A stretch of 64,000 nt of DNA. It comes from a phage. The translations under genes were made by a program, and so were the position numbers. The stretch is from assembly GCA_012490745.1 (NCBI GenBank), contig GCA_012490745.1_3925.1. One strand, given 5' to 3'. Shown here piece after piece: positions 1 through 64,000 of the stretch. The number at the start of each line of letters is the position of its first letter. The first letter of the stretch is position 1. The notes beneath the pieces were generated by a model, which saw only the letters and a list, made by a program, of their open reading frames with translations, did no database searches and had not been told where the DNA came from.

Positions 1-84
1 GTACTTTACAAGGGGCTTATAGTTCGATAAAGTAAGCCCCAGATAAAGAGCTTTACCACTAAATCCTAAACTGGAGATTCAAAA
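1..84 (+). promoter_or_regulatory. Intergenic cassette family A: hairpin ggggcttat...taagcccc, then conserved leader agataaagagctttaccactaaatcctaaactGGAGattcaaaaATG
   Basis: Near-identical copies at 1675-1760, 2472-2557, 2807-2891 and a variant at 598-689; SD GGAG 8-9 nt before ATG; TTTACA-17nt-TAAAGT promoter-like spacing overlaps the hairpin. Confidence 0.6.
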
Positions 85-597
85 ATGAAAACTGTAGACG
101 CTACCTTTGAAGTTGTAAAAGAAAAATTTTCCATCATTTACGAAGCAGTTAATTGCTTTGAAGCAAGCCATAATCTTGATAATTGGGAATTTACAGATGA
201 CCATCAAGGCGGTGTGACGATTAAAAATCCTAGCTGTCAGCGTAATGAATTTAAATATGCAATCCCTTTACATTACAGCCTTAAACAGCTTTCAAGTGAC
301 TATGCAAAACAAGGCCGGGAAAACCCATCAAAAGAGGCTTACATCAGCTTACAGAAAGAACTAGAAAGAGATTTAGAGGCTTCAGAATATAACATCGCCG
401 CGAAAGTTGTAGATGCAAACGGTAGCACGGTTTTAGAGAGTTTTTATATTGGTTATGCTTTCGATTGGTGCTATCATGACGGCGATGATTTAGAGGATAG
501 ACTAAAAGAAGAGGTGAACAACGCAGACGCAGAATCTGAAGTATTAGAACGTTTGGAATCGTTGAAAGACTCAGTGATGAATATCTTTAAGAACTAA
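85..597 (+). CDS. hypothetical early protein (170 aa)
   Basis: ORF directly behind cassette with SD GGAG; acidic protein. Confidence 0.6.
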   Translation: MKTVDATFEVVKEKFSIIYEAVNCFEASHNLDNWEFTDDHQGGVTIKNPSCQRNEFKYAIPLHYSLKQLSSDYAKQGRENPSKEAYISLQKELERDLEASEYNIAAKVVDANGSTVLESFYIGYAFDWCYHDGDDLEDRLKEEVNNADAESEVLERLESLKDSVMNIFKN

Positions 598-689
598 ATA
601 GATTTCTTTACACGGGGTTATCAGACTGATAAGATAGCCCCAGATAAAGAGCTTTATTCAAATCAACCCTTAAACTAGGAGATTCTAAA
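598..689 (+). promoter_or_regulatory. Cassette family A variant (hairpin ggggttatcagactgataagatagcccc plus conserved leader)
   Basis: Shares agataaagagcttta...ctaaactaGGAGattctaaaATG with the other cassettes. Confidence 0.55.
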
Positions 690-986
690 ATGAAATTATC
701 AAATCAAGTGCGTGAGAATCTGAGCAAATTACTCAACAAAATTGATTTCATTGAAACATCAAGGAATAGTCATGATGTTATGGAATGGTTACACGGCAAA
801 ATAAAAGGCCGTCGTGTAGTGATTTGCTTATGGAACAGTTGCAGGGAGTATAAAAAACCTGTATTGCAAGTCAATATCTATGATGATACTTTTAAAAGCC
901 CTGTAAAGTCTAAAAACGACTTATTAGAATCCTATGAGATAACTGTAAGTGGCAAAGTATCACGTAAAGAGGAAACACCATGTTAA
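690..986 (+). CDS. hypothetical early protein (98 aa)
   Basis: ORF behind cassette, SD GGAG. Confidence 0.55.
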   Translation: MKLSNQVRENLSKLLNKIDFIETSRNSHDVMEWLHGKIKGRRVVICLWNSCREYKKPVLQVNIYDDTFKSPVKSKNDLLESYEITVSGKVSRKEETPC

Positions 987-1312
987 TGACTGGTATCACT
1001 GCAATCATTGCCATTTTCGCGCTATATAAGGCATATAAAGCCTATAATCTAGCAAATAAGGCAATCACACAGCAGGTTAGAAATAACCTTGTAGAGAGCT
1101 TTCTAGGGCGTCTCAGTGATGAGCAAATAAAGCGGCTAGAGATGAGCTTCAGATACAAAGCGAAAACCTATCAGATAAGTGACATCTTCAAAGATAATTT
1201 TCAGTTAGTTGATGATTATAATTCTCTGATAAATGCTTTAAATGTCAGTGACTTAAAAGACTACTACGCTGTAATTGTTCAAGAGTTGAGCAAACGAAAA
1301 CAAAACTGTTGA
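980..1312 (+). CDS. hypothetical early protein (110 aa), N-terminal hydrophobic segment
   Basis: ATG overlaps upstream stop (translational coupling), SD agaGGAaa; start could be ATG at 986. Confidence 0.5.
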   Translation: MLMTGITAIIAIFALYKAYKAYNLANKAITQQVRNNLVESFLGRLSDEQIKRLEMSFRYKAKTYQISDIFKDNFQLVDDYNSLINALNVSDLKDYYAVIVQELSKRKQNC

Positions 1313-1401
1313 CACTGGTTTTTAGATAGATTAAATTACACATCAACGGGGAGGGAATGACCTTCCCCACTAAATAAAGTCCTAAACTGGAGATTCTGAA
1401 A
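1309..1401 (+). promoter_or_regulatory. Cassette family B: TTGACA-17nt-TAAATT promoter, 5'UTR hairpin ggggagggaatgaccttcccc, conserved leader and SD
   Basis: Sigma70-like -35/-10 spacing; copies at 2170-2267 and 3745-3825 (latter has ttgtca). Confidence 0.6.
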
Positions 1402-1674
1402 ATGTATACTACTAACAACGGTCGCACCTTAAATGTCACCTTGCGTCACTATGTAGACGGTGTGATGTGCTTTGAAGATTTACGGGCTGAGCAACACATC
1501 TTAAATTGGCAAGTTGCAGGACTCCAAAAAACTGCTACAGGATACGGGAAAAAGATTCCAACCAGTTGGAAAGTACACTACGAAGGACGTTTGCGCAGAA
1601 TTTATCAGGATGTGCAAAGCAATAGCGCATCGAGTTACATTATAGTAAAAGGCAAAAAACTGCATTTAATGTAA
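1402..1674 (+). CDS. hypothetical early protein (90 aa)
   Basis: ORF behind cassette B. Confidence 0.55.
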   Translation: MYTTNNGRTLNVTLRHYVDGVMCFEDLRAEQHILNWQVAGLQKTATGYGKKIPTSWKVHYEGRLRRIYQDVQSNSASSYIIVKGKKLHLM

Positions 1675-1760
1675 AGTACTTTACAAGGGGCTTATAGTTC
1701 GATAAAGTAAGCCCCAGATAAAGAGCTTTACCACTAAATCCTAAATTGGAGAACTTAAAA
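1675..1760 (+). promoter_or_regulatory. Cassette family A copy
   Basis: Near-identical to 1-84. Confidence 0.6.
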
Positions 1761-2165
1761 ATGGCTATTAATAACCGTGAATTATCAATTTTAAAAGCAC
1801 GTTTGACCGTTAACCGGATTAATGTTATCACGTCATCAGCACCAGATGAAACACTGCAAAACATTATTGGGAAGATTCAAAGTGTTATCTTAGACGTTGA
1901 AAGCGTAAAAAATTCATTGGCTGACGTTGCAGCAGGTATCACACTAGACGGTGCGCAATATGAAATGTCCGACATGTTAGGCAAATCTAAGGTAATGAAT
2001 AAAGAGTTAGATTTGAAAATGTTCCGATTTGCTGTTAAAGTGTGGCTATCTGTCGAGTATGATGCTAACTTTGCAATCGCTGACTTTTTCGCCACTTGGT
2101 TGCAGCGTAATTTGACTAATCATGACTTCCGCGATATCTGTGATGCAATTTATGCAGAACTCTAA
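1761..2165 (+). CDS. hypothetical early protein (134 aa)
   Basis: ATG at 1761 sits at the conserved cassette position; the ORF-track start 1746 is a TTG inside the cassette. Confidence 0.55.
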   Translation: MAINNRELSILKARLTVNRINVITSSAPDETLQNIIGKIQSVILDVESVKNSLADVAAGITLDGAQYEMSDMLGKSKVMNKELDLKMFRFAVKVWLSVEYDANFAIADFFATWLQRNLTNHDFRDICDAIYAEL

Positions 2166-2169
2166 AAAA

Positions 2170-2267
2170 ATTTTGTTGACACTGGTTTTTAGATAGATTA
2201 AATTACACATCAACGGGGAGGGAATGACCTTCCCCACTAAATAAAGTCCTAAACTGGAGATTCAAAA
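2170..2267 (+). promoter_or_regulatory. Cassette family B copy
   Basis: TTGACA at 2175 plus 5'UTR hairpin, near-identical to 1309-1401. Confidence 0.6.
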
Positions 2268-2471
2268 ATGGCTATTATTAATGGTTTAACCATTGAAACT
2301 ACACACATCAAAGATATCAAAGTTGGCGATATAGTCCTTTCCCACGGCGTAGAAAAAACTGTCACTGCAAAGGATATCAAAGAGGATTCTTTCATGGGTA
2401 GGACTCTCTTCGGTGATTCTTATTGCTTAGGCTATCTTGCAGTTTTAAAAGTTGTCAAAAATAACAAATAA
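2268..2471 (+). CDS. hypothetical early protein (67 aa)
   Basis: ORF behind cassette B. Confidence 0.5.
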   Translation: MAIINGLTIETTHIKDIKVGDIVLSHGVEKTVTAKDIKEDSFMGRTLFGDSYCLGYLAVLKVVKNNK

Positions 2472-2557
2472 AGTACTTTACAAGGGGCTTAAAAGTTGAT
2501 AACTTAAGCCCCAGATAAAGAGCTTTACCACTAAATCCTAAACTGGAGATTCTAAAA
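2472..2557 (+). promoter_or_regulatory. Cassette family A copy (hairpin loop variant)
   Basis: Stem ggggctta/taagcccc conserved, loop differs. Confidence 0.55.
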
Positions 2558-2806
2558 ATGATGAACTACTTTAACATTCCCGATACCTGTAGATTATTGA
2601 CACAAGAAGAAAATTTGGGTAAACCTTTCATTTACCACATGCCAGATAACACGGCAAAAACTTATAGTTACAATGTTAACCGTTTCACCGCATACGCTGC
2701 AAAGAACGGCTATAGGTTGGTTACTCAAAAAGTAATGCTGGTTACAACTGCTGGCGAGATTCCTACAGTTGCAGTCAAACTAGTTTTCTCAAAGAAAGTT
2801 AAATAA
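2558..2806 (+). CDS. hypothetical early protein (82 aa)
   Basis: ORF behind cassette A. Confidence 0.5.
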   Translation: MMNYFNIPDTCRLLTQEENLGKPFIYHMPDNTAKTYSYNVNRFTAYAAKNGYRLVTQKVMLVTTAGEIPTVAVKLVFSKKVK

Positions 2807-2891
2807 AGTACTTTACAAGGGGCTTATAGTTCGATAAAGTAAGCCCCAGATAAAGAGCTTTACTACTCAATCCTAAACTGGAGATTCAAAA
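2807..2891 (+). promoter_or_regulatory. Cassette family A copy
   Basis: Near-identical to 1-84. Confidence 0.6.
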
Positions 2892-3434
2892 ATGAAATGT
2901 TATCACGGAACTACTCAAGAAAATTTCCTCAACCTGATTAATAACGGTGATAAACCATCAGGCGCATGGAATTGTTCGGATATGGACGGCAATTTTTACG
3001 TGTATCCAGAAAATAAAATCTATGGCGACGATGATGAAGAGATAACATCGGAGGGCATTCAGCAAGCTCTAGGGAACGCCACTATTACGGCGGCCTTCCA
3101 GATGAAAACCCAAAATATTGTTATCTTAGAACTCGATATTCCAGATGATGAGCTAAATGATGATTATTCTTGTGATAATATGTCGAGTGTAGCAAGTTTT
3201 ACAGAGTACTTTGATGTAAACTGGATTAAAAAGGTCTATACAACAGAGTTTAACGCTATGTATTCGCCTTTTTGTCTTCCTTCACTGGATAACCCAAATA
3301 TGAACTATCTTGATGAGACATTAGAACTACTTGCTAAAAGTGTTCAACAGTCGGACAGTATTCAGGTTTTTTGTGACATCATGGATACACTGACAGGAAA
3401 CATCGCAGAAGAGGATTTAAAGAGCTTTTTCTAA
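2892..3434 (+). CDS. hypothetical early protein (180 aa)
   Basis: ORF behind cassette A. Confidence 0.55.
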   Translation: MKCYHGTTQENFLNLINNGDKPSGAWNCSDMDGNFYVYPENKIYGDDDEEITSEGIQQALGNATITAAFQMKTQNIVILELDIPDDELNDDYSCDNMSSVASFTEYFDVNWIKKVYTTEFNAMYSPFCLPSLDNPNMNYLDETLELLAKSVQQSDSIQVFCDIMDTLTGNIAEEDLKSFF

Positions 3435-3466
3435 AAACCTATGCAATCACCTTATAAACACTATTT

Positions 3467-3486
3467 AGCCCCTTACAGGGGCTTTT
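3467..3486 (+). terminator. Rho-independent terminator-like hairpin agcccctt-aca-ggggct followed by T run
   Basis: GC stem plus tttt downstream of the 2892-3434 stop. Confidence 0.5.
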
Positions 3487-3500
3487 GGGAGGCTTAAATC

Positions 3501-3734
3501 ATGCTTACAACCGTTTACCTCATCCTTTCTATTTGTAACGGTCATTCATGCGATTTTAAAGGGCTTGAAGAGTTTACAGGAAGTAAAGAAAATGCTATTC
3601 AAGTTTGCCAGATAGCAAGACAAGACTATCCCGCTAGTGATGATATACAATGTTACTTTAAGACAGAAGATGAAGACGGTATCTATTTTGACAGCGTAGA
3701 TGGTCAGTATGAAATTATCATTGAAAAAGACTAG
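3501..3734 (+). CDS. hypothetical early protein (77 aa)
   Basis: ORF with SD gGGAGG; Cys-containing small protein. Confidence 0.5.
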   Translation: MLTTVYLILSICNGHSCDFKGLEEFTGSKENAIQVCQIARQDYPASDDIQCYFKTEDEDGIYFDSVDGQYEIIIEKD

Positions 3735-3744
3735 ACAAGCCTGA

Positions 3745-3825
3745 TAAAAATCTGTAAATTGTCAATCAACGGGGAGGGAATGACCTTCCCCACTAAGTAC
3801 AATCCTTAAACTAGGAGATTCAAAA
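3745..3825 (+). promoter_or_regulatory. Cassette family B copy (ttgtca variant)
   Basis: 5'UTR hairpin ggggagggaatgaccttcccc plus conserved leader. Confidence 0.5.
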
Positions 3826-4167
3826 ATGGCTTATGTAACCGTAATTACCGATAAAGAAAATTCATCTTGGTCAACTCAAGTAAGTGATAAGATGTCACCT
3901 ATGCAGTGCCTAAAATACTTTGAGCAGTGGAACAAAGGCGAGGATGTCAGCCCCTTTCAAGTGATGCAAATCATCCATACAGATAACGAAGGGAATAAAA
4001 CGGTTTTAAATAGTGAGTACTACGCAAGCCGTTTTGAAACTAGAAGTAAAACAATGAAGCTTTTACGTGAATCCGGTTATGCCCATATCGCCGCGCTAAT
4101 CTGGGATGACCTGCTAAAAAGACAGCGTATCAGCTATGTAAAACCTGAAAAAATATTCATCAGTTAA
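3826..4167 (+). CDS. hypothetical early protein (113 aa)
   Basis: ORF behind cassette. Confidence 0.55.
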   Translation: MAYVTVITDKENSSWSTQVSDKMSPMQCLKYFEQWNKGEDVSPFQVMQIIHTDNEGNKTVLNSEYYASRFETRSKTMKLLRESGYAHIAALIWDDLLKRQRISYVKPEKIFIS

Positions 4168-4189
4168 TCAATAACTTACAAAAAACTTT

Positions 4190-4386
4190 TAAAAAAGTGT
4201 TGACAATACCCATTGACATTGGTAACTTTGTTCGAGGGGGTTATCTAAAAGGGATTCACTTAAAAGATTCTTTATAGATAAGCTTAAAAAATTGCTTGCA
4301 ATCAGCTATCAAAACAAGTAAATTACTAATCAACGGGAGGGATGACCTCCCCACTAAATAAAAATCCTTAAACTAGGAGAGTCAAA
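4190..4386 (+). promoter_or_regulatory. Composite region: tandem TTGACA boxes (gttgacaatacccattgacattgg), hairpin gggagggatgacctcccc, conserved leader
   Basis: Two -35-like hexamers 14 nt apart, then family C cassette (taaattactaatcaacgggagg...). Confidence 0.5.
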
Positions 4387-4917
4387 ATGAACAAGTTTAA
4401 AGCTATCAACTTCATTCGTTCAAATGCTGTAATGTCTAAGCCTGTAAAAGATACATATGAATTCCGTTGTAATGGGGTACATTTCGCAACAATCACCAAA
4501 TCAGAAAACGGGGCTTATTACGTTCATCGTCGTAATGTCTCAACCGTTGTAGTCTCTCACTTTATGCAAGCTGTAGCGGAATTATTACCGTTATTCTTAG
4601 AGATTTATCTAGATGAGTGTAAAAACGTTCACAACCACGTTAAAAACCTTTTAAACGGTTATAAAATGGCTTATGAACGTTCTATCAAGTCACTAAACAA
4701 GTTTTACAATGCACCTGCAAATACTGTTTCAATGGCTTATGATGTAAACGGTGAGTTAGTTAGTCTCTTTAAAGTGGAAGAAATTAAACTGTATAATTTA
4801 CGTCCTAGTGGTTACTCTAAGACTCTTGGTGAAGGTTTAACGTTCAATATCAAGAACTTAGAAAAAACTTTAAAAGATATTGAAAAAGATATTGACGAGA
4901 CAATCAAAAGTCTGTAA
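4387..4917 (+). CDS. hypothetical early protein (176 aa)
   Basis: ORF behind cassette, SD aGGAGa. Confidence 0.55.
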   Translation: MNKFKAINFIRSNAVMSKPVKDTYEFRCNGVHFATITKSENGAYYVHRRNVSTVVVSHFMQAVAELLPLFLEIYLDECKNVHNHVKNLLNGYKMAYERSIKSLNKFYNAPANTVSMAYDVNGELVSLFKVEEIKLYNLRPSGYSKTLGEGLTFNIKNLEKTLKDIEKDIDETIKSL

Positions 4918-4982
4918 ATTACTAATCAACGGGAGGCGATAACCTCCCCACTAAATAAAACCCTTAAACTAGGAGATTCAAG
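4918..4982 (+). promoter_or_regulatory. Cassette family C (taaattactaatcaacgggaggNgatNacctcccc...ctaGGAGattcaaNATG)
   Basis: Copies at 4310-4386 and 5247-5311. Confidence 0.55.
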
Positions 4983-5246
4983 ATGGAAAACGTAGAATTA
5001 ACCACACTTTTACAAATTGCAACCGACAAAGAAGATGTAGCATTATTTCACCGTATTGAAAGTGATTTGTTCAATGGTGAAATCATCAAAGAATCTTACG
5101 AAGTTGTCGGATTCAAAGATGGTAAAGCGTTTGGCTTTTTTGACCTCGATAAAGGCAACGCTGTTACAAAATATGATGTTTTATCTTGTGAGATTCTTAC
5201 AAAATACAACGAAAAAAGGCTTGCAACATACGCCAATATGCAGTAA
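4983..5246 (+). CDS. hypothetical early protein (87 aa)
   Basis: ORF behind cassette C. Confidence 0.5.
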   Translation: MENVELTTLLQIATDKEDVALFHRIESDLFNGEIIKESYEVVGFKDGKAFGFFDLDKGNAVTKYDVLSCEILTKYNEKRLATYANMQ

Positions 5247-5311
5247 ATTACTAATCAACGGGAGGGATGACCTCCCCACTAAATAAAACCCTTAAACTAG
5301 GAGATTCAAAA
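5247..5311 (+). promoter_or_regulatory. Cassette family C copy
   Basis: Near-identical to 4918-4982. Confidence 0.55.
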
Positions 5312-5560
5312 ATGGCAACTATCCGCGCTACTGTTAACGAGTTCGGTTTTTCCTCTCTGGATGTTAAATTTGACATTGCAGGCACTGATAACGCCTTTGA
5401 AATGGTGAAATGTCTTATCAGTCAGACCATCAAAGACTATAATCCTTCGGATGAGTTCTGGGAGGAAACAAAACAAGAAGTTCTCAAGGATGGTTATACT
5501 TATCACTATTGGGGAGAAAAAATCGTCTCCCTGTACTACAACAAACAAGATTATAACTAA
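5312..5560 (+). CDS. hypothetical early protein (82 aa)
   Basis: ATG at the conserved cassette position; the ORF-track start 5267 reads through the cassette. Confidence 0.55.
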   Translation: MATIRATVNEFGFSSLDVKFDIAGTDNAFEMVKCLISQTIKDYNPSDEFWEETKQEVLKDGYTYHYWGEKIVSLYYNKQDYN

Positions 5561-5598
5561 TCGACGCAGCGGGGCTATTTAGCCCCAGATACCCTAAC

Positions 5599-5623
5599 AG
5601 CCCCTATTTAAAGGGGCTTTTTT
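5599..5623 (+). terminator. Rho-independent terminator (agcccct-attta-aaggggct + ttttt); a second hairpin at 5571-5586
   Basis: GC stem-loop followed by T run after the last early gene. Confidence 0.6.
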
Positions 5624-5625
5624 AC

Positions 5626-7236
5626 GTCTATCGAATCCTTATACAATCCCTTTCCCTCACCTTTCCAGAATCTTATCAGACCTTAAAAGCAATAACTCTA
5701 TAGTCTACTCTATAACCTCTTATCAAATCAACTTAAATATAAGCCCATAACCCGAAAGGGAAGGGCAACCCCTTAAACGCTCTATAACGCCCTATAACAG
5801 CCTTATCAACCTAACTTAAGGGGTTGCATTAACTCACCCTAAAAAGCCCTTCCTAGAGCTTCCTAGAACCTTAAAAGAATCTTATAAGGGTGTAAGCTTT
5901 ATTATCTCGTTAGCTATCTTGTGAACTACTAAACAAGCCCCTTGATAGTAACTGAAAAGTATGTTATAGGGGCTATAAAGTTACTTCAAAGTTGCTTAAA
6001 AGTTACGTAAATGCTAGCCCCCTTAACATTTTCTTAACAATTTCTTAACAAACCCTACATAGTTATGCTTTTAAGGCACTTGTTAGCAACTTGTTAGCCC
6101 CTTGTTAAATCTCTGTCAAGACCACGTAAAAGCCTTGTAAGAACCTTTGACATAGTCTTTAAAGCCCCTGTAAAGCCCTATAAAGAGGTATCTGTACAGT
6201 TGGGGTGTAATTACTAGGAAGAGGCTTAAAAGAGCTTACAAGGGGCTATAGAGAGCTTTTAAGAGGGCTATTTAGAGAATCACTAAGAAAGAGAGGGAAC
6301 GATAAGAAAAGAGATAGTGACCATGTTAATAGCTTGTTAAAAAGATTAAACACTTGTTAGAAACTTGTTAATTATCTTAACAAAATAACTCTTAAAAATT
6401 AACTTGTTAGCTCTTGTTAGTCATCTGTTAAGACTCTGTAAAGACCATGTATCGTCTGTTAAGAAACTGTTAAGCCCTTGTTAGTTATGTTAAGAATCTG
6501 TTAAGACCTCTGAAGAGATGTTAAGAGATTGAGAGAGTTGTTAAGAGATTGTTAAGGATATTTTAAAATTCTGCAAAGTACTTGTAAGGGAGCTGTTAAG
6601 GGCTACCAAGCAGATATACATCTTCTACAGATATTTTTCAGTTCCTTCAAAGACCCTAAAAAATGACTTGATAGTCCTATTTTATAAAAATTTTAAAAAT
6701 CTGAATAATTACCTATACAGTCTTTCTAAAATACAGGTAATAACAGGCTTATAAGATACCTTGTTAGTACCGTGTTAGACCTTGTGAGATAAGGTCTGTA
6801 AAGATATTCCTGTTAAGTTTGTTAAAACAGTCTATATAGAGGCTTAGTAGCACCTAGTGAACACCTATAGAGAGTATCATAGCTGACATAATGGGTTACT
6901 GTTAAGTAACACAGATAACCTAGAGATTAAGAGGTGTATAGGAGCTTCTAAGAGAGTGTAGAGAGATGGTTAAGGTGATTGTATAGGTTGTTAAGAAGGC
7001 TTGTTAGAAGAGTGTTTAGAGGGCTATTTAGAAGGGCTATACAGAGGGCTATTAAGACCACTAGATAGTTACTAAGATACTATATAGTACTATATAACTA
7101 TATAGAGAGTAAGATTAAGAAGGTTGTTAAGAAGGGTAGATATTTTATTCACATATGATGGTGACCCAGAGGTTGGGACAACCGATAAAATTTTACTCAA
7201 TAAAAAGCCCCCGATTAAGGAGGCTCTTAAGATATT
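5626..7236. repeat. ORF-free region dense in short direct repeats (CTTGTTAG / CTGTTAAG / TGTTAAGA and GGGCTAT(T/A)(T/A)AGA families)
   Basis: No ORF of 60 aa or more on either strand in the track; dozens of 7-9 nt repeat copies, clustered at 6000-6600. Confidence 0.7.
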
Positions 7237-7860
7237 TTAAATCAGTGTTTCCAGAACTGTTTTTAGGGATGACTTGGTTGTCTGATAAAAATGAGTGAAT
7301 CCGTTGTTGTTATCGAATATCTGCATCATGATATCATCTCCCTTGATTGGGTACACTCGGATATCATAGTGAAAACCATTAAAGACACAAGAACCACTAC
7401 AGAATGCACTAAAGTCAGCCACTGAGATATACTCTTCATGTCCTGTGATTTTTATACAAACACCTTTACTCGGTCTCTTAGGGTTGATATCTTCCATCAC
7501 AGACATACTCTGTCCACCAAGAGATACCATAGTGACCACTTTACGGTTCTTCTGTTTAAAGTACATCTTAACTTTCTGCAAAGTGTCTTCATAGAATGGA
7601 TAAGACCTTTCTACAAAGATTCCTTCAAGTGGCTCTTTACCATTTTCAACTTCTCGGTTATGCCGTACTGCAAAGATAATTTGTTCGAACCAGTCAAGAT
7701 TTTCTTCGGAGAGTGCTTCCCGAACATCCTTCCAGTCAAGTACTAAGTAGTTACCTTCAACTTCTTTTAAGTTATCTTTTTCCATATCTATCACACCATT
7801 ATCGTAAAACTTGATATTCTGGTACTGCGAATTTATTACTATTGTTCTTGATGAGGTCAT
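7237..7860 (-). CDS. hypothetical protein (up to 207 aa; true start probably an internal Met near 7785)
   Basis: Long ORF; its 5' end overlaps the upstream gene by 62 nt. Confidence 0.5.
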   Translation of the reverse strand: MTSSRTIVINSQYQNIKFYDNGVIDMEKDNLKEVEGNYLVLDWKDVREALSEENLDWFEQIIFAVRHNREVENGKEPLEGIFVERSYPFYEDTLQKVKMYFKQKNRKVVTMVSLGGQSMSVMEDINPKRPSKGVCIKITGHEEYISVADFSAFCSGSCVFNGFHYDIRVYPIKGDDIMMQIFDNNNGFTHFYQTTKSSLKTVLETLI

Positions 7861-8263
7861 CCTCTGAAACTAAAAATGTAATACCACATAAGTGTCTGTA
7901 ACGACTATCATACTCGAATATCTTAAACAGATATTTACCATCATGATAAACCTGTTGCACTTCACCTTCTGCAACAATCTCGCCTGTAATAAAATTTTTT
8001 AGTTTATATACATTACCAACTTTAGGTACTGTTTTCATCTCAGGCTCTTTTAGTGCTACACCTATTTTTGCATCACCGAGTAAATGAGAACTCTCAAAAG
8101 CTACGTGTTTCATATAAGCTTCTGAGCATTCCCAAATAAAACAGTGTACAAGAACCTTAGCAGCATGTCTTGAGCAGTTCAACTTATCACAAATTTCTGT
8201 GTACATCTCATCTTTAGTAGAATTGTCAAGCATTGCTCTTTGCACTACTTCTTTAATTTTCAT
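7799..8263 (-). CDS. hypothetical protein (154 aa)
   Basis: ORF in a co-directional minus-strand block. Confidence 0.5.
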   Translation of the reverse strand: MKIKEVVQRAMLDNSTKDEMYTEICDKLNCSRHAAKVLVHCFIWECSEAYMKHVAFESSHLLGDAKIGVALKEPEMKTVPKVGNVYKLKNFITGEIVAEGEVQQVYHDGKYLFKIFEYDSRYRHLCGITFLVSEDDLIKNNSNKFAVPEYQVLR

Positions 8264-8675
8264 AAGCTCTCCGAATAACCCTATTAAGCATCTCTAAAGT
8301 CAGCTTTCCAGATTCTAAATGCGGCATAACAAGCTTTAAAGCTTTTTCAACATCATGCACAATATCAATTATACCTTCTTCATAGGCTTCTACGAGGATA
8401 TCTTTTACACCGATATAGCCTTCATTGATAAGGATTTGCATATCAAAATCTTCTGATTGCTTGTTTAACTTACCTCTCCAATACCCATCAGCATTAAAAG
8501 ATATCACTTCACATTCTTTAAAATCCATATCATCTGCGTTGAATGGAGTAATTATTGTGCATTGGATTGGATACTCTACACCAGTGTCGTCAACATCAAA
8601 GACCTTCACAGAAGTAAGTGGTTTCTTTGTTTTAGAGCAGTAAACTGTCAATCTTTTACCAATAAGCTCTTTCAT
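8253..8675 (-). CDS. hypothetical protein (140 aa)
   Basis: ORF, tight packing with neighbours. Confidence 0.5.
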   Translation of the reverse strand: MKELIGKRLTVYCSKTKKPLTSVKVFDVDDTGVEYPIQCTIITPFNADDMDFKECEVISFNADGYWRGKLNKQSEDFDMQILINEGYIGVKDILVEAYEEGIIDIVHDVEKALKLVMPHLESGKLTLEMLNRVIRRAYEN

Positions 8676-8728
8676 TTCGCTACCTTCTAAGTTCCTACAA
8701 AGGGGCTATCAAGTAACCCCTCAAGCTA

Positions 8729-8953
8729 TTACTCAGACTTTTCAGTCTTCTTATCGGATTTCTTGCTAGTCTTCTTCTCAGCTTTCTGTTCAGGCTCCTT
8801 CTCAGAAGTTGCCTTAATAACCATATCAAGAAGCTCTGATAAGTCACTCTTCAGCAAAGTAACAGGTTGCTCGTTGTAGAAGTTTTTGTCAAGATAAACT
8901 TTGAACTCTTCAATAGATGGAAATCCAAAAATTGGTACAGGTGTCTTAATCAT
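8729..8953 (-). CDS. hypothetical protein (74 aa), Lys/Glu-rich C-terminus
   Basis: ORF. Confidence 0.4.
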   Translation of the reverse strand: MIKTPVPIFGFPSIEEFKVYLDKNFYNEQPVTLLKSDLSELLDMVIKATSEKEPEQKAEKKTSKKSDKKTEKSE

Positions 8954-9029
8954 TACTTAGTTTCTCCATAGGCATCTTTTAAGATTGCCTTGTTAATCAT
9001 TTCAGCGATTGCAAAACGAACACATACAG

Positions 9030-9563
9030 CTATAATTGTAGGTTGCATTCTTTACTTACCTCTTCAAGTTTAACTTCAGAGTCCTTAAGTCGTTTCTTAT
9101 GAACTATGAATCTTAGTAGTGAGATTATGATACCAGCTAAAGGAACAGCATACAAGTACCAAACATCATATACCTTTGCAGTAATCTGTGTAATAGTCAA
9201 GTCTTGAGCTATGTAGCTGATTGCTGATACGGCTAGTAATGTTGCTAAGAAGAAAACCAGTATCATAGCAATATTCAGACAACCTCTGGCATGGTATTCA
9301 TGCTTAATGCACTTATTCTTCTCTTCAACAACACTGTTGTAGTCATTTGTAAAGTCTCTGTAGAAAGCTTTTAAGTATTCTTGAGTGTAGCCTTCAAAGC
9401 AACCTGTACCGTACCAATAATCACCACCAAAATGTGCTATGATACCAGTATCCCCATTTGGTTTGGTTACTCTTAGTGAAGTATGATGACCAGTCTTCTG
9501 ATAATCTATCTTGTATCTTTCTTCGTAAATCATTTCCCAACCCCTCTCAATCGTTTGTTCCAC
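9030..9563 (-). CDS. hypothetical membrane protein (177 aa)
   Basis: Two hydrophobic helices (LNIAMILVFFLATLLAVSAISYI, AVPLAGIIISLLRFIV). Confidence 0.5.
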   Translation of the reverse strand: MEQTIERGWEMIYEERYKIDYQKTGHHTSLRVTKPNGDTGIIAHFGGDYWYGTGCFEGYTQEYLKAFYRDFTNDYNSVVEEKNKCIKHEYHARGCLNIAMILVFFLATLLAVSAISYIAQDLTITQITAKVYDVWYLYAVPLAGIIISLLRFIVHKKRLKDSEVKLEEVSKECNLQL

Positions 9564-9748
9564 TCAAGGTCAACAAGTCTTTGCAGGACTTTCCCTCTAG
9601 GTGTTACACCTTTTAAATCTGCATCGTAGCAACGGTAAAAGTCACCTTCAGCGTGTTTACCGTAGCATTTTCTGATATTCTGGCTCCTACGATACTGCTC
9701 TAACAGGGACAGTTTGTAGTAGTCTTCAACTGTAGTTAGTTTTTTCAT
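9530..9748 (-). CDS. hypothetical protein (72 aa)
   Basis: ORF. Confidence 0.4.
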   Translation of the reverse strand: MKKLTTVEDYYKLSLLEQYRRSQNIRKCYGKHAEGDFYRCYDADLKGVTPRGKVLQRLVDLEWNKRLRGVGK

Positions 9749-10290
9749 TCTTTCACCATAGCGTTTCTGAACTGGCGTTGTGTTTCTCTTGTAATTTCGT
9801 TTGGAGTAAAACCAGCTTTTAGCATATCTCTGAAAAGAACTTCTAAATGGTTCCTCTCAATGATGTAAATAGCATTCTGAATAGCTGTTTTGCGCTCCTT
9901 CAGGTCACTACTAATCTCTTCGCACTTACTGGTAAGTTCTGTATCAACTTTCTTATAGACTGGCATAACATGTGCGTAGCAACCTTTATTAGTCTCCATG
10001 AAAAATTTAAAAGATTCTTCAGAGTCCTTTAGAGCAATCCCTATAAAGTTTTTGTAAGCACCTGTGAAAGATAAGGAATCAATCTCAGCAGTTGAGTATA
10101 CAGTCCCTGCACACAGTCTTGCAGAAGTACTGAATGTGTGGTTTGGTGTTGTGTCAAAGTCTAAGTTCTTCAGTGGTCGGAAATAAACTGTACCATTGTG
10201 TGAGATGTGTGTTACAACAGCCTCAACACTCTTTGAAGGGTTCTGTTTAACATACAAAATAATTTTATCGTGCTCTTTCACTTTAGCCAT
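9745..10290 (-). CDS. hypothetical protein (181 aa)
   Basis: ORF, 4-nt overlap with the downstream gene. Confidence 0.5.
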   Translation of the reverse strand: MAKVKEHDKIILYVKQNPSKSVEAVVTHISHNGTVYFRPLKNLDFDTTPNHTFSTSARLCAGTVYSTAEIDSLSFTGAYKNFIGIALKDSEESFKFFMETNKGCYAHVMPVYKKVDTELTSKCEEISSDLKERKTAIQNAIYIIERNHLEVLFRDMLKAGFTPNEITRETQRQFRNAMVKE

Positions 10291-10362
10291 AACTATTCTC
10301 CAGAAACTAAAAAGGGAACTACCTCTCGATAGCTCCCATCATAGTCAATATTGTATACTCGG

Positions 10363-10944
10363 TCAAGAGTATTTTTTAGGCAGTAATGCACTGCGCTTGT
10401 TACTCTCTTCACTCAATAGTGCAATGAAATCATCACTTTTACCTTTCCACGGGCTGAATGAAGGGATATGCTCACGAATGGCTTCAATCACCGTTTTCAG
10501 TGCTGTATTTTTCATCCACCAATCAGAATCTGCTGATGCTACCACGTAGTATCCACCGTCATCAGTTAAAATTGGCTCTGAAATACATGGTGAAATCAAA
10601 GTGGTGATGATTGAACCGTTGTTCATGTAGTATGTGCGCTTCATAACCTTTTCAAGAAGCTTGTGAAGGTCACCAAACAGTGTTACAAGCTCTTTGTGGT
10701 CAATGTCTTTTTCGAGATTTGCACGATACTTCAACAAAGCTGCATCAACTTCTCTGTCATTGAACTTGAAGTACTGAACTTCATCAACAAGGCAAACACT
10801 GATATTGTTGACATTCATAGTCAACTTACAAACTTTTGCGGGAGAGTTAATACTTGGCTGAAAAAGTGCAATACACCCTTCAATGTTTCCAAAATGTTGT
10901 ACTAATGTCACTTGTGGAGTGATACTTTGTTGCTCTTCGGACAT
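10363..10944 (-). CDS. hypothetical protein (193 aa)
   Basis: ORF. Confidence 0.5.
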   Translation of the reverse strand: MSEEQQSITPQVTLVQHFGNIEGCIALFQPSINSPAKVCKLTMNVNNISVCLVDEVQYFKFNDREVDAALLKYRANLEKDIDHKELVTLFGDLHKLLEKVMKRTYYMNNGSIITTLISPCISEPILTDDGGYYVVASADSDWWMKNTALKTVIEAIREHIPSFSPWKGKSDDFIALLSEESNKRSALLPKKYS

Positions 10945-11288
10945 TACAGTTTCCTCATTAAATACTTTTTAAGTTGTGTGTTAGGTTTCTCAAAAACTTC
11001 TACAGAAGATATCTTGACAGCTTCACCACGCATACCTGTATGTTTGAATATATAGTACTCTAACATCCCTATATACTTTGCTGGTAAGTCATGTTTGACA
11101 TACACTGTTATAGAATCTTCAAATTCAACAACCTTTGTACCATCTTTGTAGTTGAACTCTTTAGGATGGTTGTAGTTGTCAATATCGTACATTAAAAATA
11201 GTCTTTTCCGTTGAATGTCAAGCTTGTTGGTTAGAGACTCTTTGATATCTGAGAAGTTTTTGTAGACTACGACATGGAGCTTACTCAT
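10944..11288 (-). CDS. hypothetical protein (114 aa)
   Basis: ORF, start/stop overlap with neighbours. Confidence 0.5.
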   Translation of the reverse strand: MSKLHVVVYKNFSDIKESLTNKLDIQRKRLFLMYDIDNYNHPKEFNYKDGTKVVEFEDSITVYVKHDLPAKYIGMLEYYIFKHTGMRGEAVKISSVEVFEKPNTQLKKYLMRKL

Positions 11289-11574
11289 CGTTAAACTCTC
11301 TGACGAAGAAATAGTTGACTTTGTTGTTACCTACCATAAGGTCAAAGCAGGTATTCTCAAAAGGTTTGTTGTAGGCATCATATGAAGTGTATGTATCAGC
11401 TACTTGCTTAGTAGTGAGCTTTTTACTTGATGGATTTAAGAGGCCACCATACAGTTTCTTGATAGCCTCTTCTACAACAGACCAGATAATTTCGTCAGTA
11501 ATTTCTTCGTACAGGTCAAGTTCACGCTCTAGTGAGAAGTCACAAATAGGGAAAATAACCTGTACTTTACTCAT
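11281..11574 (-). CDS. hypothetical protein (97 aa)
   Basis: ORF. Confidence 0.45.
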   Translation of the reverse strand: MSKVQVIFPICDFSLERELDLYEEITDEIIWSVVEEAIKKLYGGLLNPSSKKLTTKQVADTYTSYDAYNKPFENTCFDLMVGNNKVNYFFVREFNDE

Positions 11575-11963
11575 TAACGAATCACCTGTGAGACTTGAAT
11601 TGCTTCAGTTACTGACAAGTCACCTACTTTCTCTTCTTTGATAAATGTGAAGGTAAGTTCAACAGGCTCTTGCTCTTCTTGCTCAACTGGAATGCCATTA
11701 AGCTCATCTCGGATTGATTGAGTTGTCCAGTCTTCTCCACCATCTGGATAATGGATGGCGTAAAGAGGAAACTCCATATCATACCAGCCAAATACAGGGC
11801 AACCATCTGCATCATCTCGCATTCTGCGAAGGGTGCTACCTGAGCCTGTAAAGCGAAGACTAATATTTCCATTACACTCAAAAATCACTGCGTCAGCAAG
11901 TCCAGCATCTTCTCGACCATCATGGCCAAAAGTGTCAACTTTTACTTGAATCTCTTTATTCAT
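11574..11963 (-). CDS. hypothetical protein (129 aa)
   Basis: ORF. Confidence 0.5.
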   Translation of the reverse strand: MNKEIQVKVDTFGHDGREDAGLADAVIFECNGNISLRFTGSGSTLRRMRDDADGCPVFGWYDMEFPLYAIHYPDGGEDWTTQSIRDELNGIPVEQEEQEPVELTFTFIKEEKVGDLSVTEAIQVSQVIR

Positions 11964-12354
11964 AAAAACCTCTCTCTGCTTGTTCGATTTTTGCTCTTAA
12001 AACTTCACAGCGTTCTATGTGATATCTGGCCTCATGCTCATGTGTTGCCAAAGTCCTTTCAAGAACTGTTTTATAGTAACTCGCAAGCTGCTCTCTTGTC
12101 AAGGGGTGTTCTGAAATAATATCAAGGCCGCTTTCACCCAGAGTATTAAACTGCCCGTGCTCATTTACATGGTAAGTTTCAAACTTGAACAGACCGTTGT
12201 TAGCAGATTCAATAGGTGAGAGTTCAGCCAACTCAACAGTGAACATTGTGTGTACCCTATCACCAACTGTAACAATGTTACTACCAATGATTCTCACCAT
12301 AGAGCCATTACGAGTGTACTTAAAAGTCCCAAAGTCACTAGCCCAAAGTTTCAT
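11956..12354 (-). CDS. hypothetical protein (132 aa)
   Basis: ORF. Confidence 0.5.
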   Translation of the reverse strand: MKLWASDFGTFKYTRNGSMVRIIGSNIVTVGDRVHTMFTVELAELSPIESANNGLFKFETYHVNEHGQFNTLGESGLDIISEHPLTREQLASYYKTVLERTLATHEHEARYHIERCEVLRAKIEQAERGFYE

Positions 12355-12369
12355 AGTTTTCTCCTTAGA

Positions 12370-12396
12370 AAATAAAAAAGGCTCCCGAAGGAGCCT
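12370..12396 (-). terminator. Rho-independent terminator (ggctcc-cgaa-ggagcc with flanking A/T runs)
   Basis: Perfect 6-bp GC stem with tetraloop and T run on the minus strand after the lysozyme stop. Confidence 0.6.
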
Positions 12397-12405
12397 ATGA
12401 AGATA

Positions 12406-12870
12406 TTACTTTGGGTATACACTGTCAAGATAAATGTCAGCTTCCATTCTACGTCTGTTTTTCAGGCCGTTTGAAGTGACCTTCTGACCTTTGACTGTAA
12501 CCTTGTTCCACCACTGCATAGCTTCTGCACAACCTACCTTATTACCAGCGTTGTGGCGCTTGATAAATGTGGAATCCTGCATAGCTGTGATACCGATGTT
12601 GTATGTTTCACTTACAAGTGCATCAAACTCGTTCTGAGAAGTTGGAACCTTGATGGCTTTATTCACTGCTGCAACGAATTTTTCAACATCTGCAAGAAGA
12701 TACTGTTCAGCTTGTTCAGCAGTAATTTTCATACCCATCTTAACAGGCTTTCCGTCAATACGGATTGTCCCATACCCGATTGTTGGGATTCCGGCAGAGT
12801 CTTCGTAAGCCTCTAACTTCAGACCTTCGAAGAACTTAATAGCATCTAAACCTTTTCTTGAGAGTTGCAT
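12406..12870 (-). CDS. endolysin, T4-lysozyme-like GH24 muramidase (154 aa)
   Basis: Catalytic motif EGLKLEAYEDSAGIPTIGYG matches the E...D...T triad region of T4 lysozyme. Confidence 0.85.
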   Translation of the reverse strand: MQLSRKGLDAIKFFEGLKLEAYEDSAGIPTIGYGTIRIDGKPVKMGMKITAEQAEQYLLADVEKFVAAVNKAIKVPTSQNEFDALVSETYNIGITAMQDSTFIKRHNAGNKVGCAEAMQWWNKVTVKGQKVTSNGLKNRRRMEADIYLDSVYPK

Positions 12871-14003
12871 TACGCCTCCCCTGCTGGGTTAACTGTAACT
12901 GTTGCCGCATTAGATGTTACAGAGCCACCTGCACCAGTAACTACACAGGTGTAGCTTCCTGAATCAGCAGCGGTTGCACCTTCTTTGGTGTAAGTTGCAG
13001 TAGTTGCATCGAGGATGTCTTCCTCACCTTTCTTCCACTGGTAACCTGTTGCACCTGTTGCTACAACGTTAAGTGTTAATGTCTCACCTTCAGTGATTTC
13101 CTGATTGGTTGGCTGTTGAGTGATTACCGGAAGTGCTTTAACAGTAACTGTTGCAGGGCTAGAAGTAACAGAACCACCTGCACCTGTTACAACGCAAGTG
13201 TATGAACCTGCATCTGCTGGCAGAGCACCAGACTTGCTATAGGTAGCATTTGTCGCTGAAGGAATGTCAGAGCCATCTTTCTTCCATTGGTAACCAGTTG
13301 CACCAGTTGCAGTAACTGCTAAGTTGATGTTTCCACCTTCATTAATAGTCTGGTTAGAAGGTTGCTTGGTAATCACAGGTAGTGCGTTCACAGTCACTGT
13401 TGCTGCATCTGAGGTAACACTTGTTCCACCCTCTCCAGATACAACACAAGTGTATGAACCAGCGTCAGAAGGTGCTACTGACTGTTTTGTGTAAGTTGCA
13501 GAATTGGCACTAGGGATATTCTCACCATCCTTCTTCCACTGATATCCAGTGGCATTAGTTGCTAGAATGCTTAGAGTAAGTGTGCCACCATCATTGACTG
13601 TTTGACCTGTTGGTTGCTGAGTAATTGCTGGTGGCTTAATAGCATCCTTCAACTTAGCATTCAACATTGAGAACGGCTTAACTCTTGCCAACCATTCACA
13701 GTAAATTGTGTCAACATCTTTACCATTGATGATTGCATACTGCAAATCCATGAAGAAATCAGCAGTTCTCATCTGTGCACCAACACTGTAAAGCAATTCA
13801 TCACTAAATGGAACTTTGTAGTCTGGTTTGTAGTCAAACTTCTCAACTTCTGCAATATCAGCTTCAGGCCAATACGAGCTATAGGTAAGTGGTAAAATAG
13901 CCTCTTGATATGTTCTAAAATCATATCTCTTACCAGCCTTTACGTTTGCAATGAAGCCCTTCACAAACTCTTTGAAGTCTGGGTAAGTCTTTGCTTTAAT
14001 CAT
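12870..14003 (-). CDS. protein with N-terminal domain paralogous to the upstream gene plus three tandem Ig-like repeats (377 aa)
   Basis: Three ~90-aa repeats (QPTxQT(V/I)NxGG...ATGATGYQWKKDG...YT...AGSYTCVV(T/S)GxGGSVTS...ATVTV); ATGA overlap with 14000-14371. Confidence 0.65.
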   Translation of the reverse strand: MIKAKTYPDFKEFVKGFIANVKAGKRYDFRTYQEAILPLTYSSYWPEADIAEVEKFDYKPDYKVPFSDELLYSVGAQMRTADFFMDLQYAIINGKDVDTIYCEWLARVKPFSMLNAKLKDAIKPPAITQQPTGQTVNDGGTLTLSILATNATGYQWKKDGENIPSANSATYTKQSVAPSDAGSYTCVVSGEGGTSVTSDAATVTVNALPVITKQPSNQTINEGGNINLAVTATGATGYQWKKDGSDIPSATNATYSKSGALPADAGSYTCVVTGAGGSVTSSPATVTVKALPVITQQPTNQEITEGETLTLNVVATGATGYQWKKGEEDILDATTATYTKEGATAADSGSYTCVVTGAGGSVTSNAATVTVNPAGEA

Positions 14004-14371
14004 TTCTTTTCAGCCTCTAAATGTGCGTTTAGTCTAAAATAACCTTTGTGATTCGGAGATACATCACCAACGACAATACCTTTAACCTTATAACCTTTAC
14101 CAATTACATACTGGATATCCATAAGGAATCTTCCAAGACCAACAATATGGAACATTGGGTATAATAGATTCTCAGAGTCTGGAATATTGATTTCAGGTTT
14201 GTAGGTACGCTGTTCGCTTGTTGGTGTAATATCTTCTTCAGGCCATTTACTGAGTCTCCATGTCAAAGGTGTTGGGATAACATCATTAAGGTTGTACCTT
14301 TCACCATTTTGCACGGAATTGATATAGGATTGTAGGAAGCAATAAAAGTCTTTTGCACTCTTAGCTTTCAT
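14000..14371 (-). CDS. hypothetical protein (123 aa), paralog of the N-terminal domain of 12870-14003
   Basis: Shared motifs MKAK...Y.F...GERY...WPEEDI...YKP...LLY...FLMDLQY.IGKG. Confidence 0.55.
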   Translation of the reverse strand: MKAKSAKDFYCFLQSYINSVQNGERYNLNDVIPTPLTWRLSKWPEEDITPTSEQRTYKPEINIPDSENLLYPMFHIVGLGRFLMDIQYVIGKGYKVKGIVVGDVSPNHKGYFRLNAHLEAEKK

Positions 14372-14418
14372 TAAATATCCTTATAAATAGTTAAAGGGGC
14401 ATAAGCCCCTATTCACAC

Positions 14419-15009
14419 TTAAGCTTTGGTCTTAAGTAGGTTCTTAAGTTTTTTAAGATTCATACTCTCATCAAACTTAAAACCAAATCCATTGACATAA
14501 TCAATGAAATCGGATTTCTTACTGAGTGACAATGCGTAACTCATATCAAAGTTCTTACTTGTTTCTGCGTCTGGACTAGAGTTCACATCAAATGAAATTT
14601 CCGTAGGCTCTTGCTTACTTTTTCTCATATTATCAACCAACAAACATGTATAGTTTGCTGGATAGAAATTTACACTACCATCAACGTAGCTGTACTTATT
14701 ATTATGGATAAGGTTGGAAAAGACCTTAAGGAATGTTTCTGAGTCGTGGCAAACAAGTTTGAATTGACTGCTCTCTCCAAGCGCAACTAATGAATACGGA
14801 CTTTCACTATCAAAGTCATAATTTGGATTAGATGCCGTCACTGTTACACGCATCAAGTTATTAGCAATAGTCTTCTGTTTAAAAGAATTTTGAACATAGT
14901 GAAGACCTCTATCACACTGATTGACTAGCTCTTTAAGAAGGTCATTTGCATATGGTGAATTAATTGATACAGAGCCATCACTATTGTAATTAAAACTTAC
15001 TGTTAACAT
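14419..15009 (-). CDS. hypothetical protein (196 aa)
   Basis: ORF. Confidence 0.5.
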   Translation of the reverse strand: MLTVSFNYNSDGSVSINSPYANDLLKELVNQCDRGLHYVQNSFKQKTIANNLMRVTVTASNPNYDFDSESPYSLVALGESSQFKLVCHDSETFLKVFSNLIHNNKYSYVDGSVNFYPANYTCLLVDNMRKSKQEPTEISFDVNSSPDAETSKNFDMSYALSLSKKSDFIDYVNGFGFKFDESMNLKKLKNLLKTKA

Positions 15010-15236
15010 TTTTCAGTTCTCCTGCGATTTATAATTTTGCTGCAATAGAGAAACGAAGTAAACTCACTGGAAGAAACCATTAAGTGTTGTTCACTAGATT
15101 GAGCCATTGCCCTGAAATACATTCCAGTCAAAGCATCATAGTGACTATTCTTTCCAATTGAGGTTATATAGCCATGACTCTTTGCAGTTTGATATAAATC
15201 TATAATATCTGCGATTTCTAATTGGGAACTACACAT
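15003..15236 (-). CDS. hypothetical protein (77 aa)
   Basis: ORF. Confidence 0.4.
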   Translation of the reverse strand: MCSSQLEIADIIDLYQTAKSHGYITSIGKNSHYDALTGMYFRAMAQSSEQHLMVSSSEFTSFLYCSKIINRRRTEKC

Positions 15237-15400
15237 AGATAATCCTCTTGTCTTCTGTAATTTTGAAAGAACAGGTACAGACCAATTTCAGAGGATGAAT
15301 AGTAGATTAACTCTACCCTTTTTGATTCCTTACAGTGATTGGTATTCTTACCTTTCTTCGGTTTATTTGATTTTCTCATTAAGTCTCCTTTGTAGAACAA
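15218..15400 (-). CDS. hypothetical small basic protein (60 aa)
   Basis: ORF, first gene after the divergent promoter region. Confidence 0.35.
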   Translation of the reverse strand: MFYKGDLMRKSNKPKKGKNTNHCKESKRVELIYYSSSEIGLYLFFQNYRRQEDYLCVVPN

Positions 15401-15474
15401 GGCAGACCTACAGCTTTAACTAAGATGGTACAGTAATCCATACAACAAGTCAAGAACTATTGCAAGTTAAAAAA

Positions 15475-15516
15475 GTTGTTGACAAAGTACTTGACAAGGT
15501 GTAGGCTTATAAATAC
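15475..15516. promoter_or_regulatory. Divergent promoter region with tandem TTGACA boxes (gttgttgacaaagtacttgacaaggtg)
   Basis: A-tract plus two -35-like hexamers 13 nt apart; near-identical motif at 58173-58207. Confidence 0.5.
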
Positions 15517-15628
15517 TTAGAAGATAACTTAAAAGGTTCCTCTAAAAAGGCTATTTAAACAGATATCTTTCTGGATATCTATCTTTTATCTTAAAAGCCT
15601 TTTAAGAGGTCTTATAAGAGGCATACCA

Positions 15629-16000
15629 ATGAAAAACAGAACAAACAAAGGCCAGTTTAAAAAAGGCCAATCTGGAAACCCATCTGGAAGACCAAAAGGC
15701 TCTCGCAACAAAAGCTCACTTGTAAAAGCTCAACTGACCATTGACAATTCTGCTGAGTTTGCTGCAAAGTTATTTGAAGCGATTGTTACAAGGGATGCTG
15801 CTAAGCTTGCAGAGTTCGGGTTAAACACAGACGATGTAACCATCAAGAGTATGATTGAGGTCGGTAAAACTATCATGACTCACTCAGCAGGTGAGATGAA
15901 AGCAATTGCAGCAGACACTAAGAAGACTCCTGATAACAGTGGTCAGTCTCAGACAGACAACAAACCAACGTTCTCTGCTGTTGCAACCCTTAAAAAATAA
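15629..16000 (+). CDS. hypothetical protein with N-terminal KGQSGNPSGRPKG motif (123 aa)
   Basis: Basic Gly/Pro-rich N-terminus; the motif recalls uncharacterised phage protein families. Confidence 0.55.
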   Translation: MKNRTNKGQFKKGQSGNPSGRPKGSRNKSSLVKAQLTIDNSAEFAAKLFEAIVTRDAAKLAEFGLNTDDVTIKSMIEVGKTIMTHSAGEMKAIAADTKKTPDNSGQSQTDNKPTFSAVATLKK

Positions 16001-16081
16001 TTTTAAAAGATGTTGACAGACTCTATAAAGTTACTCTAAAGTCTGTCACATCAAACAACAAATGAGAGAAGAGAGTAAAAT

Positions 16082-17497
16082 ATGAGCGAGTTATTTAAAC
16101 ATGCGCACCTTCATGCAGGTCGAACTGAAAATGGTGCTGTAAACCATACTTCATCAATGTCTGCTCTTGTAGATTTTTACAAAGCTGCTGGTTCAAGCCG
16201 TAGCAATGTAGAAATCTTACCAGACTTGTTCTACAAAGCTTTGCGTGAGGATGTTGATGTTGCAGTTCGTATTTTACTGCATATGCGAGATGTACGAGAA
16301 GGTATGGGTGAGCGTAAAGCCTTCAGAACTGTTTTGCTTCAAGCGATTGAAGATAAAGTTTTAGAACCTACACAGGTTCTTCGCATTATGGATAAGATTG
16401 CAGAACTTGGTCGTTTTGATGACTTCAAAATCTTCGTAGGTACTCGTTTCGAGACAGATGCCTTCAAACATTTAGAAGCAGCATTACTAGACCATGCAAC
16501 AGCAGGTTTAGCAGCTAAGTGGTTGCCACGAGTAAAACCACGCCACAAACAGTTTGTAAAACGTTTCTGCAAGTTTGCCAACTTGAGTGAGAAAGAGTAC
16601 CGCACACTGTTGTCTGCACTATCTGATACAGTTGAGCAAAAAATCTCTGCTAATGAGTTTGGTAAGATTGATTACAGCAAGATTCCTTCACTTGCTGCTG
16701 CACGTTACCAAAAACTCTTTAACCGTAAAGATGGAGAGCGCTACAAAGCTTACATCGAGTCCTTATCAAAGGGTGAGACTAAGATTAATGCTGGTGCTGT
16801 TTACCCATACGATGTGATTAAATCTGTTAAGTATGGTAATGCAGATGTTGCTAATGAGCAGTGGAAAGCACTACCAAACTGGATGGCAGAGGGTGAAAAC
16901 ATTCTATGTATGTCTGATGTTTCAAGTTCAATGTCTTGGGTGAATTTTGGTTCAATTACTGCTCTTGATATTGGTGTTTCACTTGCATTGTATGTAGCAG
17001 AACGTAATACAGGTTGCTTTAAGAATGAGTTGATGGTTTATTCAACAAACCCTCACTTCATTGAACTGAGTGGTGATTTACGAAACCGTCATCGTCAGGT
17101 AATGCGTCATGTTGAATACGGTTCAACTAACTTACAAGCAGCTTTTGACCGCATTCTTGAGACAGGTAAGAGAAACAACTTGACTCAGAAAGATATGCCA
17201 AGTAAGCTTATCATCTTCTCTGATATGGAGTTCAATCAGGTTGACGGTGCAAATGGTCGTACAAACTTTGAAGCAATTCGTAGTAAGTACAAAAAAGCTG
17301 GATACGAAATGCCACAACTGGTATTCTGGTACTTAGCAAACCGTAGTGGTACTTGCGAAGTGTCTGTTAAGGATAACGGTGTAGCAATGGTATCAGGGTT
17401 CTCTCCAGCCACTTTAAAAGCTCTGCTTGGTGGTGAGAAGTTTGACCCAACCAGCGTAATGCTCAAAGCAGTAATGATTGACCGTTACATCTGGTAA
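16082..17497 (+). CDS. putative vWA/MIDAS-like domain protein (471 aa)
   Basis: Possible MIDAS-like D-x-S-x-S (MSDVSSSMS) followed by hydrophobic beta-strand-like segments and IIFSDMEF. Confidence 0.45.
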   Translation: MSELFKHAHLHAGRTENGAVNHTSSMSALVDFYKAAGSSRSNVEILPDLFYKALREDVDVAVRILLHMRDVREGMGERKAFRTVLLQAIEDKVLEPTQVLRIMDKIAELGRFDDFKIFVGTRFETDAFKHLEAALLDHATAGLAAKWLPRVKPRHKQFVKRFCKFANLSEKEYRTLLSALSDTVEQKISANEFGKIDYSKIPSLAAARYQKLFNRKDGERYKAYIESLSKGETKINAGAVYPYDVIKSVKYGNADVANEQWKALPNWMAEGENILCMSDVSSSMSWVNFGSITALDIGVSLALYVAERNTGCFKNELMVYSTNPHFIELSGDLRNRHRQVMRHVEYGSTNLQAAFDRILETGKRNNLTQKDMPSKLIIFSDMEFNQVDGANGRTNFEAIRSKYKKAGYEMPQLVFWYLANRSGTCEVSVKDNGVAMVSGFSPATLKALLGGEKFDPTSVMLKAVMIDRYIW

Positions 17498-17499
17498 AA

Positions 17500-17545
17500 A
17501 GTTTTAAAAAGGGTATTGACAATGTGTTTAATACCCTTTAATATG
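17500..17545 (+). promoter_or_regulatory. Sigma70-like promoter TTGACA-17nt-TAATAT upstream of the tRNA array
   Basis: gggtaTTGACAatgtgtttaataccctTTAATATg; second candidate TTGACA at 17609. Confidence 0.55.
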
Positions 17546-17662
17546 TTCTACATAGAAACGAAATGAGAGCTTTTCTAAGATACTGAAAAATATTTTAAAA
17601 AAGTTCTTGACAACCACTAAAAAATAATGTTAAAGTGGTTACATAGAGTTTGAAAAGTTTAT

Positions 17663-17739
17663 CTCTGTTTAGCTCAGCTTGGTAGAGCGTTCCGTTTGGG
17701 GCGGTAAGGCCGGAGGTTCAAGTCCTCCAACAGAGACCA
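17663..17739 (+). tRNA. tRNA-Pro (anticodon TGG)
   Basis: Acceptor ctctgtt/aacagag, T-arm ggagg-ttcaagt-cctcc, anticodon loop tttgggg, CCA encoded. Confidence 0.6.
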
Positions 17740-17746
17740 AATTAAT

Positions 17747-17824
17747 GTTCCAGTAGACAAAATGGTAAAGTCACCACTCTTTCAAAGTGGATATCTGAGG
17801 GTTCAAATCCCTTCTGGAACGCCA
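17747..17824 (+). tRNA. tRNA-Glu (TTC)
   Basis: Acceptor gttccag/ctggaac, anticodon arm ccact-ctttcaa-agtgg, T-loop ttcaaat, discriminator G. Confidence 0.7.
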
Positions 17825-17915
17825 GTTTTGACAGAAGACCAATTACAGCAAACTTAATCTTATTCATCTGAAGGTAAATCGGACAAAGAAGAGATTTGGT
17901 CTGGTCATTAAGAAT

Positions 17916-17992
17916 TGCGGGTATAGAGAAAGGGCGTCTCACATGTCTCATTAGCATGGTATCGGCAGGTTCGACTCCTGCACCCGCCTCCA
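17916..17992 (+). tRNA. tRNA-Met (CAT); possibly initiator
   Basis: Anticodon arm catgt-ctcatta-gcatg, T-arm gcagg-ttcgact-cctgc, 1:72 mismatch. Confidence 0.55.
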
Positions 17993-18069
17993 ATTTTGCA
18001 GAAGACCGTATTCAGCAACAAAATACTTTTTGCGGATAAAAGAAAAAACACGGTCTGGCAATGTATTAA

Positions 18070-18146
18070 GGTTAGGAAGCACATAAGGTATGTGCGGTCG
18101 CCTGTTAAGCGAATGGCACAGGGTTCGAATCCCTGACTAACCGCCA
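18070..18146 (+). tRNA. tRNA-Asn (GTT)
   Basis: Anticodon loop ctgttaa, T-arm caggg-ttcgaat-ccctg, CCA encoded. Confidence 0.65.
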
Positions 18147-18155
18147 AATTTAAAT

Positions 18156-18243
18156 GTGTCGTTATCCCGTAGATGGTAGCGGTGGGGACTGTAAATCCCT
18201 TGTCATTGAGACTCGGTAGGTTCGACTCCTACACGGCACACCA
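18156..18243 (+). tRNA. tRNA-Tyr (GTA), class II
   Basis: Anticodon arm gggga-ctgtaaa-tccct, long variable arm ttgtcattgagactcg, T-arm gtagg-ttcgact-cctac. Confidence 0.7.
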
Positions 18244-18249
18244 AATAAA

Positions 18250-18327
18250 GGTTATGTAGTTTAATCTGGTTAAAATACTCCCCTGTCACGGGAGATGATG
18301 AGGGTTCAAATCCCTTCGTAACCGCCA
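18250..18327 (+). tRNA. tRNA-Asp (GTC)
   Basis: Anticodon arm ctccc-ctgtcac-gggag, T-loop ttcaaat, discriminator G. Confidence 0.7.
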
Positions 18328-18643
18328 AATTATAATAAGTATTTCAAAATGATGTTTGAGAGGGCTATTTTAGCCCCTCCCTTAAAGAGTTCTTACGAGT
18401 ATTCTTTAAAGGAGCAGAAGACCAAATTCAGCAAGTACGTATGATATTTTCAAGCCAATTTAATTTTGAAAAAATTTATAAAACTTGGTCTGGCTCAACA
18501 ATTTTACAGAAGACCGTTTACAGCAAAACTTAAACAATCTATTTCTCCGGTAAAGAAAAGGCGAAGGTTCGATTCCTTCACTCGGCAGATGTCGAGTTGG
18601 TGTAATGGTAGCACTTAAGATGATAAACAACGGTCTGGTAATT

Positions 18644-18779
18644 ATCTTTGTAGATAAGTTATTAAGCTTACCTGTGAGTATGCGACCACAAAGGGTGAAA
18701 GGGTAAATTCTAGATTTAAACCCAAAAAGGCACATCGCTACAGACCTTAAGCAAGTCTGGGTAGCTTATCTACAAAGAT
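18644..18779 (+). ncRNA. Candidate structured small RNA: 15-bp perfect inverted repeat (atctttgtagataag / cttatctacaaagat) enclosing 106 nt with internal hairpins
   Basis: Perfect long-range stem plus internal hairpins cagac-cttaagcaa-gtctg and gggt...accc; lies between tRNA genes. Confidence 0.4.
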
Positions 18780-18787
18780 AATTTAAT

Positions 18788-18863
18788 GGAAGTGTAGCAG
18801 AATGGTGATGCGGCAGACTTTTAATCTGACAGGCGATGGGTTCGAATCCCTCCACTTCTACCA
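18788..18863 (+). tRNA. tRNA-Lys (TTT)
   Basis: Acceptor ggaagtg/cacttct, anticodon loop cttttaa, T-loop ttcgaat; paralog of 20023-20098. Confidence 0.6.
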
Positions 18864-18867
18864 AAAT

Positions 18868-18944
18868 GGTTCAGTCGCAGATAAGGTAATGCAAGGGTCT
18901 CATAAGCCCTATGAATGTGGGTTCGATTCCCATCTGAACCTCCA
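18868..18944 (+). tRNA. tRNA with CAT anticodon (elongator Met, or Ile2 if lysidine-modified)
   Basis: Acceptor ggttcag/ctgaacc, anticodon arm agggt-ctcataa-gccct, T-loop ttcgatt. Confidence 0.6.
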
Positions 18945-18945
18945 A

Positions 18946-19021
18946 GCTGGTATAGTTAAGAAGGTTATAACACTCCCCTGATAAGGGAACATCGGTGGTT
19001 CGATTCCACCTACCAGTACCA
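18946..19021 (+). tRNA. tRNA-Ile (GAT)
   Basis: D-arm gtta...taac, anticodon loop ctgataa, T-arm ggtgg-ttcgatt-ccacc. Confidence 0.65.
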
Positions 19022-19029
19022 ATTTCAAT

Positions 19030-19075
19030 AAAGTTGTTGACACTGAGATGTGACTACTTTATAGTAACCTTAGTT
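19030..19075 (+). promoter_or_regulatory. Internal promoter TTGACA-17nt-TATAGT within the tRNA array
   Basis: aaagttgTTGACActgagatgtgactacttTATAGTaacc. Confidence 0.55.
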
Positions 19076-19269
19076 TTCGTTGCGTAGCGTCTATTTTGCA
19101 AATTTAAAATAAATGCAAACGACAATGTTTTTCTGGCAGTAGCTTGATAGGCTAAACACCAGTGAGGTCTTCCAATCCCTCATCAAAGAATTTGGCGTAC
19201 TAGCCCACGGTATGATTAATAAGGTGGGCATCTTTAAGGGCTTTCTAAGAGAGTCTTTAAAGATAATTA

Positions 19270-19351
19270 CGGGGCGTATCTCAGCGGTCTTCTAAACCGC
19301 CGTTAACCGAGTAAGTGGAGTATGCGGGTTCGAGTCCTGCCGCCTCGACCA
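19270..19351 (+). tRNA. atypical tRNA-like gene (candidate Arg-TCT); cloverleaf not resolved
   Basis: Good acceptor cggggcg/cgcctcg and T-arm gcggg-ttcgagt-cctgc; perfect hairpin gcggt-cttctaa-accgc sits where the D-arm should be. Confidence 0.4.
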
Positions 19352-19494
19352 ATTTAGTTAGCAGATTACTTAGACGACCTAAGCGGGTCTTCCTGTAGGG
19401 AGGTGGTCTGTATCTCATGTTTTCCAGAACATGTAAATAATCTGAGAAGGGGCTTTACAGTGTTGAGATAATACGGTAAGCTTCGAATTATAGT

Positions 19495-19577
19495 ATGGGA
19501 CGATGTTAAGACTCTAAGGCATGAGCAACGGCCTCCAAAACCGTTTCAAAGGGGTTCAACTCCTCCGTCCCATGCCA
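19495..19577 (+). tRNA. tRNA-like gene, candidate Trp (CCA), with 7-8 extra nt in the 5' region
   Basis: Perfect acceptor atgggac/gtcccat, anticodon loop ctccaaa, T-loop ttcaact. Confidence 0.45.
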
Positions 19578-19590
19578 AAGTCTTATTAGG

Positions 19591-19680
19591 GGTAGGTAGC
19601 GGCTAATGGCAGCCAAACAGTCTTGAAAACTGTTGCCACTGTAGAGATACGGTGAGGGTTCGACTCCTTTACTTACCGCC
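19591..19680 (+). tRNA. tRNA-Ser (TGA), class II
   Basis: Anticodon arm acagt-cttgaaa-actgt, long variable arm, T-arm gaggg-ttcgact-ccttt, discriminator G. Confidence 0.65.
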
Positions 19681-19937
19681 TAATAAGATTTTTAAAGCCA
19701 AGCTTCATTCGGATGTTGCTTTGGTATACCGCGTGTATTGTCGTACACACAGATAAAGCACCTAGTAGGTGTCACGGAGAAGAGATAATATCAAGCTCTC
19801 CAAAGGTTCTAGTCACCGGATTAAACAAGACTATGCAAAGGCCTTTTTAGGTCTTTTTAGAGGGCTTCTAAGGTTATTACAGCTTGTTGTGGAACCTTGT
19901 TGCTTAGGTTCTTAGAAGTTCTCTAAAAAGATTTAAT

Positions 19938-20015
19938 GGGAGATTGACGGTAATTGGTAAACCTACCATCCTTAGAAGTTGGTGTTTGAGGGTTCGAATC
20001 CCTTGTCTCCTACCA
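19938..20015 (+). tRNA. tRNA with TAG anticodon (Leu) but class I length
   Basis: Anticodon arm ccatc-cttagaa-gttgg, Leu-like D-loop aattggtaaac, discriminator A, T-arm gaggg-ttcgaat-ccctt. Confidence 0.5.
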
Positions 20016-20022
20016 AATTAAT

Positions 20023-20098
20023 GCAGGTGTAGCAAAATGGTTATGCGGCTGACTCTTAATCAGTAAGACGATGGGTTCAATTCCCTCCACCTGTACCA
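20023..20098 (+). tRNA. tRNA-Lys (CTT)
   Basis: Anticodon arm gctga-ctcttaa-tcagt, T-loop ttcaatt, acceptor gcaggtg/cacctgt. Confidence 0.6.
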
Positions 20099-20104
20099 AA
20101 CAAT

Positions 20105-20180
20105 GGGGATGTAGTTTACATGGTTAAAACATAAGTTTTGCAAACTTAAGTACAGGGTTCAATTCCCTGCTTCTCCACCA
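20105..20180 (+). tRNA. tRNA-Ala (TGC)
   Basis: D-arm gttt...aaac, anticodon arm taagt-tttgcaa-actta, T-arm caggg-ttcaatt-ccctg. Confidence 0.65.
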
Positions 20181-20186
20181 ATTAGT

Positions 20187-20261
20187 GCATCCATAGTTTA
20201 AACGGGAAAATTACAGTCTTCCAAACTGAGGTTGAGGGTTCGATTCCCTCTGGATGCTCCA
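20187..20261 (+). tRNA. tRNA-Gly (TCC)
   Basis: Perfect acceptor gcatcca/tggatgc, anticodon loop cttccaa, T-arm gaggg-ttcgatt-ccctc. Confidence 0.65.
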
Positions 20262-20266
20262 AACAA

Positions 20267-20344
20267 TGCTGCTTTCGTATAATTGGCTATTACACATCCC
20301 TTGTAAGGATGGAAATGCAGGTTCGAGTCCTGTGAGCAGCACCA
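20267..20344 (+). tRNA. tRNA-Thr (TGT)
   Basis: Anticodon arm catcc-cttgtaa-ggatg, T-loop ttcgagt. Confidence 0.65.
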
Positions 20345-20440
20345 ATTCAGAGGTCAAGTGAAAGACCGCTTTGAGTCAACTGAAGACCGTAACAAATTCC
20401 ACGGAGTTGAGTTAGCGGCACAACTCCAGACCTCTTTCAT

Positions 20441-20515
20441 ACTCGCTTAGTTTATATGGTAAAACATCACCCTTACAAGATGAAGAAAAAGGTTCAAGTC
20501 CTTTAGTGAGTACCA
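20441..20515 (+). tRNA. tRNA-Val (TAC)
   Basis: D-arm gttt-atatggta-aaac, anticodon loop cttacaa, T-arm aaagg-ttcaagt-ccttt. Confidence 0.6.
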
Positions 20516-20516
20516 T

Positions 20517-20594
20517 GTTCCAGTATCCCAATTGGCAGAGGATGCAAGCTCAAACCTTGTACTAGTGACGGTTCGAATCCGTCTTGGAACACCA
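20517..20594 (+). tRNA. tRNA with CAA anticodon (Leu) but short variable arm
   Basis: Anticodon arm (t)gcaag-ctcaaac-cttgt(a), Leu-like D-loop aattggcagag, discriminator A, T-arm gacgg-ttcgaat-ccgtc. Confidence 0.5.
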
Positions 20595-20599
20595 ATTTT

Positions 20600-20675
20600 G
20601 CAGGATTAGTTCAAATGGATAGAGCAACAGTCTACGAAGCTGTTAATAGGGGTTCGAATCCCTTATCCTGCGCCA
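20600..20675 (+). tRNA. tRNA-Arg (ACG)
   Basis: Perfect acceptor gcaggat/atcctgc, anticodon arm acagt-ctacgaa-gctgt, T-loop ttcgaat. Confidence 0.65.
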
Positions 20676-20694
20676 ATTTAAAGAGGCTATTTAG

Positions 20695-21252
20695 ATGAGA
20701 TATTTGAAGTATGCTTCATGGATTTTCTTAGCTTTGTTAGAGCCATTTGCAGCAATCTTAGCAGTTATCTTAGCACCTTTTGTAGTTCCATTCTACAGTG
20801 AGAAGAAAGGACACTTACCTTTCGGGTTCAGATGGATGGAGACATATGACAACCCAATTGATGGTGATGAAGGTCACGTTAAAAGATGGGCTAATATTAG
20901 ATGGATTGGTAAACTAGGTGTCTACATGCAAAGAGTCGGATGGCTCTGGAGAAACAAAGCTTATAACTTCTCTTACCATGTATTAGGAAGAGATGTAAGA
21001 GATGTTACTAAGTGGAAAGGTAATATCAACGTAAGTTCTGACCCCGAAGATAATCAGACAGGTTATCTCCTAATGTGGAACAGTAATGCTTGGGGATTAT
21101 TCGCTTTTATCCCATCAATTAAAATCTTTGGTAAACAGTTTTACTGGAGAATTTATATTGGATGGAAACTTAAAAGTGTTGTCCCAGAAGAAAGAGCATT
21201 CTCAAGGGAAAGAGTTATGTTGGCATTCTTTATTCATCCACTGAGAAAGTAA
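20695..21252 (+). CDS. hypothetical Trp-rich membrane protein (185 aa) embedded in the tRNA array
   Basis: ORF with SD aaGAGG; N-terminal TM helix (WIFLALLEPFAAILAVILAPFVVPF). Confidence 0.55.
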   Translation: MRYLKYASWIFLALLEPFAAILAVILAPFVVPFYSEKKGHLPFGFRWMETYDNPIDGDEGHVKRWANIRWIGKLGVYMQRVGWLWRNKAYNFSYHVLGRDVRDVTKWKGNINVSSDPEDNQTGYLLMWNSNAWGLFAFIPSIKIFGKQFYWRIYIGWKLKSVVPEERAFSRERVMLAFFIHPLRK

Positions 21253-21260
21253 AGATTTAA

Positions 21261-21336
21261 AGGGGATTAGTTTACAAGGTTAAAACCTCGGTCTTTGAAA
21301 TCGAAGAAGTTGGTTCAATTCCAACATCCCCCGCCA
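21261..21336 (+). tRNA. tRNA-Gln (TTG)
   Basis: Anticodon arm tcggt-ctttgaa-atcga, T-arm gttgg-ttcaatt-ccaac, A1:C72 mismatch. Confidence 0.55.
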
Positions 21337-21338
21337 AT

Positions 21339-21416
21339 GCTCCATTACTCCAATTGGCAGAGAGGCCAGACTTAAAATCTGTGTTATGTATCGGTTCGAA
21401 TCCGATATGGAGTACC
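21339..21416 (+). tRNA. tRNA with TAA anticodon (Leu) but short variable arm
   Basis: Paralog of 20517-20594 (D-loop aattggcagag), anticodon loop cttaaaa, discriminator A. Confidence 0.5.
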
Positions 21417-21422
21417 AAATTT

Positions 21423-21497
21423 AGCGGTATAGCATAACTGGCAATGCAACAGTCTCTGAAGCTGTCCTATTAAGGTTCAAATCCTTATGCCGCTGCC
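21423..21497 (+). tRNA. tRNA-Gln (CTG)
   Basis: D-arm gcat...atgc, anticodon arm acagt-ctctgaa-gctgt, T-arm taagg-ttcaaat-cctta. Confidence 0.55.
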
Positions 21498-21529
21498 ACT
21501 TCTAAGGATTCTTACGAGAGTCCTTAAAT

Positions 21530-21605
21530 GTGGCCTTATCATAAAAGGTAATGACCCATGCTGTGAACATGGTCTATACGGGTTCAAATCCCGTAGGTCA
21601 CCCCA
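21530..21605 (+). tRNA. tRNA-His (GTG)
   Basis: Anticodon arm ccatg-ctgtgaa-catgg, discriminator C73, T-arm acggg-ttcaaat-cccgt. Confidence 0.65.
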
Positions 21606-21610
21606 ATTTA

Positions 21611-21688
21611 TAGTCCAAGTAGCTTATATGGTTAAAGCGCGTGTCTGAAAAACATGAGAAGAGGGTTCAAATCCCACTGGACTACCAA
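21611..21688 (+). tRNA. tRNA-Phe (GAA)
   Basis: Perfect acceptor tagtcca/tggacta, anticodon loop ctgaaaa, T-loop ttcaaat. Confidence 0.65.
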
Positions 21689-21703
21689 TTTCAAAGGTGC
21701 TTA

Positions 21704-22438
21704 ATGAAAGAGATGACAGAACAAGGTAAGGAGATTTTTAATCTCTTAAAAACTGGTAAAGGGTTTTCTAACCCCCTTATTACTGGTGCAGCAGTTCTCG
21801 GTGGAACCGTAGCTGCCTCTACATCACTTGTAAGCTCTATTAGCTCTGTATCAGACCCTACAGTAAAGGATAAGCTTGTTGCTGCTGGACTTACAACAGT
21901 TCTGCTTAACAGCTTTACCACGAGTCTGACAAGCACTACATCAACTACCAAAACACTAACAGATTACGGTCAAAAGTCCATTGATGAGTTTTCATCACGT
22001 ATGCAGGTAGCAAAAGGTTATTCTAATGTTATGGGTGCAGCAGGTGAACAAGTTGGCTGTACACCATTTAGTGGTATTATGGGTGTTGCTACAGAGTATG
22101 GTCAAAAAGCTATTGATACGATTAACAGTACACTAGATAGTGTTAATGGTGTGTTAAGTGACTTACAAGATGCTATTGATAAGGGTCTTGATACTGTTTC
22201 TGATTTAGCTAATCAGGCTGTTAGCAAGATTAATGAAGGTATCTCAAAGATTACAGCTTATGCAGATGAAGTTGTGCAGATGATTGAAGAAGAAGCTGCC
22301 CTTATTGCAGAGTACCTTAAAACGAATATCAATGGGTTCTTAGCAGGTATCTTACCAGACTGGTTTGATGATGCTTGTAAAACTGGTGTGATTGACACTA
22401 TTGCAACACCAGAAATGAAGAACGCATTACAGAAATAA
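21704..22438 (+). CDS. hypothetical Ser/Thr-rich protein (244 aa)
   Basis: The ORF-track start 21641 lies inside tRNA-Phe; ATG 21704 has SD aaaGGtg 5 nt upstream. Confidence 0.5.
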   Translation: MKEMTEQGKEIFNLLKTGKGFSNPLITGAAVLGGTVAASTSLVSSISSVSDPTVKDKLVAAGLTTVLLNSFTTSLTSTTSTTKTLTDYGQKSIDEFSSRMQVAKGYSNVMGAAGEQVGCTPFSGIMGVATEYGQKAIDTINSTLDSVNGVLSDLQDAIDKGLDTVSDLANQAVSKINEGISKITAYADEVVQMIEEEAALIAEYLKTNINGFLAGILPDWFDDACKTGVIDTIATPEMKNALQK

Positions 22439-22439
22439 T

Positions 22440-22532
22440 GGAAGATTAACCCTAAAAGGTAAGGGAGCAGTTTGCTAAACTGCCAGTAGCTGAGAAATCG
22501 GTGTACCAGTTCAAGTCTGGTATCTTCCTCCA
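22440..22532 (+). tRNA. tRNA-Ser (GCT), class II
   Basis: Perfect acceptor ggaagat/atcttcc, anticodon arm gcagt-ttgctaa-actgc, long variable arm, T-arm accag-ttcaagt-ctggt. Confidence 0.7.
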
Positions 22533-22536
22533 ATTT

Positions 22537-22612
22537 GAATCCGTGACAGAAATGGCTATGTGCCTGTCTGCAAAACAGGTTTATAAGGGTTCGAGTCCCT
22601 TCGGATTCTCCA
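22537..22612 (+). tRNA. tRNA-Cys (GCA)
   Basis: Perfect acceptor gaatccg/cggattc, anticodon arm cctgt-ctgcaaa-acagg, discriminator U73. Confidence 0.7.
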
Positions 22613-22834
22613 AGTTATTTTACTCTCTCTCAATTAAAATAATAATAATGCCCTGCTATAAGTATTCTTCCTTTCGCTACCGAAGAGTATTTTTAGACAG
22701 GGCTTTTTTACAGAGCTATACTTTATAAGAAGACTTATACAGTATGTCTCTGACGTACATTGTGGTTTCTCCTTGACGGTCTCTGTGCCGTCTTTTTTAA
22801 GGGGAAACATGGTTAATTATTTGGAGAAAACATA

Positions 22835-23035
22835 ATGAGCGAGACCGTTTATAAAGAACTTTATGAAGCTAACAAGAAGCTAGAATTTATGCAGAATACT
22901 ATCATGGCAATTGCAGACAGATTATCTGTAGCAACAGGCATTGATATTAAAGAAGCATCTATGGATGCACTTCTTGATGCTGTTGATGCAAAGTTCGAAG
23001 TTAAGAAAGAAGAGACTGCTACAGACTCTGAATAA
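22835..23035 (+). CDS. hypothetical protein (66 aa)
   Basis: ORF with SD GGAG just upstream of the terminase gene. Confidence 0.45.
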   Translation: MSETVYKELYEANKKLEFMQNTIMAIADRLSVATGIDIKEASMDALLDAVDAKFEVKKEETATDSE

Positions 23036-23056
23036 TTCTATTTGCGGAGGTGCTTA

Positions 23057-24658
23057 ATGGACTTAAATGCTGTTAAGCAGAAGCGAGTGGAAGATGTTAG
23101 GAAAGTCCTAGCTGGAGAGTTGGGGCTTTCTGATGAAGTAAAAGAAATTATCAAATCATTCGGTAAAGACCCCTCTAAATTCCTTCCAACTCAAATTCTG
23201 ACTTTATTAAGATACACACCAGACCAAGTTAGACTTATCTTCAAATTGATGACTGATAAGAACTATGTAGCCCCTCAGCCGGGTTCTCAAGAGGTCTTTT
23301 TAAATACTAATGCTGACTTGGTTCTCTATGGTGGTGCTGCGGGTGCTGGTAAGACTGCTGCATTGTTAATGGACTCTTTAAGGTTTATTGAAGACCCTAA
23401 CTATAATGCTGTATATTTCCGTCGAAATACAACACAGTTACAAGGTGGTTTATGGCCTGCTGCAAAGAAACTATTTGGTAAGTTTGGTGGGGTTCCTCAC
23501 GAGCAGAAGATGACTATCACATTCCCTTCTGGGGCAACTATCAAGTTTACCTATCTAGAACTTGAAAAGCACGCTGAAGGTCATCAGGGTATTGAATACT
23601 CAGCTATTTACTTTGACGAAGGTACACACTTCTCTGCTTCACAGATTTCATACCTACAGACTCGTCTACGTTCTGGGGCTGAAGGTGATTCATACATGAA
23701 GATTTCTATGAACCCAGACAGAGACCACTTTATTTACGATTGGGTAGAACCATTCTTAGATGAAGAAGGTTATCCAGACCCTGAAAAGTGTGGTCGTATT
23801 CGTTGGTATGTAATGAATGACGGTGTGATGGTTTCTGATTGGGAGAGAGACAAGATTCTTGAAATGTTCCCTCTTGAGATTCCTCAAACATACACCTTTA
23901 TCTCTGGTACGATTGATGATAACCCAATCCTTGACTTCTTAGAGCCTAAGTACCGTGGTAAGTTGGAAAACAACACCCCTGTAAACGTTGCAAGACTTCG
24001 TTTCGGTAACTGGAAGGCTCGTGCAGAAGGTTCAAACTATTGGCAAAGACAATGGTGTGAGATTGTTGATTCACTCCCAGAAGATGTATTCGATGTTAGA
24101 GCATGGGACTTAGCAGCAACTTTACCATCTGAGGTTAACCCTAATCCAGACTGGACAGCAGGTGTTAAGATGGGTAAATCTAAAAAAGACGGTTGCTATT
24201 ATATCATTGATGTAGTAAGATTTAGAGATAGACCCTCTGGAGTCGAAACACAAATTAATTTGACTGCTGAAAGTGACGGTAAGCGAACTGGTATTTTTAT
24301 CCCTCAAGACCCAGGCGCTGCTGGTAAATCCTACGCAACATCCCTCATCAGGAAACTTGCCGAGAAAGGCTATCGTGCAAGAGCTAAACCAACAAATAAA
24401 GATAAAGTTACCCGCTTTGCGGGATTTTCTGCTGCTTCTGAAGCTGGACTTGTAAAAGTCTTGAGAGGTAGTTGGAATGAAGCTTACTTTCAAGAGCTTG
24501 AAGGCTTTTGTGGTGATGGCAAAACTAAAGATGACCAAGTGGATGCTACCAGTGATGCTTTCAACAGTCTTAACGAAGTTAAATTATTCAAGCCACCATC
24601 AATGGGTGCTCACACAGACTTAGTGAGGGGAAACCCATATGAGGGGCTTAGACGTTGA
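23057..24658 (+). CDS. terminase large subunit (533 aa)
   Basis: Walker A-like LYGGAAGAGKTAA, Walker B-like IYFDEGTHF, C-terminal nuclease-like acidic motifs; SD GGAGG before ATG 23057. Confidence 0.85.
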   Translation: MDLNAVKQKRVEDVRKVLAGELGLSDEVKEIIKSFGKDPSKFLPTQILTLLRYTPDQVRLIFKLMTDKNYVAPQPGSQEVFLNTNADLVLYGGAAGAGKTAALLMDSLRFIEDPNYNAVYFRRNTTQLQGGLWPAAKKLFGKFGGVPHEQKMTITFPSGATIKFTYLELEKHAEGHQGIEYSAIYFDEGTHFSASQISYLQTRLRSGAEGDSYMKISMNPDRDHFIYDWVEPFLDEEGYPDPEKCGRIRWYVMNDGVMVSDWERDKILEMFPLEIPQTYTFISGTIDDNPILDFLEPKYRGKLENNTPVNVARLRFGNWKARAEGSNYWQRQWCEIVDSLPEDVFDVRAWDLAATLPSEVNPNPDWTAGVKMGKSKKDGCYYIIDVVRFRDRPSGVETQINLTAESDGKRTGIFIPQDPGAAGKSYATSLIRKLAEKGYRARAKPTNKDKVTRFAGFSAASEAGLVKVLRGSWNEAYFQELEGFCGDGKTKDDQVDATSDAFNSLNEVKLFKPPSMGAHTDLVRGNPYEGLRR

Positions 24659-24674
24659 TAGCTAGGTGAGAAGA

Positions 24675-26141
24675 ATGGCAGATATTACAGAAACACAAGA
24701 AAGCTTACCACCATTTAGAATGGGTGAAGTAGGTTCTTTGGGTCTGAAGGTTAAGAATGGAAGAATCTATGAAGAACCTCGTCAGGCACTAAGGTTCCCT
24801 GAAAGTATTAAAACTTTCCAATTAATGATGCGTGACCCTGCTGTAGCAGCATCTGTAAATATTATTAAGATGTTTGTCAGAAAAGTCAACTGGAGATTCG
24901 TACCTCCAAAGGGAAAAGAGCAAGACCCTAAAATGCTTGAAAGAGCAGACTTCTTTAATTCTTTAATGGATGACATGGAGCATGATTGGGCAGATTTTAT
25001 TAATTCTGTAATGTCATTCTGCACTTATGGGTTCTGTGTTAACGAGAAAGTTTATAAGAAGCGACAGGGTAAAAAAGGAAAGTACCAGTCAAAATTTGAT
25101 GATGGTCTAATTGGATGGGCTAAATTACCAATCAGAAACCAATCAACACTTGATAAGTGGTATTTTGACGAAGACTTTAGAAAAGTTACTGGTGTCAGAC
25201 AGAATCTGAGAAATGTTTCACATATTGCTGGAGCAATTAATCTTGGAGAGAGACCATTAACAAGAAAACTTCCACGAGCTAAATTCATGCTGTTTAAGTA
25301 TGACGATGAATATGGAAACCCAGAAGGTCGTTCACCATTACTCAATGCCTATGTACCGTGGAAGTATAAAGTTCAGATTGAAGAGTACGAAGCTGTTGGT
25401 GTTTCAAGAGACTTGGTAGGTATGCCAAAAATTGGTTTACCACCAGATTATCTGGATGAAAATGCAGAACCTGAAAAGAAAGCTTTCGTACAATACTGCA
25501 AAACTGTTGTTAACGATATGATTGCTAACGATAGAGCAGGTTTAATCTGGCCTAGATATATCGACCCAGATACTAAAGAGGATATTTTCGAGTTCTCATT
25601 AGTTTCTAGACAGGGTGCTAAAGCATACGATACAGGTTCTATTATTGACAGATATTCCAAGCAGATTATGATGGCATTTATGTCAGATGTTCTTGCTATG
25701 GGTCAGTCAAAATATGGTTCATTCTCTCTTGCAGATTCTAAGACGAGTTTACTAGCAATGTCAGTAGATATTCTGCTGAAGCAAATTAAGAACGTAATTA
25801 ACCGTGATTTAGTTGCACAGACTTATGCTCTTAATATGTGGGATGATGAAGAACATGTACAAATCACATATGATGATATCGAAACTCCAGACCTTGAAGC
25901 AATTGGTTCTTATATTCAGAAGACTGTTGCAGTAGGTGCTTTGGAAGTTGACAAAGAGCTATCTAACAAACTTAGAGAGCATATTGGTCTCCCTCCTGCT
26001 GATGAGTCTCAGCCAGTATCTGAAAAGCTTTCTCCAAATAGCCAAAGCCGCTCAGGAGATGGTTATAAGACCGCTGGAGAAGGTACTGCAAAGACACCTT
26101 CAGCGAAAGACCCAAGCACAGCAAATAAGGCAAATAAATAA
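24675..26141 (+). CDS. putative portal protein (488 aa)
   Basis: Size and position directly after the terminase; SD aGGTGa before ATG 24675. Confidence 0.6.
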   Translation: MADITETQESLPPFRMGEVGSLGLKVKNGRIYEEPRQALRFPESIKTFQLMMRDPAVAASVNIIKMFVRKVNWRFVPPKGKEQDPKMLERADFFNSLMDDMEHDWADFINSVMSFCTYGFCVNEKVYKKRQGKKGKYQSKFDDGLIGWAKLPIRNQSTLDKWYFDEDFRKVTGVRQNLRNVSHIAGAINLGERPLTRKLPRAKFMLFKYDDEYGNPEGRSPLLNAYVPWKYKVQIEEYEAVGVSRDLVGMPKIGLPPDYLDENAEPEKKAFVQYCKTVVNDMIANDRAGLIWPRYIDPDTKEDIFEFSLVSRQGAKAYDTGSIIDRYSKQIMMAFMSDVLAMGQSKYGSFSLADSKTSLLAMSVDILLKQIKNVINRDLVAQTYALNMWDDEEHVQITYDDIETPDLEAIGSYIQKTVAVGALEVDKELSNKLREHIGLPPADESQPVSEKLSPNSQSRSGDGYKTAGEGTAKTPSAKDPSTANKANK

Positions 26142-26641
26142 TGGCTGAAGTTATCTCTATTTCAAATGCTACACGAGTGCATTCGTATAGGGGTGTCCTT
26201 ATCATTACTGACAAGTTATCTGTAGAGGCTGGCTCAAGGGTCAGTCTTTCAGGTTATGTAAGTGATGGTGGAACCTCTGACGTTTTCACTATTTGCAGGT
26301 TACTTGATGCACCAATGAGTGGAAAACCGTTTATTTTAGGAAATTGTAGTGAAATTGTTAAAATTCCATTTGACAGTTCATGCCTTTTGGGTGTAAAGTT
26401 ATATAACTGCGAGAATAAACGTATCAATGTTAATAGCATTGAAGCCGCTTTCATTACCCTCGACACTGCATTTCAATCTCCAATGACAGTTAATAAAGAA
26501 ACAAACAGACTTGAATACATTTTTTCACAAAATGATTACAAAGTACTTGTCAAAGGTAAAGTATATGCTATGATTGTAAATGTGGTAGATGAATCTGGTA
26601 ACCATTCAACAGTCCTTAAACAAAAAGTAAGGTTTAATTAA
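26141..26641 (+). CDS. hypothetical head-module protein (166 aa)
   Basis: ORF, start overlaps portal stop. Confidence 0.45.
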   Translation: MAEVISISNATRVHSYRGVLIITDKLSVEAGSRVSLSGYVSDGGTSDVFTICRLLDAPMSGKPFILGNCSEIVKIPFDSSCLLGVKLYNCENKRINVNSIEAAFITLDTAFQSPMTVNKETNRLEYIFSQNDYKVLVKGKVYAMIVNVVDESGNHSTVLKQKVRFN

Positions 26642-26973
26642 TGGGAACATTAACTATTGATGGTAAGAATAAAATCCTCGCCACGCTAAACCCAACGACT
26701 ATTATTTTACACAATGTAGACCCAACGGCAGACCCTACAGCAAATAAGGTTACTCAGCCAGTGGCTATTTATTTTTCTGAACCGGATAATGGCTTAATTG
26801 CCTCAGAAGACACAGTTAATATTACTGTTCCAGCTTCTGCAACGGTCTCACACTATAGCTTGTGGGATGCTAACGATAAATGCGTGGCAACTGGTGCTCT
26901 TAGCAAACCTCAATTCTTTGCTGAAGAAGGTATCTATGTTATCTCTTCAGTCTCTGTAGATTTAAACAAATAG
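26641..26973 (+). CDS. hypothetical head-module protein (110 aa)
   Basis: ORF, translationally coupled. Confidence 0.45.
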   Translation: MGTLTIDGKNKILATLNPTTIILHNVDPTADPTANKVTQPVAIYFSEPDNGLIASEDTVNITVPASATVSHYSLWDANDKCVATGALSKPQFFAEEGIYVISSVSVDLNK

Positions 26974-26984
26974 GGTGAGTAAAA

Positions 26985-28331
26985 ATGAGTTCGAATATCT
27001 TCAGACTTGCTGATAGATTATTCAACCAACCTTTACTAGCCACTGAATCATTAGCTCACTCAGCAGCAACTTATGTGAATAACAGATTGCTGGGTGATGT
27101 CCAAGCAGCAGTAAACTTTGATAAACCCAAAGGTGATGCAAGAAGTCTTTTAAAAGTAAAAGATGACATTGCTATTATCCCTATTATGGGTGGTTTAACC
27201 CATCGTATGACATTCATTGATGCAATGTGTACAGGTGGTCTAAGCTCTTATGAAGGTTTACGTAGAGGCTTTGATGAAGCTTTAGCAGATGAGTCAATTA
27301 AGACTATTGTTCTGCATATTGATTCTGGTGGTGGTGAAGCTTCAGGTTGCTTTGAATTAGCACGTCACATCATGGCTTCAAGAGGCCAAAAGAAAATTAT
27401 TGCTTATGTAGATGAGTTCGCTTGTTCCGCTGCATATGCTCTTGCATCTTCTGCTGAAGAAATTATTGCATCACCAGATGCAGATGTTGGTTCTATCGGT
27501 GTAATCATGGTTCATCAGGAATTAACTAAGGCATTTGAAAAGAATGGCGTAACAATTAACGTCATCAAAGCTGGTGAGTTTAAAGGTATGGGTTCACCAT
27601 TCCAAGCACTTTCAGAAGAAAGCAAAGAAAGACTTCAAAAGAGAATTAATGATACCTACTCAACCTTTACAGGCTTTGTAGCTGAATCGCGTAATCTCTC
27701 TGAAGAAGCTGTAAAGAATACTGAGGCGAATGTTTATTCTGCTCAGGAAGCTCTTGAACTTGGTTTAATTAACTCAATCATGTCTCAAGATGATTTCTTA
27801 AATTACTTACAAGGTTCTGAAGAGGCTCCTGTAAGTTTAAACGTTAACAATTCAGGTGAAGAAATGACTGAACAAGAAAAGCAAGAACTAGAAGCTTTGC
27901 GTCTTCAGGTTGCTCAAATGAAAGCTAAAGAACAGGAAGCTGCTTTGTCAGATTTGACTAATAAGATTTCTGCTTCTGCTGAAGCTTTTGGGTTTGATGC
28001 AAAAGAAGCTGCAACGACTATTTTAGGTGCTGGTCTTGATAACCCTCTGAGCGTTCTGTTTATGAATGCTATGGAAGGTGCTAACCAGAAACTTAATGAA
28101 ACTATCGCGTCCCATGCTTCTGCAATGGAAGAAAAAGAATCAGAAATTACCAAGCTGAAAGAAACTGCTGGTGCTGTTCTTGAACATTCTAATGCTATGG
28201 AAGAAATGGGTAATGACGGCGAAGCTGATTTGGTTGAAGAAGAAAAAGAACCAGCTAAGAATGCTTCCGAAGACACCGCTGAACAACGCAAACTGGCTCT
28301 CCAGAATGCTCTAAAATCTCTTATCAAATAA
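26985..28331 (+). CDS. prohead protease, S49 (ClpP-like) family, fused to a C-terminal coiled-coil scaffold-like domain (448 aa)
   Basis: S49-like core (IVLHIDSGGGEASG ... AYVDEFACSAAYALASSA ... GSIGVIMVHQ); Glu/Ala/Lys-rich helical C-terminal half. Confidence 0.75.
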   Translation: MSSNIFRLADRLFNQPLLATESLAHSAATYVNNRLLGDVQAAVNFDKPKGDARSLLKVKDDIAIIPIMGGLTHRMTFIDAMCTGGLSSYEGLRRGFDEALADESIKTIVLHIDSGGGEASGCFELARHIMASRGQKKIIAYVDEFACSAAYALASSAEEIIASPDADVGSIGVIMVHQELTKAFEKNGVTINVIKAGEFKGMGSPFQALSEESKERLQKRINDTYSTFTGFVAESRNLSEEAVKNTEANVYSAQEALELGLINSIMSQDDFLNYLQGSEEAPVSLNVNNSGEEMTEQEKQELEALRLQVAQMKAKEQEAALSDLTNKISASAEAFGFDAKEAATTILGAGLDNPLSVLFMNAMEGANQKLNETIASHASAMEEKESEITKLKETAGAVLEHSNAMEEMGNDGEADLVEEEKEPAKNASEDTAEQRKLALQNALKSLIK

Positions 28332-28342
28332 GGAACACAATA

Positions 28343-28720
28343 ATGGCATATGAAGGTTTTACTCACTTAGGTAAAAGAGAACCTCTGAATGATATCATTC
28401 TTTGGGAACAGGTTACCCCAACAGGTCACTCTCGCAAAGAGTACACTCCAGTTGCTTCAACAGAATACCGTGTAGGTGAAGTCCTGAAAGCAGATGGTAC
28501 TAAAGTTGCAGCAGGGGAAGAAGCTCAGGCTGATTCTGTATGTATCGTTAACTTTTATGCAGACCTGCAACTGTCTTACCACGGTCAGTTGAAAGTCGTT
28601 GGTATTTACCGCGACGCAGAACTGAAAGACATGCTTACTCTTGAGTCTGGTGTTAATGCTGAGAACGTCAAGAAAGCTCTGGCTGCTAAAGGTATTGATT
28701 TCGTACCAACTGGCCTGTAA
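28343..28720 (+). CDS. putative head decoration protein (125 aa)
   Basis: Small protein between protease and major capsid gene; strong SD. Confidence 0.45.
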   Translation: MAYEGFTHLGKREPLNDIILWEQVTPTGHSRKEYTPVASTEYRVGEVLKADGTKVAAGEEAQADSVCIVNFYADLQLSYHGQLKVVGIYRDAELKDMLTLESGVNAENVKKALAAKGIDFVPTGL

Positions 28721-28753
28721 TAACAATAATAAGACATTCTGGAGAATTTTACA

Positions 28754-29860
28754 ATGTTGACTAATTCTGAAAAAAGCAGATTTTTCCTTGCTGACCTGAC
28801 TGGTGAAGTCCAGTCTATCCCAAATACTTATGGGTATATTTCCAACTTAGGTCTGTTCCGTTCAGCACCAATCACCCAAACTACTTTCCTTATGGACTTG
28901 ACTGATTGGGATGTTAGCTTGCTTGATGCGGTAGACCGTGATAGCCGTAAAGCAGAGACTAGCGCACCTGAGCGTGTTCGTCAAATCAGCTTCCCAATGA
29001 TGTACTTCAAAGAAGTTGAAAGCATCACTCCTGATGAAATTCAGGGTGTACGTCAGCCAGGCACTGCAAACGAACTGACTACTGAAGCTGTAGTACGTGC
29101 TAAGAAGCTGATGAAGATTCGTACCAAGTTCGATATTACTCGTGAGTTCCTGTTTATGCAAGCTCTGAAGGGTAAAGTTGTTGATGCTCGTGGTACTCTG
29201 TACGCTGACCTGTACAAGCAGTTCGACGTTGAGAAGAAGACTGTTTACTTCGACCTTGACAACCCTAATGCTGACATCGACGCTTCTATTGAAGAACTGC
29301 GTATGCACATGGAAGACGAAGCTAAGACTGGCACTGTAATCAACGGTGAAGAAATTCACGTAGTTGTTGACCGTGTGTTCTTCAGCAAACTGGTTAAGCA
29401 TCCTAAGATTCGTGACGCTTATCTTGCACAGCAGACTCCACTGGCTTGGCAGCAGATTACTGGTTCTCTGAGAACTGGTGGTACTGACGGCGTTCAGGCC
29501 CACATGAACACTTTCTACTACGGTGGTGTTAAGTTTGTCCAGTACAACGGTAAGTTCAAAGACAAGCGTGGTAAGGTTCACACTCTGGTGAGCATTGATG
29601 GTGCAGCAGCAACTGTTGGTGTTGGTCATGCTTTCCCTAACGTTTCTATGCTGGGTGAAGCAAACAACATCTTCGAAGTTGCATATGGTCCATGTCCTAA
29701 GATGGGTTATGCAAATACACTTGGTCAGGAACTGTACGTATTCGAATACGAAAAAGACCGTGACGAAGGTATCGACTTTGAAGCTCACTCTTACATGCTG
29801 CCATACTGTACTCGTCCTCAGTTGCTGGTAGACGTTCGTTCTGACGCTAAACCAGACTAA
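28754..29860 (+). CDS. major capsid protein (368 aa)
   Basis: Position after protease/decoration, size, SD GGAG, strongly biased codon use typical of highly expressed genes. Confidence 0.75.
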   Translation: MLTNSEKSRFFLADLTGEVQSIPNTYGYISNLGLFRSAPITQTTFLMDLTDWDVSLLDAVDRDSRKAETSAPERVRQISFPMMYFKEVESITPDEIQGVRQPGTANELTTEAVVRAKKLMKIRTKFDITREFLFMQALKGKVVDARGTLYADLYKQFDVEKKTVYFDLDNPNADIDASIEELRMHMEDEAKTGTVINGEEIHVVVDRVFFSKLVKHPKIRDAYLAQQTPLAWQQITGSLRTGGTDGVQAHMNTFYYGGVKFVQYNGKFKDKRGKVHTLVSIDGAAATVGVGHAFPNVSMLGEANNIFEVAYGPCPKMGYANTLGQELYVFEYEKDRDEGIDFEAHSYMLPYCTRPQLLVDVRSDAKPD

Positions 29861-29881
29861 TATTCTTAAGGAGGGTTATAA

Positions 29882-30331
29882 ATGTGCTATACAGGCGACC
29901 CAGCCAATAACCCTCTTGATAGAGTAAGAATCCTCTGCACAGACACCAATAATGATGAAATTCTTATTGAACAGTCTGTGCTAGAGTGGTTCTATCTAGA
30001 ATCTGGAAAGGATGAAAAGAAAGCAGCCATCAAAGCTCTTAAATATTTACTCTTTCAAGTAGCCAAGATGGGAGATGAGAAAGTTGGTGGTGTCTATTTA
30101 CGTAACTCTTCCAGATTCAAATCTCTGAAAGCTGTTTATGACGACCTTGTTAAAAGCTCTGTTTCAGGACTACCCTATGCAGGTGGTATTAATCAGTGTG
30201 ATATTGACATGCGTCGTCAGAATCCTTGCTCTGTCAAGAAATACACAGAATATGGTGATGCTGCCAGATACGAAGGCAGAGATTACTGCAACCGTGTTAA
30301 TGGCGTATTTATTATCGAGCGAGATGAATAA
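29882..30331 (+). CDS. hypothetical neck/head-completion protein (149 aa)
   Basis: ORF with SD aGGAGGg in the head-tail joining region. Confidence 0.45.
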   Translation: MCYTGDPANNPLDRVRILCTDTNNDEILIEQSVLEWFYLESGKDEKKAAIKALKYLLFQVAKMGDEKVGGVYLRNSSRFKSLKAVYDDLVKSSVSGLPYAGGINQCDIDMRRQNPCSVKKYTEYGDAARYEGRDYCNRVNGVFIIERDE

Positions 30332-30813
30332 TGGTTAAAAGGGTTATTCACCCCGCTAGAGCAAAATTAGTCGGGGCTATGAAGAACTTGCAAACGGCTA
30401 ATGCTCAAGTTGGGTATTTTCAAGAACAAGGTCAACATAGCTCTGGTTTTTCTTATCCTGCTTTAATGTATTTACAAGAAGTTATTGGGGTTCCTTCAGC
30501 TTCTGGTAAAGTATATCGTAGGTTGTTTGAAATCACTATGATGCTAAACAAACAGACCTTGTTAGAGCAGACTAAGAAGAATCTATATAAGCAACTTAGC
30601 AGTCTCAACACAGACCCTTCAAATACCTTAGAAGCATTTGCAAAGAATGCTCAAAAGGCAATTAAAAGGGGTTTTGGTAATTCTGCTATCCTCCCTCCTA
30701 ACGCACCTTCCACAGTCAAGAAAAAAGGCTTTAATGCACCTCTTGTTGAGACAGGTGACTTAAGGGATAACCTTGCTTATAAAATTTCTACTAAGAAGGG
30801 TATTAAGAAATGA
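30331..30813 (+). CDS. hypothetical neck protein (160 aa)
   Basis: ORF, ATGA overlap. Confidence 0.45.
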   Translation: MVKRVIHPARAKLVGAMKNLQTANAQVGYFQEQGQHSSGFSYPALMYLQEVIGVPSASGKVYRRLFEITMMLNKQTLLEQTKKNLYKQLSSLNTDPSNTLEAFAKNAQKAIKRGFGNSAILPPNAPSTVKKKGFNAPLVETGDLRDNLAYKISTKKGIKK

Positions 30814-31211
30814 GACTCTTAAACAGACACAGCTTTGTAGTAAAGCGTAAAGTCTCTGAAGACGGTTATTATAATGATGATGGTGATTGGGTAGCTTCGC
30901 AAGATATTGTAGAGGTCAACTGTAAAGGTAATATCCAGCCATATATCAAAGGTTCTGTAAAGAATGGTACACAGATTGCTTTACCGGAAGGTATTAGGCT
31001 TACTGATACAAGAATCCTGTATACCACATATAAGCTTAGAACTTCAGATGATGTAGAGTGGAATGAGTCTGACATTGTTATGATTGATGGTCATGAGTAT
31101 GAAGTATTTATGACTATGGATTGGTCACAGCAATTAGCCCATACGTCCCATTATGAATATATCATTATTAGAAGGGATAAAATGAATGCAGTTAGAAACA
31201 GCAGAACTTGA
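30810..31211 (+). CDS. hypothetical neck/tail-completion protein (133 aa)
   Basis: ORF, overlap-coupled. Confidence 0.45.
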   Translation: MRLLNRHSFVVKRKVSEDGYYNDDGDWVASQDIVEVNCKGNIQPYIKGSVKNGTQIALPEGIRLTDTRILYTTYKLRTSDDVEWNESDIVMIDGHEYEVFMTMDWSQQLAHTSHYEYIIIRRDKMNAVRNSRT

Positions 31212-31785
31212 AAAAGGTCTAGTTAGAACCTTAGTGGATGTTATTGGTCACAGACTAGCTCGTGATAAGAATAATAGACCAAATGTAATTAGAGCTTACC
31301 CTTCTGATAACTCAAATGACAAAGGTTTAAAACCTGACCAGCCATTTATCACCGTATACTGTCAAGATGCTGCAACACCTTATGGTTGGGTTCTTGATAA
31401 GTTTGTTGAGGATGATGTAGTTTGCTACAGAATTGCTTTTCAGATTCCAGTGTTAATTACGGTGAATGGTAAAGGTGCTCACAGTATTATGCTTGAGCTT
31501 AAACAACGATTAGAGATGAGTTCAGTCAGAGATTTAATCCTTGAAGAAACAGGAGCTACAGTACTGGACACTGGAGCAATCCCAAATGATTACACTTATC
31601 TCAATACAGATTTCGAAAATTCTGCACCTCTTGTTGTAACTCTTGTAAAAAACTCAGTCCTGAAAGATGAACGTGGAAGTATTATTGAGCGTGTCATTGT
31701 TGATGGTGAGTTAGTTTATGAAGAAGGACAAGAGCCACCAGAATATACTATCCATCTAGATGTAGACTCCAAAGGGGTAAAATAA
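31186..31785 (+). CDS. hypothetical tail-completion protein (199 aa)
   Basis: ORF. Confidence 0.45.
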   Translation: MQLETAELEKGLVRTLVDVIGHRLARDKNNRPNVIRAYPSDNSNDKGLKPDQPFITVYCQDAATPYGWVLDKFVEDDVVCYRIAFQIPVLITVNGKGAHSIMLELKQRLEMSSVRDLILEETGATVLDTGAIPNDYTYLNTDFENSAPLVVTLVKNSVLKDERGSIIERVIVDGELVYEEGQEPPEYTIHLDVDSKGVK

Positions 31786-33138
31786 ATGTGGAATCCAATT
31801 GTTAATGTAGATATTACATTGAACACCGCAGGAACTACAAGAGAAGGTTTTGGTTTGCCACTATTCTTAGCTTCAACAGATAACTTTGAAGAAAGAGTCC
31901 GTGGTTACACTTCCTTAACTGAAGTTGCTGAAGATTTCGATGAAAACTCTGCTGCATATAAGGCTGCTAAACAACTTTGGAGTCAGACTCCTAAAGTAAC
32001 TCAGCTTTATATTGGTAGACGTGCTATGCAGTACACTGTATCAATTCCTGATGCCGTTACCAAAAGTACAGACTACTCAATTACTGTAGCTGCTGGCGGT
32101 GGAATTTCTCAACCATACCAGTACACAGCACAAGACTCAGACACTGCTGAGGTAGTGTTGCAACAGTTTAAAACACAGATTGAAGCTGACCCAACAATCA
32201 AAGATAAGGTTTCTGTGAATGTAACTGGTAGCAATGGCTCTGCCACAATGATTATTACCAAAGCTGGTGATAATGACTTTGTGAAAGTAACAACCACAGC
32301 ACAGACTGTATACATTGCAAGTACAACTGCCGATACAGCATCAACTGCTCTGGCAGCTATCGAAGCTTATTCTACTGACTGGTATTTCATTGCAGCAGAA
32401 GACAGAACTCAACAGTTTGTCTTAGCAATGGCTTCTGAGATTCAGGCTCGCAAGAAAATCTTCTTTACGGCTAACTCAGATGTAGCAGCACTGCAAGGCA
32501 CAGAATTAGCCAGTGCAAATGATGTTCCAGCACAGCTTGCTAAGAATATGTACACTCGTACAGTTTGCTTGTGGCATCACACAGCAGCAGAAGATTATCC
32601 AGAGATGGCATACATTGCTTATGGTGCTCCATATGACGCAGGTTCGATTGCTTGGGGTAATGCTCAGCTAACTGGTGTAGCAGCTTCTCTACAACCATCT
32701 AATCAGAGGCCTCTGACAAGTATTCAGAAGTCTGCTTTAGATGCACGTCACTGTAACTTTATTGACCTTGATGGTGGTGTTCCAGTGGTTCGTAGAGGGA
32801 TTACTTCTGGTGGGGAATGGATTGATATCATCCGTGGTGTTGACTGGTTAGAATCAGACCTGAAAACTTCTCTGAGAGACTTGCTAATTAACCAGAAGGG
32901 TGGTAAGATTACTTATGATGATACTGGTATTACTCGTATTCGTCAAGTCATTGAAACCTCTCTGCAAAGAGCAGTCAACAGAAACTTCCTGTCATCTTAC
33001 ACAGTTAATGTTCCTAAAGCCTCTCAAGTTGCTTTAGCAGACAAGAAAGCACGTATCCTGAAAGACGTTACCTTCGCAGGTATCTTAGCAGGGGCTATCT
33101 TGGATGTTGACTTGAAAGGTACAGTGGCTTACGAATAA
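31786..33138 (+). CDS. putative tail sheath protein (450 aa)
   Basis: Synteny: ~450-aa gene followed by ~150-aa gene, chaperones and tape measure; contractile-tail inference. Confidence 0.45.
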   Translation: MWNPIVNVDITLNTAGTTREGFGLPLFLASTDNFEERVRGYTSLTEVAEDFDENSAAYKAAKQLWSQTPKVTQLYIGRRAMQYTVSIPDAVTKSTDYSITVAAGGGISQPYQYTAQDSDTAEVVLQQFKTQIEADPTIKDKVSVNVTGSNGSATMIITKAGDNDFVKVTTTAQTVYIASTTADTASTALAAIEAYSTDWYFIAAEDRTQQFVLAMASEIQARKKIFFTANSDVAALQGTELASANDVPAQLAKNMYTRTVCLWHHTAAEDYPEMAYIAYGAPYDAGSIAWGNAQLTGVAASLQPSNQRPLTSIQKSALDARHCNFIDLDGGVPVVRRGITSGGEWIDIIRGVDWLESDLKTSLRDLLINQKGGKITYDDTGITRIRQVIETSLQRAVNRNFLSSYTVNVPKASQVALADKKARILKDVTFAGILAGAILDVDLKGTVAYE

Positions 33139-33153
33139 TAGAGGTAAATTGGA

Positions 33154-33600
33154 ATGGCTATGTATCAGCAATATTCCCCTAAAGACGTTGTATGTAGCTG
33201 GAATGGTATTGCCATTGAAGGCTTTGCCCCAGATTCATTCTTGCGTCTACAGAGAACATCACCACTTGTGACACCAGTTGTTGGTGCAGGTGGTCAAGTT
33301 GCTCTGACAAGAAATGCAGACAAGACAGGTACTATTGAGATTGAGTTAATGCAGACTTCTCTCTCTAACCAGATGCTTTCTGCAATTCAAGCTAAACAAG
33401 ACAATATGGAACTTGAAGAAGATATCTCTTCTAACTTCGTAATCTACGACCCATCAGGCTCTGTTCTGGCAACTGGTATTAATGCTTGGTTGCAGGAATT
33501 ACCGCAGATTGAACTTGGTCGTGACCAGAACTCTAAAACTTGGATTTTTGGTTGTGAGAAGCTAGACTACACTTCTACAATTCCAGCGTCAAGTGTTTAA
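33154..33600 (+). CDS. putative tail tube protein (148 aa)
   Basis: Size and position; followed by a strong terminator. Confidence 0.45.
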   Translation: MAMYQQYSPKDVVCSWNGIAIEGFAPDSFLRLQRTSPLVTPVVGAGGQVALTRNADKTGTIEIELMQTSLSNQMLSAIQAKQDNMELEEDISSNFVIYDPSGSVLATGINAWLQELPQIELGRDQNSKTWIFGCEKLDYTSTIPASSV

Positions 33601-33612
33601 TAAATCCTATAA

Positions 33613-33645
33613 GGGGGAGACTTTAAAAGGTCTTCCCCTTTTTTG
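33613..33645 (+). terminator. Rho-independent terminator (gggggagac-tttaaaag-gtcttcccc + tttttt)
   Basis: 9-bp GC-rich stem plus T run after the tube gene. Confidence 0.65.
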
Positions 33646-33673
33646 TTTCTTTTAAAAGTATTAAGGAATCACA

Positions 33674-34072
33674 ATGAAAACAGAATCTAGAGTAATTAAT
33701 GGTAAGAAAGTAAATATCGTTCTGCTTGGGGCAAGAGATGGTATTAAGATGTCTATGAAGTTGGGTAAAATTGTTGTTCCAACCTTTGCACAGATGCTAT
33801 CAAGTCTGACTGACAAGGGTAAGAAGGAAGCTCCAATGGTTCCATTTAAAGAGCTTGTTGAAGCTTGTTTTGACAGAATTGAAGAAATTAACCTTGAAGA
33901 GATGGCTACCTTATTATTTCAAGGGGCAACTGTTGATGACTTCCCACTTAATATTGATACATACTTCCAAGCAAACTATGGTGAATTTATTGATTACTTA
34001 GCATTTGCGCTGGAGGCAAACTTCGGAAGTTTTTTCGAAGCAAGCATTTTCAAAAGCCTAACTTCTCAGTAA
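33674..34072 (+). CDS. tail assembly chaperone (132 aa), upstream frame of a putative -1 frameshift pair
   Basis: Immediately upstream of the tape measure gene; slippery heptamer T_TTT_TTC at 34030-34036. Confidence 0.6.
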   Translation: MKTESRVINGKKVNIVLLGARDGIKMSMKLGKIVVPTFAQMLSSLTDKGKKEAPMVPFKELVEACFDRIEEINLEEMATLLFQGATVDDFPLNIDTYFQANYGEFIDYLAFALEANFGSFFEASIFKSLTSQ

Positions 34073-34313
34073 ACATGGGTAACACTCTACAGACACCACT
34101 AACTGATGCTGCTGTAGAGGCAACCTATGAAGAAGCAGACGAGATGAAATTTGTGCTTGCTATTTATGGTATGGAAGGGTGTAAAGAAACACTTGACCAA
34201 CTCTTTGCTATGACATTCTCTGATTTATTATCATTGAGACAATTTCTTGAAATTCAGAGGTCGTATAAAGAGGAAATTGCTTACAACGAACTTAGAAGAG
34301 CAGGAAAAATGTA

Positions 34314-34314
<1 letters not shown>
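34030..34314 (+). CDS. frameshift extension of the tail assembly chaperone (-1 frame; the ORF track shows it as 34075-34314)
   Basis: The -1 frame is open from 34003 through 34314 and overlaps the 3' end of 33674-34072; stop overlaps the tape measure ATG. Confidence 0.5.
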
Positions 34315-42336
<8,022 letters not shown>

Positions 42337-42338
42337 TA

Positions 42339-43526
42339 ATGGCAGTAGGTGAAATTCAAATTAGTGCCTTGCCTCAAGCAGCCTTACCAATTGACCTTAG
42401 TGATATCTTCCATCTTAAACAAGGTATTGAGGATAAGAGATGCACTCTTGAGCAATTACTTGCTCCACACTCAAGCCTAAGAAATAACCCTCATGGTGTT
42501 ACTAAAACACAAATTGGTTTAGATAACGTTATCAATGCTCTTCAGTTAGTTGCTGCAAATAACTTATCAGACGTTACTAATGTAGCTCAGGCAAGAGCAA
42601 ATCTACAGATTATGTCTTCAGAAGAGGTTAATAATCTTGTTCAACAGCATATTCAGGACAAGAGCAACCCACATAATACAACTAAGGCACAGGTAGGATT
42701 GAGTAATGTTCAGAACTGGACAACATCTAACCTTTATAACGAAGATGCAGATAAGTATGCTACAGCAAGAGCAGTAAATAACTTGTACAAGGCTGTTCAG
42801 GCTTCTTATCCAGTAGGTACTATCCATCTTTCCATGAACTCTGCAAACCCTTCTACGTATTTAATTTGTGGAGGAACTTGGGAGTTAGTTTCAAAAGGTA
42901 GAGCATTGGTTGGTTATGACTCTGACACAAGACCAGCAGGTTCTGTATTTGGTGCTTCAACTGTCACTTTGTCAGTTAATAACATGCCTCAACACTCTCA
43001 CTCTGTGTCTCTTAGTGGTGGTGGTCATACTCATAATGCAACGGTGTCAATTTCAGCTTTTGACTATGGGACTAAGACTACCAACTCTTTTGACTATGGA
43101 ACTAAGACCACTAACACAACTGGTAACCACAACCATGTTGGTAGTGGGTCAACAAGTTCTGCTGGTGCTCATAACCACAGATTGACCTATGAATCAGGTG
43201 GTGGTTTATCGGAAAGACCTGCAATGGTTTGGTCTTCAAGGAATGACCAATCATGGTACTCAGCAGATGCTGTCTGTGAAGTAGCTGGTGCACACACTCA
43301 CTCTTTCAGTGTTACCACTAACACAACTGGTAACCACAACCATACGGTTGGTATTGGTGCTCATAGCCACACAGTTGGTATTGGTTCGCATACACATAAT
43401 GGTACTGTAACAGTTTCTTCTTCTGAACATACGCATAGCGGGAACACTAATAGTGTTGGTGGTGGACAAGCTTTCAATATTGAGCAGCCATCCTTCGTAC
43501 TGTATGTATGGCAGAGAACGGCTTAA
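42339..43526 (+). CDS. tail fiber protein with C-terminal His-x-His repeat tip domain (395 aa)
   Basis: Repeated HSHS/HTHN/HNHV/HTHS/HSHT motifs, duplicated FDYGTKTTN; C-terminal module shared with 43573-45951. Confidence 0.7.
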   Translation: MAVGEIQISALPQAALPIDLSDIFHLKQGIEDKRCTLEQLLAPHSSLRNNPHGVTKTQIGLDNVINALQLVAANNLSDVTNVAQARANLQIMSSEEVNNLVQQHIQDKSNPHNTTKAQVGLSNVQNWTTSNLYNEDADKYATARAVNNLYKAVQASYPVGTIHLSMNSANPSTYLICGGTWELVSKGRALVGYDSDTRPAGSVFGASTVTLSVNNMPQHSHSVSLSGGGHTHNATVSISAFDYGTKTTNSFDYGTKTTNTTGNHNHVGSGSTSSAGAHNHRLTYESGGGLSERPAMVWSSRNDQSWYSADAVCEVAGAHTHSFSVTTNTTGNHNHTVGIGAHSHTVGIGSHTHNGTVTVSSSEHTHSGNTNSVGGGQAFNIEQPSFVLYVWQRTA

Positions 43527-43572
43527 TTTCTTTACAGGGGCTTTATAGCCCCTTTTAAGAGGAAAATTTATA

Positions 43573-45951
43573 ATGGCAGATTACAAGTTGAGTGAATTAA
43601 ACTCAATCGATACAATCCGTTCAGATGACCTTCTTCATGTCAGAGTTAAAAAGAGACCTGAAATGCTGGGTGATGAAGACCGTCGAATGACCTATCAAGA
43701 CTTCTTAGCATCTTTTAAACTCGAAAGATTTGTTCAGATTGCTGGTAGCACTATGACGGGTGACTTAGGTATTGTCAAACTTCTTTATGGTGGTAAGGCA
43801 GTATTTGACCCAACAGGCTCTTCTGAGATTAATATTGGGGACGTTTTAAAGACTTTTAAAATTAACTCAAACGGTCTTAAGCTAACTATTGCAGACGCTT
43901 CAAGGTCGGCAACTGTTTATCACACTCTGAATAAGCCAAGTCCTAATGAGCTTGGGATGAGAACTAATGAAGAGAATGATGCAAGATACTCAAGATTAGC
44001 TGCAAATAACATCTTTACCTTCCAACAGGTTATTCAAGCAAATGGCGAAGCTATTAGACTAAAAAATTCTTCTGAGAACTCACCGTTGTATATTAGAGGT
44101 CAGGACAGCACTGGTGCTAATAGGTGGTATGTAGGTAATGGTTCAGGGAATGATGATGTTATTATCCACAACTACAAGACAGGTTGTGAAGTGAATCTGT
44201 CTAGTGTTGCTGCTATTAGCAAGACACTTAGAATCACTGGTCAAGTCCAACCTTCTGACTTCTCTAACTTAGATGCTAGATACTTCACACAGACAGTTGC
44301 TAATCAGAGATTTGCACAGTTAAATGCTAGTAATGTTCTTTATGGTGCTAATACATTTAAAAAAGATGTTGTATTTAACTCAGATATCCCTGTCATTCTT
44401 AAGAGTCTAACAGCTAACAAACCATTATATATTCTAGGTAGAGATGACCAAAACTCCAACTTGTGGTTTGTTGGTAAAGGTGGTTCGGGAACAGAGATTA
44501 AATTCTATAACTATGTGAGTGATACGGTTTTAGAGTTGTCTGAGACGGCAAGATTTAATAAAACTTTGAAGATTACTGGTCAAGTTCAACCATCTGATTG
44601 GACTAACATTGACTCTAGATATATTCCAGCAGCAACTTTGAGTAATCTTGCTAAGATTAATGTGGCTAACACTTTTACAAATGTGCAGACTATTGTATCT
44701 AACAATGAAGGTCTAGTATTGAGGAACTTAACACAGGGTCAGCCACAATATATCCGTGGTGTTGATACTGCGAATGTATCTAGGTGGTGGGTAGGTGTAG
44801 GTGGTACAAATTCTACTGATGTAGCCTTAAACAACAGCTCATCTGGGACTCAAATTACCCTTATGACTTCAGCGATTAAGGCTAATAAGAATCTAACCAT
44901 TACTGGTCAAGTTCAACCTTCTGATTGGTCTAACTTAGATGCTAGATATTTTGTTAAAACTCAGTTATTAAACCAATCCTTAATGACTGTCTCTGTAGAT
45001 AACCTTGAAAACCCTTCAGGTTTTAATCTTGGATATTCAGGTTTTGTCAGAAACAATGCGGTTACTAGTGGACTGAAAGAATTGGCAATCCATGTTGCGC
45101 ACTCTAATAAGACTGCTGCACATGCAAGAGGAATCTCTTTTGTGTATGGCTCAAATGGACTGGCAACATTTACCTATGCCTATGACAAAAATGGTGACTA
45201 TGCCGGAGAAGCACAGATTTATACAACTGATTTTAAACCAACCCCTTCAGATATTGGTGCATACACTAAAGCTGAAACTGACCAGAAGATTGCACAAGCT
45301 GTAAGCGACTCCACAGACCTTAACAAAATCTATCCAGTGGGTATTGTAACGTGGTTTAACAGTAATGTTAACCCTAATACAGCACTTCCTGGGTTAACTT
45401 GGACGTACCTTAACAATGGTGTTGGTAGAACTATCAGGATTGCAGCAGCAAACGGTTCAGATGTTGCTACAACTGGCGGTTCAGATTCTGTGACGTTAGC
45501 TGTTGGTAACTTACCATCACACACTCACAGCTTCTCTGCTACCACTTCATCTTTTGATTATGGTACGAAGAGCACTAATAGTACTGGTGGTCACACCCAC
45601 ACTGTAAGTGGTACAACAAGTGCTGCGGGTAACCATGCTCACCACTTAGGTCTGCTATTGGTTAATGGTGGTGATGCTCAGTATGGTTACACAACTGTTA
45701 GCAACAGCAAGACAAGAACTCTTGACTGGCTTGATAGAAAAGATAACAAATTCCCTAACACTAACACAACTGGTAACCATACACACACATGGTCTGGTAC
45801 TACAAGTAACACTGGTGCTCACACCCACTCTGTAGGTATCGGTGCTCACACTCATACAGTTAGTGGTAACACTGGTGGTACAGGTTCTGGTTCAGCATTC
45901 AGTGTTACTAACCAGTTCTACAAGTTAATGGCTTGGGTAAGAACTGCTTAA
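43573..45951 (+). CDS. long tail fiber protein with three internal ~110-aa repeats and HxH-rich C-terminal tip (792 aa)
   Basis: Repeated L(R/K)ITGQVQPSD(F/W)(S/T)N(L/I)D(A/S)RY motif roughly every 330 nt; C-terminal HTHS...HTHT...W(V)RTA like the preceding fibre. Confidence 0.75.
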   Translation: MADYKLSELNSIDTIRSDDLLHVRVKKRPEMLGDEDRRMTYQDFLASFKLERFVQIAGSTMTGDLGIVKLLYGGKAVFDPTGSSEINIGDVLKTFKINSNGLKLTIADASRSATVYHTLNKPSPNELGMRTNEENDARYSRLAANNIFTFQQVIQANGEAIRLKNSSENSPLYIRGQDSTGANRWYVGNGSGNDDVIIHNYKTGCEVNLSSVAAISKTLRITGQVQPSDFSNLDARYFTQTVANQRFAQLNASNVLYGANTFKKDVVFNSDIPVILKSLTANKPLYILGRDDQNSNLWFVGKGGSGTEIKFYNYVSDTVLELSETARFNKTLKITGQVQPSDWTNIDSRYIPAATLSNLAKINVANTFTNVQTIVSNNEGLVLRNLTQGQPQYIRGVDTANVSRWWVGVGGTNSTDVALNNSSSGTQITLMTSAIKANKNLTITGQVQPSDWSNLDARYFVKTQLLNQSLMTVSVDNLENPSGFNLGYSGFVRNNAVTSGLKELAIHVAHSNKTAAHARGISFVYGSNGLATFTYAYDKNGDYAGEAQIYTTDFKPTPSDIGAYTKAETDQKIAQAVSDSTDLNKIYPVGIVTWFNSNVNPNTALPGLTWTYLNNGVGRTIRIAAANGSDVATTGGSDSVTLAVGNLPSHTHSFSATTSSFDYGTKSTNSTGGHTHTVSGTTSAAGNHAHHLGLLLVNGGDAQYGYTTVSNSKTRTLDWLDRKDNKFPNTNTTGNHTHTWSGTTSNTGAHTHSVGIGAHTHTVSGNTGGTGSGSAFSVTNQFYKLMAWVRTA

Positions 45952-46030
45952 TCCCTTGTTGACTGATTGTTAAGATGGTGTTAATATTCTTTATGGGTAT
46001 TCTCACCATCTTGGCTGATGAGGTGATTAA

Positions 46031-46225
46031 ATGCCTACAATCCTAGCAATTCTTCTAAAAAATCTAGGTAGCTTCTTCTGGAAACTCATTTTATCCCTTC
46101 TAAGTGAATACATGATTGAGAAAGTGTTCTTTAATCTTGCAAGATACCTTGCGAGTAAAACAGACACACCTATTGATGATGAGTTCGTAGATAACTTAGA
46201 AAAAGCTTTTAAGGGGGAGAAATAA
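46031..46225 (+). CDS. small hydrophobic protein, possible holin-like (64 aa)
   Basis: N-terminal hydrophobic segment ILAILLKNLGSFFWKLILSLL; downstream of the fibre genes. Confidence 0.35.
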   Translation: MPTILAILLKNLGSFFWKLILSLLSEYMIEKVFFNLARYLASKTDTPIDDEFVDNLEKAFKGEK

Positions 46226-46597
46226 ATGAAGTGGCTAGAGGAAGCTTTTAAAAATAATATTGGTGCAATTGTAGTTGGTATTTTTAGTGTTATTGGGATG
46301 TATACCACGATGCAGGTTTCAAGTGGTAAACAAGAAGTGTCTGTCACAACAAAGTTACAGCAGCTAGATAATTATTCCAAAAGTAACTATTCAGCTATTC
46401 GTGATTTACAGTCTGACATGAGACTGATTCAGCTAGGGATGGAGAACCAGAAAGTTCAGTTAGAGAATGTTAAGGGTGAAAACGCAAAACTTACCAAAAC
46501 TCTTGATAAATTCTCTGACAGTGTGAACAATCTGGCTCAATCAGTATCAGCCCTCCAAGCTATTACTGAAAAGAACACAAAGAATACTGAAAAATAA
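46226..46597 (+). CDS. membrane-anchored coiled-coil protein, possible i-spanin-like (123 aa)
   Basis: N-terminal TM helix GAIVVGIFSVIGMYTT followed by a heptad-rich periplasmic-type domain. Confidence 0.4.
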   Translation: MKWLEEAFKNNIGAIVVGIFSVIGMYTTMQVSSGKQEVSVTTKLQQLDNYSKSNYSAIRDLQSDMRLIQLGMENQKVQLENVKGENAKLTKTLDKFSDSVNNLAQSVSALQAITEKNTKNTEK

Positions 46598-46601
46598 AGT
46601 T

Positions 46602-46630
46602 TAAGGCTCCTTTTTACGGGAGCCTTTTTT
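46602..46630. terminator. Bidirectional rho-independent terminator (ggctcc-tttttac-gggagcc flanked by T/A runs)
   Basis: Sits between convergent gene blocks. Confidence 0.65.
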
Positions 46631-46633
46631 GTT

Positions 46634-47533
46634 TTATTTACCTACTGACAAAGGTGCTTCAATCTTTCCTGCATGTTGATAGTTGCTAATACCACCGATA
46701 AAGTCACTTGCAGTAAGATGTTTTAAGTCACTTAAAGTGTTAAGCTGTACACCAATCTCAAAAGTAGGTGCATGGAACTCTTCATTGTTTATCAGTTCAT
46801 AAACCTGCTTCATATGGTTCTGATAAATCTGAGTATCTCCAAAGACACCTATCAAGTACCGTGGAGTGTATCCAGTCATCTTGCAAAGAACTTCTAAGAT
46901 GAAGCCATAAGACGCAATGTTGAATGGAAGTCCTAAAAAGGTGTCTACAGAACGCTGATACCATTGCAAATCCACTTCACCTTCATTAGTGATATAAATC
47001 TGAAACAGAACATGACAAGGTGCTAAAGCCATTGAGTTTGCTGCAATATCTGCTGCATTCCAAGCATTAACAAGCATGTAACGGTCTGTGATATCACCCT
47101 TCATCTTCGTTACTAAGGCCTCTAACTGGTCTACAACACAACCATTATGACCTTCGAAGTTTCTCCACTGAACCCCGTAGATTCTCCCACCTGCATCTTC
47201 TAACCAGTCTTGCTCAGAAGAATAGTTAGAGCTTAACCAACGTTTAAAATCATCTGACCAGATAGTCCAACGTTCTCCATCATTTTCACCCCAAGTGCGA
47301 TAACGGAGTTCACTAAGTTTATTCTCACCATTCAGGAACCATAAAGCTTCCCCAATGACTTGCCGTGTAAACACCTGTTTAGATGTTAAGAGCGGGAAAC
47401 CAGTTCGCATATCAAAACGAAACTGAGGTGGAGCAAATGCAGAGATAACATCTCCAGTTCGTGTAGTACGCAGTTCACCAACGGATAAAACATGGTTCAG
47501 GATATTTTTGTAACTTGAATCTGCTTGTGACAT
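46634..47533 (-). CDS. thyA: thymidylate synthase (299 aa)
   Basis: Active-site region LAPCHVLFQ and folate-binding QRSVDTFLGLPFNIASY. Confidence 0.9.
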   Translation of the reverse strand: MSQADSSYKNILNHVLSVGELRTTRTGDVISAFAPPQFRFDMRTGFPLLTSKQVFTRQVIGEALWFLNGENKLSELRYRTWGENDGERWTIWSDDFKRWLSSNYSSEQDWLEDAGGRIYGVQWRNFEGHNGCVVDQLEALVTKMKGDITDRYMLVNAWNAADIAANSMALAPCHVLFQIYITNEGEVDLQWYQRSVDTFLGLPFNIASYGFILEVLCKMTGYTPRYLIGVFGDTQIYQNHMKQVYELINNEEFHAPTFEIGVQLNTLSDLKHLTASDFIGGISNYQHAGKIEAPLSVGK

Positions 47534-47534
47534 A

Positions 47535-48080
47535 TCAAAAGTGTCCTTTTACTTGTGGAACATAAATTTCAAAAGTTGCTTTACCATCCTCTGATGGTTT
47601 TGACTGTACCTTTGTAAATACACGGTTATCATACAGCTTCTCAAAGAAGTTTTCAAAAGGTAAATGCACAGTAGCCTCTTCAGTAACTTTATGGAAGACT
47701 GTATGGAACACCACACCAGCATACGGTAAAGCATTGACAAGGACACCTGCACCACCAATTACAAAGACATCTTCATCAATAGAGCTATCAAGATACTTCA
47801 AAAATGCTCCAAAGGATTCTTTGCTGGCCTTAGCATACATTACACCATCTTTGCCAAAATCTATACCTAAGTATGGTACAGAATTTGTTAAGATTAGGTT
47901 TGCACGTTCTGGTAGAGGTTTACTACCCAGAGTCTTAAAAGTCTCATTACCCATGACTACTAAGTTATTTTTAGTGAGTCTCTTAAACTCTTGCATGTCC
48001 TGTTTATGTCGAGGCCACGGCATACCAGTTGGAGTACCAAACTCCCCATTTTCACCACTTGCAAAGATTAATTTAATCAT
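47535..48080 (-). CDS. folA: dihydrofolate reductase (181 aa)
   Basis: N-terminal GMPW motif, VVMGNETFKTLG, VIGGAGV; sits next to thyA. Confidence 0.85.
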   Translation of the reverse strand: MIKLIFASGENGEFGTPTGMPWPRHKQDMQEFKRLTKNNLVVMGNETFKTLGSKPLPERANLILTNSVPYLGIDFGKDGVMYAKASKESFGAFLKYLDSSIDEDVFVIGGAGVLVNALPYAGVVFHTVFHKVTEEATVHLPFENFFEKLYDNRVFTKVQSKPSEDGKATFEIYVPQVKGHF

Positions 48081-48337
48081 TTTGTAAATCCTTTCTTAAT
48101 GAACCAGTTGATAACATTCTTCACGGCTTTATTGCTATGGTATATTAGGTGTGGTGTAGGTTGGTATGAACCATAAGCCCAGAATGATAGATGCTCACCA
48201 CAACCAACACATGTAGTACTTTCTTCAGCTATATGACCATTAACAATCACATGAACTTCACCTTGTAAGTCTGTACACCCACAATGTGGACATCGGATAG
48301 GTGTCCCATCAGACTCATAGCAGTGTTCAATTTTCAT
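48077..48337 (-). CDS. small zinc-ribbon protein (86 aa)
   Basis: CPHCGC ... CVGCGEH Cys pairs. Confidence 0.5.
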   Translation of the reverse strand: MKIEHCYESDGTPIRCPHCGCTDLQGEVHVIVNGHIAEESTTCVGCGEHLSFWAYGSYQPTPHLIYHSNKAVKNVINWFIKKGFTK

Positions 48338-48853
48338 CTATTTAACCTCAAAAACTGGTTCAAGAACCAATATAAAGTCTACACAGTCATCTTCTTCATC
48401 CAGAATACCATCAAAGTTCTTAGGTACAAAGTCGAAGAGGCTCATAGAATATCGGTCAGAAGTAACCCTGATAGTGTTCCCTATATTCTCTACAGTTAAT
48501 ATTGTACGGCTTTCTGTTACCTCACTTAGAAGATTACTCACAAAGTCATCTAAGAAGTGTTTCATCAGTGACTTGAAGCCTTTAGGGTAATCTGTACCAG
48601 AGTATGTTTCAATCTGAGGAACAAGCTTAACATTTATACTAGTCTTTGTTAAGAACGTTTTAGAGAACATGCTATCAGGTAGCTTACAAACAGTCTTTCC
48701 AGTACCTTCATGTTCAATCTCAACAAAACCAGCTTCGTCGCCACATGTAACTATTTTAAAAGATGCTTCATTCTCATACTGTGAAGCCATAAACTTTTTA
48801 AGCATTTCTTTAAGGAAATCTGCATGAGCATCTTGTAAGTAGATATCAATCAT
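48338..48853 (-). CDS. hypothetical protein (171 aa)
   Basis: ORF. Confidence 0.5.
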   Translation of the reverse strand: MIDIYLQDAHADFLKEMLKKFMASQYENEASFKIVTCGDEAGFVEIEHEGTGKTVCKLPDSMFSKTFLTKTSINVKLVPQIETYSGTDYPKGFKSLMKHFLDDFVSNLLSEVTESRTILTVENIGNTIRVTSDRYSMSLFDFVPKNFDGILDEEDDCVDFILVLEPVFEVK

Positions 48854-48866
48854 AGTTAATCACCTA

Positions 48867-49226
48867 TTATGGGAACAAGCACTTAATGTCATCATTTTTG
48901 AAAACAAAACTTGTGTAGTTATGACCATCAACATCCAGCCAAACAGCCTGAACATCTACACCATCAAGGTTGTGGTAAAGCTCTTTGATGAAGTGGTCTT
49001 TTACAATCTGGCTGCTAGTTGTTTCCAGCTTAATGTTTGAGATTGCTGAACCTACAGCCATATAGCCCATGACACGTTTCTTCTCAGTATGCTTAATCTT
49101 ACCATCTTTGTAAGCCATAATGAGATTGGAGAGAATCTTCACACCATAATACTTTTCAAGGTGAGTAGGTACACCATAAAAGCCTAATGCAAAGTTTTCA
49201 GAGTGGATAATGTTTTCACGTTTCAT
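48867..49226 (-). CDS. hypothetical protein (119 aa)
   Basis: ORF. Confidence 0.5.
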   Translation of the reverse strand: MKRENIIHSENFALGFYGVPTHLEKYYGVKILSNLIMAYKDGKIKHTEKKRVMGYMAVGSAISNIKLETTSSQIVKDHFIKELYHNLDGVDVQAVWLDVDGHNYTSFVFKNDDIKCLFP

Positions 49227-49227
49227 A

Positions 49228-49557
49228 TTAATCTGCCAACCTTAAATTAAAATTAACACCAAATTTTTCACATACTTCCAACATATACTCAAGAGAGACA
49301 TTCCCAGTGAGGTGGATTATGTTGGATACACGAGCTTGAGAGATGCCACAAATTTTAGCGACTTGCTCTTGAGAAAGACCTCTAGATTTAATCTCTCTCT
49401 TAAAACGATGTGCAACGAAGTCTCTCATTTCGTCTACATCCATTGGACAAATATAACTCTCCATTTCAGCCTCTCTATCAGCCTCCCAATCATCTTGTGG
49501 AGCATAAGGGTCAAAAACCTCATTCATCTTTCTTCTTCCGTTTACGTGAAGTATCAA
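49228..49557 (-). CDS. helix-turn-helix DNA-binding protein, XRE-like (109 aa)
   Basis: C-terminal HTH-like segment GLSQEQVAKICGISQARVSNI. Confidence 0.6.
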   Translation of the reverse strand: MILHVNGRRKMNEVFDPYAPQDDWEADREAEMESYICPMDVDEMRDFVAHRFKREIKSRGLSQEQVAKICGISQARVSNIIHLTGNVSLEYMLEVCEKFGVNFNLRLAD

Positions 49558-49732
49558 TCAATGAGTCTATGTTTGTAGCTCTGACCTTTTCACGTTCATC
49601 ATTAAGATAATCGTCAAGAGCCTTTTCAATCTGTGAATCATCCTGACAGATGACTGTAAAGACTGTAAAGCCGTCTGTATCGTCAATTATCTTACCATAA
49701 CCGCTTCTGGGATGTAACTTTTTAAGAGCCAT
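49520..49732 (-). CDS. hypothetical protein (70 aa)
   Basis: ORF. Confidence 0.4.
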   Translation of the reverse strand: MALKKLHPRSGYGKIIDDTDGFTVFTVICQDDSQIEKALDDYLNDEREKVRATNIDSLIDTSRKRKKKDE

Positions 49733-49733
49733 A

Positions 49734-50117
49734 TCAAATACCTGTGCAGCTTCTGTTTTCTAAGAAATACTCAACACCATACATAGCTTTTTGCATCAAA
49801 TCTTCTTTAAACTGGATACGATGATTGAGCATAGCCTGTACATCAATATCATCAGGGTGCTTCTCTTTAATATTTGCAGATTGCAGGAAATACTCTGCAA
49901 GAACACGATACTGATAGTCAGTTACCTTATCAGTCATCTCTGTTAAAGACTCTTCAGAGATTGGTTTAAGTAGTTCACCTTTAGATAGGGCAACACCTTT
50001 AACAATCTGGCAAGTGTCTTCTGGAACACCTGATAAGTCCACATTTGGAAGTTCTGTTGCATTGACTGGTAAATTCATTGCCATAACCATTGCAGCAGCT
50101 AATAAAATCTTTTTCAT
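49734..50117 (-). CDS. secreted/periplasmic protein with signal peptide (127 aa)
   Basis: N-terminal MKKILLAAAMVMAMNLPVNA signal-peptide-like sequence. Confidence 0.5.
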   Translation of the reverse strand: MKKILLAAAMVMAMNLPVNATELPNVDLSGVPEDTCQIVKGVALSKGELLKPISEESLTEMTDKVTDYQYRVLAEYFLQSANIKEKHPDDIDVQAMLNHRIQFKEDLMQKAMYGVEYFLENRSCTGI

Positions 50118-50179
50118 AATGACCTCAAAGTTATATTAAATTTTGTATTACATTGAGTATAAAAATAAGCTATAACACC

Positions 50180-50481
50180 TGACTTGTCAACAGATTTTAT
50201 AGCTTATTTGGCAGATTTTTTATAAGGCTACTGCCATCCTTCCAAACTATACCAAACCTAACCCCACCTAACCCTACCACACCAGACCTAACCTAACCTT
50301 GTTAAAAGACCCTCTTAAAGACCTTTTAAAAAGGTAAGTCTCATTTTAATGTAGCTGAGACTAACTACCCATACCAGACCCTACCTTACCAAACCAGACC
50401 TCACCCTACCCCACCATACCGTATACTACCTCATTAAAAGACCCTCTTAAAGACCTTTTAAAAAGGAGCCTCCGAAGAGGC
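50180..50481. repeat. Left flanking repeat block: hairpins, C/A-rich degenerate repeats (ccaaacc / accttacc / ccagacc) and 69-nt core 50302-50370 identical to 51713-51781
   Basis: 69-nt core ttaaaagaccctcttaaagaccttttaaaaaggtaagtctcattttaatgtagctgagactaactaccc occurs twice; terminator-like hairpin gcctc-cgaa-gaggc at 50466-50481. Confidence 0.7.
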
Positions 50482-50493
50482 TACCTAGTCAAC

Positions 50494-50934
50494 TTAGAAA
50501 GGTTTTCTACGTTGCTTGTTAATGTTAGCTTTCATAGCAGCTAAATGGTTTTGCTGTTCAATTAGTCGTGAACGTTCTTGATGGCTAAGTGCCATAGTGT
50601 TCACATTCTCAATCGCTTGAGTGGCTTGCTTTAAAGCACGACCAATCTTACCAGACATTTTACGTTTTGCAATAGTTGCTTGATGCTTAGGTTCAACCAC
50701 ACGATAACCAACACCCATTGAAGCAACCAGATAAATCTTCTCTTCTTTAAGAAGCTTCTCAATAAACTTCTCAAGTCGGTTTAGACGTGTAAGCGCATAA
50801 GCCTTCATTTCATCTTCGTACTTAACAATGTCACCTTGATAAGTTGGTTTCACAATACCTAAGAAGGTATCCATCTCAGAATGTGATACAGTGTCACCGT
50901 AACTAAACTTTGCTGCTAATGCTTTTGTATTCAT
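50494..50934 (-). CDS. hypothetical protein (146 aa) in repeat-flanked cassette
   Basis: ORF; basic C-terminus. Confidence 0.5.
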   Translation of the reverse strand: MNTKALAAKFSYGDTVSHSEMDTFLGIVKPTYQGDIVKYEDEMKAYALTRLNRLEKFIEKLLKEEKIYLVASMGVGYRVVEPKHQATIAKRKMSGKIGRALKQATQAIENVNTMALSHQERSRLIEQQNHLAAMKANINKQRRKPF

Positions 50935-50936
50935 AA

Positions 50937-51542
<606 letters not shown>

Positions 51543-51569
51543 TTAGTTGATTGTTAAGTTGTTTGTAAA

Positions 51570-51960
51570 GAACCCTCAACAGAAGACTCTTTAGAAACTT
51601 GGTAGATTTTTAACGTGGCTACTACCATCCACCCATACCATACCGAACCTTACCTTACCAAACCAGACCGCGCCTTACCAAACCAGACCAAACATTACTT
51701 TACCCTACCTTATTAAAAGACCCTCTTAAAGACCTTTTAAAAAGGTAAGTCTCATTTTAATGTAGCTGAGACTAACTACCCGCACTTTACCGCACCGGAC
51801 CTTACCGGACCGCACATCACCGCACTAAACCAGACATCACATTACCTGACCACACCAAACCAAACATCACATTACTTAAAAACCCTCTTAGAAGACTCTT
51901 AAGTGATGTTGGTGAGTACCCGTTGGTTTATGCTGCTCAGTATACTCACCAAATTTTCTA
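51570..51960. repeat. Right flanking repeat block, homologous to 50180-50481
   Basis: Hairpin ggtag...ctacc covaries with ggcag...ctgcc in the left copy; same C/A-rich repeats; identical 69-nt core. Confidence 0.7.
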
Positions 51961-51973
51961 TGTCAACAACTTT

Positions 51974-53074
51974 TTATTCGTAATCTCGAATAACTAACCC
52001 AACAGGGAACTGTAAAGAACCCTTACGAGTCATCTTCTGGAACTGAACAGTTAAAGGTTTCCCGATAAACTCTTCAGGATGTTCAGCAAGATACTGTTTC
52101 TTCTCATGAGTAGTCTTCCATGAGACATCTACAAAGACGTTAGGAAGAGTCTCTACGACGAACTTACCATGACCACGTTTATCAGTCTTTACACCAGTTA
52201 CTTTAAACTCTTCAGTGTGCATCTTCTTGTGCTTAATCAAGAAGTATGAACGGTGACAACACTCATAGAATGAGTCTTCAGAGATTGAACGGTACATTGC
52301 ACCTTCAAACTTAGCCTCAACCCACTTATCATGAGCTTCATCAAATTCTTCCCAAGAGTTCACACGGATAGTCTGTACAGGAACCACTCTACAGGTATCA
52401 CCAAGCTCAACAATGGGTGAATTATCAATAACTTCACGACGCTCAGGCCAAGATTTTGAATTGTCACAGATATCATACCAGTAGAATTTAAGAAGGTGGC
52501 GGTCTGGATTGTCAGCATTCTTAATCATAGAGACAATATCTTCTAAGTCCCAACCATGAGCATAAATCTCACCATCAAAGTCTTCAACTTGTGGATGTAA
52601 TTTAAGCAACAAAAGCAAATCTGGAATTAGTTCTGCTGGAACGTTGTAAACAGTATTCTCACGAGAATAAGCCGTGAAGTTAACTAAATCAGCATCTCTT
52701 GAAATTCTACAACGGACACCATCAAGTTTTGGTTGAGCATCAGCAGGGAACTTCAGATACTTTGCATGACTAACCTTTGCAGCATCATGAGCAAGCTGTA
52801 CACCTACCTTCTCAGTATTCTGTGCAGATTCTTTTGTGTAAGCATAACCTTTACGGTCAACTTGCTTTTTATACTTAGCAGCAACTTCAAAGAGAGCTTG
52901 CTGTTCAGCATTACGCTCATTCTTTTTACCGATGTTTTTAGGTTCTGCTGTATACTCTTCAAACATCATCTTGCCATTTTCTTTACCATAGGTTGTAATA
53001 ACTTTGTCACCTACAGCGACACATGACCAGACGTTAAAAGAGCCATCTTTATTTTGTTTGTATAGAATTGTCAT
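51974..53074 (-). CDS. ATP-dependent DNA ligase (366 aa)
   Basis: Adenylation motif I KLDGVR (Lys-x-Asp-Gly), motif IV-like FEGAMYR, motif V-like FLIKHKK. Confidence 0.8.
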   Translation of the reverse strand: MTILYKQNKDGSFNVWSCVAVGDKVITTYGKENGKMMFEEYTAEPKNIGKKNERNAEQQALFEVAAKYKKQVDRKGYAYTKESAQNTEKVGVQLAHDAAKVSHAKYLKFPADAQPKLDGVRCRISRDADLVNFTAYSRENTVYNVPAELIPDLLLLLKLHPQVEDFDGEIYAHGWDLEDIVSMIKNADNPDRHLLKFYWYDICDNSKSWPERREVIDNSPIVELGDTCRVVPVQTIRVNSWEEFDEAHDKWVEAKFEGAMYRSISEDSFYECCHRSYFLIKHKKMHTEEFKVTGVKTDKRGHGKFVVETLPNVFVDVSWKTTHEKKQYLAEHPEEFIGKPLTVQFQKMTRKGSLQFPVGLVIRDYE

Positions 53075-53079
53075 TCAAA

Positions 53080-53637
53080 TTACCTTAGCATGTGTGATTT
53101 TACTGGAATAAAGATACCAAATTGTGAGACTGCTAAATCAGATAGTGACATACACTGTTCAGGTAAGTACACAAAAACCCCTGTGTAGAAGTCTATAAAA
53201 GAACCATCATCTTGTTTGCAGGCTAGTTTTCCATAACCATAGTTGTACAACTTTAATGAACCATCATCATACTTTAAGTAGTTCTTGAACTGAACATTAA
53301 AAGCATATTCAGAGAACCTTGTGTACAGGTCATAAAGCAATCCAATACTGTCGTCGACTATTGCTACACCAAACTTTTTACAAACATCTACATAGTTTTT
53401 GTATAATTTATTATGATTTTCAGGTGTTGCAAAGTTTGTATACCAATGTTCTAAGATAGATAACTTAATTGGCTGATTTTTAGAATATTCTAATACCTTC
53501 ATGTCATACCAAGATTTCCTAAGTCTGACATCATCTAGCCTTAAATTTTGAGACACTTCGCGGAAGTTTTTGATGATTATATTTCTGCGCCTATTGTCAA
53601 TCATAATCAATCCTCTGAGTGATACCAAGTATTGCAA
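53080..53637 (-). CDS. hypothetical protein (185 aa)
   Basis: ORF. Confidence 0.5.
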   Translation of the reverse strand: MQYLVSLRGLIMIDNRRRNIIIKNFREVSQNLRLDDVRLRKSWYDMKVLEYSKNQPIKLSILEHWYTNFATPENHNKLYKNYVDVCKKFGVAIVDDSIGLLYDLYTRFSEYAFNVQFKNYLKYDDGSLKLYNYGYGKLACKQDDGSFIDFYTGVFVYLPEQCMSLSDLAVSQFGIFIPVKSHMLR

Positions 53638-53798
53638 GCATTACATGCGTAAAGCTCTAAGTCATTTTTATCTGGTTTATGAAAACAGTTTGCTCCGCAG
53701 TGGCAACGAAACGGCTTTCCACCAACTGTCAGGATGAAGGATTGAACCTTTCCATCAGGAGTCCGTACAGCATTTTTATGCTTATCTTCTTTGTTCAT
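53607..53798 (-). CDS. small Cys-rich zinc-binding-like protein (63 aa)
   Basis: CHCGANC ... CNACNTWYH motif. Confidence 0.45.
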   Translation of the reverse strand: MNKEDKHKNAVRTPDGKVQSFILTVGGKPFRCHCGANCFHKPDKNDLELYACNACNTWYHSED

Positions 53799-54001
53799 TT
53801 TCTCTTACCACCAATCTCTACGTCAATAACTTGAACATCACCAGCAACATCAAACTTATGAATGATGTTTTCCACAGTGTAAGTCCAACCCTCAATGCGA
53901 ACCAATTCACCTTCTCGCGGTACGATTGGGTTACGTTGGGCCACGGTTGCAGTGGAATAAACAACATCGTAGCAGTAGATATAGTGTACTAAAACTTGCA
54001 T
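53795..54001 (-). CDS. hypothetical protein (about 68 aa; start trimmed to an internal Met)
   Basis: The ORF-track version 53795-54100 would overlap the upstream lipoprotein gene by 92 nt. Confidence 0.4.
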   Translation of the reverse strand: MQVLVHYIYCYDVVYSTATVAQRNPIVPREGELVRIEGWTYTVENIIHKFDVAGDVQVIDVEIGGKRK

Positions 54002-54008
54002 ATTAGTC

Positions 54009-54269
54009 TCATCCATCAATAACAGTAGTGTGTGATTGACCATTTTTGCCATATCTATAAGATGTTGTTGTTTGAGAGTTTGGGCATCTGACAACAACAA
54101 TATCCCTGCTTATAGCATCCCCATTGAGTTTGTAGATTTTGCAGTCTTGCATCTCTGGAGGGAGGCTGTAAGAGGCATCTTTGTTTTCATAAGATGGGTT
54201 ACAGCCAGCCAGAAAAATTACTACAAGTGCAACCATTGCTTTCACACAACTCTTAACCTTATTGTTCAC
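54009..54269 (-). CDS. putative lipoprotein (86 aa)
   Basis: Signal peptide with lipobox VIFLAGC (L-A-G-C). Confidence 0.6.
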   Translation of the reverse strand: MNNKVKSCVKAMVALVVIFLAGCNPSYENKDASYSLPPEMQDCKIYKLNGDAISRDIVVVRCPNSQTTTSYRYGKNGQSHTTVIDG

Positions 54270-54401
54270 GATAATCTACCTCTCTGTATGTTTTTAAATA
54301 GTGAGTGATGAGTTCTGGTAATTCACTACGTTTAACGTTTGAACGAAGAAGTGTCCAGTCAAAACCTTTACCAACCCTCCCCCAGAGACTGTACATTTTC
54401 T

Positions 54402-54635
54402 TCATAGCAACTCCAGAATATCAATACGTTCACCTTTGAGTGCTCCAGTACGGTCTTTTGCAATCTTCCCTTCAACAATAAGAATGTGTGCAGACCTTAA
54501 AGTGTCACTGTTAAAGGCTTTTACGAACTTGCTAGGCATCACTACAATACACATCTCCTGAATCAACTCTGGAGTATAGCAGTTGTCGTGAAGTTGCTGA
54601 ATAACGTCTGCAAGTGTCATTTTTGATGTCTCCAA
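54402..54635 (-). CDS. hypothetical protein (77 aa)
   Basis: ORF. Confidence 0.45.
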   Translation of the reverse strand: METSKMTLADVIQQLHDNCYTPELIQEMCIVVMPSKFVKAFNSDTLRSAHILIVEGKIAKDRTGALKGERIDILELL

Positions 54636-54826
54636 TATTCAATATCTACAAGTTCTTGTGCAATGCTTTTCAGATTACCTTTCAAGAAAACCTTCTCAGA
54701 ACCTGAAAGAGATGAATTGTCAATTAACCTGTTCATCCTCTCAAATAACTTCTGCTTACGGTTCTTAATAGTTTCCTTTGAAGCACCTTTCATCATCGCT
54801 GCATGGGTTCTTCCACGGTGGCTCAT
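54617..54826 (-). CDS. hypothetical basic protein (69 aa)
   Basis: ORF. Confidence 0.4.
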   Translation of the reverse strand: MSHRGRTHAAMMKGASKETIKNRKQKLFERMNRLIDNSSLSGSEKVFLKGNLKSIAQELVDIEYWRHQK

Positions 54827-54877
54827 AAGCCCTCCTATACAAGATGTAGTATAAGGTACTCTTCCATGAGCACCTTG

Positions 54878-55405
54878 TCAACTTAGTTTTGCAAACTCTC
54901 CGTGGAGTTTCATAGCAGCTTCACAGTAAGCTTTATGGGCTTCTTCAGGTGTATCATAGTAGCCTAAGTACATCTTTTTACCTTTATAACTTATTTGTGC
55001 AACCCACCTACCAGACTTCTTCTTCAGGCTTACACCTTTATAACCTGATTTATTGGTGGATAGCTTGCTTTTATTCCAAGCGCTTTGGCAGTCATCTGCT
55101 TCTCTTAGGTTTACAACCCTGTTATCAAGGGAGTCTCCATTAACATGGTCAATGATACCTCTCGGCAACCTACCATACACGTACAGCCATGCGAGTCTGT
55201 GCGCTTTATGTGCTTTCTTATCAAAGTAGATGGTAACCTGCTTATGACCAGTTGAGTCAATCTGGATACTCCCCGCTATCTGTCCTGCGTACTGACTATT
55301 AAAGACCTTAACAGCCTTTGAGTCGCCCTCTCTACGAAGCCAAGTAAAGACCCCTGTTTCGGGGTCATAGTGTAGTAGTTCCTTTAAACGTTCTTGTGTA
55401 ATCAT
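54878..55405 (-). CDS. HNH homing endonuclease with C-terminal AP2-type DNA-binding domain (about 175 aa)
   Basis: HNH region HRLAWLYVYG...IDHVNGD..DNR..NLR; AP2-like YKGVS...GRWVAQISYKGKKMYLGYYDTPEEAHKAY; internal Met start avoids overlap with the polymerase stop. Confidence 0.75.
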   Translation of the reverse strand: MITQERLKELLHYDPETGVFTWLRREGDSKAVKVFNSQYAGQIAGSIQIDSTGHKQVTIYFDKKAHKAHRLAWLYVYGRLPRGIIDHVNGDSLDNRVVNLREADDCQSAWNKSKLSTNKSGYKGVSLKKKSGRWVAQISYKGKKMYLGYYDTPEEAHKAYCEAAMKLHGEFAKLS

Positions 55406-55415
55406 TTTGTCACCA

Positions 55416-58145
55416 TTAATGCACTTCCAACCACGATTTACCAACCTTACCAGTACCAGTTACCAGTGTTTCACTCTTTAGTCCTAAGTTCTTAGAGGCT
55501 TGCCCGTAATACCAATCAGTGACAGCCTTCACCTCTGCCGTCATACTTTCTGGACATTCCCAACTCGTCTCATCGTGATAGGAGCACAATAAACGAGCAC
55601 CTATAGCTGGTTTGCGACCGTTCAACTTCATCAAACCTTCGTCAATCATACGACGGCAAGCAAGGTTAATTGCCTCGTTCTGAATCTGACTTTCCGAACC
55701 CATGAGCAAATAATTCAATAACTTATGTGGAGATTTACACCACAACCAAGCTCCAGCAACCTTTACAAAACCCCCTTTAGAGATTGCAGCGGTCTTACCA
55801 AACACCTCTTCAAGTGCCTTTTTAGTCGCTTTGTAGTCAGCTTCCAAGTCATCTAACAGCTTCTTAATTTTAGGCAAACGTATAAAGTAAGTCTGTTTAG
55901 TCAGCGCACCTTCCTGAGTAGTCGCAGCTTTAATCGTCTTAGCAAACTTCTCATCACCTGCACCAAACAGCAGTGCATAGATACCATTCTTAGCTTTCTT
56001 ACGACCTTTGCTAATCTCATGAAGAAGATTCTCATCCTGAGTAGCTCGACAAGTCAAGATGTCCTGCTCATCATTCAAGCTAAAGTAAATACTGTTCAGT
56101 GTATGTGCATCAGTCCCTGAATAGACAACGTACAGGTCATTCTCAGAGTCATAGCGAAGGTACTTATCAATCTCTGGGTTGAGGTACTCATCAAAGTGTT
56201 TGCAGTAATAGCGTCCATCTTCTTGACGAATGAACTCAATTTCTTCTTTACCTTGCGTCACCGCTTTGGTGAAGTCTTTGTCACCCATAAAGTTACAAAG
56301 AAGAACTAGCTGGGCTGAGTTCATGTCTACAGAGACGACGTTAGTACCTTCTTCACAAATCCACACTGCCCTCATTGGTTCCCCATAGACAGCAGCACCA
56401 GACGGTACGTTTACAATACCATATTGTGTCATACGTCCAGTTGAAGTACCAAACACCATTGCACCAGCACTAAGGCGACCATCAGGACGAATCTGGTTCA
56501 ACCAACCTTTTTCATCATCCTTTGAGTTCTCAATAGTTCTACGTCGGTGCATCAAAGTATAGTATTTAGCAATCTTCTGTCCAAGCTCGCCTTCAATCGT
56601 ATCATAAGATGATTCAGTAAGTTTTGGTGAAGTACGGATTAAGCAAGGCTCAAGCAAATCTGTGTACTTCTTCACAGACCAGTTATGCTCAATGTACTGG
56701 ACACCTTCATGTTCAACATAACTCAAGCCACACCGTTCAACCATCTCCTGCCACTTAGGATGCTTTGTAATCATCTTTTTGTTGTCTTTGAAACGACAAA
56801 CTTTGACAGGGCGACCATCTGAGTCTTTCTTGTAGTTCCAGTCATCTGGAATCCAACCAACTGATTTCAAGTAGTCTTTAACAACTGCTACCTGAGTCAT
56901 ACGAGAAACTTCGAACTCAATTGGTGTATATGGTGCATCAATCAATCCTGTGTAGCGACTTGACTCAAGTTCAAAGTGGTTAACAACATGGCTGTTATAG
57001 TACTTCACAGTTTTAACAGTTTTTACTGGCTTCCAGTCTTTGCATTTCTTACCAATCTTTGCATTCAACTCGTTGCAAATTGCACGGGCATCCTTCATTG
57101 CTACAAAGCCTTCCTTGTACTCTTCACCAGTTACAGAGTTGGTTGGTGTATAGCAATTTCTCTTTTCAATGTTAAAAATCTTTGTAGTTGGCTTACCAAA
57201 TGGCTTGATTTCGTATGTCTGCATCTCACCGTTACGTACCTGCTGACGATACTTTGTTTTAGGGTACTTGGTAATTCTCTTCAGTCCATCTGCATGACCG
57301 AATGTTTCAACATACTCATTCCAAGCTTTTGCAAACTCTTCTCCAGTGACTTTACCTTTGGTCTTAATAGTTGGAGGTAGATGTGGTTCAACCTCTGAAG
57401 CAAGCTCATTAGTCAACTTGTCAAGTTCCTTTACATGGAACTCCATAAGCTCTTTATCAGCTTTCCAGCCATTGATAGCTTGTTGACTCATCCAGAAAGA
57501 TGTTTCTTTAGCTCGCATGTAGGTTTCATAAGTGTCTATGCCACACTTCTTAAGCTTGAGATATTCATTATCAAGTGCCCGTTTAGTTTTGGCGTTAATA
57601 CGGATATCTTCTACAACACGAGTGAAGATTTCTGCATTCCACACACCCCAATGTTCAATCTCTGGTTTACGAACACCGACACGAGCGCCCCATGCAGCCA
57701 AACCATGAGCACCTTTATAACCCTTTGGAGTTGGTCTATCCATCCACTGAACACGAGACTGGATAAGAGAATCCTGAAAGAAATTACTCCACGGTTTACA
57801 CTTTGGATTATCAAAGTTCCACAAATCAGGTGCAATGTGATTGAAAACCCACCAGTCATAACCGAGACCATTATGGATGCAAAGGCGTTTTGCCTTTAAC
57901 GCAAACTCAATACCTTCACGTAAGCCACCCTTAATGTACTTGGTATACTTGTGACCGAGGATAGGCTCATCTGTAAAGACCCATACAGGTGGCTCTTCAT
58001 CGTCAGATTTATAGTCTGCGAAAGCCATTACGTGCACTTTAGTGAACTCAAGGAGTAAACCATCAGTTTCTGTATCACCAACTAAATGTAAGTTTTTAAA
58101 ATCTATGTTTTCCATTTTTACTCCCTCTAAAATCATTAACCTCAT
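55416..58145 (-). CDS. DNA polymerase, family A, with 3'-5' exonuclease domain (909 aa)
   Basis: Exo I VGDTETDGL; Pol A motif A-like SVDMNSAQL, motif B K..KNGIYALLFG, motif C YHDE. Confidence 0.9.
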   Translation of the reverse strand: MRLMILEGVKMENIDFKNLHLVGDTETDGLLLEFTKVHVMAFADYKSDDEEPPVWVFTDEPILGHKYTKYIKGGLREGIEFALKAKRLCIHNGLGYDWWVFNHIAPDLWNFDNPKCKPWSNFFQDSLIQSRVQWMDRPTPKGYKGAHGLAAWGARVGVRKPEIEHWGVWNAEIFTRVVEDIRINAKTKRALDNEYLKLKKCGIDTYETYMRAKETSFWMSQQAINGWKADKELMEFHVKELDKLTNELASEVEPHLPPTIKTKGKVTGEEFAKAWNEYVETFGHADGLKRITKYPKTKYRQQVRNGEMQTYEIKPFGKPTTKIFNIEKRNCYTPTNSVTGEEYKEGFVAMKDARAICNELNAKIGKKCKDWKPVKTVKTVKYYNSHVVNHFELESSRYTGLIDAPYTPIEFEVSRMTQVAVVKDYLKSVGWIPDDWNYKKDSDGRPVKVCRFKDNKKMITKHPKWQEMVERCGLSYVEHEGVQYIEHNWSVKKYTDLLEPCLIRTSPKLTESSYDTIEGELGQKIAKYYTLMHRRRTIENSKDDEKGWLNQIRPDGRLSAGAMVFGTSTGRMTQYGIVNVPSGAAVYGEPMRAVWICEEGTNVVSVDMNSAQLVLLCNFMGDKDFTKAVTQGKEEIEFIRQEDGRYYCKHFDEYLNPEIDKYLRYDSENDLYVVYSGTDAHTLNSIYFSLNDEQDILTCRATQDENLLHEISKGRKKAKNGIYALLFGAGDEKFAKTIKAATTQEGALTKQTYFIRLPKIKKLLDDLEADYKATKKALEEVFGKTAAISKGGFVKVAGAWLWCKSPHKLLNYLLMGSESQIQNEAINLACRRMIDEGLMKLNGRKPAIGARLLCSYHDETSWECPESMTAEVKAVTDWYYGQASKNLGLKSETLVTGTGKVGKSWLEVH

Positions 58146-58172
58146 ACATTACTGCAAAAAATTATAAAAAGC

Positions 58173-58207
58173 AAGTTGACAATGTACTTGACAAGGTGTT
58201 AATCTTT
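58173..58207. promoter_or_regulatory. Divergent promoter region with tandem TTGACA boxes (aagttgacaatgtacttgacaaggtg)
   Basis: 25-nt motif almost identical to 15475-15500; lies between divergent gene blocks. Confidence 0.5.
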
Positions 58208-58372
58208 GCGAAGTGGGTTTTTACTTAAAAGGTTACTTAACAGTTTAACTATACAGATACTTTAAAACTCTTAAAAGATTATTTAATAGCTTTTAAAAAG
58301 CTTTAAAGTATAACGTATAGAATACGTTAAGATAAAAGATTAAAACTTAATAGCTACTTAAAAGAGGCTTAC

Positions 58373-58795
58373 ATGCAGAAAATGTTTGTTCACCCAGACA
58401 TAGCTGACTTTGTTAGAGCTTTGCAGAAGTTGGAAGAACTTGACATTGCTGCTCAACGGGAATATGCTCACCATCACAGGAGAATGGTTGATATACAACA
58501 TGAAATAGAGTTGTCTGAAGACTATGAAGATGACTTAAAATGCTCTGTATTTGAGCATATGAAAGATGTTGCTACAGCGAGACGTAAAGCTAAAGACACA
58601 GTTGCTTTACTAGATTCTCTTAAAAAGAGGTTGCAAAGTGGTACAGACCTGTGTAATCTAGCATCACTGATTAACGATGTTGAAACTTCTTGGGATAGGC
58701 ACTATTATCCACGTTCTGAAAAGACACTTGACTTTTCTTCATCCGAAAACTTAAAATGTTCTAGAAAGAAACTTAACCAACTGAGAGAGAAATAA
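58373..58795 (+). CDS. hypothetical protein (140 aa)
   Basis: ORF. Confidence 0.5.
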   Translation: MQKMFVHPDIADFVRALQKLEELDIAAQREYAHHHRRMVDIQHEIELSEDYEDDLKCSVFEHMKDVATARRKAKDTVALLDSLKKRLQSGTDLCNLASLINDVETSWDRHYYPRSEKTLDFSSSENLKCSRKKLNQLREK

Positions 58796-58796
58796 T

Positions 58797-59597
58797 ATGA
58801 ATATCGATGCAGAAAAGATGCTTGAAGAGAAAGGTGTTGATGAAGCATTCTTAATCAATGCCGTAGAAAGCATGGCTATGATTCTTCGTGGTAATAACTA
58901 CACAGAACAGTTTATGCCTGCAAGCTATAACTTGCCTAAAGACAAGTCTGATAACGTTGCTTTTGCAGAACAGGTTAATATGATGTTGACAGACACTACA
59001 CTTGCTCTGGCATCTATTGCGGTTGGTGTTGATGCACTTGCTGAGTTCATTTTTTATGAAATGCAAAAGAATGACTATATCAGGATGTCAGACGAAGATA
59101 AGGAACTGTTGCTGACTAAGGACACTGATTTCATTATTGATACGCTTATCTCATCAACGAGTGCTGTTATGGCTGTTCTTGAGAAGCGTATGGAAGAGAA
59201 ACTTTCACGATATGAAAAACTTGATTGGGGCGTAGAAGAATTAAACCCACGAATCAAAGAGATTATCCAGCAAACTAAAGAGTCTTTGGAAGAAGCTGTT
59301 GAAAATGACTCTGTAGCTGACATTGAACCACTTCAGGTGAAAGTTGCACTGATGATTCCAGCTATCTCTACGATGATGAATATCGTTGCACTAATCCAAC
59401 TGTCACAGATGATGGGTGTGAGTATTGAGTTCATTGAGGAAATGACTGGTGGTGTTAGTATGCAAGCAATCAATGATGTTTTGGTGAGTATTGGTGCTTC
59501 AATCATTGAAGAGAAGCTACGCATTAACTTTGGTGATGATTTTGTGAAGCAAATCTCAGCTATGGCTGAAAAAGAGTCTGCTGAGCAACTGCACTAA
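58797..59597 (+). CDS. hypothetical protein (266 aa)
   Basis: ORF, coupled to the upstream gene. Confidence 0.5.
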   Translation: MNIDAEKMLEEKGVDEAFLINAVESMAMILRGNNYTEQFMPASYNLPKDKSDNVAFAEQVNMMLTDTTLALASIAVGVDALAEFIFYEMQKNDYIRMSDEDKELLLTKDTDFIIDTLISSTSAVMAVLEKRMEEKLSRYEKLDWGVEELNPRIKEIIQQTKESLEEAVENDSVADIEPLQVKVALMIPAISTMMNIVALIQLSQMMGVSIEFIEEMTGGVSMQAINDVLVSIGASIIEEKLRINFGDDFVKQISAMAEKESAEQLH

Positions 59598-59658
59598 GTC
59601 TTTATAAATCTTACAAGCCTCCTTAGTTGGGGGCTTTTTAGTAATTAAGGGAGATAAA

Positions 59659-60402
59659 ATGAGTAATATTATCGCATTTACTGGAAAGGCACGCTCTGGA
59701 AAAGACACCTCATGTTCTATTGTGAAGAACATCTTAGAGGATGAGTACGGCTACAATGTTGCTGTAATGGCCTTTGCAGACAACCTTAAAATGTCTGCAT
59801 CAAAGATATTTGACCTGACTTGGAATGACCTGTATGGTGAAACTAAAGAGACTCCACAGGTATTTGACTTATCATATCCTGAACTGATGTTTAAAGTTAC
59901 GGAAGCTATGGAGTTCACCTTCAGAGATGAACGTTACCATATGGACTTCAAGCTTATGTCAGAGTTAACCGGACGATTAATCATGGAGCTTAAGAAGGTT
60001 GCTAAACCTACCATACTAACACGTCTGGGATTTAGTAAAAAGTATAAATTCTCATCAAGACAAATTCAACAAATTTGGGGTACTGAAGTTGTCCGTAAGG
60101 TAATGGGCGACAAGTTCTGGTCTAAAGACCTTGAAAAAAGAATGGTTAGATTCCATGAAATGTGCTCACTTAGAAATCAATATGGTTTTGTCTTAATCAG
60201 TGATTTAAGATTTGACTCTGAAGCTGAATGGCTGAGTAGATTTGCACACCAAACTATTGAAGTAAAAAGAGACAATGTGGACAAAGTTTCATCACATGTT
60301 TCAGAAAATGGGATTTCTACAAAATATGAGCGTGACATTATTCATAATAATGGTACTCTTGCAGACCTTGAGAACAAGCTAAGAGCCATCATTAAAGTTT
60401 AA
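59659..60402 (+). CDS. deoxynucleoside monophosphate kinase-like P-loop protein (247 aa)
   Basis: N-terminal P-loop FTGKARSGKDT resembles the T4 gene 1 dNMP kinase GxxRSGKDT. Confidence 0.65.
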   Translation: MSNIIAFTGKARSGKDTSCSIVKNILEDEYGYNVAVMAFADNLKMSASKIFDLTWNDLYGETKETPQVFDLSYPELMFKVTEAMEFTFRDERYHMDFKLMSELTGRLIMELKKVAKPTILTRLGFSKKYKFSSRQIQQIWGTEVVRKVMGDKFWSKDLEKRMVRFHEMCSLRNQYGFVLISDLRFDSEAEWLSRFAHQTIEVKRDNVDKVSSHVSENGISTKYERDIIHNNGTLADLENKLRAIIKV

Positions 60403-60410
60403 AAGAGAGA

Positions 60411-60611
60411 ATGAAGATGAGAGTAAAAGACAATTTTAAAGTTATTGACCACCGTTTAGTGGAACTCTCATCTCTTTCCAATGAGGTAATGATTGAACGT
60501 CTTAAGAGAGTTGAATCACGAAGGAAAGAGATTGCAGATGAAATTCATGAACTGGACAAGATTGAAAATGGATTGAAGGCAGAACTACAACGAAGAGGTG
60601 CTAATGTCTAA
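60411..60611 (+). CDS. hypothetical protein (66 aa)
   Basis: ORF. Confidence 0.4.
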   Translation: MKMRVKDNFKVIDHRLVELSSLSNEVMIERLKRVESRRKEIADEIHELDKIENGLKAELQRRGANV

Positions 60612-62589
60612 AGGTCGTAAATTGAAAGAGGCTGGTCAGTTTATTGGTCATTGTGCATGTCCACGTTGTGGTTCATCAGATGCTGGTTCAATCTATCATC
60701 ATGACGATGATTCTTATTCGATGACTTGCTTTAGTTGTAACAAAGGTTTCCCAGAGTGGGATTTTGATAAAGGACAAATCGTGAGTACTTATTCTACTGG
60801 TTCAGACAATAAAAACCGTACTTTCCGTGGAATGGATTTAGACGATGTAAAAGAAAACCTTGAAGCAATGGACTTGAAAGACAGGAAGATTCCTGCAAAA
60901 GTTCTTGAGCGTTTGGGTATTAAGGTTGACATTGACAGTGATGGTGAAATTGACGCGCATTTCTACCCAACTTACAAACGCAATGAAGATGGCAAGCTAG
61001 AGCATGTTGGCTACCGTGTTCGTCACCGTTACCCAGAAGACCATCCAAAAGAGCACCTACGAGGTAAGTTAAAAGACTTTTCTGGTGGTGTTGGAGACAT
61101 TAAAGGTGAACTGGCAATGTTCGGTTCATGGATTGCTCCAGAAGGTGGTAACCGTCTATTCATCTGGGAAGGTGAGATGGAATGTGCGACAGCAATCTAT
61201 ATGACTTCTCTTGCGATTAAGGACAAATCTCGTCGTAAGAATTACTGTCATGTATCTGTTCCGTCAGGTGCAAACATCAAGTCTATCAAAGATAACTATC
61301 AGTACATCACATCATTTGATGAAATTTACTTGTGCTTTGATAACGATGAAGCAGGTGCTAAAGCTACCAAAGAGGCTGCTGGTATCTTACCTATTGAGAA
61401 GGTTCGTTTATTCCAGTATCCAGAGGGTGTAAAAGACCTTAACGAATGGTGGACAAAGTTCTATAAAGAGAAAGACACAGTTCTGGAAGGATTTAAGCAG
61501 CGTATCTACAACGCACCTCGTTACTGCCCTGCTGGTATCAAGAACTTCGCAGATGGTTTTGAGGCAATGAAGAATCGTGGTCAGATTCCATTGATTCCTT
61601 TCCCAGAATCTTTCGGAGATTTGAACAGACTGACTTATGGTGGTTACGGTTTAGGTGAGATTACAACTCTGGCAGCACCATCTTCAGTGGGTAAATCTGC
61701 ATACACTCGTGAAATGATTTATACTGCTTGGAAAGATACCGATTACAATATTGGTGTAATTCCTGTAGAAGATACCTATGAAGAGTTGATGGAGATGCTC
61801 TGTGCAATCCACCTGAGCAAGCAGATTTCTGAGATTCCTTATGACGAACGTGATTGGGATGAATTGAAGAAGGCACACGCAGAACTGTCTAAAGGTCGTC
61901 GTATCCACATCGTTGACCATCAAGGGGCAATTGACCAAGATAACTTGCTGGAGTTTGTTGACTATCTTGTTAACAGCTTAGACTGTAAGATTATTATTCT
62001 TGACCCTATTACGTTGGCTCTGTCACGTTCAGATACGGATGAAGAGGAAGTTTTATCTGAGCTATTGCGTCGTTGCAAACGCTACCAGTATGCACAGGTG
62101 AACGTCTGTCACGTTCGTAAGAGTGCAGGTGGTCAGAAGGCTAACTCCGAAGGTGGAGATATCTCTGAAGAGGATATCAAAGGTTCTGGTGCGTATTTCC
62201 AGATTTCTATGAACAACATTCTGTTAATGCGTAACAAGGTTGACCCAGACCCTGTTAAGAAAAACTTGACAAAAATCAAGTTAACTAAATGCCGTCGTCA
62301 CGGTAAGTCAACAGGTATTGCTGGTCATACTTGGTACAATCCAGATACAGGACGTCTCATTAAAGCCTCTGGTTGTGGAGTTGACATTGATGGTGCAGCA
62401 GAAAATATTCGCCAACAGTTTGGTATTGGTGAAGCTGAAGACCATTACGATGACTCTTTGCCACATTATGAGGATGAAGTGTTTGACCGTGAAACTGGTG
62501 AAGTTTATACTGAAGAACAACGTCAAAGTTCAACAATTCCACCTGTATTAAGTGAGGATGCAGATGACTGCCCGTTCGAAACTGAGTGA
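60598..62589 (+). CDS. DNA primase-helicase, T7 gp4-like (663 aa)
   Basis: N-terminal Zn ribbon CACPRCG...CFSCNKG, TOPRIM-like YLCFDNDEAG, helicase Walker A PSSVGKSAYT. Confidence 0.8.
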   Translation: MLMSKGRKLKEAGQFIGHCACPRCGSSDAGSIYHHDDDSYSMTCFSCNKGFPEWDFDKGQIVSTYSTGSDNKNRTFRGMDLDDVKENLEAMDLKDRKIPAKVLERLGIKVDIDSDGEIDAHFYPTYKRNEDGKLEHVGYRVRHRYPEDHPKEHLRGKLKDFSGGVGDIKGELAMFGSWIAPEGGNRLFIWEGEMECATAIYMTSLAIKDKSRRKNYCHVSVPSGANIKSIKDNYQYITSFDEIYLCFDNDEAGAKATKEAAGILPIEKVRLFQYPEGVKDLNEWWTKFYKEKDTVLEGFKQRIYNAPRYCPAGIKNFADGFEAMKNRGQIPLIPFPESFGDLNRLTYGGYGLGEITTLAAPSSVGKSAYTREMIYTAWKDTDYNIGVIPVEDTYEELMEMLCAIHLSKQISEIPYDERDWDELKKAHAELSKGRRIHIVDHQGAIDQDNLLEFVDYLVNSLDCKIIILDPITLALSRSDTDEEEVLSELLRRCKRYQYAQVNVCHVRKSAGGQKANSEGGDISEEDIKGSGAYFQISMNNILLMRNKVDPDPVKKNLTKIKLTKCRRHGKSTGIAGHTWYNPDTGRLIKASGCGVDIDGAAENIRQQFGIGEAEDHYDDSLPHYEDEVFDRETGEVYTEEQRQSSTIPPVLSEDADDCPFETE

Positions 62590-62845
62590 TAGCTATAAAA
62601 GAGAGGGGTTCACACCCTTCTTTGAAGAAAAAAGTTTAAATAAATTTCATGAAGAGTGTTTGACAAAGATTGATAGGTTCTATAGAATGCTCCACATGAA
62701 ATGCGATGGGGAAGTTGAGATAAAACAAGATTTCCACCAGAGCATGATTACGGTCATCATTGCGCTGCCTCAGCATAATATTAGTTGGCTGTTTATAATG
62801 AAAGAAAATGTGTTTGAATATCAAGTATATCGGAGAATATCATGA
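62558..62845 (+). CDS. hypothetical protein (about 95 aa)
   Basis: ORF overlapping the 3' end of the helicase gene; start uncertain (ATG 62558 or 62564). Confidence 0.35.
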   Translation: MQMTARSKLSDSYKREGFTPFFEEKSLNKFHEECLTKIDRFYRMLHMKCDGEVEIKQDFHQSMITVIIALPQHNISWLFIMKENVFEYQVYRRIS

Positions 62846-62991
62846 AACACTCTAAAGCATTTGAAAAAGTTTTTGGGGATTCCTTAAAAGCCACTGCTGG
62901 TAAACCAGCAAAATACTATGAAGAGAAGCGTGTAAGAACTGGAAAAACTGCACGTAAAGCAGCTTCTAAAGATAAGCACAACTTCCAGTAA
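62842..62991 (+). CDS. small basic protein (49 aa), absent from the ORF track because under 60 aa
   Basis: ATG at 62842 with SD GGAG 6 nt upstream; Lys-rich; ATGA overlap with the upstream ORF. Confidence 0.35.
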   Translation: MKHSKAFEKVFGDSLKATAGKPAKYYEEKRVRTGKTARKAASKDKHNFQ

Positions 62992-63063
62992 TTAATGTTT
63001 GACAATAGAGTATCAACAAATTAGAATTGGTACTCTTCATAAATTGAGATAGAGGTTTAAATA

Positions 63064-63921
63064 ATGTCTAAAGTTGTTAAAATGAAAGCTCCGGTAGAGA
63101 AGTACAACGGTACTGAACGTCAAACTCTGCGTTACCTTCTGAAAGATGTCTGGTTTTATTACCTGAACACTTCACCACGTCCGGGAAAAGGCAAGTCCAT
63201 TGATAAGAAATTCCCAGGCAAAGACTGTAACTACAGCGTTTCAATTCTGGCAGAAGATGGTAACAAGCTGTTTAAAGAGTTTACTAAGTCTAAGAAAAAC
63301 CCAGAAGGTTGGGATAAAGTTACCACTGAAGCAGTTGATGCAGATGACTTCGAAGAGAAGTTTGGTTGCAAACCACCATTTGAAGCAGACACTTACTACA
63401 TCTTGAAAGTAAGTCGTGCAGCAGCTTATAAAGATGGTGCTGTGTGGACAGCTAAACAGTCATTCCCTGTAATGCTGATTGAAGAAGTAAATGGTAAACG
63501 TGTAGCTGTTAAACAGCCGATGAAGAAAATCAAAGCTCAAGCATCCGATAAACATGAAGATGACAAGAACTATGATGTAATTCATCCAGATATTGCAGTT
63601 GGTAACGGTTCTTTTGGTAGTGTGATTCTTTCTACTCACTTCTACACTTTTGAGAACAATGTTCTGACAAAACCTATTCAGGAACAGTTTATCATTGACA
63701 CCCTTGTACCTTACACTGGTGGTAACGGTGCTAACGGTGAACCTGAACTGGATGAAGACGAACTGGCTATGCTTGGTCTTGATGGTGTTGAAGATAATGG
63801 TGAAATCACTGAAGAAGACGCAAAAGACCATAAATCTTCGAATGATTCTGATGATGGTGACGATGAAGACTTGCCAGACCCAGATGACGAAGAAGATGAA
63901 GACTTCGATACAGAAGACTAA
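63064..63921 (+). CDS. putative single-stranded DNA-binding protein with acidic C-terminal tail (285 aa)
   Basis: Strongly acidic C-terminus ...DEDLPDPDDEEDEDFDTED as in phage SSBs; adjacent to primase-helicase. Confidence 0.5.
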   Translation: MSKVVKMKAPVEKYNGTERQTLRYLLKDVWFYYLNTSPRPGKGKSIDKKFPGKDCNYSVSILAEDGNKLFKEFTKSKKNPEGWDKVTTEAVDADDFEEKFGCKPPFEADTYYILKVSRAAAYKDGAVWTAKQSFPVMLIEEVNGKRVAVKQPMKKIKAQASDKHEDDKNYDVIHPDIAVGNGSFGSVILSTHFYTFENNVLTKPIQEQFIIDTLVPYTGGNGANGEPELDEDELAMLGLDGVEDNGEITEEDAKDHKSSNDSDDGDDEDLPDPDDEEDEDFDTED

Positions 63922-63939
63922 TATCTAAAAGTTACTTTA

Positions 63940-63969
63940 AAGCCCTGTACTTAGTATGGGGCTTTTTCA
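63940..63969 (+). terminator. Rho-independent terminator (aagccc-loop-gggctt + ttt)
   Basis: GC stem and T run after the SSB-like gene. Confidence 0.55.
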
Positions 63970-64000
63970 TATGGAGAGTCACAATGGAGAAGTACACATT

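What the first reader, a model, noticed from the sequence alone, without database searches (positions are those of the whole stretch)
1..5320. Thirteen small early genes, most preceded by a repeated promoter-hairpin-RBS cassette (three families)
Family A (1-84, 598-689, 1675-1760, 2472-2557, 2807-2891), family B (1309-1401, 2170-2267, 3745-3825) and family C (4310-4386, 4918-4982, 5247-5311) each pair a GC hairpin with a conserved leader ending ...cctaaactGGAGattcaaaaATG. Family B has a clean TTGACA-17-TAAATT promoter upstream of the hairpin. Identical translation-initiation regions on unrelated ORFs suggest cassette-mediated gene shuffling, as described for promoter-stem-loop cassettes in T4-type phages; the hairpins may set mRNA stability or act as RNase sites.
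Basis: partly seen in the sequence, partly recalled or inferred. Interest (0 to 1): 0.6.

Follow-up and report, generated by a model that had tools for sequence, protein, structure and literature searches.

The report
Repeated promoter-hairpin-RBS cassettes, Felix O1-like phage
In this Felix O1-type phage, eleven of thirteen small early genes of unknown function each sit behind a near-identical ~95-base cassette (host-type promoter, RNA hairpin, standard ribosome-binding leader), and comparison with related phages shows genes are gained and lost exactly at these cassettes, as already described for T4-type phages.

Summary
Window 1-5620 is the early left-arm ORFan array of a Felixounavirus (95% identical to phage KhF1). 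It holds 13 ORFs, each in a different PHROG of unknown function. Eleven are preceded by a 90-105 nt cassette found nowhere else in the 64 kb.

The three families reduce to two architectures, and all eleven carry a sigma-70-like promoter, not only family B.
- Type A (5 copies): TTTACA-17-TAnnnT, with a GGGGCTTA/TAAGCCCC hairpin inside the spacer and -10. In read-through RNA this extends to a ~20-bp interrupted helix that encloses the promoter.
- Type B/C (6 copies): -35, 17 nt, TAAATT, 10 nt, then the hairpin, placing it about 2-4 nt from the predicted 5' end.

G.U versus A.C counts point to selection on plus-strand RNA structure.

Across 14 relatives, homology breakpoints cluster in cassettes (16 of 26 clusters against 17.6% expected). 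Deletions join same-type cassettes into hybrids. Across 58 sources, the leader precedes 24 protein families.

This matches the PeSL cassettes of T4-type phages, in a different phage subfamily (Ounavirinae) and without detectable sequence similarity. Parts were already noted as direct repeats (Felix O1, wV8) and as an SAS-like 26-bp repeat (Mordin). I call it a new member of a known kind, of moderate interest. Promoter activity and the hairpin's role remain untested.

The parts
1..87 (+). Cassette A1, type A. The window cuts off its 5' flank. -35 TTTACA 5-10, -10 TAAAGT 28-33, apical hairpin 12-40, leader/SD 65-76, ATG 85.
85..597 (+). ORF of 170 aa, phrog_4190, unknown function. Orthologue of Felix O1 ORF16, which is maximal at 5 min.
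596..692 (+). Cassette A2, a divergent type A. -35 TTTACA 607-612, -10 TAAGAT 630-635, hairpin GGGGTTAT/ATAGCCCC 614-641, ATG 690.
690..1312 (+). Two overlapping ORFs: 690-986 (98 aa, phrog_4401) and 980-1312 (110 aa, phrog_4375). The second has no cassette. The pair travels together in all relatives.
1300..1404 (+). Cassette B1, type B. -35 TTGACA 1309-1314, -10 TAAATT 1332-1337, hairpin GGGGAGGG-AATGA-CCTTCCCC 1348-1368, SD 1389-1392, ATG 1402.
1402..1674 (+). ORF of 90 aa, phrog_3436.
1671..1764 (+). Cassette A3, type A. Extended interrupted helix 1671-1731 (outer 7 bp, middle 5 bp, apical 9 bp) enclosing -35 1680-1685 and -10 1703-1708. ATG 1761.
   Evidence: (fold -28.5 kcal/mol, z -3.0)
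1761..2165 (+). ORF of 134 aa, phrog_4327. Orthologue of Felix O1 ORF20, which is maximal at 5 min.
2167..2270 (+). Cassette B2, type B. -35 TTGACA 2176-2181, -10 TAAATT 2199-2204, hairpin 2215-2235, ATG 2268.
2268..2471 (+). ORF of 67 aa, phrog_3623. Absent from Felix O1, Mordin and mistaenkt.
2469..2560 (+). Cassette A4, type A. -35 2477-2482, weaker -10 TAACTT 2500-2505, hairpin 2484-2512, ATG 2558.
2558..2806 (+). ORF of 82 aa, phrog_9030. The unit A4->A5 is missing in Mushroom, HY02, UAB_Phi87 and nataliec.
2804..2894 (+). Cassette A5, type A. -35 2812-2817, -10 2835-2840, hairpin 2819-2847, ATG 2892.
2892..3734 (+). ORFs 2892-3434 (180 aa, phrog_3303) and 3501-3734 (77 aa, phrog_4640). 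They are separated by a promoter-less hairpin at 3468-3484 that abuts the SD GGGAGG.
3723..3828 (+). Cassette B3, type B. -35 TAGACA 3732-3737 and spacer lie in the 3' end of ORF 3501-3734. -10 TAAATT 3755-3760, hairpin 3771-3791, ATG 3826.
3826..4167 (+). ORF of 113 aa, phrog_4318. Orthologue of Felix O1 ORF21, which is maximal at 5 min.
4296..4389 (+). Cassette C1, type B/C. -35 TTGCAA 4296-4301, -10 TAAATT 4319-4324, hairpin GGGAGG-GATGA-CCTCCC 4335-4351, ATG 4387.
4387..4917 (+). ORF of 176 aa, phrog_4725. Orthologue of Felix O1 ORF22, which is maximal at 5 min. Its last codons form the -35 and spacer of C2, and its stop codon lies in the -10.
4883..4985 (+). Cassette C2. -35 TTGACG 4892-4897, -10 TAAATT 4915-4920, hairpin 4931-4948, ATG 4983.
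4983..5246 (+). ORF of 87 aa, phrog_7022. The unit C2->C3 is missing in Felix O1, UAB_Phi87, nataliec, dune, SP116 and Mushroom.
5212..5314 (+). Cassette C3. -35 TTGCAA 5221-5226, -10 TAAATT 5244-5249, hairpin 5260-5276, ATG 5312.
5312..5560 (+). ORF of 82 aa, phrog_4559. Last gene of the array.
5599..5624 (+). The only canonical intrinsic terminator of the region (AGCCCCTATTTAAAGGGGCT + TTTTTT). It equals Felix O1 t23 and ends the array.
   Evidence: PMC3185647 Table 2

Best explanation
The region is a 'hyperplastic' array of small accessory early genes of a Felix O1-like myovirus. Almost every gene is an autonomous expression unit built from a standard cassette. The cassette runs: stop codon of the previous gene, host sigma-70 promoter, G+C-rich RNA stem-loop, A/U-rich leader, GGAG Shine-Dalgarno, 8 nt, ATG.

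There are two designs.
- Type B/C. The hairpin begins exactly 10 nt after the -10. Transcripts started at the cassette would therefore carry it 2-4 nt from their 5' end, the position of a 5'-terminal stabiliser. Transcripts coming from upstream also carry it.
- Type A. The promoter is buried in a ~20-bp interrupted helix. The stop codon and -35 lie in the 5' arm, the -10 in the apical loop, and +1 to +25 in the 3' arm. A transcript started there lacks the 5' arm and has an open leader. Only read-through RNA from the upstream gene can fold the helix. The helix would then act as an insulator between units, by attenuation, endonucleolytic processing or 3'-end protection.

Because the cassettes are 85-100% identical over 60-100 nt, they also serve as homologous-recombination substrates. 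Cassette+ORF units are therefore deleted, inserted, replaced and occasionally moved without disturbing the expression of neighbours. This is the PeSL mechanism described for T4-type phages.

Shown here: the repeats, promoter-like conservation, conserved foldability with an RNA-type substitution pattern, breakpoints and hybrid junctions at cassettes, and restriction to Ounavirinae.

Inferred: promoter activity, transcription start positions, and what the hairpins do.
For: Repeats and their restriction to 1-5314.

Promoters:
- All 11 window cassettes align on -35, a 17-nt spacer and -10.
- In 177 unique type-A cassettes from 58 sources, TTTACA was the search anchor. The informative signal is the -10 at the fixed 17-nt spacing: it keeps T1 (95%), A2 (95%) and T6 (95%) while positions 3-5 vary freely.
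- 180 unique B/C/d cassettes were selected as having exactly 10 nt between the -10 slot and the hairpin. They read TTGnnn-17-TAAATT-like, with T1 89%, A2 96% and T6 96%.
- Felix O1 orthologues ORF16, 20, 21 and 22 peak 5 min after infection (PMC3185647 Table 3).

Hairpins:
- 83 type-A copies (29 variants) and 89 B/C/d copies (37 variants) all fold, at -6 to -17.5 kcal/mol.
- The extended type-A helix folds at -28.5 kcal/mol, z = -3.0. The RNA from the predicted start is unstructured, z = -1.2.
- RNAalifold recovers the three-part helix.
- The outer stem is paired in 86% of cells, against 31-48% when the partner is slid.
- One pair shows a compensatory change: G-C in 58 sequences, T-A in 9.
- There are 108 G.U cells against 2 A.C cells inside the helix.

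Recombination:
- Breakpoint clustering, p = 7e-7.
- Same-type cassette-to-cassette deletions with hybrid junctions. For example, the Felix O1 cassette before the 113-aa gene is the left half of B2 joined to the right half of B3.
- Presence/absence of single units, plus one translocated ORF family.
- 24 protein families behind the leader, with mixed cassette types within a family.
- A Felixounavirus (Bas63) recombines efficiently with 95-nt homology arms (PMC11482910).

Analogy: the definition of PeSLs, including the stem-loop between or overlapping -35/-10 or just downstream of the -10, the stop codon at one end and SD+ATG at the other (PMC2839356).
Against: - No transcript mapping exists for any Felix O1-like phage in the searched literature. 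Promoter use and start sites are therefore predictions.
- No hairpin is followed by a U-tract, so classical termination is unlikely and the 'insulator' role is unspecified.
- All intergenic space here is cassette. Selection for whole-gene indels alone would therefore also place breakpoints in cassettes. The argument for homologous recombination rests on the scar-free hybrid junctions.
- Cassettes within one genome are no more alike than cassettes of different genomes (0.87-0.88 against 0.86-0.87), and orthologous positions are slightly more alike (0.90-0.92). Frequent intragenomic conversion is therefore not demonstrated.
- The compensatory change in the outer stem may be a single inherited event.
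- Three Felix O1 orthologues (ORF17, 19, 23) peaked at 25 min, not 5 min.
Confidence: 0.7

Rival explanations
1. Translation-signal-only reading. The conserved element that matters is the leader/RBS, a 'start-associated sequence' as in cluster K mycobacteriophages. The array is transcribed as one long early mRNA from the strong promoter upstream of the array. The promoter-like hexamers are incidental, and the hairpins are processing or stability elements of that polycistronic RNA.
For: - The Mordin genome note describes the 26-bp leader as SAS-like with unknown role (PMC4611695).
- The leader is the most widely shared part. It also occurs without hairpin or promoter, for example at ASO1A 3093, HY02 4384 and SP116 10479.
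- GGAG-to-ATG spacing is fixed at 8 nt in 259 of 387 cassettes.
- Only one real terminator ends the array.
- The type-A helix can only exist in read-through RNA, so read-through must occur.
Against: - The TAnnnT pattern at exactly 17 nt from TTTACA, inside a hairpin loop whose other positions vary, is hard to explain without -10 function.
- B/C cassettes keep TTGnnn-17-TAAATT even where the -35 has to be encoded within the upstream ORF.
- A-rich tracts lie upstream of the -35.
- PeSLs of the same build are active promoters (PMC2839356).
Confidence: 0.15
2. The hairpins are rho-independent terminators, so each cassette is a terminator-promoter pair that makes strictly monocistronic mRNAs. Some GenBank records annotate them this way.
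For: - ASO1A annotates WebGeSTer 'terminators' on the B-type hairpins directly after the promoters.
- KhF1, KhF3 and XTG1 annotate them as terminators.
- A PeSL stem-loop reduced lacZ read-through as strongly as rrnB T1 (PMC2839356).
Against: - None of the 11 hairpins is followed by a T-run. The consensus scan finds a single terminator in 7 kb, at 5599.
- In B/C cassettes the hairpin lies downstream of the cassette's own promoter, so an efficient terminator would abort the cassette's own transcript.
- KhF1 places the features on the non-coding strand.
Confidence: 0.1
3. DNA-level reading. The inverted repeats are protein-binding palindromes or cruciforms rather than RNA structures. Examples are operators for a phage repressor that shuts off early promoters, or recombinase sites. 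In type A the two flanks, GTAAAGTACTTTAC and ATAAAGAGCTTTAC, are each near-palindromic. They sit over the -35 and over +5 to +20, a classic operator layout.
For: - The 5' flank is a perfect 14-bp palindrome and a 12/14 direct repeat of the 3' flank (alignment; sequence).
- CCCCAGATAAAGAGCTTTA is almost invariant across genera.
- The PeSL authors speculated that GGGG...CCCC could be a protein target (PMC2839356).
Against: - Substitutions in the stems are those tolerated in RNA of the sense strand: 108 G.U cells against 2 A.C.
- Pair 12-61 is T.G in 70 of 75 sequences.
- In the AGATT/GATTT variant each flank loses its own palindrome while the pairing between flanks is kept.
- Hairpin loops and stem sequences differ between types while the foldability is kept.
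Confidence: 0.08
4. The cassettes are small selfish mobile elements (MITE-like or homing-associated) that spread by their own transposition.
For: Many copies in one genome region. The copies carry inverted repeats.
Against: - All copies have the same orientation. Each sits exactly between a stop codon and a start codon, and all lie in this one array.
- There are no target-site duplications and no copies elsewhere in 64 kb.
- Gene order is conserved across genera.
Confidence: 0.02

Closest known systems
PeSL (promoter-early stem-loop) cassettes of T4-type phages (Arbiol et al. 2010, PMC2839356; Comeau et al. 2014, PMC4122927)
   Same: [quoted passage not shown]
- A sigma-70-like early promoter with an A/T-rich upstream region.
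- A GGGG...CCCC stem-loop either between/overlapping -35 and -10 (like type A here) or just downstream of the -10 (like type B/C).
- Many copies concentrated in a hyperplastic region, in front of ORFans.
- Indels between related phages bounded by the cassettes.
   Different: - Different phage lineage: Ounavirinae with ~88-kb genomes, not T4-like.
- No sequence similarity detectable by blastn. All 250-290 database hits to the cassettes are Ounavirinae or records containing such sequence.
- Only ~8-16 copies per genome, in one array, rather than ~50.
- The translation-initiation region is itself near-invariant.
- In type A the helix extends around the whole promoter.
- Promoter activity, terminator activity and mini-circles have been shown for PeSLs but not here.
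Start-associated sequences (SAS/ESAS) of cluster K mycobacteriophages, the comparison made for phage Mordin (PMC4611695)
   Same: A short conserved sequence including the RBS lies immediately upstream of the start codons of a subset of genes. According to my own knowledge of the cluster K description, it is accompanied upstream by inverted repeats. Its function is unknown.
   Different: - Unrelated sequence and host.
- SAS are scattered over the genome and are not tied to sigma-70 promoters.
- Here the leader is one part of a larger promoter-hairpin unit confined to one array.
- A role for SAS in indels has not been described (own knowledge, not checked here).
RNase III processing hairpins of the T7 early region (own knowledge of the T7 literature)
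   Same: Intergenic, ~20-bp interrupted helices lie between small early genes transcribed by host RNA polymerase. After cleavage, the hairpins left at 3' ends stabilise the upstream messages. The type-A extended helix has comparable size and internal loops.
   Different: - T7 sites do not contain promoters.
- Cleavage of the Felix O1-type helices is purely hypothetical.
- B/C hairpins (6-8 bp) are too short for RNase III.
5'-terminal stem-loop mRNA stabilisers such as the ompA 5' UTR (own knowledge)
   Same: A stable hairpin lies within a few unpaired nucleotides of the 5' end. The B/C hairpin starts 10 nt after the -10.
   Different: The start site is not mapped, and no half-life data exist.

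Membership tests
PeSL-type regulatory cassette | Sigma-70-like early promoter (-35, 16-18 nt, -10) within the element | tested here: met
   All 11 window cassettes align on the promoter elements. The TAnnnT conservation pattern holds in 177 type-A and 180 B/C/d unique cassettes. This is sequence evidence only; activity was not measured.
PeSL-type regulatory cassette | Stable stem-loop (often GGGG...CCCC) between, overlapping or next to the promoter hexamers | tested here: met
   Hairpins fold in all 172 cassettes examined. Type A has the hairpin in the spacer and -10. Type B/C has it 10 nt downstream of the -10.
PeSL-type regulatory cassette | Intergenic, bounded by the upstream stop codon and the downstream SD+ATG, ~100 bp, repeated | tested here: met
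PeSL-type regulatory cassette | Concentrated in a hyperplastic region in front of ORFans | tested here: met
   The cassettes occur only at 1-5314 of 64 kb. The 13 ORFs have no Pfam hit and fall in 13 different PHROGs of unknown function. Gene content varies between relatives.
PeSL-type regulatory cassette | Indels and replacements between related phages have their junctions in the cassettes | tested here: met
   16 of 26 breakpoint clusters fall in cassettes against 17.6% expected, and the junctions are hybrid cassettes.
PeSL-type regulatory cassette | Demonstrated promoter activity, terminator/attenuator activity, and formation of mini-circles | not testable with these tools
   Needs reporter fusions and inverse PCR on infected cells.
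PeSL-type regulatory cassette | Sequence homology to, or occurrence in, T4-like phages | tested here: not met
   blastn of both cassette types against 50,697 phage records hits only Ounavirinae (Escherichia, Salmonella, Shigella, Citrobacter and Erwinia phages) and a few oddly labelled records. IMG/VR hits all lie on contigs of 53-94 kb. The element is therefore filed as PeSL-like by architecture, not as a homologue.
Start-associated sequence (SAS) | Short conserved motif including the RBS at a fixed distance upstream of the start codons of a subset of genes | tested here: met
   Leader CCT(T)AAACT(A)GGAG, with 8 nt to the ATG in 259 of 387 cassettes. Noted for Mordin in PMC4611695.
Rho-independent terminator | G+C-rich hairpin immediately followed by a U-tract | tested here: not met
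   The scan finds only the terminator at 5599-5624. The hairpins are followed by AGATAAAG or ACTAAATA.
Known RNA family (Rfam) | Match to a curated covariance model | tested here: not met
   There is no credible hit in 1-7500. The best is mir-980 at 21 bits against a gathering score of 47.
RNase III processing site | About two turns of dsRNA, cleaved by RNase III in vivo | not testable with these tools
   The type-A helix has ~20 bp with internal loops. Cleavage is unknown.

The most novel reading that the evidence does not exclude
The type-A cassette may be a 'self-insulating promoter'. A sigma-70 promoter is deliberately buried inside a ~20-bp RNA helix that can form only on transcripts arriving from the upstream gene. 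Host RNase III, or another structure-specific nuclease, would cut or stall those read-through RNAs there. That would leave the upstream message with a protective 3' hairpin, while the cassette's own transcript starts inside the 3' arm and stays unstructured. This would combine T7-style mRNA processing and PeSL-style promoters in one element. Each ORFan would then receive a defined monocistronic message wherever the cassette lands.
Probability: 0.2. Interest if true: 0.6.

Novelty: new member of a known kind. Interest (0 to 1): 0.4.

Why it matters
This shows that the PeSL principle is not a peculiarity of T4-like phages. The principle is a standard, portable promoter-hairpin-RBS unit that both expresses accessory ORFans and provides the homology for swapping them.

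An unrelated cassette sequence with the same architecture does the same job in Felix O1-like phages of Escherichia, Salmonella, Shigella, Citrobacter and Erwinia. That suggests convergent evolution of a general mechanism for turnover of host-takeover and anti-defence genes.

Practical consequences:
- It corrects database annotation, where terminators are placed after promoters or on the wrong strand, and repeats are left unexplained.
- It predicts the early promoters that the Felix O1 genome paper could not find.
- It points to natural 'landing pads' for engineering therapeutic Felix O1-like phages.

Tried and rejected
- RegB idea. Mushroom and mistaenkt label the gene after rIIB 'T4 RegB-like' or 'endoribonuclease'. 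A RegB-type nuclease cutting the conserved GGAG would have explained the leader. Pfam gives only a sub-threshold SLT (lytic transglycosylase) hit and no RegB hit, and other records call the gene a lysin. Dropped.
- Rfam. No family matches.
- Classical terminators. There is no U-tract.
- Concerted evolution. I expected cassettes within a genome to be more alike than orthologous cassettes. They are not: 0.87-0.88 against 0.90-0.92. Pervasive intragenomic gene conversion is not supported, and the evidence for recombination rests on the junctions.
- Cassette copies elsewhere in the window. None found.
- Homologues outside Ounavirinae. None found.
- Transcript-mapping data for Felix O1-like phages. 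None in the library. The wV8 and VpaE1 papers do not discuss promoters or repeats.
- A lambda nut/boxB-like antitermination reading of the B/C hairpin was considered. No boxA-like sequence is evident next to it in the sequence, and to my knowledge no N-like protein is known for this phage group; neither was formally searched. Not pursued.
- I did not run the official pair-counting tool. Pair statistics come from my own script.

Full report
**What the region is.** Window 1-6000 is 95% identical over its full length to Enterobacteria phages KhF1 and KhF2. It matches 256 phage records, essentially all Felix O1-like myoviruses (Ounavirinae) of Escherichia, Salmonella, Shigella and Citrobacter. It corresponds to Felix O1 ORF16-ORF23 and ends at the counterpart of Felix O1 terminator t23. 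The + strand carries 13 ORFs of 67-180 aa. None has a Pfam domain, and each belongs to a different PHROG of unknown function. The ORFs are real, conserved and mutually unrelated.

**The observation.**
- Aligning the 11 upstream regions puts a -35 hexamer, a 17-nt spacer, a -10 hexamer, a hairpin, an A/U-rich leader, GGAG and ATG in register.
- The 23-nt leader has 4 matches at <=3 mismatches, against 0 in shuffles.
- Profile HMMs of the cassettes find exactly these 11 sites, and nothing else, in 64 kb.
- No other repeat family of this kind exists in the rest of the window.
- No Rfam family matches.

**Anatomy.** There are two architectures.

Type B/C (B1-B3, C1-C3):
- The layout is TTGACA, TTGCAA, TTGACG or TAGACA; then 17 nt; then TAAATT; then 10 nt ending in CAAC; then a 6-8-bp G+C-rich hairpin; then ACTAAATAAAG; then CCT(T)AAACT(A)GGAG; then 8 nt; then ATG.
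- The hairpin is either GGGGAGGG-AATGA-CCTTCCCC or GGGAGG-GATGA-CCTCCC.
- In B3, C2 and C3 the -35 and spacer are the last codons of the upstream ORF, and the TAA stop lies inside the -10.
- B and C differ only in the hairpin variant. Orthologous genes carry B in one phage and C in another.

Type A (A1-A5):
- The promoter is TTTACA-17-TAAAGT. The hairpin GGGGCTTA...TAAGCCCC occupies the spacer, with the -10 in its loop and 3' arm.
- Folding the read-through context shows that the hairpin is the tip of a longer interrupted helix: GUAAAGU.ACUUUA / apical stem / UAAAG.AGCUUUAC. It has about 20 bp, -28.5 kcal/mol and z = -3.0.
- This explains the almost invariant AGATAAAGAGCTTTAC downstream of the hairpin.
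- The predicted start, 6-9 nt after the -10, lies in the 3' half. The cassette's own RNA therefore cannot form the helix and is unstructured (-7.1 kcal/mol, z = -1.2). Only RNA arriving from upstream can fold it.

**Are the promoters and hairpins under selection?** I collected cassettes from the window, 14 annotated relatives in three genera, and 43 IMG/VR stretches.

- Type A, 177 unique cassettes. These were collected by anchoring on TTTACA, so its invariance is built into the search. The informative result is the hexamer 17 nt downstream. It keeps T1, A2 and T6 at 95% each, while positions 3-5 take all four bases. This is the sigma-70 -10 signature, inside a loop that otherwise varies.
- Type B/C/d, 180 unique cassettes, selected for a -10-to-hairpin distance of exactly 10 nt. 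They keep T1 89%, A2 96% and T6 96%.
- All 172 hairpins from the 15 annotated sources fold despite 66 sequence variants.
- RNAalifold on 75 unique type-A elements returns the three-part helix.
- The outer stem is paired in 86% of cells, against 31-48% when the partner is slid.
- Pair 11-62 switches between G-C (58 sequences) and T-A (9).
- Inside the helix there are 108 G.U cells but only 2 A.C cells. Pair 12-61 is T.G in 70 of 75 sequences.

That asymmetry is expected for an RNA structure of the sense strand. It is not expected for a DNA cruciform or a protein-binding palindrome. A caveat applies: the compensatory change may trace to one event that was inherited or copied.

**Shuffling test.**
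- blastn of the window against the 14 relatives gives 59 internal homology ends. Of these, 36 lie within cassettes, which make up 17.6% of the region.
- Collapsed to 26 distinct breakpoints, 16 are in cassettes (p = 7e-7). Two further large clusters sit 4-8 nt outside my limits, at the stop-codon edge of the repeat.
- The missing segments run from a cassette to the next one of the same type:
  - 2273-3765 (B2->B3, four genes) in Felix O1.
  - 2561-2803 (A4->A5) in Mushroom, HY02, UAB_Phi87 and nataliec.
  - 4986-5243 (C2->C3) in Felix O1, UAB_Phi87 and nataliec.
- ASO1A has an extra 52-aa ORF inserted at the B1 leader, with the leader duplicated.
- The junctions are single, intact hybrid cassettes. 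The Felix O1 cassette before the 113-aa gene has the B2 promoter half and the B3 leader half, with the crossover in the shared hairpin segment.
- The gene map shows conserved order with presence/absence of individual cassette+ORF units. There is one replacement (HY02) and one ORF family at two different positions.
- Over 58 sources, 456 leader-led ORFs fall into 24 protein families, one of them a leader-like match outside the array. Single families carry A, B, C or d cassettes in different genomes.
- A Felixounavirus recombines efficiently with 95-nt homology arms (PMC11482910).

Two cautions apply. All intergenic DNA here is cassette, so selection for whole-gene indels alone would also put breakpoints there. 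Also, cassettes within a genome are not more alike than orthologous ones, so frequent intragenomic conversion is not shown.

**Distribution.** Both cassette types hit only Ounavirinae among 50,697 phage records: Felixounavirus, Mooglevirus, Suspvirus, and for type A also Erwinia phages. The type-A core occurs in IMG/VR only on contigs of 53-94 kb.

**Prior knowledge.**
- The Felix O1 paper listed the 57-bp (type A) and 39-bp (type B promoter) sequences as unexplained direct repeats. It did not count them among its promoters, and it stated that early regulation was unknown (PMC3185647).
- The wV8 record annotates them as DR features.
- The Mordin note described the 26-bp leader as SAS-like with unknown role (PMC4611695).
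- Some records auto-annotate a promoter followed by a 'terminator', or terminators on the wrong strand.
- No paper in the library links Felix O1 to PeSLs.
- The PeSL papers define exactly this architecture for T4-type phages (PMC2839356).

**Mechanism and verdict.** The best-supported reading is that these are PeSL-like autonomous expression cassettes that also act as recombination linkers. I consider the promoter function likely. Recombination at the cassettes is well supported by the junctions. The hairpin's role is open:
- For B/C I favour a 5'-terminal stabiliser that also marks read-through RNA.
- For A I favour a read-through-specific insulator, possibly an RNase III-type processing site.
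- Classical termination is unlikely, because there is no U-tract.

This is a new member of a known kind, with one notable design feature: a promoter enclosed by a read-through-only helix. Interest is moderate.

Noticed in passing
window 5620-7236: About 1.6 kb has no ORF of 60 aa or more. It lies between the terminator of the early array and the 3' end of the first minus-strand gene. It is packed with short repeats of 10-11-bp period (CTTGTTAG / TGTTAAGA) and a 31-nt unit repeated three times at 6413-6509. Relatives annotate repeat_regions here. This looks iteron-like (possibly an origin or another protein-binding array), but its function is unknown.
   Followed up: partly
window 4200-4285: A promoter-like TTGACA-17-TAACTT (4200-4228) is followed by a long imperfect hairpin (4237-4285, -14.4 kcal/mol). 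No ORF lies behind it. Mordin and mistaenkt have a 46-aa leader-led ORF at the same position. It may be a remnant of a lost unit or a small RNA.
   Followed up: partly
window 3468-3500: The hairpin AGCCCCTTACAGGGGCT plus TTT directly abuts the SD GGGAGG of ORF 3501-3734, with no promoter. This is a third kind of intergenic structure. It lies inside the two-gene unit 2892-3734, which is always inherited together.
   Followed up: no
window 5570-5592: The hairpin GGGGCTATTTAGCCCC is followed by AGATACC. This resembles the 3' side of a type-A cassette (GCCCCAGATAAAG) without promoter or leader. It sits just before the true terminator and may be a decayed cassette.
   Followed up: no
window 15468-15502, 17584-17618, 58165-58199: A different repeated promoter-like motif carries two TTGACA boxes (TAAAAAAGTTGTTGACAAAGTACTTGACAAGGTGT). 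Two copies flank the start of the tRNA cluster region.
   Followed up: no
L008 134-727 (mistaenkt_28) and its Mushroom homologue gp088: The gene downstream of rIIB is labelled 'endoribonuclease' or 'T4 RegB-like' in some records and 'putative lysin' in others. Pfam gives only a sub-threshold SLT transglycosylase hit and no RegB hit. The RegB label looks unsupported.
   Followed up: partly
L001 2909-3067 (ASO1A_017); L007 4156-4368 (HY02_016); L003 7400-7597 (Mordin_114): These are examples of cassette-led ORFs absent from the window. ASO1A_017 is a 52-aa ORF inserted at the B1 leader. HY02_016 is a 70-aa ORF that replaces the 170-aa gene. Mordin_114 is a 65-aa ORF found at the start of the array in ASO1A, KhF1 and SP116 but in mid-array in Mordin.
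   Followed up: partly
GU169904.1 Staphylococcus phage SA1 (hit H144): A record labelled as a 147-kb Staphylococcus phage carries a 96.6%-identical type-A cassette and five places of similarity. The record probably contains Felix O1-like sequence, through a mixed assembly or mislabelling.
   Followed up: no

Follow-up and report, generated by a model that had tools for sequence, protein, structure and literature searches.

A predicted direct terminal repeat with an ~11-bp phased motif array in the non-coding gap of a Felixounavirus genome

The concatemer junction of phages of the T7/T3/SP6 type is made up of a short direct terminal repeat (DTR) that the terminase cuts at specific sites and that is duplicated by DNA synthesis, with arrays of short repeats lying beside it. 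A different arrangement is found in T5, where first-step transfer exists to express the pre-early genes carried in the terminal repeat. The T7/T3/SP6 type of junction is reportedly treated by Dunn & Studier 1983, Chung & Hinkle 1990 and Casjens & Gilcrease 2009. Closest to the locus discussed here are the DTRs of Felixounavirus, the Felix O1-like myoviruses of Escherichia, Salmonella and Shigella. PhageTerm found a 581-bp 'short direct terminal repeat' in vB_EcoM-Pr103Blw, here called Pr103Blw (PMC8303462), and DTRs in phages D4 and E9 (PMC11737134). For UAB_Phi87, Bal31 digestion together with run-off sequencing gave a DTR of 608 bp, and two discrete SpeI fragments, of 4322 and 2819 bp, were sensitive to Bal31 (PMC4837284). 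Short terminal repeats were also inferred for Felix O1 (PMC3185647), and the large terminase of both UAB_Phi87 and Felix O1 clusters with DTR-type terminases (PMC4837284). The DTR of Felixounavirus is thus already published and annotated in GenBank, and the identity of the element is for that reason already known. The accounts cited here give only its length and existence, and the ~11-bp array described below is apparently undescribed in them.

The DNA analysed here is a 64-kb stretch of a phage genome, referred to as the window, and judging by its sequence the source phage is a Felixounavirus. At 76-94% identity, positions 5626-7236 are found in 257 phage records, nearly all of them Felixounavirus. 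This segment is placed between two convergent transcription units, each closed by a terminator: a rightward block of small orphan genes on the + strand, from 85 to 5560, and a leftward block on the - strand, from ~15009 down to 7237. The large terminase gene (TerL, assigned by PHROG only) is located at 23042-24655. The initial annotation had described 5626-7236 as a region free of ORFs and filled with iterated motifs, and the first part of this description holds, as the longest ORF fully contained in it encodes 38 aa and a 47-aa ORF at 7155-7298 merely overlaps its right edge. The region is free of ORFs because both adjoining gene blocks run towards the genome ends and stop at terminators.

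Comparison with the terminal regions of related phages, which the initial annotation had named as a check, places a terminal repeat within this gap. Positions 6017-6607 (591 bp) match a DTR that is annotated or duplicated at both ends of the records of relatives, and we infer from these homologues that they form the DTR of this phage and that its boundaries are the physical ends of the genome. The GenBank record of Pr103Blw annotates the DTR at 1-581 and 87841-88421, and this 581-bp sequence aligns end to end with 6017-6607, with syntenic adjoining genes. Exact terminal duplications with identical boundaries are present in three records from different laboratories (ZX4221, 591 bp; SPJ41, 613 bp; Pr103Blw, 581 bp), all of which begin the repeat with GCCCCCTTAACA... 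and end it with ...TGTTAAGGGCTACC. Through these homologues the locus displays what defines a short exact DTR, the same sequence at both ends of the virion DNA. In the records of ECP2307, SLAM_phiST56, GE_vB_7A, pEP20 and ECOH1, the first or last position corresponds exactly to 6017 or 6607. Fixed, non-permuted ends are thus indicated by at least eight records with identical boundaries, some of which may have had their ends copied from earlier records and not independently determined. In D4 and E9, the flanking gene lies ~1200 nt from the record start, as the position of the DTR predicts.

The GenBank record of UAB_Phi87 begins in the tRNA region and not at a physical end, and for this reason the agreement with the published ends was checked through SpeI fragment sizes. 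Terminal fragments of 4431 and 2751 bp are predicted; these are the correct two fragments and are 70-110 bp off the reported sizes, a comparison in which the genome length given in PMC4837284 differs from that of the deposited record. The segment of UAB_Phi87 homologous to 6017-6607 is 614 bp, 6 bp off the reported 608. Within the window, both junction sequences are present exactly once each. The 'repeat_region' features in the records of Olsen et al. (garuso, mio) were considered as further DTRs and set aside, as these are annotations of short tandem repeats. Taken against the described Felixounavirus DTRs (UAB_Phi87, Pr103Blw and Felix O1/FO1a), 6017-6607 is homologous at 88-96% identity, has the same junctions and the same convergent gene blocks, and falls with its 591 bp within the family range of 567-658 bp; there is no essential difference (PMC4837284, PMC8303462, PMC3185647). 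The initial annotation had offered the neighbourhood of a genome end, with packaging or injection-stop signals, as one candidate role. Its end and packaging part stands, with the densest motif zone corresponding base for base to the DTR of relatives, and its injection-stop part is not supported, the repeat being 591 bp long and without genes.

Since the DTR at 6017-6607 has conserved boundaries, the whole of 5626-7236 can be understood as a concatemer junction. The best explanation overall, and one that we consider very probable, is that this region joins unit genomes in replicating concatemers and is cut apart for packaging. On the sequence, the order within the junction is the right-end flank, the DTR and the left-end flank, bracketed by convergent terminators. 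The DTR would be present in one copy in the concatemer and in the assembly, and in one copy at each end of the packaged DNA. The features of the junction are collected in Table 1.

Table 1. Features in and around the proposed concatemer junction; positions are those of the window, and in AGGGCTACC/AAGCAGATATACA the slash marks the DTR junction.
Feature	Position	Strand	Basis or remark
Intrinsic terminator of the rightward block ending at 5560	5599-5618	+	7-bp stem, 5 GC pairs, then T-run
Unique non-coding flank, inside the DTR at the virion right end	5626-6016		53% of positions invariant in 25 Felixounavirus sequences
Predicted DTR, 591 bp	6017-6607		Alignment to the Pr103Blw DTR and terminal duplications in relatives
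Three reverse units, CTTAACA cores at 6024, 6035 and 6046	6020-6052	-	11-bp spacing; left terminus
First forward array, ~10 units	6068-6183	+	~11-bp spacing; repeat and PWM analysis
Purine-rich spacer with two GGGCTAT units	~6190-6320		Inside the DTR
Main (second) forward array, 17 PWM matches	6321-6602	+	Spacings of 9-11, 20, 31, 33 and 39 bp
Block across the right DTR junction (6607/6608), AGGGCTACC/AAGCAGATATACA	6599-6620		22 bp
Unique non-coding flank, inside the DTR at the virion left end	6608-7236		77% of positions invariant within the genus
Invariant AT-rich block (19-mer), CTATTTTATAAAAATTTTA	6677-6695		~70 bp outside the right junction
Tandem GGGCTAT(T/A)(T/A)AGA-type units, 12-13-bp spacing	7015-7058	+	Copy number varies among relatives
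Intrinsic terminator of the leftward block ending at 7237	7208-7222	-	Annotated terminator in KhF2 and Michonne

The flank that precedes the DTR in the assembly is pyrimidine-rich on its top strand, carries CTTATCA, CTATAAC and CCTTAAAAG variants, and ends in the dodecamer ACGTAAATGCTA directly before the left junction. Because the units are reversed at the left terminus and forward at the right, the termini form an inverted repeat. The first forward array includes CTTTTAAG, two copies of CTTGTTAG, CTTGTTAA and CTGTCAAG, followed further on by CTGTAAAG and CTATAAAG, and the main forward array ends in TGTTAAGGGCTACC. The block across the right junction is a candidate site of terminase cleavage or recognition. 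The flank on the other side of the DTR is the most conserved part of the region and holds TGTTAAG units, the tandem GGGCTAT units and a block, ACTATATAACTATATAGAGA. Its AT-rich 19-mer could be an element that is easily melted or bent.

The iterated motifs that the initial annotation had seen are borne out by counts and simulations. Comparing 5626-7236 with the remaining 62.4 kb of the window, CTTGTTAG is present in 8 copies versus 1, CTGTTAAG in 7 versus 7, TGTTAAGA in 8 versus 8, TGTTAAG in 13 versus 18, and GGGCTAT in 6 versus 5. First-order Markov simulations of the region give an expectation of 0.07 ± 0.25 for CTTGTTAG (maximum 2 in 1000 simulations) and of 1.9 ± 1.4 for TGTTA[AG], of which 27 copies were observed. 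The densest zone, placed at 6000-6600 by the initial annotation, was also confirmed, with a peak of 13-17 TGTTAR sites per 300 nt at 6200-6650. A position weight matrix (PWM) built from the sites, with the consensus ACTTGTTAAGAC, finds 31 forward and 10 reverse matches in 5560-7260, compared with ~1.3 per kb per strand elsewhere. Within the DTR there are ~25 copies of the motif, 3 of them inverted at the left end and the others forward. The irregular spacing that had been reported for these motifs did not survive, as the distances between copies of the same 5-mer have a sharp maximum at 11 bp (61 pairs; control mean 2.9, control maximum 8), with further peaks at 20-22, 31, 42 and 51. The WW/SS/AA dinucleotide period in 6017-6607 is likewise 11.1-11.2 bp, with a power of 15-18 compared with 4-5 ± 2 in 306 control windows. 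Outside the region, 5 kb of intergenic DNA contains 10 copies of the looser motif CTTAAAAG or CTTTTAAG, versus 11 in 57 kb of coding sequence. This motif is a general intergenic feature of this phage, present for instance after the tandem -35 early promoters at ~15470 and ~58180.

Of the 25 full-length relatives, 24 have both junction sequences unchanged (25 of the 26 related sequences compared). The left junction reads .../GCCCC and the right junction GGGCTACC/AAGCAGATATAC, that is, TGTTAAGGGCTACC/AAGCAGATATAC; the exception, L012, has one substitution and starts ACCCC. The dodecamer that flanks the left junction is unaltered in 21 of the 25 and differs by one substitution in 4. Within the genus, 53-77% of positions are invariant across the three parts of the region, versus 8.5% in the adjoining mosaic coding sequence. 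The right junction is kept also in two other genera, Suspvirus and Mooglevirus, and AGGGCTACC/AAGCAGATATACA is one of the two longest blocks that are invariant in all 27 sequences of the three genera. As a whole, the region is ~76% identical to that of Suspvirus (SUSP1, mistaenkt) and Mooglevirus (Michonne), with the same site positions, whereas the protein adjoining it is only 50-56% identical in these genera. The corresponding region of SUSP1 has a GC content of 35%, and the genome of the Suspvirus phage mistaenkt one of 47.2%. Conservation is concentrated on the motif itself: TGTTA cores of the DTR are 93-95% identical in Suspvirus and Mooglevirus, compared with 71% at non-core positions (Fisher p 1e-7 to 5e-9). 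The array signal has thus been retained in at least three genera of the Ounavirinae, with stronger conservation than that of the adjoining proteins. The comparison covers Felixounavirus, Suspvirus and Mooglevirus; a search with the protein flanking the junction detected no relatives outside these three genera, and the Kolesnikvirus phages of Erwinia were left out for this reason. Among relatives the DTR measures between 567 and 658 bp, its length changing in increments close to 11 bp (resultant vector length 0.83 at period 11), so that units are gained and lost whole with their phase kept.

Compared with the T7-type junction, the locus shares fixed ends, a terminal repeat that is non-coding and a few hundred bp long, and iterated short motifs at the junction. 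It differs in belonging to a myovirus, in its unrelated sequence and in the length of the repeat, which is ~4 times the 160 bp of T7. The arrays are placed within the repeat and phased at ~11 bp, whereas those of the T7 type lie beside the repeat. Both adjoining operons face the ends, unlike in T7-type phages, and the leading end has no early promoters directed inwards; nor has a small terminase been recognised here. A second likeness is to the pac sites bound by small terminases, whose rings place HTH motifs at intervals of about one helical turn, with pac DNA proposed to wrap around these rings (PMC4737164). In the pac sites of SPP1 and SF6, repeated boxes and periodically bendable DNA flank the cut, with contacts about one turn apart that recall the ~11-bp period of the array (PMC4737164). 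The SPP1 footprint, however, covers ~100 bp with few boxes, versus ~25 units over ~540 bp here, and the TerS gene of SPP1 adjoins pac, whereas none was found at the corresponding place in this phage. SPP1 also packages by headful from pac with permuted ends, unlike the fixed ends here. Of the features that mark TerS-bound pac sites of the SPP1/P22 type, the locus therefore has the phased repeats around the cut and lacks headful packaging with permuted ends.

From this arrangement a packaging mechanism can be proposed. Packaged DNA would start at 6017 (5'-GCCCCCTTAACA...) and run rightwards through 6608-7236 into the leftward-transcribed genes. After a full turn of the genome it would close with ...5626-6016 and a further copy of 6017-6607, the last letters being ...TGTTAAGGGCTACC-3'. 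The terminase would recognise and cut the conserved junctions, TA/GCCCCCTTAACA and TGTTAAGGGCTACC/AAGCAGATATACA, and DNA synthesis, as in T7-type phages, would afterwards double the repeat so that each packaged genome has two copies. The junction sequences contain an inverted pair of GGGCTA and TGTTAA, and the two cuts are asymmetric with respect to it, being offset by 4 nt relative to GGGCTA and by 2 nt relative to TGTTAA. As the cuts are not mirror images, the two ends may arise by different steps, as in T7.

The role of the array in this scheme is less certain. The ~25 TGTTAAG-type units, about one helical turn apart on one face of the DNA and nearly all in the same direction, may be bound cooperatively by a packaging protein that forms oligomers, the DNA being wrapped or stiffened around it. 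This protein could be a factor like a small terminase or the large terminase itself, and its occupancy of the array would label the DNA as that of the phage and determine where it is cut. From the arrangement of the sites, we infer that the array is a cooperative binding lattice for such a protein; the ~11-bp array is equally compatible with an origin or another DNA-binding function. A bolder form of the proposal is that the DTR is a ~540-bp one-directional lattice of ~25 TGTTAAG sites with inverted caps, coated by an unrecognised protein, which specifies packaging and possibly protects or anchors the ends. This we regard as a tentative idea that is possible but hardly probable. The coating protein could be a new kind of small terminase, a DNA-end-binding factor or the large terminase alone. 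The lineage is one without an annotated small terminase.

The search for a binder covered the 20 ORFs flanking the junction and the ORFs near TerL, which gave no matches in a Pfam scan and, in a PHROG scan, matches of unknown function only or none at all. A small terminase was not found beside TerL or the junction by PHROG or Pfam, in a search that was not exhaustive, and none is present in one Pharokka-annotated record or in the structure-informed annotation of Bas63. A 66-aa acidic ORF just upstream of TerL was considered as a small terminase or binder and set aside, as it is not DNA-binding in appearance. The array of binding sites for a phage protein that the initial annotation had suggested is plausible: the ~11-bp phasing and the core-specific conservation fit such a protein, although no binder was found near TerL or the junction.

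Alternatively, the array may bind a nucleoid-type or regulatory protein of phage or host that has no part in packaging, and that caps the ends against RecBCD, insulates the convergent operons, or silences and regulates transcription. This alternative is unlikely. The phasing and the conservation of the cores point to a protein that reads the sequence of the array, distinct but related CTTAAAAG-type units are present in other intergenic leaders of the same phage, and the Felixounavirus phage Bas63 was reported to be without a RecBCD inhibitor (bioRxiv 10.1101/2024.10.10.617714). The tables of the PhageMaP study of Bas63, consulted for insertion fitness at this locus, list no intergenic positions of that phage. 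Against this, strict TGTTAAG-type 8-mers are essentially restricted to the region, with 15 copies in 5626-7236 versus 1 in 5 kb of other intergenic DNA, and the array spans the DTR from junction to junction. A regulatory function is further disfavoured by a sigma-70 promoter scan that found 8 sites where 6.7 ± 2.7 are expected, a chance level at which the region is not a promoter cluster. A binder outside packaging also has no candidate among the flanking and TerL-proximal ORFs that were scanned.

A role as replication origin, alone or in addition to packaging, was another of the options first raised for this region, and we consider it improbable. Here the units would be iterons for a phage initiator and 6677-6695 would be the unwinding element. 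Many directly repeated, helically phased short units are what the iterons of an origin would need, and the non-coding DNA is very strongly conserved. The invariant AT-rich 19-mer does adjoin the array, a position that says nothing on its function. However, origin iterons are typically 17-22 bp, compared with a unit of 11 bp with a 7-9-bp core in the array. There is no initiator-like gene among the 20 flanking ORFs, and the replication genes are ~40-50 kb away. Motif scans for DnaA, IHF and Chi found nothing above chance, the region having a single DnaA box (versus 7 matches in the whole window) and no IHF site. GC skew, a check that the initial annotation had named, follows the direction of transcription across the window and therefore gives no origin signal. 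The origin of Felix O1-like phages was left undefined in PMC3185647, which leaves room for such a reading, but the array coincides exactly with the DTR, and its presence is already explained without an origin.

The concatemer junction is also to be preferred over two readings that are both very improbable. One is an injection-stop signal of the T5 type, pausing DNA entry after first-step transfer: it shares with T5 only the superficial resemblance of repeat-rich non-coding DNA tied to a terminal repeat, which in T5 is ~10 kb with pre-early genes and here is 0.6 kb with no ORF above 35 aa, and transcription of the adjoining genes runs towards the ends, so that a paused entry would have nothing to express. 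The other is that the region encodes a non-coding RNA or very short conserved proteins, or is an assembly artefact: the non-coding DNA is highly conserved and tiny ORFs are annotated there in some records, but these mini-ORFs are not consistent between records, searching 5000-8000 against Rfam with a permissive E-value yielded one match only, at chance level, promoter signal does not rise above chance, the terminators face inwards on both sides, and more than 250 independently assembled genomes contain this sequence. Together these results contradict the artefact and the short proteins that had been named as possible refutations.

The region is therefore real and strongly constrained, yet it is an ordinary, expected feature of a DTR phage. 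Relative to the published record the advance is incremental and lies in the ~11-bp array, the polarity and inverted ends, the unit-wise length polymorphism and the conservation across genera. The identity of the DTR accounts for the 1.6-kb coding gap, and placing the ends at 6017 and 6607 allows the genome to be correctly oriented and annotated. Felix O1-like phages are widely used in diagnostics and therapy, and neither a small terminase nor a pac determinant is defined for the group; the junctions together with the ~11-bp array now offer a concrete candidate for its packaging signal. They also define the cis-acting DNA for engineering Felix O1-type phages, reporter phages and transducing particles for Salmonella and E. 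coli.

The non-coding DNA of the junction region, made up of the direct terminal repeat (DTR) and its right-end and left-end flanks, is far better conserved than the genes adjoining it. The homologous stretch of the Suspvirus phage SUSP1 (positions 1860-3553) is approximately 76% identical to the window, whereas the adjacent protein in Suspvirus is approximately 55% identical. The GC content of this stretch is approximately 35%, compared with 47.2% for the genome of the Suspvirus phage mistaenkt, which was used as the genome comparator.

Variation between relatives is seen in the left-end flank. The 32-bp segment TAATGGGTTACTGTTAAGTAACACAGATAACC (window 6889-6920) displays a presence/absence polymorphism and is carried by 7 of 26 sequences, these being the window and 6 relatives. 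A GTTAC...GTAAC palindrome lies inside it, and the flank around it is otherwise nearly invariant. The GGGCTATTTAGAA unit of 12 to 13 bp (window 7015-7040) differs in copy number, with 0 to 2 extra units.

For UAB_Phi87, the published values differ from those of the deposited record (JN225449). The DTR is 614 bp in the deposited sequence (record 15152-15765) versus 608 bp by experiment, the terminal SpeI fragments are 4431 and 2751 bp versus experimental values of 4322 and 2819 bp, and the genome length is 87,603 in the record versus 87,669 in the paper.

Features elsewhere in the window are listed in the table. The acidic ORF beside the large terminase gene is probably a coiled-coil protein, and its counterparts in relatives are annotated as hypothetical. 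No small terminase gene was recognisable in the parts examined, near the large terminase and near the junction. The tRNA cluster separates a divergent promoter region from the terminase and structural genes.

Features of the window outside the junction region
Feature	Window coordinates	Setting
66-aa acidic ORF	22835-23035	directly upstream of large terminase
25 clustered tRNA genes	17663-22612	a few small ORFs among them
93-nt element, two copies	50242-50334; 50374-50466	intergenic gap in minus-strand block
Tandem -35 box cassette and leader	15440-15630; 58165-58370	two divergent-promoter regions

The copies of the 93-nt element are 80% identical and 132 bp apart, each with a tract rich in ACC/CCTAACC followed by (CTTGTTAAAAG/CTCATTAAAAG)ACCCTCTTAAAGACCTTTTAAAAAGG.

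Across the whole window, CTTAAAAG/CTTTTAAG motifs are enriched approximately 10-fold in intergenic DNA (10 copies in 5 kb versus 11 in 57 kb of coding sequence). This family is looser than, and distinct from, the DTR-specific TGTTAAG units, and 57-bp intergenic repeats with similar words have been reported for Felix O1 (PMC3185647). Both divergent-promoter regions have in common the cassette GTTGACAA(A/T)GTACTTGACAAGGTGT, which forms tandem -35 boxes, with TATAAA coming after the first copy. Downstream of each cassette is a leader dense in CTTAAAAG, CTTTTAAG, CTTATAAG, and GGCTATTTA units. These cassettes are probably strong early sigma-70 promoters that have a regulatory leader in common.

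What the first reader, a model, noticed from the sequence alone, without database searches (positions are those of the whole stretch)
15629..17497. vWA/MIDAS-like protein paired with a GNPSGRPKG-motif protein upstream of the tRNA array
Gene 16082-17497 contains a possible MIDAS-like D-x-S-x-S motif (MSDVSSSMS) in a vWA-like context; gene 15629-16000 carries a conserved basic N-terminal motif seen in uncharacterised phage proteins. Both are expressed divergently from the minus-strand block, with a hairpin tgacagact...agtctgtca between them.
Basis: inference. Interest (0 to 1): 0.4.

Follow-up and report, generated by a model that had tools for sequence, protein, structure and literature searches.

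The report
Phage Ro60-like protein and Y RNAs
The larger gene encodes a ring-shaped Ro60-like RNA-binding protein, which in a near-identical phage is already known to disarm a bacterial defence, and its probable small-RNA partners lie unannotated among the neighbouring tRNA genes; the small gene is more likely the phage's DNA-packaging small terminase than a partner of the large one.

Summary
The window is a Felix O1-like phage (Felixounavirus). Both ORFs, the D-x-S-x-S motif and the inverted repeat are real.

ORF 16082-17497 (DUF2828+DUF7788) is more than a vWA protein. Its confident AlphaFold model matches full-length Ro60 (helical ring plus vWA), and all five MIDAS residues are invariant. 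It is 97% identical to Bas63 gp130, which a 2024 preprint showed to counter the Ppl defence and noted to resemble Ro60.

New here are three unannotated Y-RNA-like elements in the head of the tRNA array, on the same strand: 17829-17907, 17997-18060 and 18505-18640. The last carries a circularly permuted tRNA-like domain like that of bacterial YrlA. A covariance model built without any Felix-like sequence finds it (E 1e-8). The same RNA family flanks DUF2828-type genes in 30 of 75 divergent phage loci, always on the gene's strand, with strong covariation and no hits in control loci.

ORF 15629-16000 (DUF5681) has an AT-hook-like motif. In other phages DUF5681 genes sit directly upstream of the large terminase (most of 52 cases), and relatives keep the gene without the Ro60-like gene. 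So it is probably the small terminase, and the "pair" is juxtaposition. The hairpin overlaps a sigma-70-like promoter and is not conserved.

The parts
15629..16000 (+). DUF5681 protein (123 aa, pI 9.95). It has a disordered basic N-terminus, two long helices and a disordered tail. Probable terminase small subunit.
   Evidence: Pfam DUF5681 2e-14 and phrog_4114. AlphaFold pLDDT 69, helices at residues 28-54 and 72-98. Of 52 genes found directly downstream of DUF5681 ORFs in other viral contigs, 44 match Terminase_3, with smaller counts for other TerL families. The order DUF5681, tRNA array, TerL, portal is conserved in L174, L175 and L177.
15665..15718 (+). AT-hook-like motif GQSGNPSGRPKGSRNKSS (residues 13-30), the invariant core of DUF5681.
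   Evidence: K12, G13, N17, P18, G20, R21, P22, G24 and N27 are invariant in 29 sequences. The best PDB profile match is the HMGA1 AT-hook peptide 2ezd, PRGRPKGSKNKG against PsGRPKGSrNKs, E 0.13.
16013..16048 (+). Sigma-70-like promoter (TTGACA, 18 nt, TAAAGT) for the Ro60-like gene.
   Evidence: In Michonne the hexamers are conserved but the repeat is not.
16082..17497 (+). Ro60-like protein (471 aa; DUF2828 + DUF7788). Orthologue of Bas63 gp130, the anti-Ppl counter-defence protein.
   Evidence: AlphaFold pLDDT 89, pTM 0.88. The Foldseek PDB top 11 are all Ro60 (TMq up to 0.66, E 5e-8 to 2e-6). BFVD matches TROVE/Ro-like phage proteins after the DUF2828 family. 97% identical to bas63_0130. 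Experimental data are in PMC11482910.
16163..16870 (+). All-helical N-terminal region (residues about 28-263), corresponding to the TROVE/HEAT-repeat ring of Ro60. It has many invariant Arg/Lys in inter-helix loops (R40, R69, R72, R78, R111, K146, R150).
   Evidence: Secondary structure of the model, invariant columns, full-length Ro60 matches.
16901..17449 (+). vWA domain (residues 274-456) with the MIDAS residues D279, S281, S283 (nt 16916-16930), T349 and D381.
   Evidence: DUF7788 2.5e-43. VWA_2 in 21/35 and vWA_Ro60 in 4/35 family members. Invariant residues.
17516..17636 (+). Two sigma-70-like promoter sites (17516-17544 and 17607-17636) ahead of the tRNA/Y-RNA array. Each overlaps its own inverted repeat.
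17829..17907 (+). Short Y-RNA-like element Ya, between tRNA-Glu and tRNA-Met. Outer helix UGAC/GUCA, P1 AGACCAA/UUGGUCU, motif UUACAGCAA.
   Evidence: Sequence and fold. Its 5' part is a paralogue of Yc (blastn). P1 differs from Yb and Yc by compensatory changes. The CM did not report it at E<=1 in the window, so it is the weakest of the three.
17997..18060 (+). Short Y-RNA-like element Yb, between tRNA-Met and tRNA-Asn. Outer helix UGC/GCA, P1 AGACCGU/ACGGUCU, motif UUCAGCAA. No tRNA-like domain.
   Evidence: Model R2, built without Felix-like sequences, gives 26.1 bits, E 0.014, at 18001-18066. Fold.
18505..18640 (+). Long Y-RNA-like element Yc, between tRNA-Asp and tRNA-Lys. Outer helix UAC/GUA; P1 18511-18518/18629-18636; motif CAGCAA 18521-18526. 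It carries a circularly permuted tRNA-like domain: anticodon-arm-like hairpin 18542-18558, T arm 18563-18579, acceptor stem closed by a tetraloop 18580-18597, D arm about 18599-18615.
   Evidence: Leave-one-out model R2: 58.6 bits, E 1.3e-8, the top hit in the 64-kb window. The Rfam tRNA model aligns the 3' two-thirds. Present in 252 phage records, unannotated or under spurious ORFs. The acceptor hairpin shows compensatory changes within Ounavirinae.
17663..22612 (+). Array of 25 tRNA genes in which the Y-like RNAs are embedded. It separates the DUF5681 gene from TerL.
23042..24658 (+). Terminase large subunit, the likely true partner of the DUF5681 protein.
   Evidence: phrog_979 1e-233; annotation of wV8 and SeKF_63.

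Best explanation
The 471-aa gene encodes a divergent Ro60-type protein: a ring of helical repeats capped by a vWA domain with a metal-binding MIDAS site. It is the Felixounavirus orthologue of Bas63 gp130. For that protein it is shown experimentally in the literature that it counteracts the Ppl defence (ATPase + PHP nuclease), and that it does so on its own in phage T7.

I infer that in the phage it works as a Ro60-Y RNA ribonucleoprotein. Its RNA partners would be three unannotated Y-like RNAs transcribed with the first tRNAs of the array from the promoters at 17516 and 17607. Each has a terminal bulged helix followed by a conserved (U)UYCMGCAA motif, which is the likely protein-binding module. 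The longest also carries a closed, circularly permuted tRNA-like domain like that of bacterial YrlA.

By analogy with Rsr/YrlA/PNPase and with Thermus phage phiLo Ro60-Yrl, the particle probably binds RNA ends or host RNA-decay and RNA-repair enzymes, and so protects phage RNAs (tRNAs in particular) during infection. This last step is inference.

The 123-aa DUF5681 protein is not part of this machine. It is most likely the small terminase. It would bind AT-rich DNA through an AT-hook-like arm, and its partner TerL lies 7 kb downstream. The Ro60-like gene and the tRNA/Y-RNA array lie between the two.
For: Fold and family
- Confident model. The top 11 PDB matches are all Ro60 over the full length.
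- TROVE/Ro-like phage proteins follow in BFVD.
- MIDAS residues are invariant. vWA_2 and vWA_Ro60 sequence hits occur in family members.

Identity
- 97% identical to bas63_0130 with the same synteny.
- The phenotypes are reported in PMC11482910.

RNA partners
- The elements have T arm, then closed acceptor hairpin, then D arm, inside a long stem.
- Rfam YrlA aligns exactly this core in a family member: 41.9 bits, E 4e-8, below the gathering score.
- RNAalifold on a plain MAFFT alignment finds 17 of 18 pairs with compensatory changes.
- On 49 distinct sequences, 94% of cells pair. The covariation score is 0.398, against 0.10 in shuffles and 0.04-0.06 in slid controls.
- Leave-one-out detection in the window: E 1.3e-8.
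- There are 52 hits in 31 sources, all on the gene's strand, at a median of 211 nt from the gene.
- There are 0 hits in 474 kb of control viral loci.

tRNA link
- 230 tRNAs lie in 875 kb around DUF2828-type genes, against 3 in 443 kb of controls.
- All 338 tRNAs found are on the gene's strand.

DUF5681
-.
Against: - No Pfam TROVE hit by sequence, and no PDB hit by sequence. Homology with Ro60 therefore rests on predicted structure and context.
- I could not inspect coordinates, so ring closure and the RNA-binding surfaces are not verified.
- Rfam YrlA does not hit the window element itself.
- The Y-like RNAs have not been shown to be expressed or bound.
- gp130 alone rescues T7 on Ppl hosts, so the anti-Ppl activity does not require phage Y-like RNAs.
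- Only 30 of 75 divergent loci gave a Y-like hit.
- Alignment A8 was fitted to the model, and the E-values come from a shortened calibration.
- For the small terminase reading: only the N-terminal roughly 40 residues link the Felix-type protein to the TerL-adjacent DUF5681 genes; Foldseek found no known small terminase; no essentiality data were found for Bas63 gene 129 (no supplements held).
Confidence: 0.68

Rival explanations
1. A vWA/MIDAS protein and the GNPSGRPKG-motif protein form a two-gene module that works together, co-regulated through the hairpin between them.
For: The two genes are adjacent, on the same strand and conserved together in 250 or more Felix-like phages. They are also together in a relative whose Ro-like protein is only 47% identical (L012).
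Against: - 0 of 74 other DUF2828-type loci have a DUF5681 gene within 6 kb.
- Pectobacterium phage Wc4-1 and marine relatives keep DUF5681, the tRNA array and TerL without the large gene.
- DUF5681 elsewhere is followed by TerL.
- gp130 acts alone in T7.
- Each gene has its own promoter-like site.
- The hairpin is not conserved.
Confidence: 0.07
2. The Ro60-like protein is a stand-alone protein inhibitor. It blocks Ppl directly, for example through its MIDAS face. The Y-like elements are unrelated spacers, processing signals or decayed tRNAs of the array.
For: gp130 alone, from a plasmid or inserted in T7, restores plaquing on Ppl hosts, and T7 has no such RNAs. MIDAS sites are classical protein-ligand sites. 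The role of MIDAS in Ro60 is unknown (PMC12135203).
Against: - The Y-like elements also flank the gene in loci without any tRNA (L051, L052, L062, L064, L068, L076).
- They are always on its strand and lie at a median of 211 nt.
- They are absent from controls.
- P1 covaries in 8 of 8 pairs.
- Short forms have no tRNA-like part, so they are not decayed tRNAs.
- The helical ring is as conserved as the vWA domain.

The two readings can coexist: the protein could inhibit Ppl alone and also form an RNP.
Confidence: 0.2
3. The DUF5681 protein is an AT-hook DNA- or RNA-binding regulator, for example of early/late transcription or of the tRNA array, and not a small terminase.
For: - It sits at the head of the plus-strand block next to a divergent promoter region that is about 10-fold enriched in WTATCT repeats in four lineages.
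- Only the N-terminal motif is shared with TerL-adjacent DUF5681 proteins.
- There is no structural match to solved small terminases.
Against: Most of the 52 genes directly downstream of DUF5681 ORFs in other phages are TerL (44 match Terminase_3). No other small terminase candidate is annotated in Felix-like genomes. The 66-aa ORF just upstream of TerL is acidic (pI 4.4). Synteny with TerL and portal is kept across lineages.
Confidence: 0.3

Closest known systems
Bas63 (Escherichia phage JohannRWettstein) gp130, counter of the Ppl defence (PhageMaP preprint, PMC11482910)
   Same: 97% identical, 471 aa, in the same position between the DUF5681 gene and tRNA-Pro. The preprint already notes the structural similarity to Ro60, and speculates that some of the annotated tRNAs might be Y RNAs.
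   Different: The protein is essentially the same. The preprint names no RNA. The candidates found here are not annotated tRNAs; they are unannotated elements in array gaps, which in Bas63 lie under the minus-strand 'hypothetical' CDSs bas63_0137 and bas63_0138.
Bacterial Ro60 (Rsr) with YrlA/YrlB Y RNAs (Chen et al. 2014, PMC4201824; Rfam RF02553)
   Same: - The protein has a ring plus a vWA/MIDAS domain.
- One or more ncRNAs lie within a few hundred nt to about 1 kb on the same strand.
- One RNA has T, acceptor-stem-like and D stem-loops in permuted order; shorter RNAs lack them.
- There is a conserved 5' motif next to the terminal helix.
   Different: - The protein family is DUF2828/DUF7788, not Pfam TROVE, and is 12-16% identical to solved Ro60s.
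- The 5' motif is C(A/C)GCAA rather than GNCGAA(N)G.
- The outer stem is not matched by the Rfam model.
- There are no rtcBA neighbours.
- The module sits inside phage tRNA arrays.
Thermus phage phiLo Ro60 with Yrl1/Yrl2 (PMC12135203; PDB 9KOP, 9L5Y)
   Same: A phage-encoded Ro60 with phage-encoded Y-like RNAs next to the gene. 9KOP is the best structural match by E-value. It binds host PNPase and attenuates it, which is a precedent for a counter-host role.
   Different: TM-score is only about 0.5 and identity 15-16%. The phiLo RNAs lie upstream of the gene and were picked by CGAA motifs. No link to a tRNA array or to Ppl is known.
Terminase small subunits / Pfam DUF5681
   Same: Size of about 100-150 aa, a basic N-terminal DNA-binding arm followed by long helices, and a gene directly upstream of and overlapping TerL in most DUF5681 loci.
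   Different: In this phage the gene lies 7 kb from TerL. DUF5681 has no assigned function in Pfam, PHROGs or NCBIfam. There is no fold match to solved small terminases.
HMGA AT-hook (PDB 2EZD)
   Same: PSGRPKGSRNKS against PRGRPKGSKNKG: the GRP core with the flanking K-G-S-x-N-K.
   Different: Ser replaces the Arg that precedes the G-R-P core. The match is short (E 0.13). There is a single copy rather than three.
Promoter-embedded stem-loops of T4-like phages (PeSLs; recalled from the literature, not checked here)
   Same: Sigma-70-like promoters at 16013, 17516, 17607 and 19037 each overlap an inverted repeat of unrelated sequence. The same style is seen in L012.
   Different: The repeats are not conserved in sequence or position, and the one in the finding loses pairing in Michonne.

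Membership tests
Ro60 / TROVE-vWA RNA-binding proteins | Single chain made of a helical-repeat (HEAT/TROVE) ring followed by a vWA domain | tested here: met
   AlphaFold pLDDT 89, helices at residues 28-263 and an alpha/beta domain at 274-447. The Foldseek top 11 PDB hits are all Ro60, with 509-558 aligned columns and probability 1.0.
Ro60 / TROVE-vWA RNA-binding proteins | Sequence match to the Pfam TROVE domain (PF05731) | tested here: not met
   No TROVE hit at E<=1 for the protein, nor at E<=10 for 35 family members. Only vWA_Ro60 hits 4 of 35, best E 0.002. No sequence hit to any PDB Ro60.
Ro60 / TROVE-vWA RNA-binding proteins | Complete MIDAS motif (D-x-S-x-S ... T ... D) in the vWA domain | tested here: met
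   D279, S281, S283, T349 and D381 are invariant in alignment A1.
Ro60 / TROVE-vWA RNA-binding proteins | Y RNA genes close by on the same strand | tested here: met
   Yc lies 1.0 kb downstream (R2 58.6 bits, E 1.3e-8) and Yb 0.5 kb downstream (E 0.014). The family is found in 31 sources, all on the same strand, at a median of 211 nt. There are no hits in controls.
Ro60 / TROVE-vWA RNA-binding proteins | Binds Y RNA and misfolded RNA; associates with exoribonucleases | not testable with these tools
   Needs RIP, EMSA or structural work.
YrlA-type Y RNA (Rfam RF02553) | tRNA-like domain with T arm, closed acceptor-like stem-loop and D arm, in that order | tested here: met
   Window 18563-18615. 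T loop UUCGAUU; D loop with GG. The Rfam YrlA model aligns the same core in family member L019.
YrlA-type Y RNA (Rfam RF02553) | Score at or above the Rfam gathering threshold (69 bits) | tested here: not met
   No YrlA hit on the window element at E<=10. L019 reaches 41.9 bits, and only over model positions 24-84.
YrlA-type Y RNA (Rfam RF02553) | 5' motif GNCGAA(N)G next to the terminal helix | tested here: inconclusive
   The motif at the terminal helix is C(A/C)GCAA. The single GGCGAAG in 15-23 kb (18560) overlaps the T arm and is within chance expectation.
Terminase small subunit | Gene directly upstream of the large terminase gene | tested here: inconclusive
   Met for the DUF5681 family at large: of 52 downstream genes, 44 match Terminase_3. 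Not met literally in this window, where the gap is 7 kb. The order DUF5681, tRNA array, TerL, portal is conserved.
Terminase small subunit | N-terminal DNA-binding element plus helical oligomerisation core forming a ring | tested here: inconclusive
   There is an AT-hook-like arm and two long helices (pLDDT 69). Oligomer prediction was not possible, and no fold match to known small terminases was found.
Intrinsic terminator (for the intergenic hairpin) | GC-rich stem followed by a T tract | tested here: not met
   The terminator scan does not call it. The 3' flank is CACATCAAACAAC.

The most novel reading that the evidence does not exclude
DUF2828/DUF7788 proteins form a second, large branch of Ro60 ribonucleoproteins with their own class of Y RNA. 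The family has thousands of members in phages, and BFVD and Pfam also place members in giant eukaryotic viruses. In tailed phages the protein plus its Y RNAs would be a mobile 'head-of-tRNA-array' module. It would guard phage tRNAs and other RNAs against RNA-directed host immunity, with Ppl as the first known target. That would imply that Ppl senses or attacks RNA rather than DNA.
Probability: 0.3. Interest if true: 0.75.

Novelty: new variant of a known kind. Interest (0 to 1): 0.55.

Why it matters
The protein's Ro60-like fold and its anti-Ppl activity are already published for a 97%-identical orthologue, so that part is known. What is new:

- **Candidate RNA partners.** They turn an uncharacterised "DUF" counter-defence protein into a testable Ro60-Y RNA particle. 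They give exact coordinates for RNAs that genome annotations currently cover with spurious ORFs in more than 250 phage genomes.
- **Link to tRNA arrays.** DUF2828-type genes are tied to tRNA arrays across unrelated phages. This bears on why phages carry tRNA arrays and how they resist RNA-targeting defences.
- **A small terminase candidate.** Felix O1-like phages are used for Salmonella typing and biocontrol and have no annotated small terminase. DUF5681 is a widespread family with no assigned function.

Tried and rejected
- **Sequence searches against PDB.** The single protein and the 35-sequence profile gave only noise (uridine kinase, S21). Only the fold comparison worked.
- **Rfam on the window.** On 14-24 kb, 18.3-19.6 kb and 18.48-18.67 kb it found no Y RNA family. 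On 11 tRNA-less loci at gathering thresholds it found only two tmRNAs.
- **A conserved protein partner of the Ro60-like gene.** Clustering of neighbours in 75 loci gave ClpP, DnaJ, homing endonucleases and unknowns. There was no RtcB, RNA ligase or kinase, and nothing present in more than 17 loci.
- **DUF5681 as that partner.** Rejected.
- **The GNCGAA(N)G motif scan.** It gave one hit, within chance expectation. It was useful only because it drew attention to the T arm.
- **An inner stem P2 (CUUA/UAAG) in Yc.** It is not supported by SUSP2, Sf17 or Michonne. D-arm and P2 registers differ between family members, so they were left out of the models.
- **Single-sequence folding energies.** They are not significant for the Y-like elements (z -1.1 to -1.9). 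The support is comparative.
- **Structure of the small protein.** Only moderate confidence (pLDDT 69). The BFVD search returned only DUF5681 proteins. NCBIfam has nothing for either protein.
- **Literature.** The PhageMaP and Chen 2014 supplements are not held, so I found no fitness value for Bas63 gene 129 and could not check the list of 22 phages with YrlA. Searches for DUF2828, DUF5681, the Ppl mechanism and a Felixounavirus small terminase gave nothing decisive.
Full report
**What the window is.** The region 15400-17650 is 99.3% identical to Enterobacteria phage KhF3 and 96-97% identical to Felix O1, wV8 and about 250 other Felixounavirus records. In wV8 the two ORFs are gp46 ("DUF5681 domain-containing protein") and gp47 ("RNA-binding protein"). 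They are followed by the tRNA array and then by terL.

**Checking the observation.** Both ORFs exist at the stated coordinates.
- The small ORF matches Pfam DUF5681 (2e-14) and phrog_4114.
- The large ORF matches DUF7788 (2.5e-43), DUF2828 (3e-29) and phrog_850, which PHROGs labels "RNA-binding protein" (4e-183).
- The DVSSS motif is at residues 279-283.
- The 9-bp inverted repeat is at 16014-16022 / 16040-16048.
- The minus-strand block ends near 15400, so the arrangement is divergent.
- 25 tRNAs follow from 17663.

**The large protein is Ro60-like, not just a vWA protein.** I built an alignment of 35 homologues at 40-89% identity.
- The AlphaFold model has mean pLDDT 89 and pTM 0.88. Residues about 28-263 are all helical, and residues 274-447 form an alpha/beta domain.
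- The 11 best Foldseek matches in the PDB are all Ro60: Thermus phage phiLo 9KOP/9L5Y, Xenopus 2I91/1YVR/1YVP, Deinococcus Rsr 2NVO, and human complexes 9NFA/9NEP. E-values run from 5e-8 to 2e-6, TM-score reaches 0.66, and the alignments span the whole chain. Isolated vWA domains (Ku80, MDN1, CLCA1) come next at E about 3e-3.
- In BFVD, other DUF2828/DUF7788 proteins come first, from jumbo phages, Pithovirus, Marseillevirus and Mimiviridae. They are followed by a TROVE-domain protein of a crAss-like phage and a "Ro-like RNA binding protein" of a Gordonia phage.
- By sequence the link is thin. There is no TROVE hit and no PDB hit. VWA_2 hits 21 of 35 members and vWA_Ro60 hits 4 of 35.
- All five MIDAS residues (D279, S281, S283, T349, D381) are invariant. 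So are many Arg/Lys in the inter-helix loops of the N-terminal half.

**What is already known.** The PhageMaP preprint (PMC11482910) reports the following for gene 130 of phage Bas63.
- It is a counter of the Ppl defence, a single protein with ATPase and PHP domains.
- Its deletion shrinks plaques on Ppl hosts, and complementation restores them.
- The protein resembles Ro60.
- It lies just upstream of the tRNAs, "some of which are possibly Y RNAs".
- gp130 alone, from a plasmid or inserted into T7, restores T7 growth on Ppl hosts.

I fetched Bas63 (MZ501086). bas63_0130 is 471 aa, sits between bas63_0129 and tRNA-Pro, and is 97% identical to the window protein. bas63_0129 is 98% identical to the small ORF. 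The biological role of the large gene is thus partly established by experiment on an orthologue. The mechanism is not.

**Association with tRNA arrays.** A scan of IMG/VR returned 80 loci, 75 of them only 38-47% identical to the window protein.
- 26 of these 75 have three or more tRNAs within 6 kb.
- All 338 tRNAs in the 33 tRNA-bearing loci are on the strand of the gene. 274 lie downstream and 64 upstream.
- tRNA density is 230 per 875 kb. In 74 unrelated viral loci collected for the small protein it is 3 per 443 kb. This control is not matched for phage type.
- No protein-coding neighbour recurs in more than 17 loci, and there are no RNA-repair genes.

**Y-RNA-like partners.** A scan for the bacterial Y-RNA motif gave a single hit at 18560, which is no more than chance. 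It lies on a perfect tRNA T arm in a 460-nt gap of the array. Reading on from there, the sequence gives:
- a T arm, GAAGG-UUCGAUU-CCUUC;
- then an acceptor-like stem closed by a tetraloop, ACUCGGC-AGAU-GUCGAGU;
- then a D arm, GGUGU-AAUGGUA-GCACU;
- preceded by an anticodon-arm-like hairpin;
- all enclosed by the long-range helix AGACCGUU/AACGGUCU.

The minimum-free-energy fold gives exactly this cloverleaf, opened between the D arm and the anticodon arm. The Rfam tRNA model aligns its 3' two-thirds. This circularly permuted, closed tRNA mimic is the architecture described for bacterial YrlA (T, AS, D and V stem-loops).

A pattern search for "T arm followed by a closed 7-bp hairpin" then found similar elements in nine divergent DUF2828-type loci. 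All are on the gene's strand, and ARAGORN calls none of them a tRNA. They share a terminal helix whose sequence differs from locus to locus. A conserved UU-C(A/C)GCAA motif follows its 5' strand, and (C)UGAUA follows its 3' strand.

**Tests of the RNA family.**
1. RNAalifold on a plain MAFFT alignment of nine sequences recovers the terminal helix, the T arm and part of the acceptor hairpin. 17 of 18 pairs show compensatory double changes.
2. A covariance model built from them (R1) finds 87 matches at E<=1 in 975 kb of DUF2828-type loci, all on the plus strand. It finds none in 474 kb of control viral loci.
3. The curated Rfam YrlA model aligns the core of the L019 element (inner stem, T arm, closed hairpin, D arm; model positions 24-84) at 41.9 bits, E 4e-8. 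This is below its gathering score of 69, and the outer module is not matched.
4. Leave-one-out: model R2 was built from 16 sequences, none from a Felix-like phage. In the whole 64-kb window, both strands, it finds 18509-18646 as the top hit (58.6 bits, E 1.3e-8). It also finds a second element at 18001-18066 (26 bits, E 0.014).
5. R2 gives 52 hits at E<=0.05 in 31 sources, all on the gene's strand. The median distance to the gene is 211 nt, and 21 of 31 sources have a hit within 300 nt. Hits often come as two or three tandem copies.
6. On that alignment, 94.4% of cells form standard pairs, and 17 of 18 pairs have changes on both sides. The covariation score is 0.398, against 0.10 in shuffles (0 of 500 reach it) and 0.04-0.06 when partners are slid by 1-3 columns. 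All eight pairs of the terminal helix covary. That alignment is fitted to the model, which inflates pairing. Test 1 is free of this bias.
7. Within Ounavirinae, Yc is present in 252 phage records, practically the same set as the gene (253 records). It is unannotated or lies under "hypothetical" ORFs.
8. In an alignment with SUSP2, Sf17, ESh22 and Michonne, the terminal module and the T and D arms are invariant. The acceptor hairpin changes with full compensation: ACUCGGC/GUCGAGU, then ACACG/CGUGU, then ACCCUUC/GAAGGGU. Indels are not multiples of three, which argues against the annotated minus-strand ORFs.

**Three copies in the window.** The window has three paralogous elements.

| Element | Coordinates | Outer helix | P1 | Notes |
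|---|---|---|---|---|
| Ya | 17829-17907 | UGAC/GUCA | AGACCAA/UUGGUCU | short |
| Yb | 17997-18060 | UGC/GCA | AGACCGU/ACGGUCU | short |
| Yc | 18505-18640 | UAC/GUA | AGACCGUU/AACGGUCU | long, with the tRNA-like domain |

They differ from one another by compensatory changes. The terminal module is a bulged helix (outer helix, AGA/G bulge, P1) followed by the conserved motif. The two short forms have no tRNA-like domain, so they are not decayed tRNAs. Ya rests on sequence paralogy and folding only.

**The small protein.**
- DUF5681 is defined by the invariant core K-G-x-S-G-N-P-x-G-R-P-K-G-S-x-N.
- The best PDB match of the profile is the HMGA1 AT-hook peptide: PRGRPKGSKNKG against PsGRPKGSrNKs. 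The match is short and E is only 0.13.
- The model (pLDDT 69) has a disordered basic N-terminus (pI 11.8 over residues 1-40), helices at 28-54 and 72-98, and a disordered tail.
- Context is informative. In L090 and L091 a DUF5681 gene overlaps the start of TerL. In L087-L089 one sits between a ParB-methylase gene and a 470-aa gene with no Pfam match.
- In 74 non-Felix IMG/VR loci I located the DUF5681 ORF in 57. In 52 of these an ORF of 150 aa or more starts within -80 to +400 nt downstream on the same strand. Of those 52, 44 match Terminase_3, 42 Terminase_3C, 36 Terminase_6N, 5 Terminase_6C and 5 the T7-type RNaseH-like domain; these counts overlap.
- Felix-like genomes have no annotated small terminase. 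The 66-aa ORF just upstream of TerL is acidic.
- Full-length relatives of the window protein occur in Pectobacterium phage Wc4-1 (51% identical) and in marine contigs (36%). They keep the order minus-strand lysis block, DUF5681, tRNA array, small ORFs, TerL, portal, but have no Ro60-like gene.
- Conversely, none of 74 non-Felix DUF2828-type loci has a DUF5681 gene.

The adjacency in the finding is therefore lineage-specific juxtaposition. The simplest reading is that the tRNA array lies between terS and terL in this lineage, and that the Ro60-like gene with its Y RNAs sits at the head of the array in Felix-like phages. The small terminase assignment is an inference (about 0.5). Only the N-terminal 40 residues are shared with the TerL-adjacent proteins, and no fold match to known small terminases was found.

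**The hairpin.** The repeat overlaps a TTGACA-18-TAAAGT promoter-like site with an A-rich upstream stretch.
- Transcription from that site would start at about 16049, so the stem would not be in the downstream mRNA.
- In a read-through transcript the stem would not be followed by a T tract.
- Similar promoter-like sites at 17516, 17607 and 19037 each overlap a different inverted repeat, and L012 shows the same style.
- In Michonne the two hexamers are kept, but the 5' arm changes without compensation.

I treat the hairpin as a property of the promoter region, with no evidence of selection on the pairing.

**Mechanism: what is shown and what is inferred.**
- Shown by others, on a 97%-identical protein: it counters Ppl, and it suffices in T7.
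- Shown here computationally: the Ro60-like fold with an intact MIDAS; the conserved, covarying Y-like RNA family next to the gene; the link to tRNA arrays.
- Inferred: the protein binds these RNAs through the terminal module. The particle acts on RNA ends or on host RNA-decay and RNA-repair enzymes, as in Rsr/YrlA/PNPase and phiLo Ro60. This would protect phage RNAs.
- Open: gp130 alone rescues T7, so either Ppl inhibition is a protein-only activity or host RNAs can substitute.

**Limits.**
- CM E-values come from a shortened calibration.
- 45 of 75 divergent loci gave no Y-like hit.
- The tRNA control set is not matched.
- No expression data were available.

Noticed in passing
window 15520-15600; L012 5380-5430; L177 8840-8975; L178 40-70: The region just upstream of the DUF5681 gene carries 4-5 copies of WTATCT (GATATCT/TTATCTT) in about 100-200 nt, roughly ten times the window average. 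This holds in four diverged lineages. It could be an operator set or a packaging (pac) site next to the putative small terminase gene.
   Followed up: partly
window 16013, 17516, 17607, 19037 (+); also 1309, 2176, 4200, 15479, 58176: There is a family of sigma-70-like promoter sites with an A-rich upstream stretch (AAAAAGTTGTTGACA). The four around the Ro60-like gene and the array each overlap an inverted repeat of unrelated sequence. This is reminiscent of the promoter-embedded stem-loops of T4-like phages.
   Followed up: partly
window 19270-19348 (+): A tRNA-like gene is missed by ARAGORN but scores 31.7 bits with Rfam tRNA. It has about 20 extra nt between the anticodon arm and the T arm, and only 4 nt where the model expects the 15-position D arm. 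Bas63 annotates the equivalent as tRNA-Arg(AGA) and wV8 as a pseudo-tRNA.
   Followed up: no
window 18963-19268 (+); L046 11822-12178; L047 12119-12481: There are weak tmRNA and permuted-tmRNA matches in the array gap after tRNA-Ile (28.8 and 15.4 bits, below threshold). Full tmRNA genes (61-66 bits) lie about 4.5 kb downstream of the Ro60-like gene, on the same strand, in two tRNA-less marine phage loci.
   Followed up: no
window 18460-18735 (-); wV8 gp048; bas63_0137/0138; SeKF_63 CDS0031/0032: Hypothetical-protein ORFs annotated in GenBank records overlap the Yc element. Other small ORFs overlap tRNAs. Indels that are not multiples of three among relatives argue that these ORFs are spurious.
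   Followed up: partly
L177 9480-9720 (Pectobacterium phage Wc4-1): The 480-nt gap between the DUF5681 gene and the first tRNA holds a T-arm-like GCAGG-UUCGAUA-CCUGU in a phage that lacks the Ro60-like gene. Neither ARAGORN nor model R2 calls anything there. It may be a remnant or another structured RNA.
   Followed up: no
window 21641-22438 (+) and 20695-21252 (+): Two protein genes sit inside the tRNA array. One is a 265-aa Ser/Thr/Ala-rich protein (phrog_2114; weak similarity to tape-measure proteins and a 'GTP-binding domain' PHROG; DUF7217 in Wc4-1). The other is a 185-aa hydrophobic protein (phrog_2143).
   Followed up: no
window 12870-14003 (-): A 377-aa 'tail protein' has three tandem Ig-like repeats (TGYQWKKDG...GSYTCVV). 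Bas63 annotates it as an immunoglobulin-like domain protein, just upstream of the endolysin.
   Followed up: no
L012-L086 (IMG/VR loci): In marine and freshwater phage contigs the DUF2828-type gene often lies near ClpP-like protease (17 loci) and DnaJ-like (12 loci) genes and near homing endonucleases. Many loci carry two or three tandem Y-like RNAs directly upstream or downstream of the gene.
   Followed up: partly
L087/L088 5001-5405 (bacterial contig GCA_041643195.1): A DUF5681 gene sits between a ParB-N6/N4 methylase gene and a 470-aa gene with no Pfam match, next to a JetC/JetD-like (Wadjet) pair. This looks like a prophage packaging module beside a defence locus.
   Followed up: no
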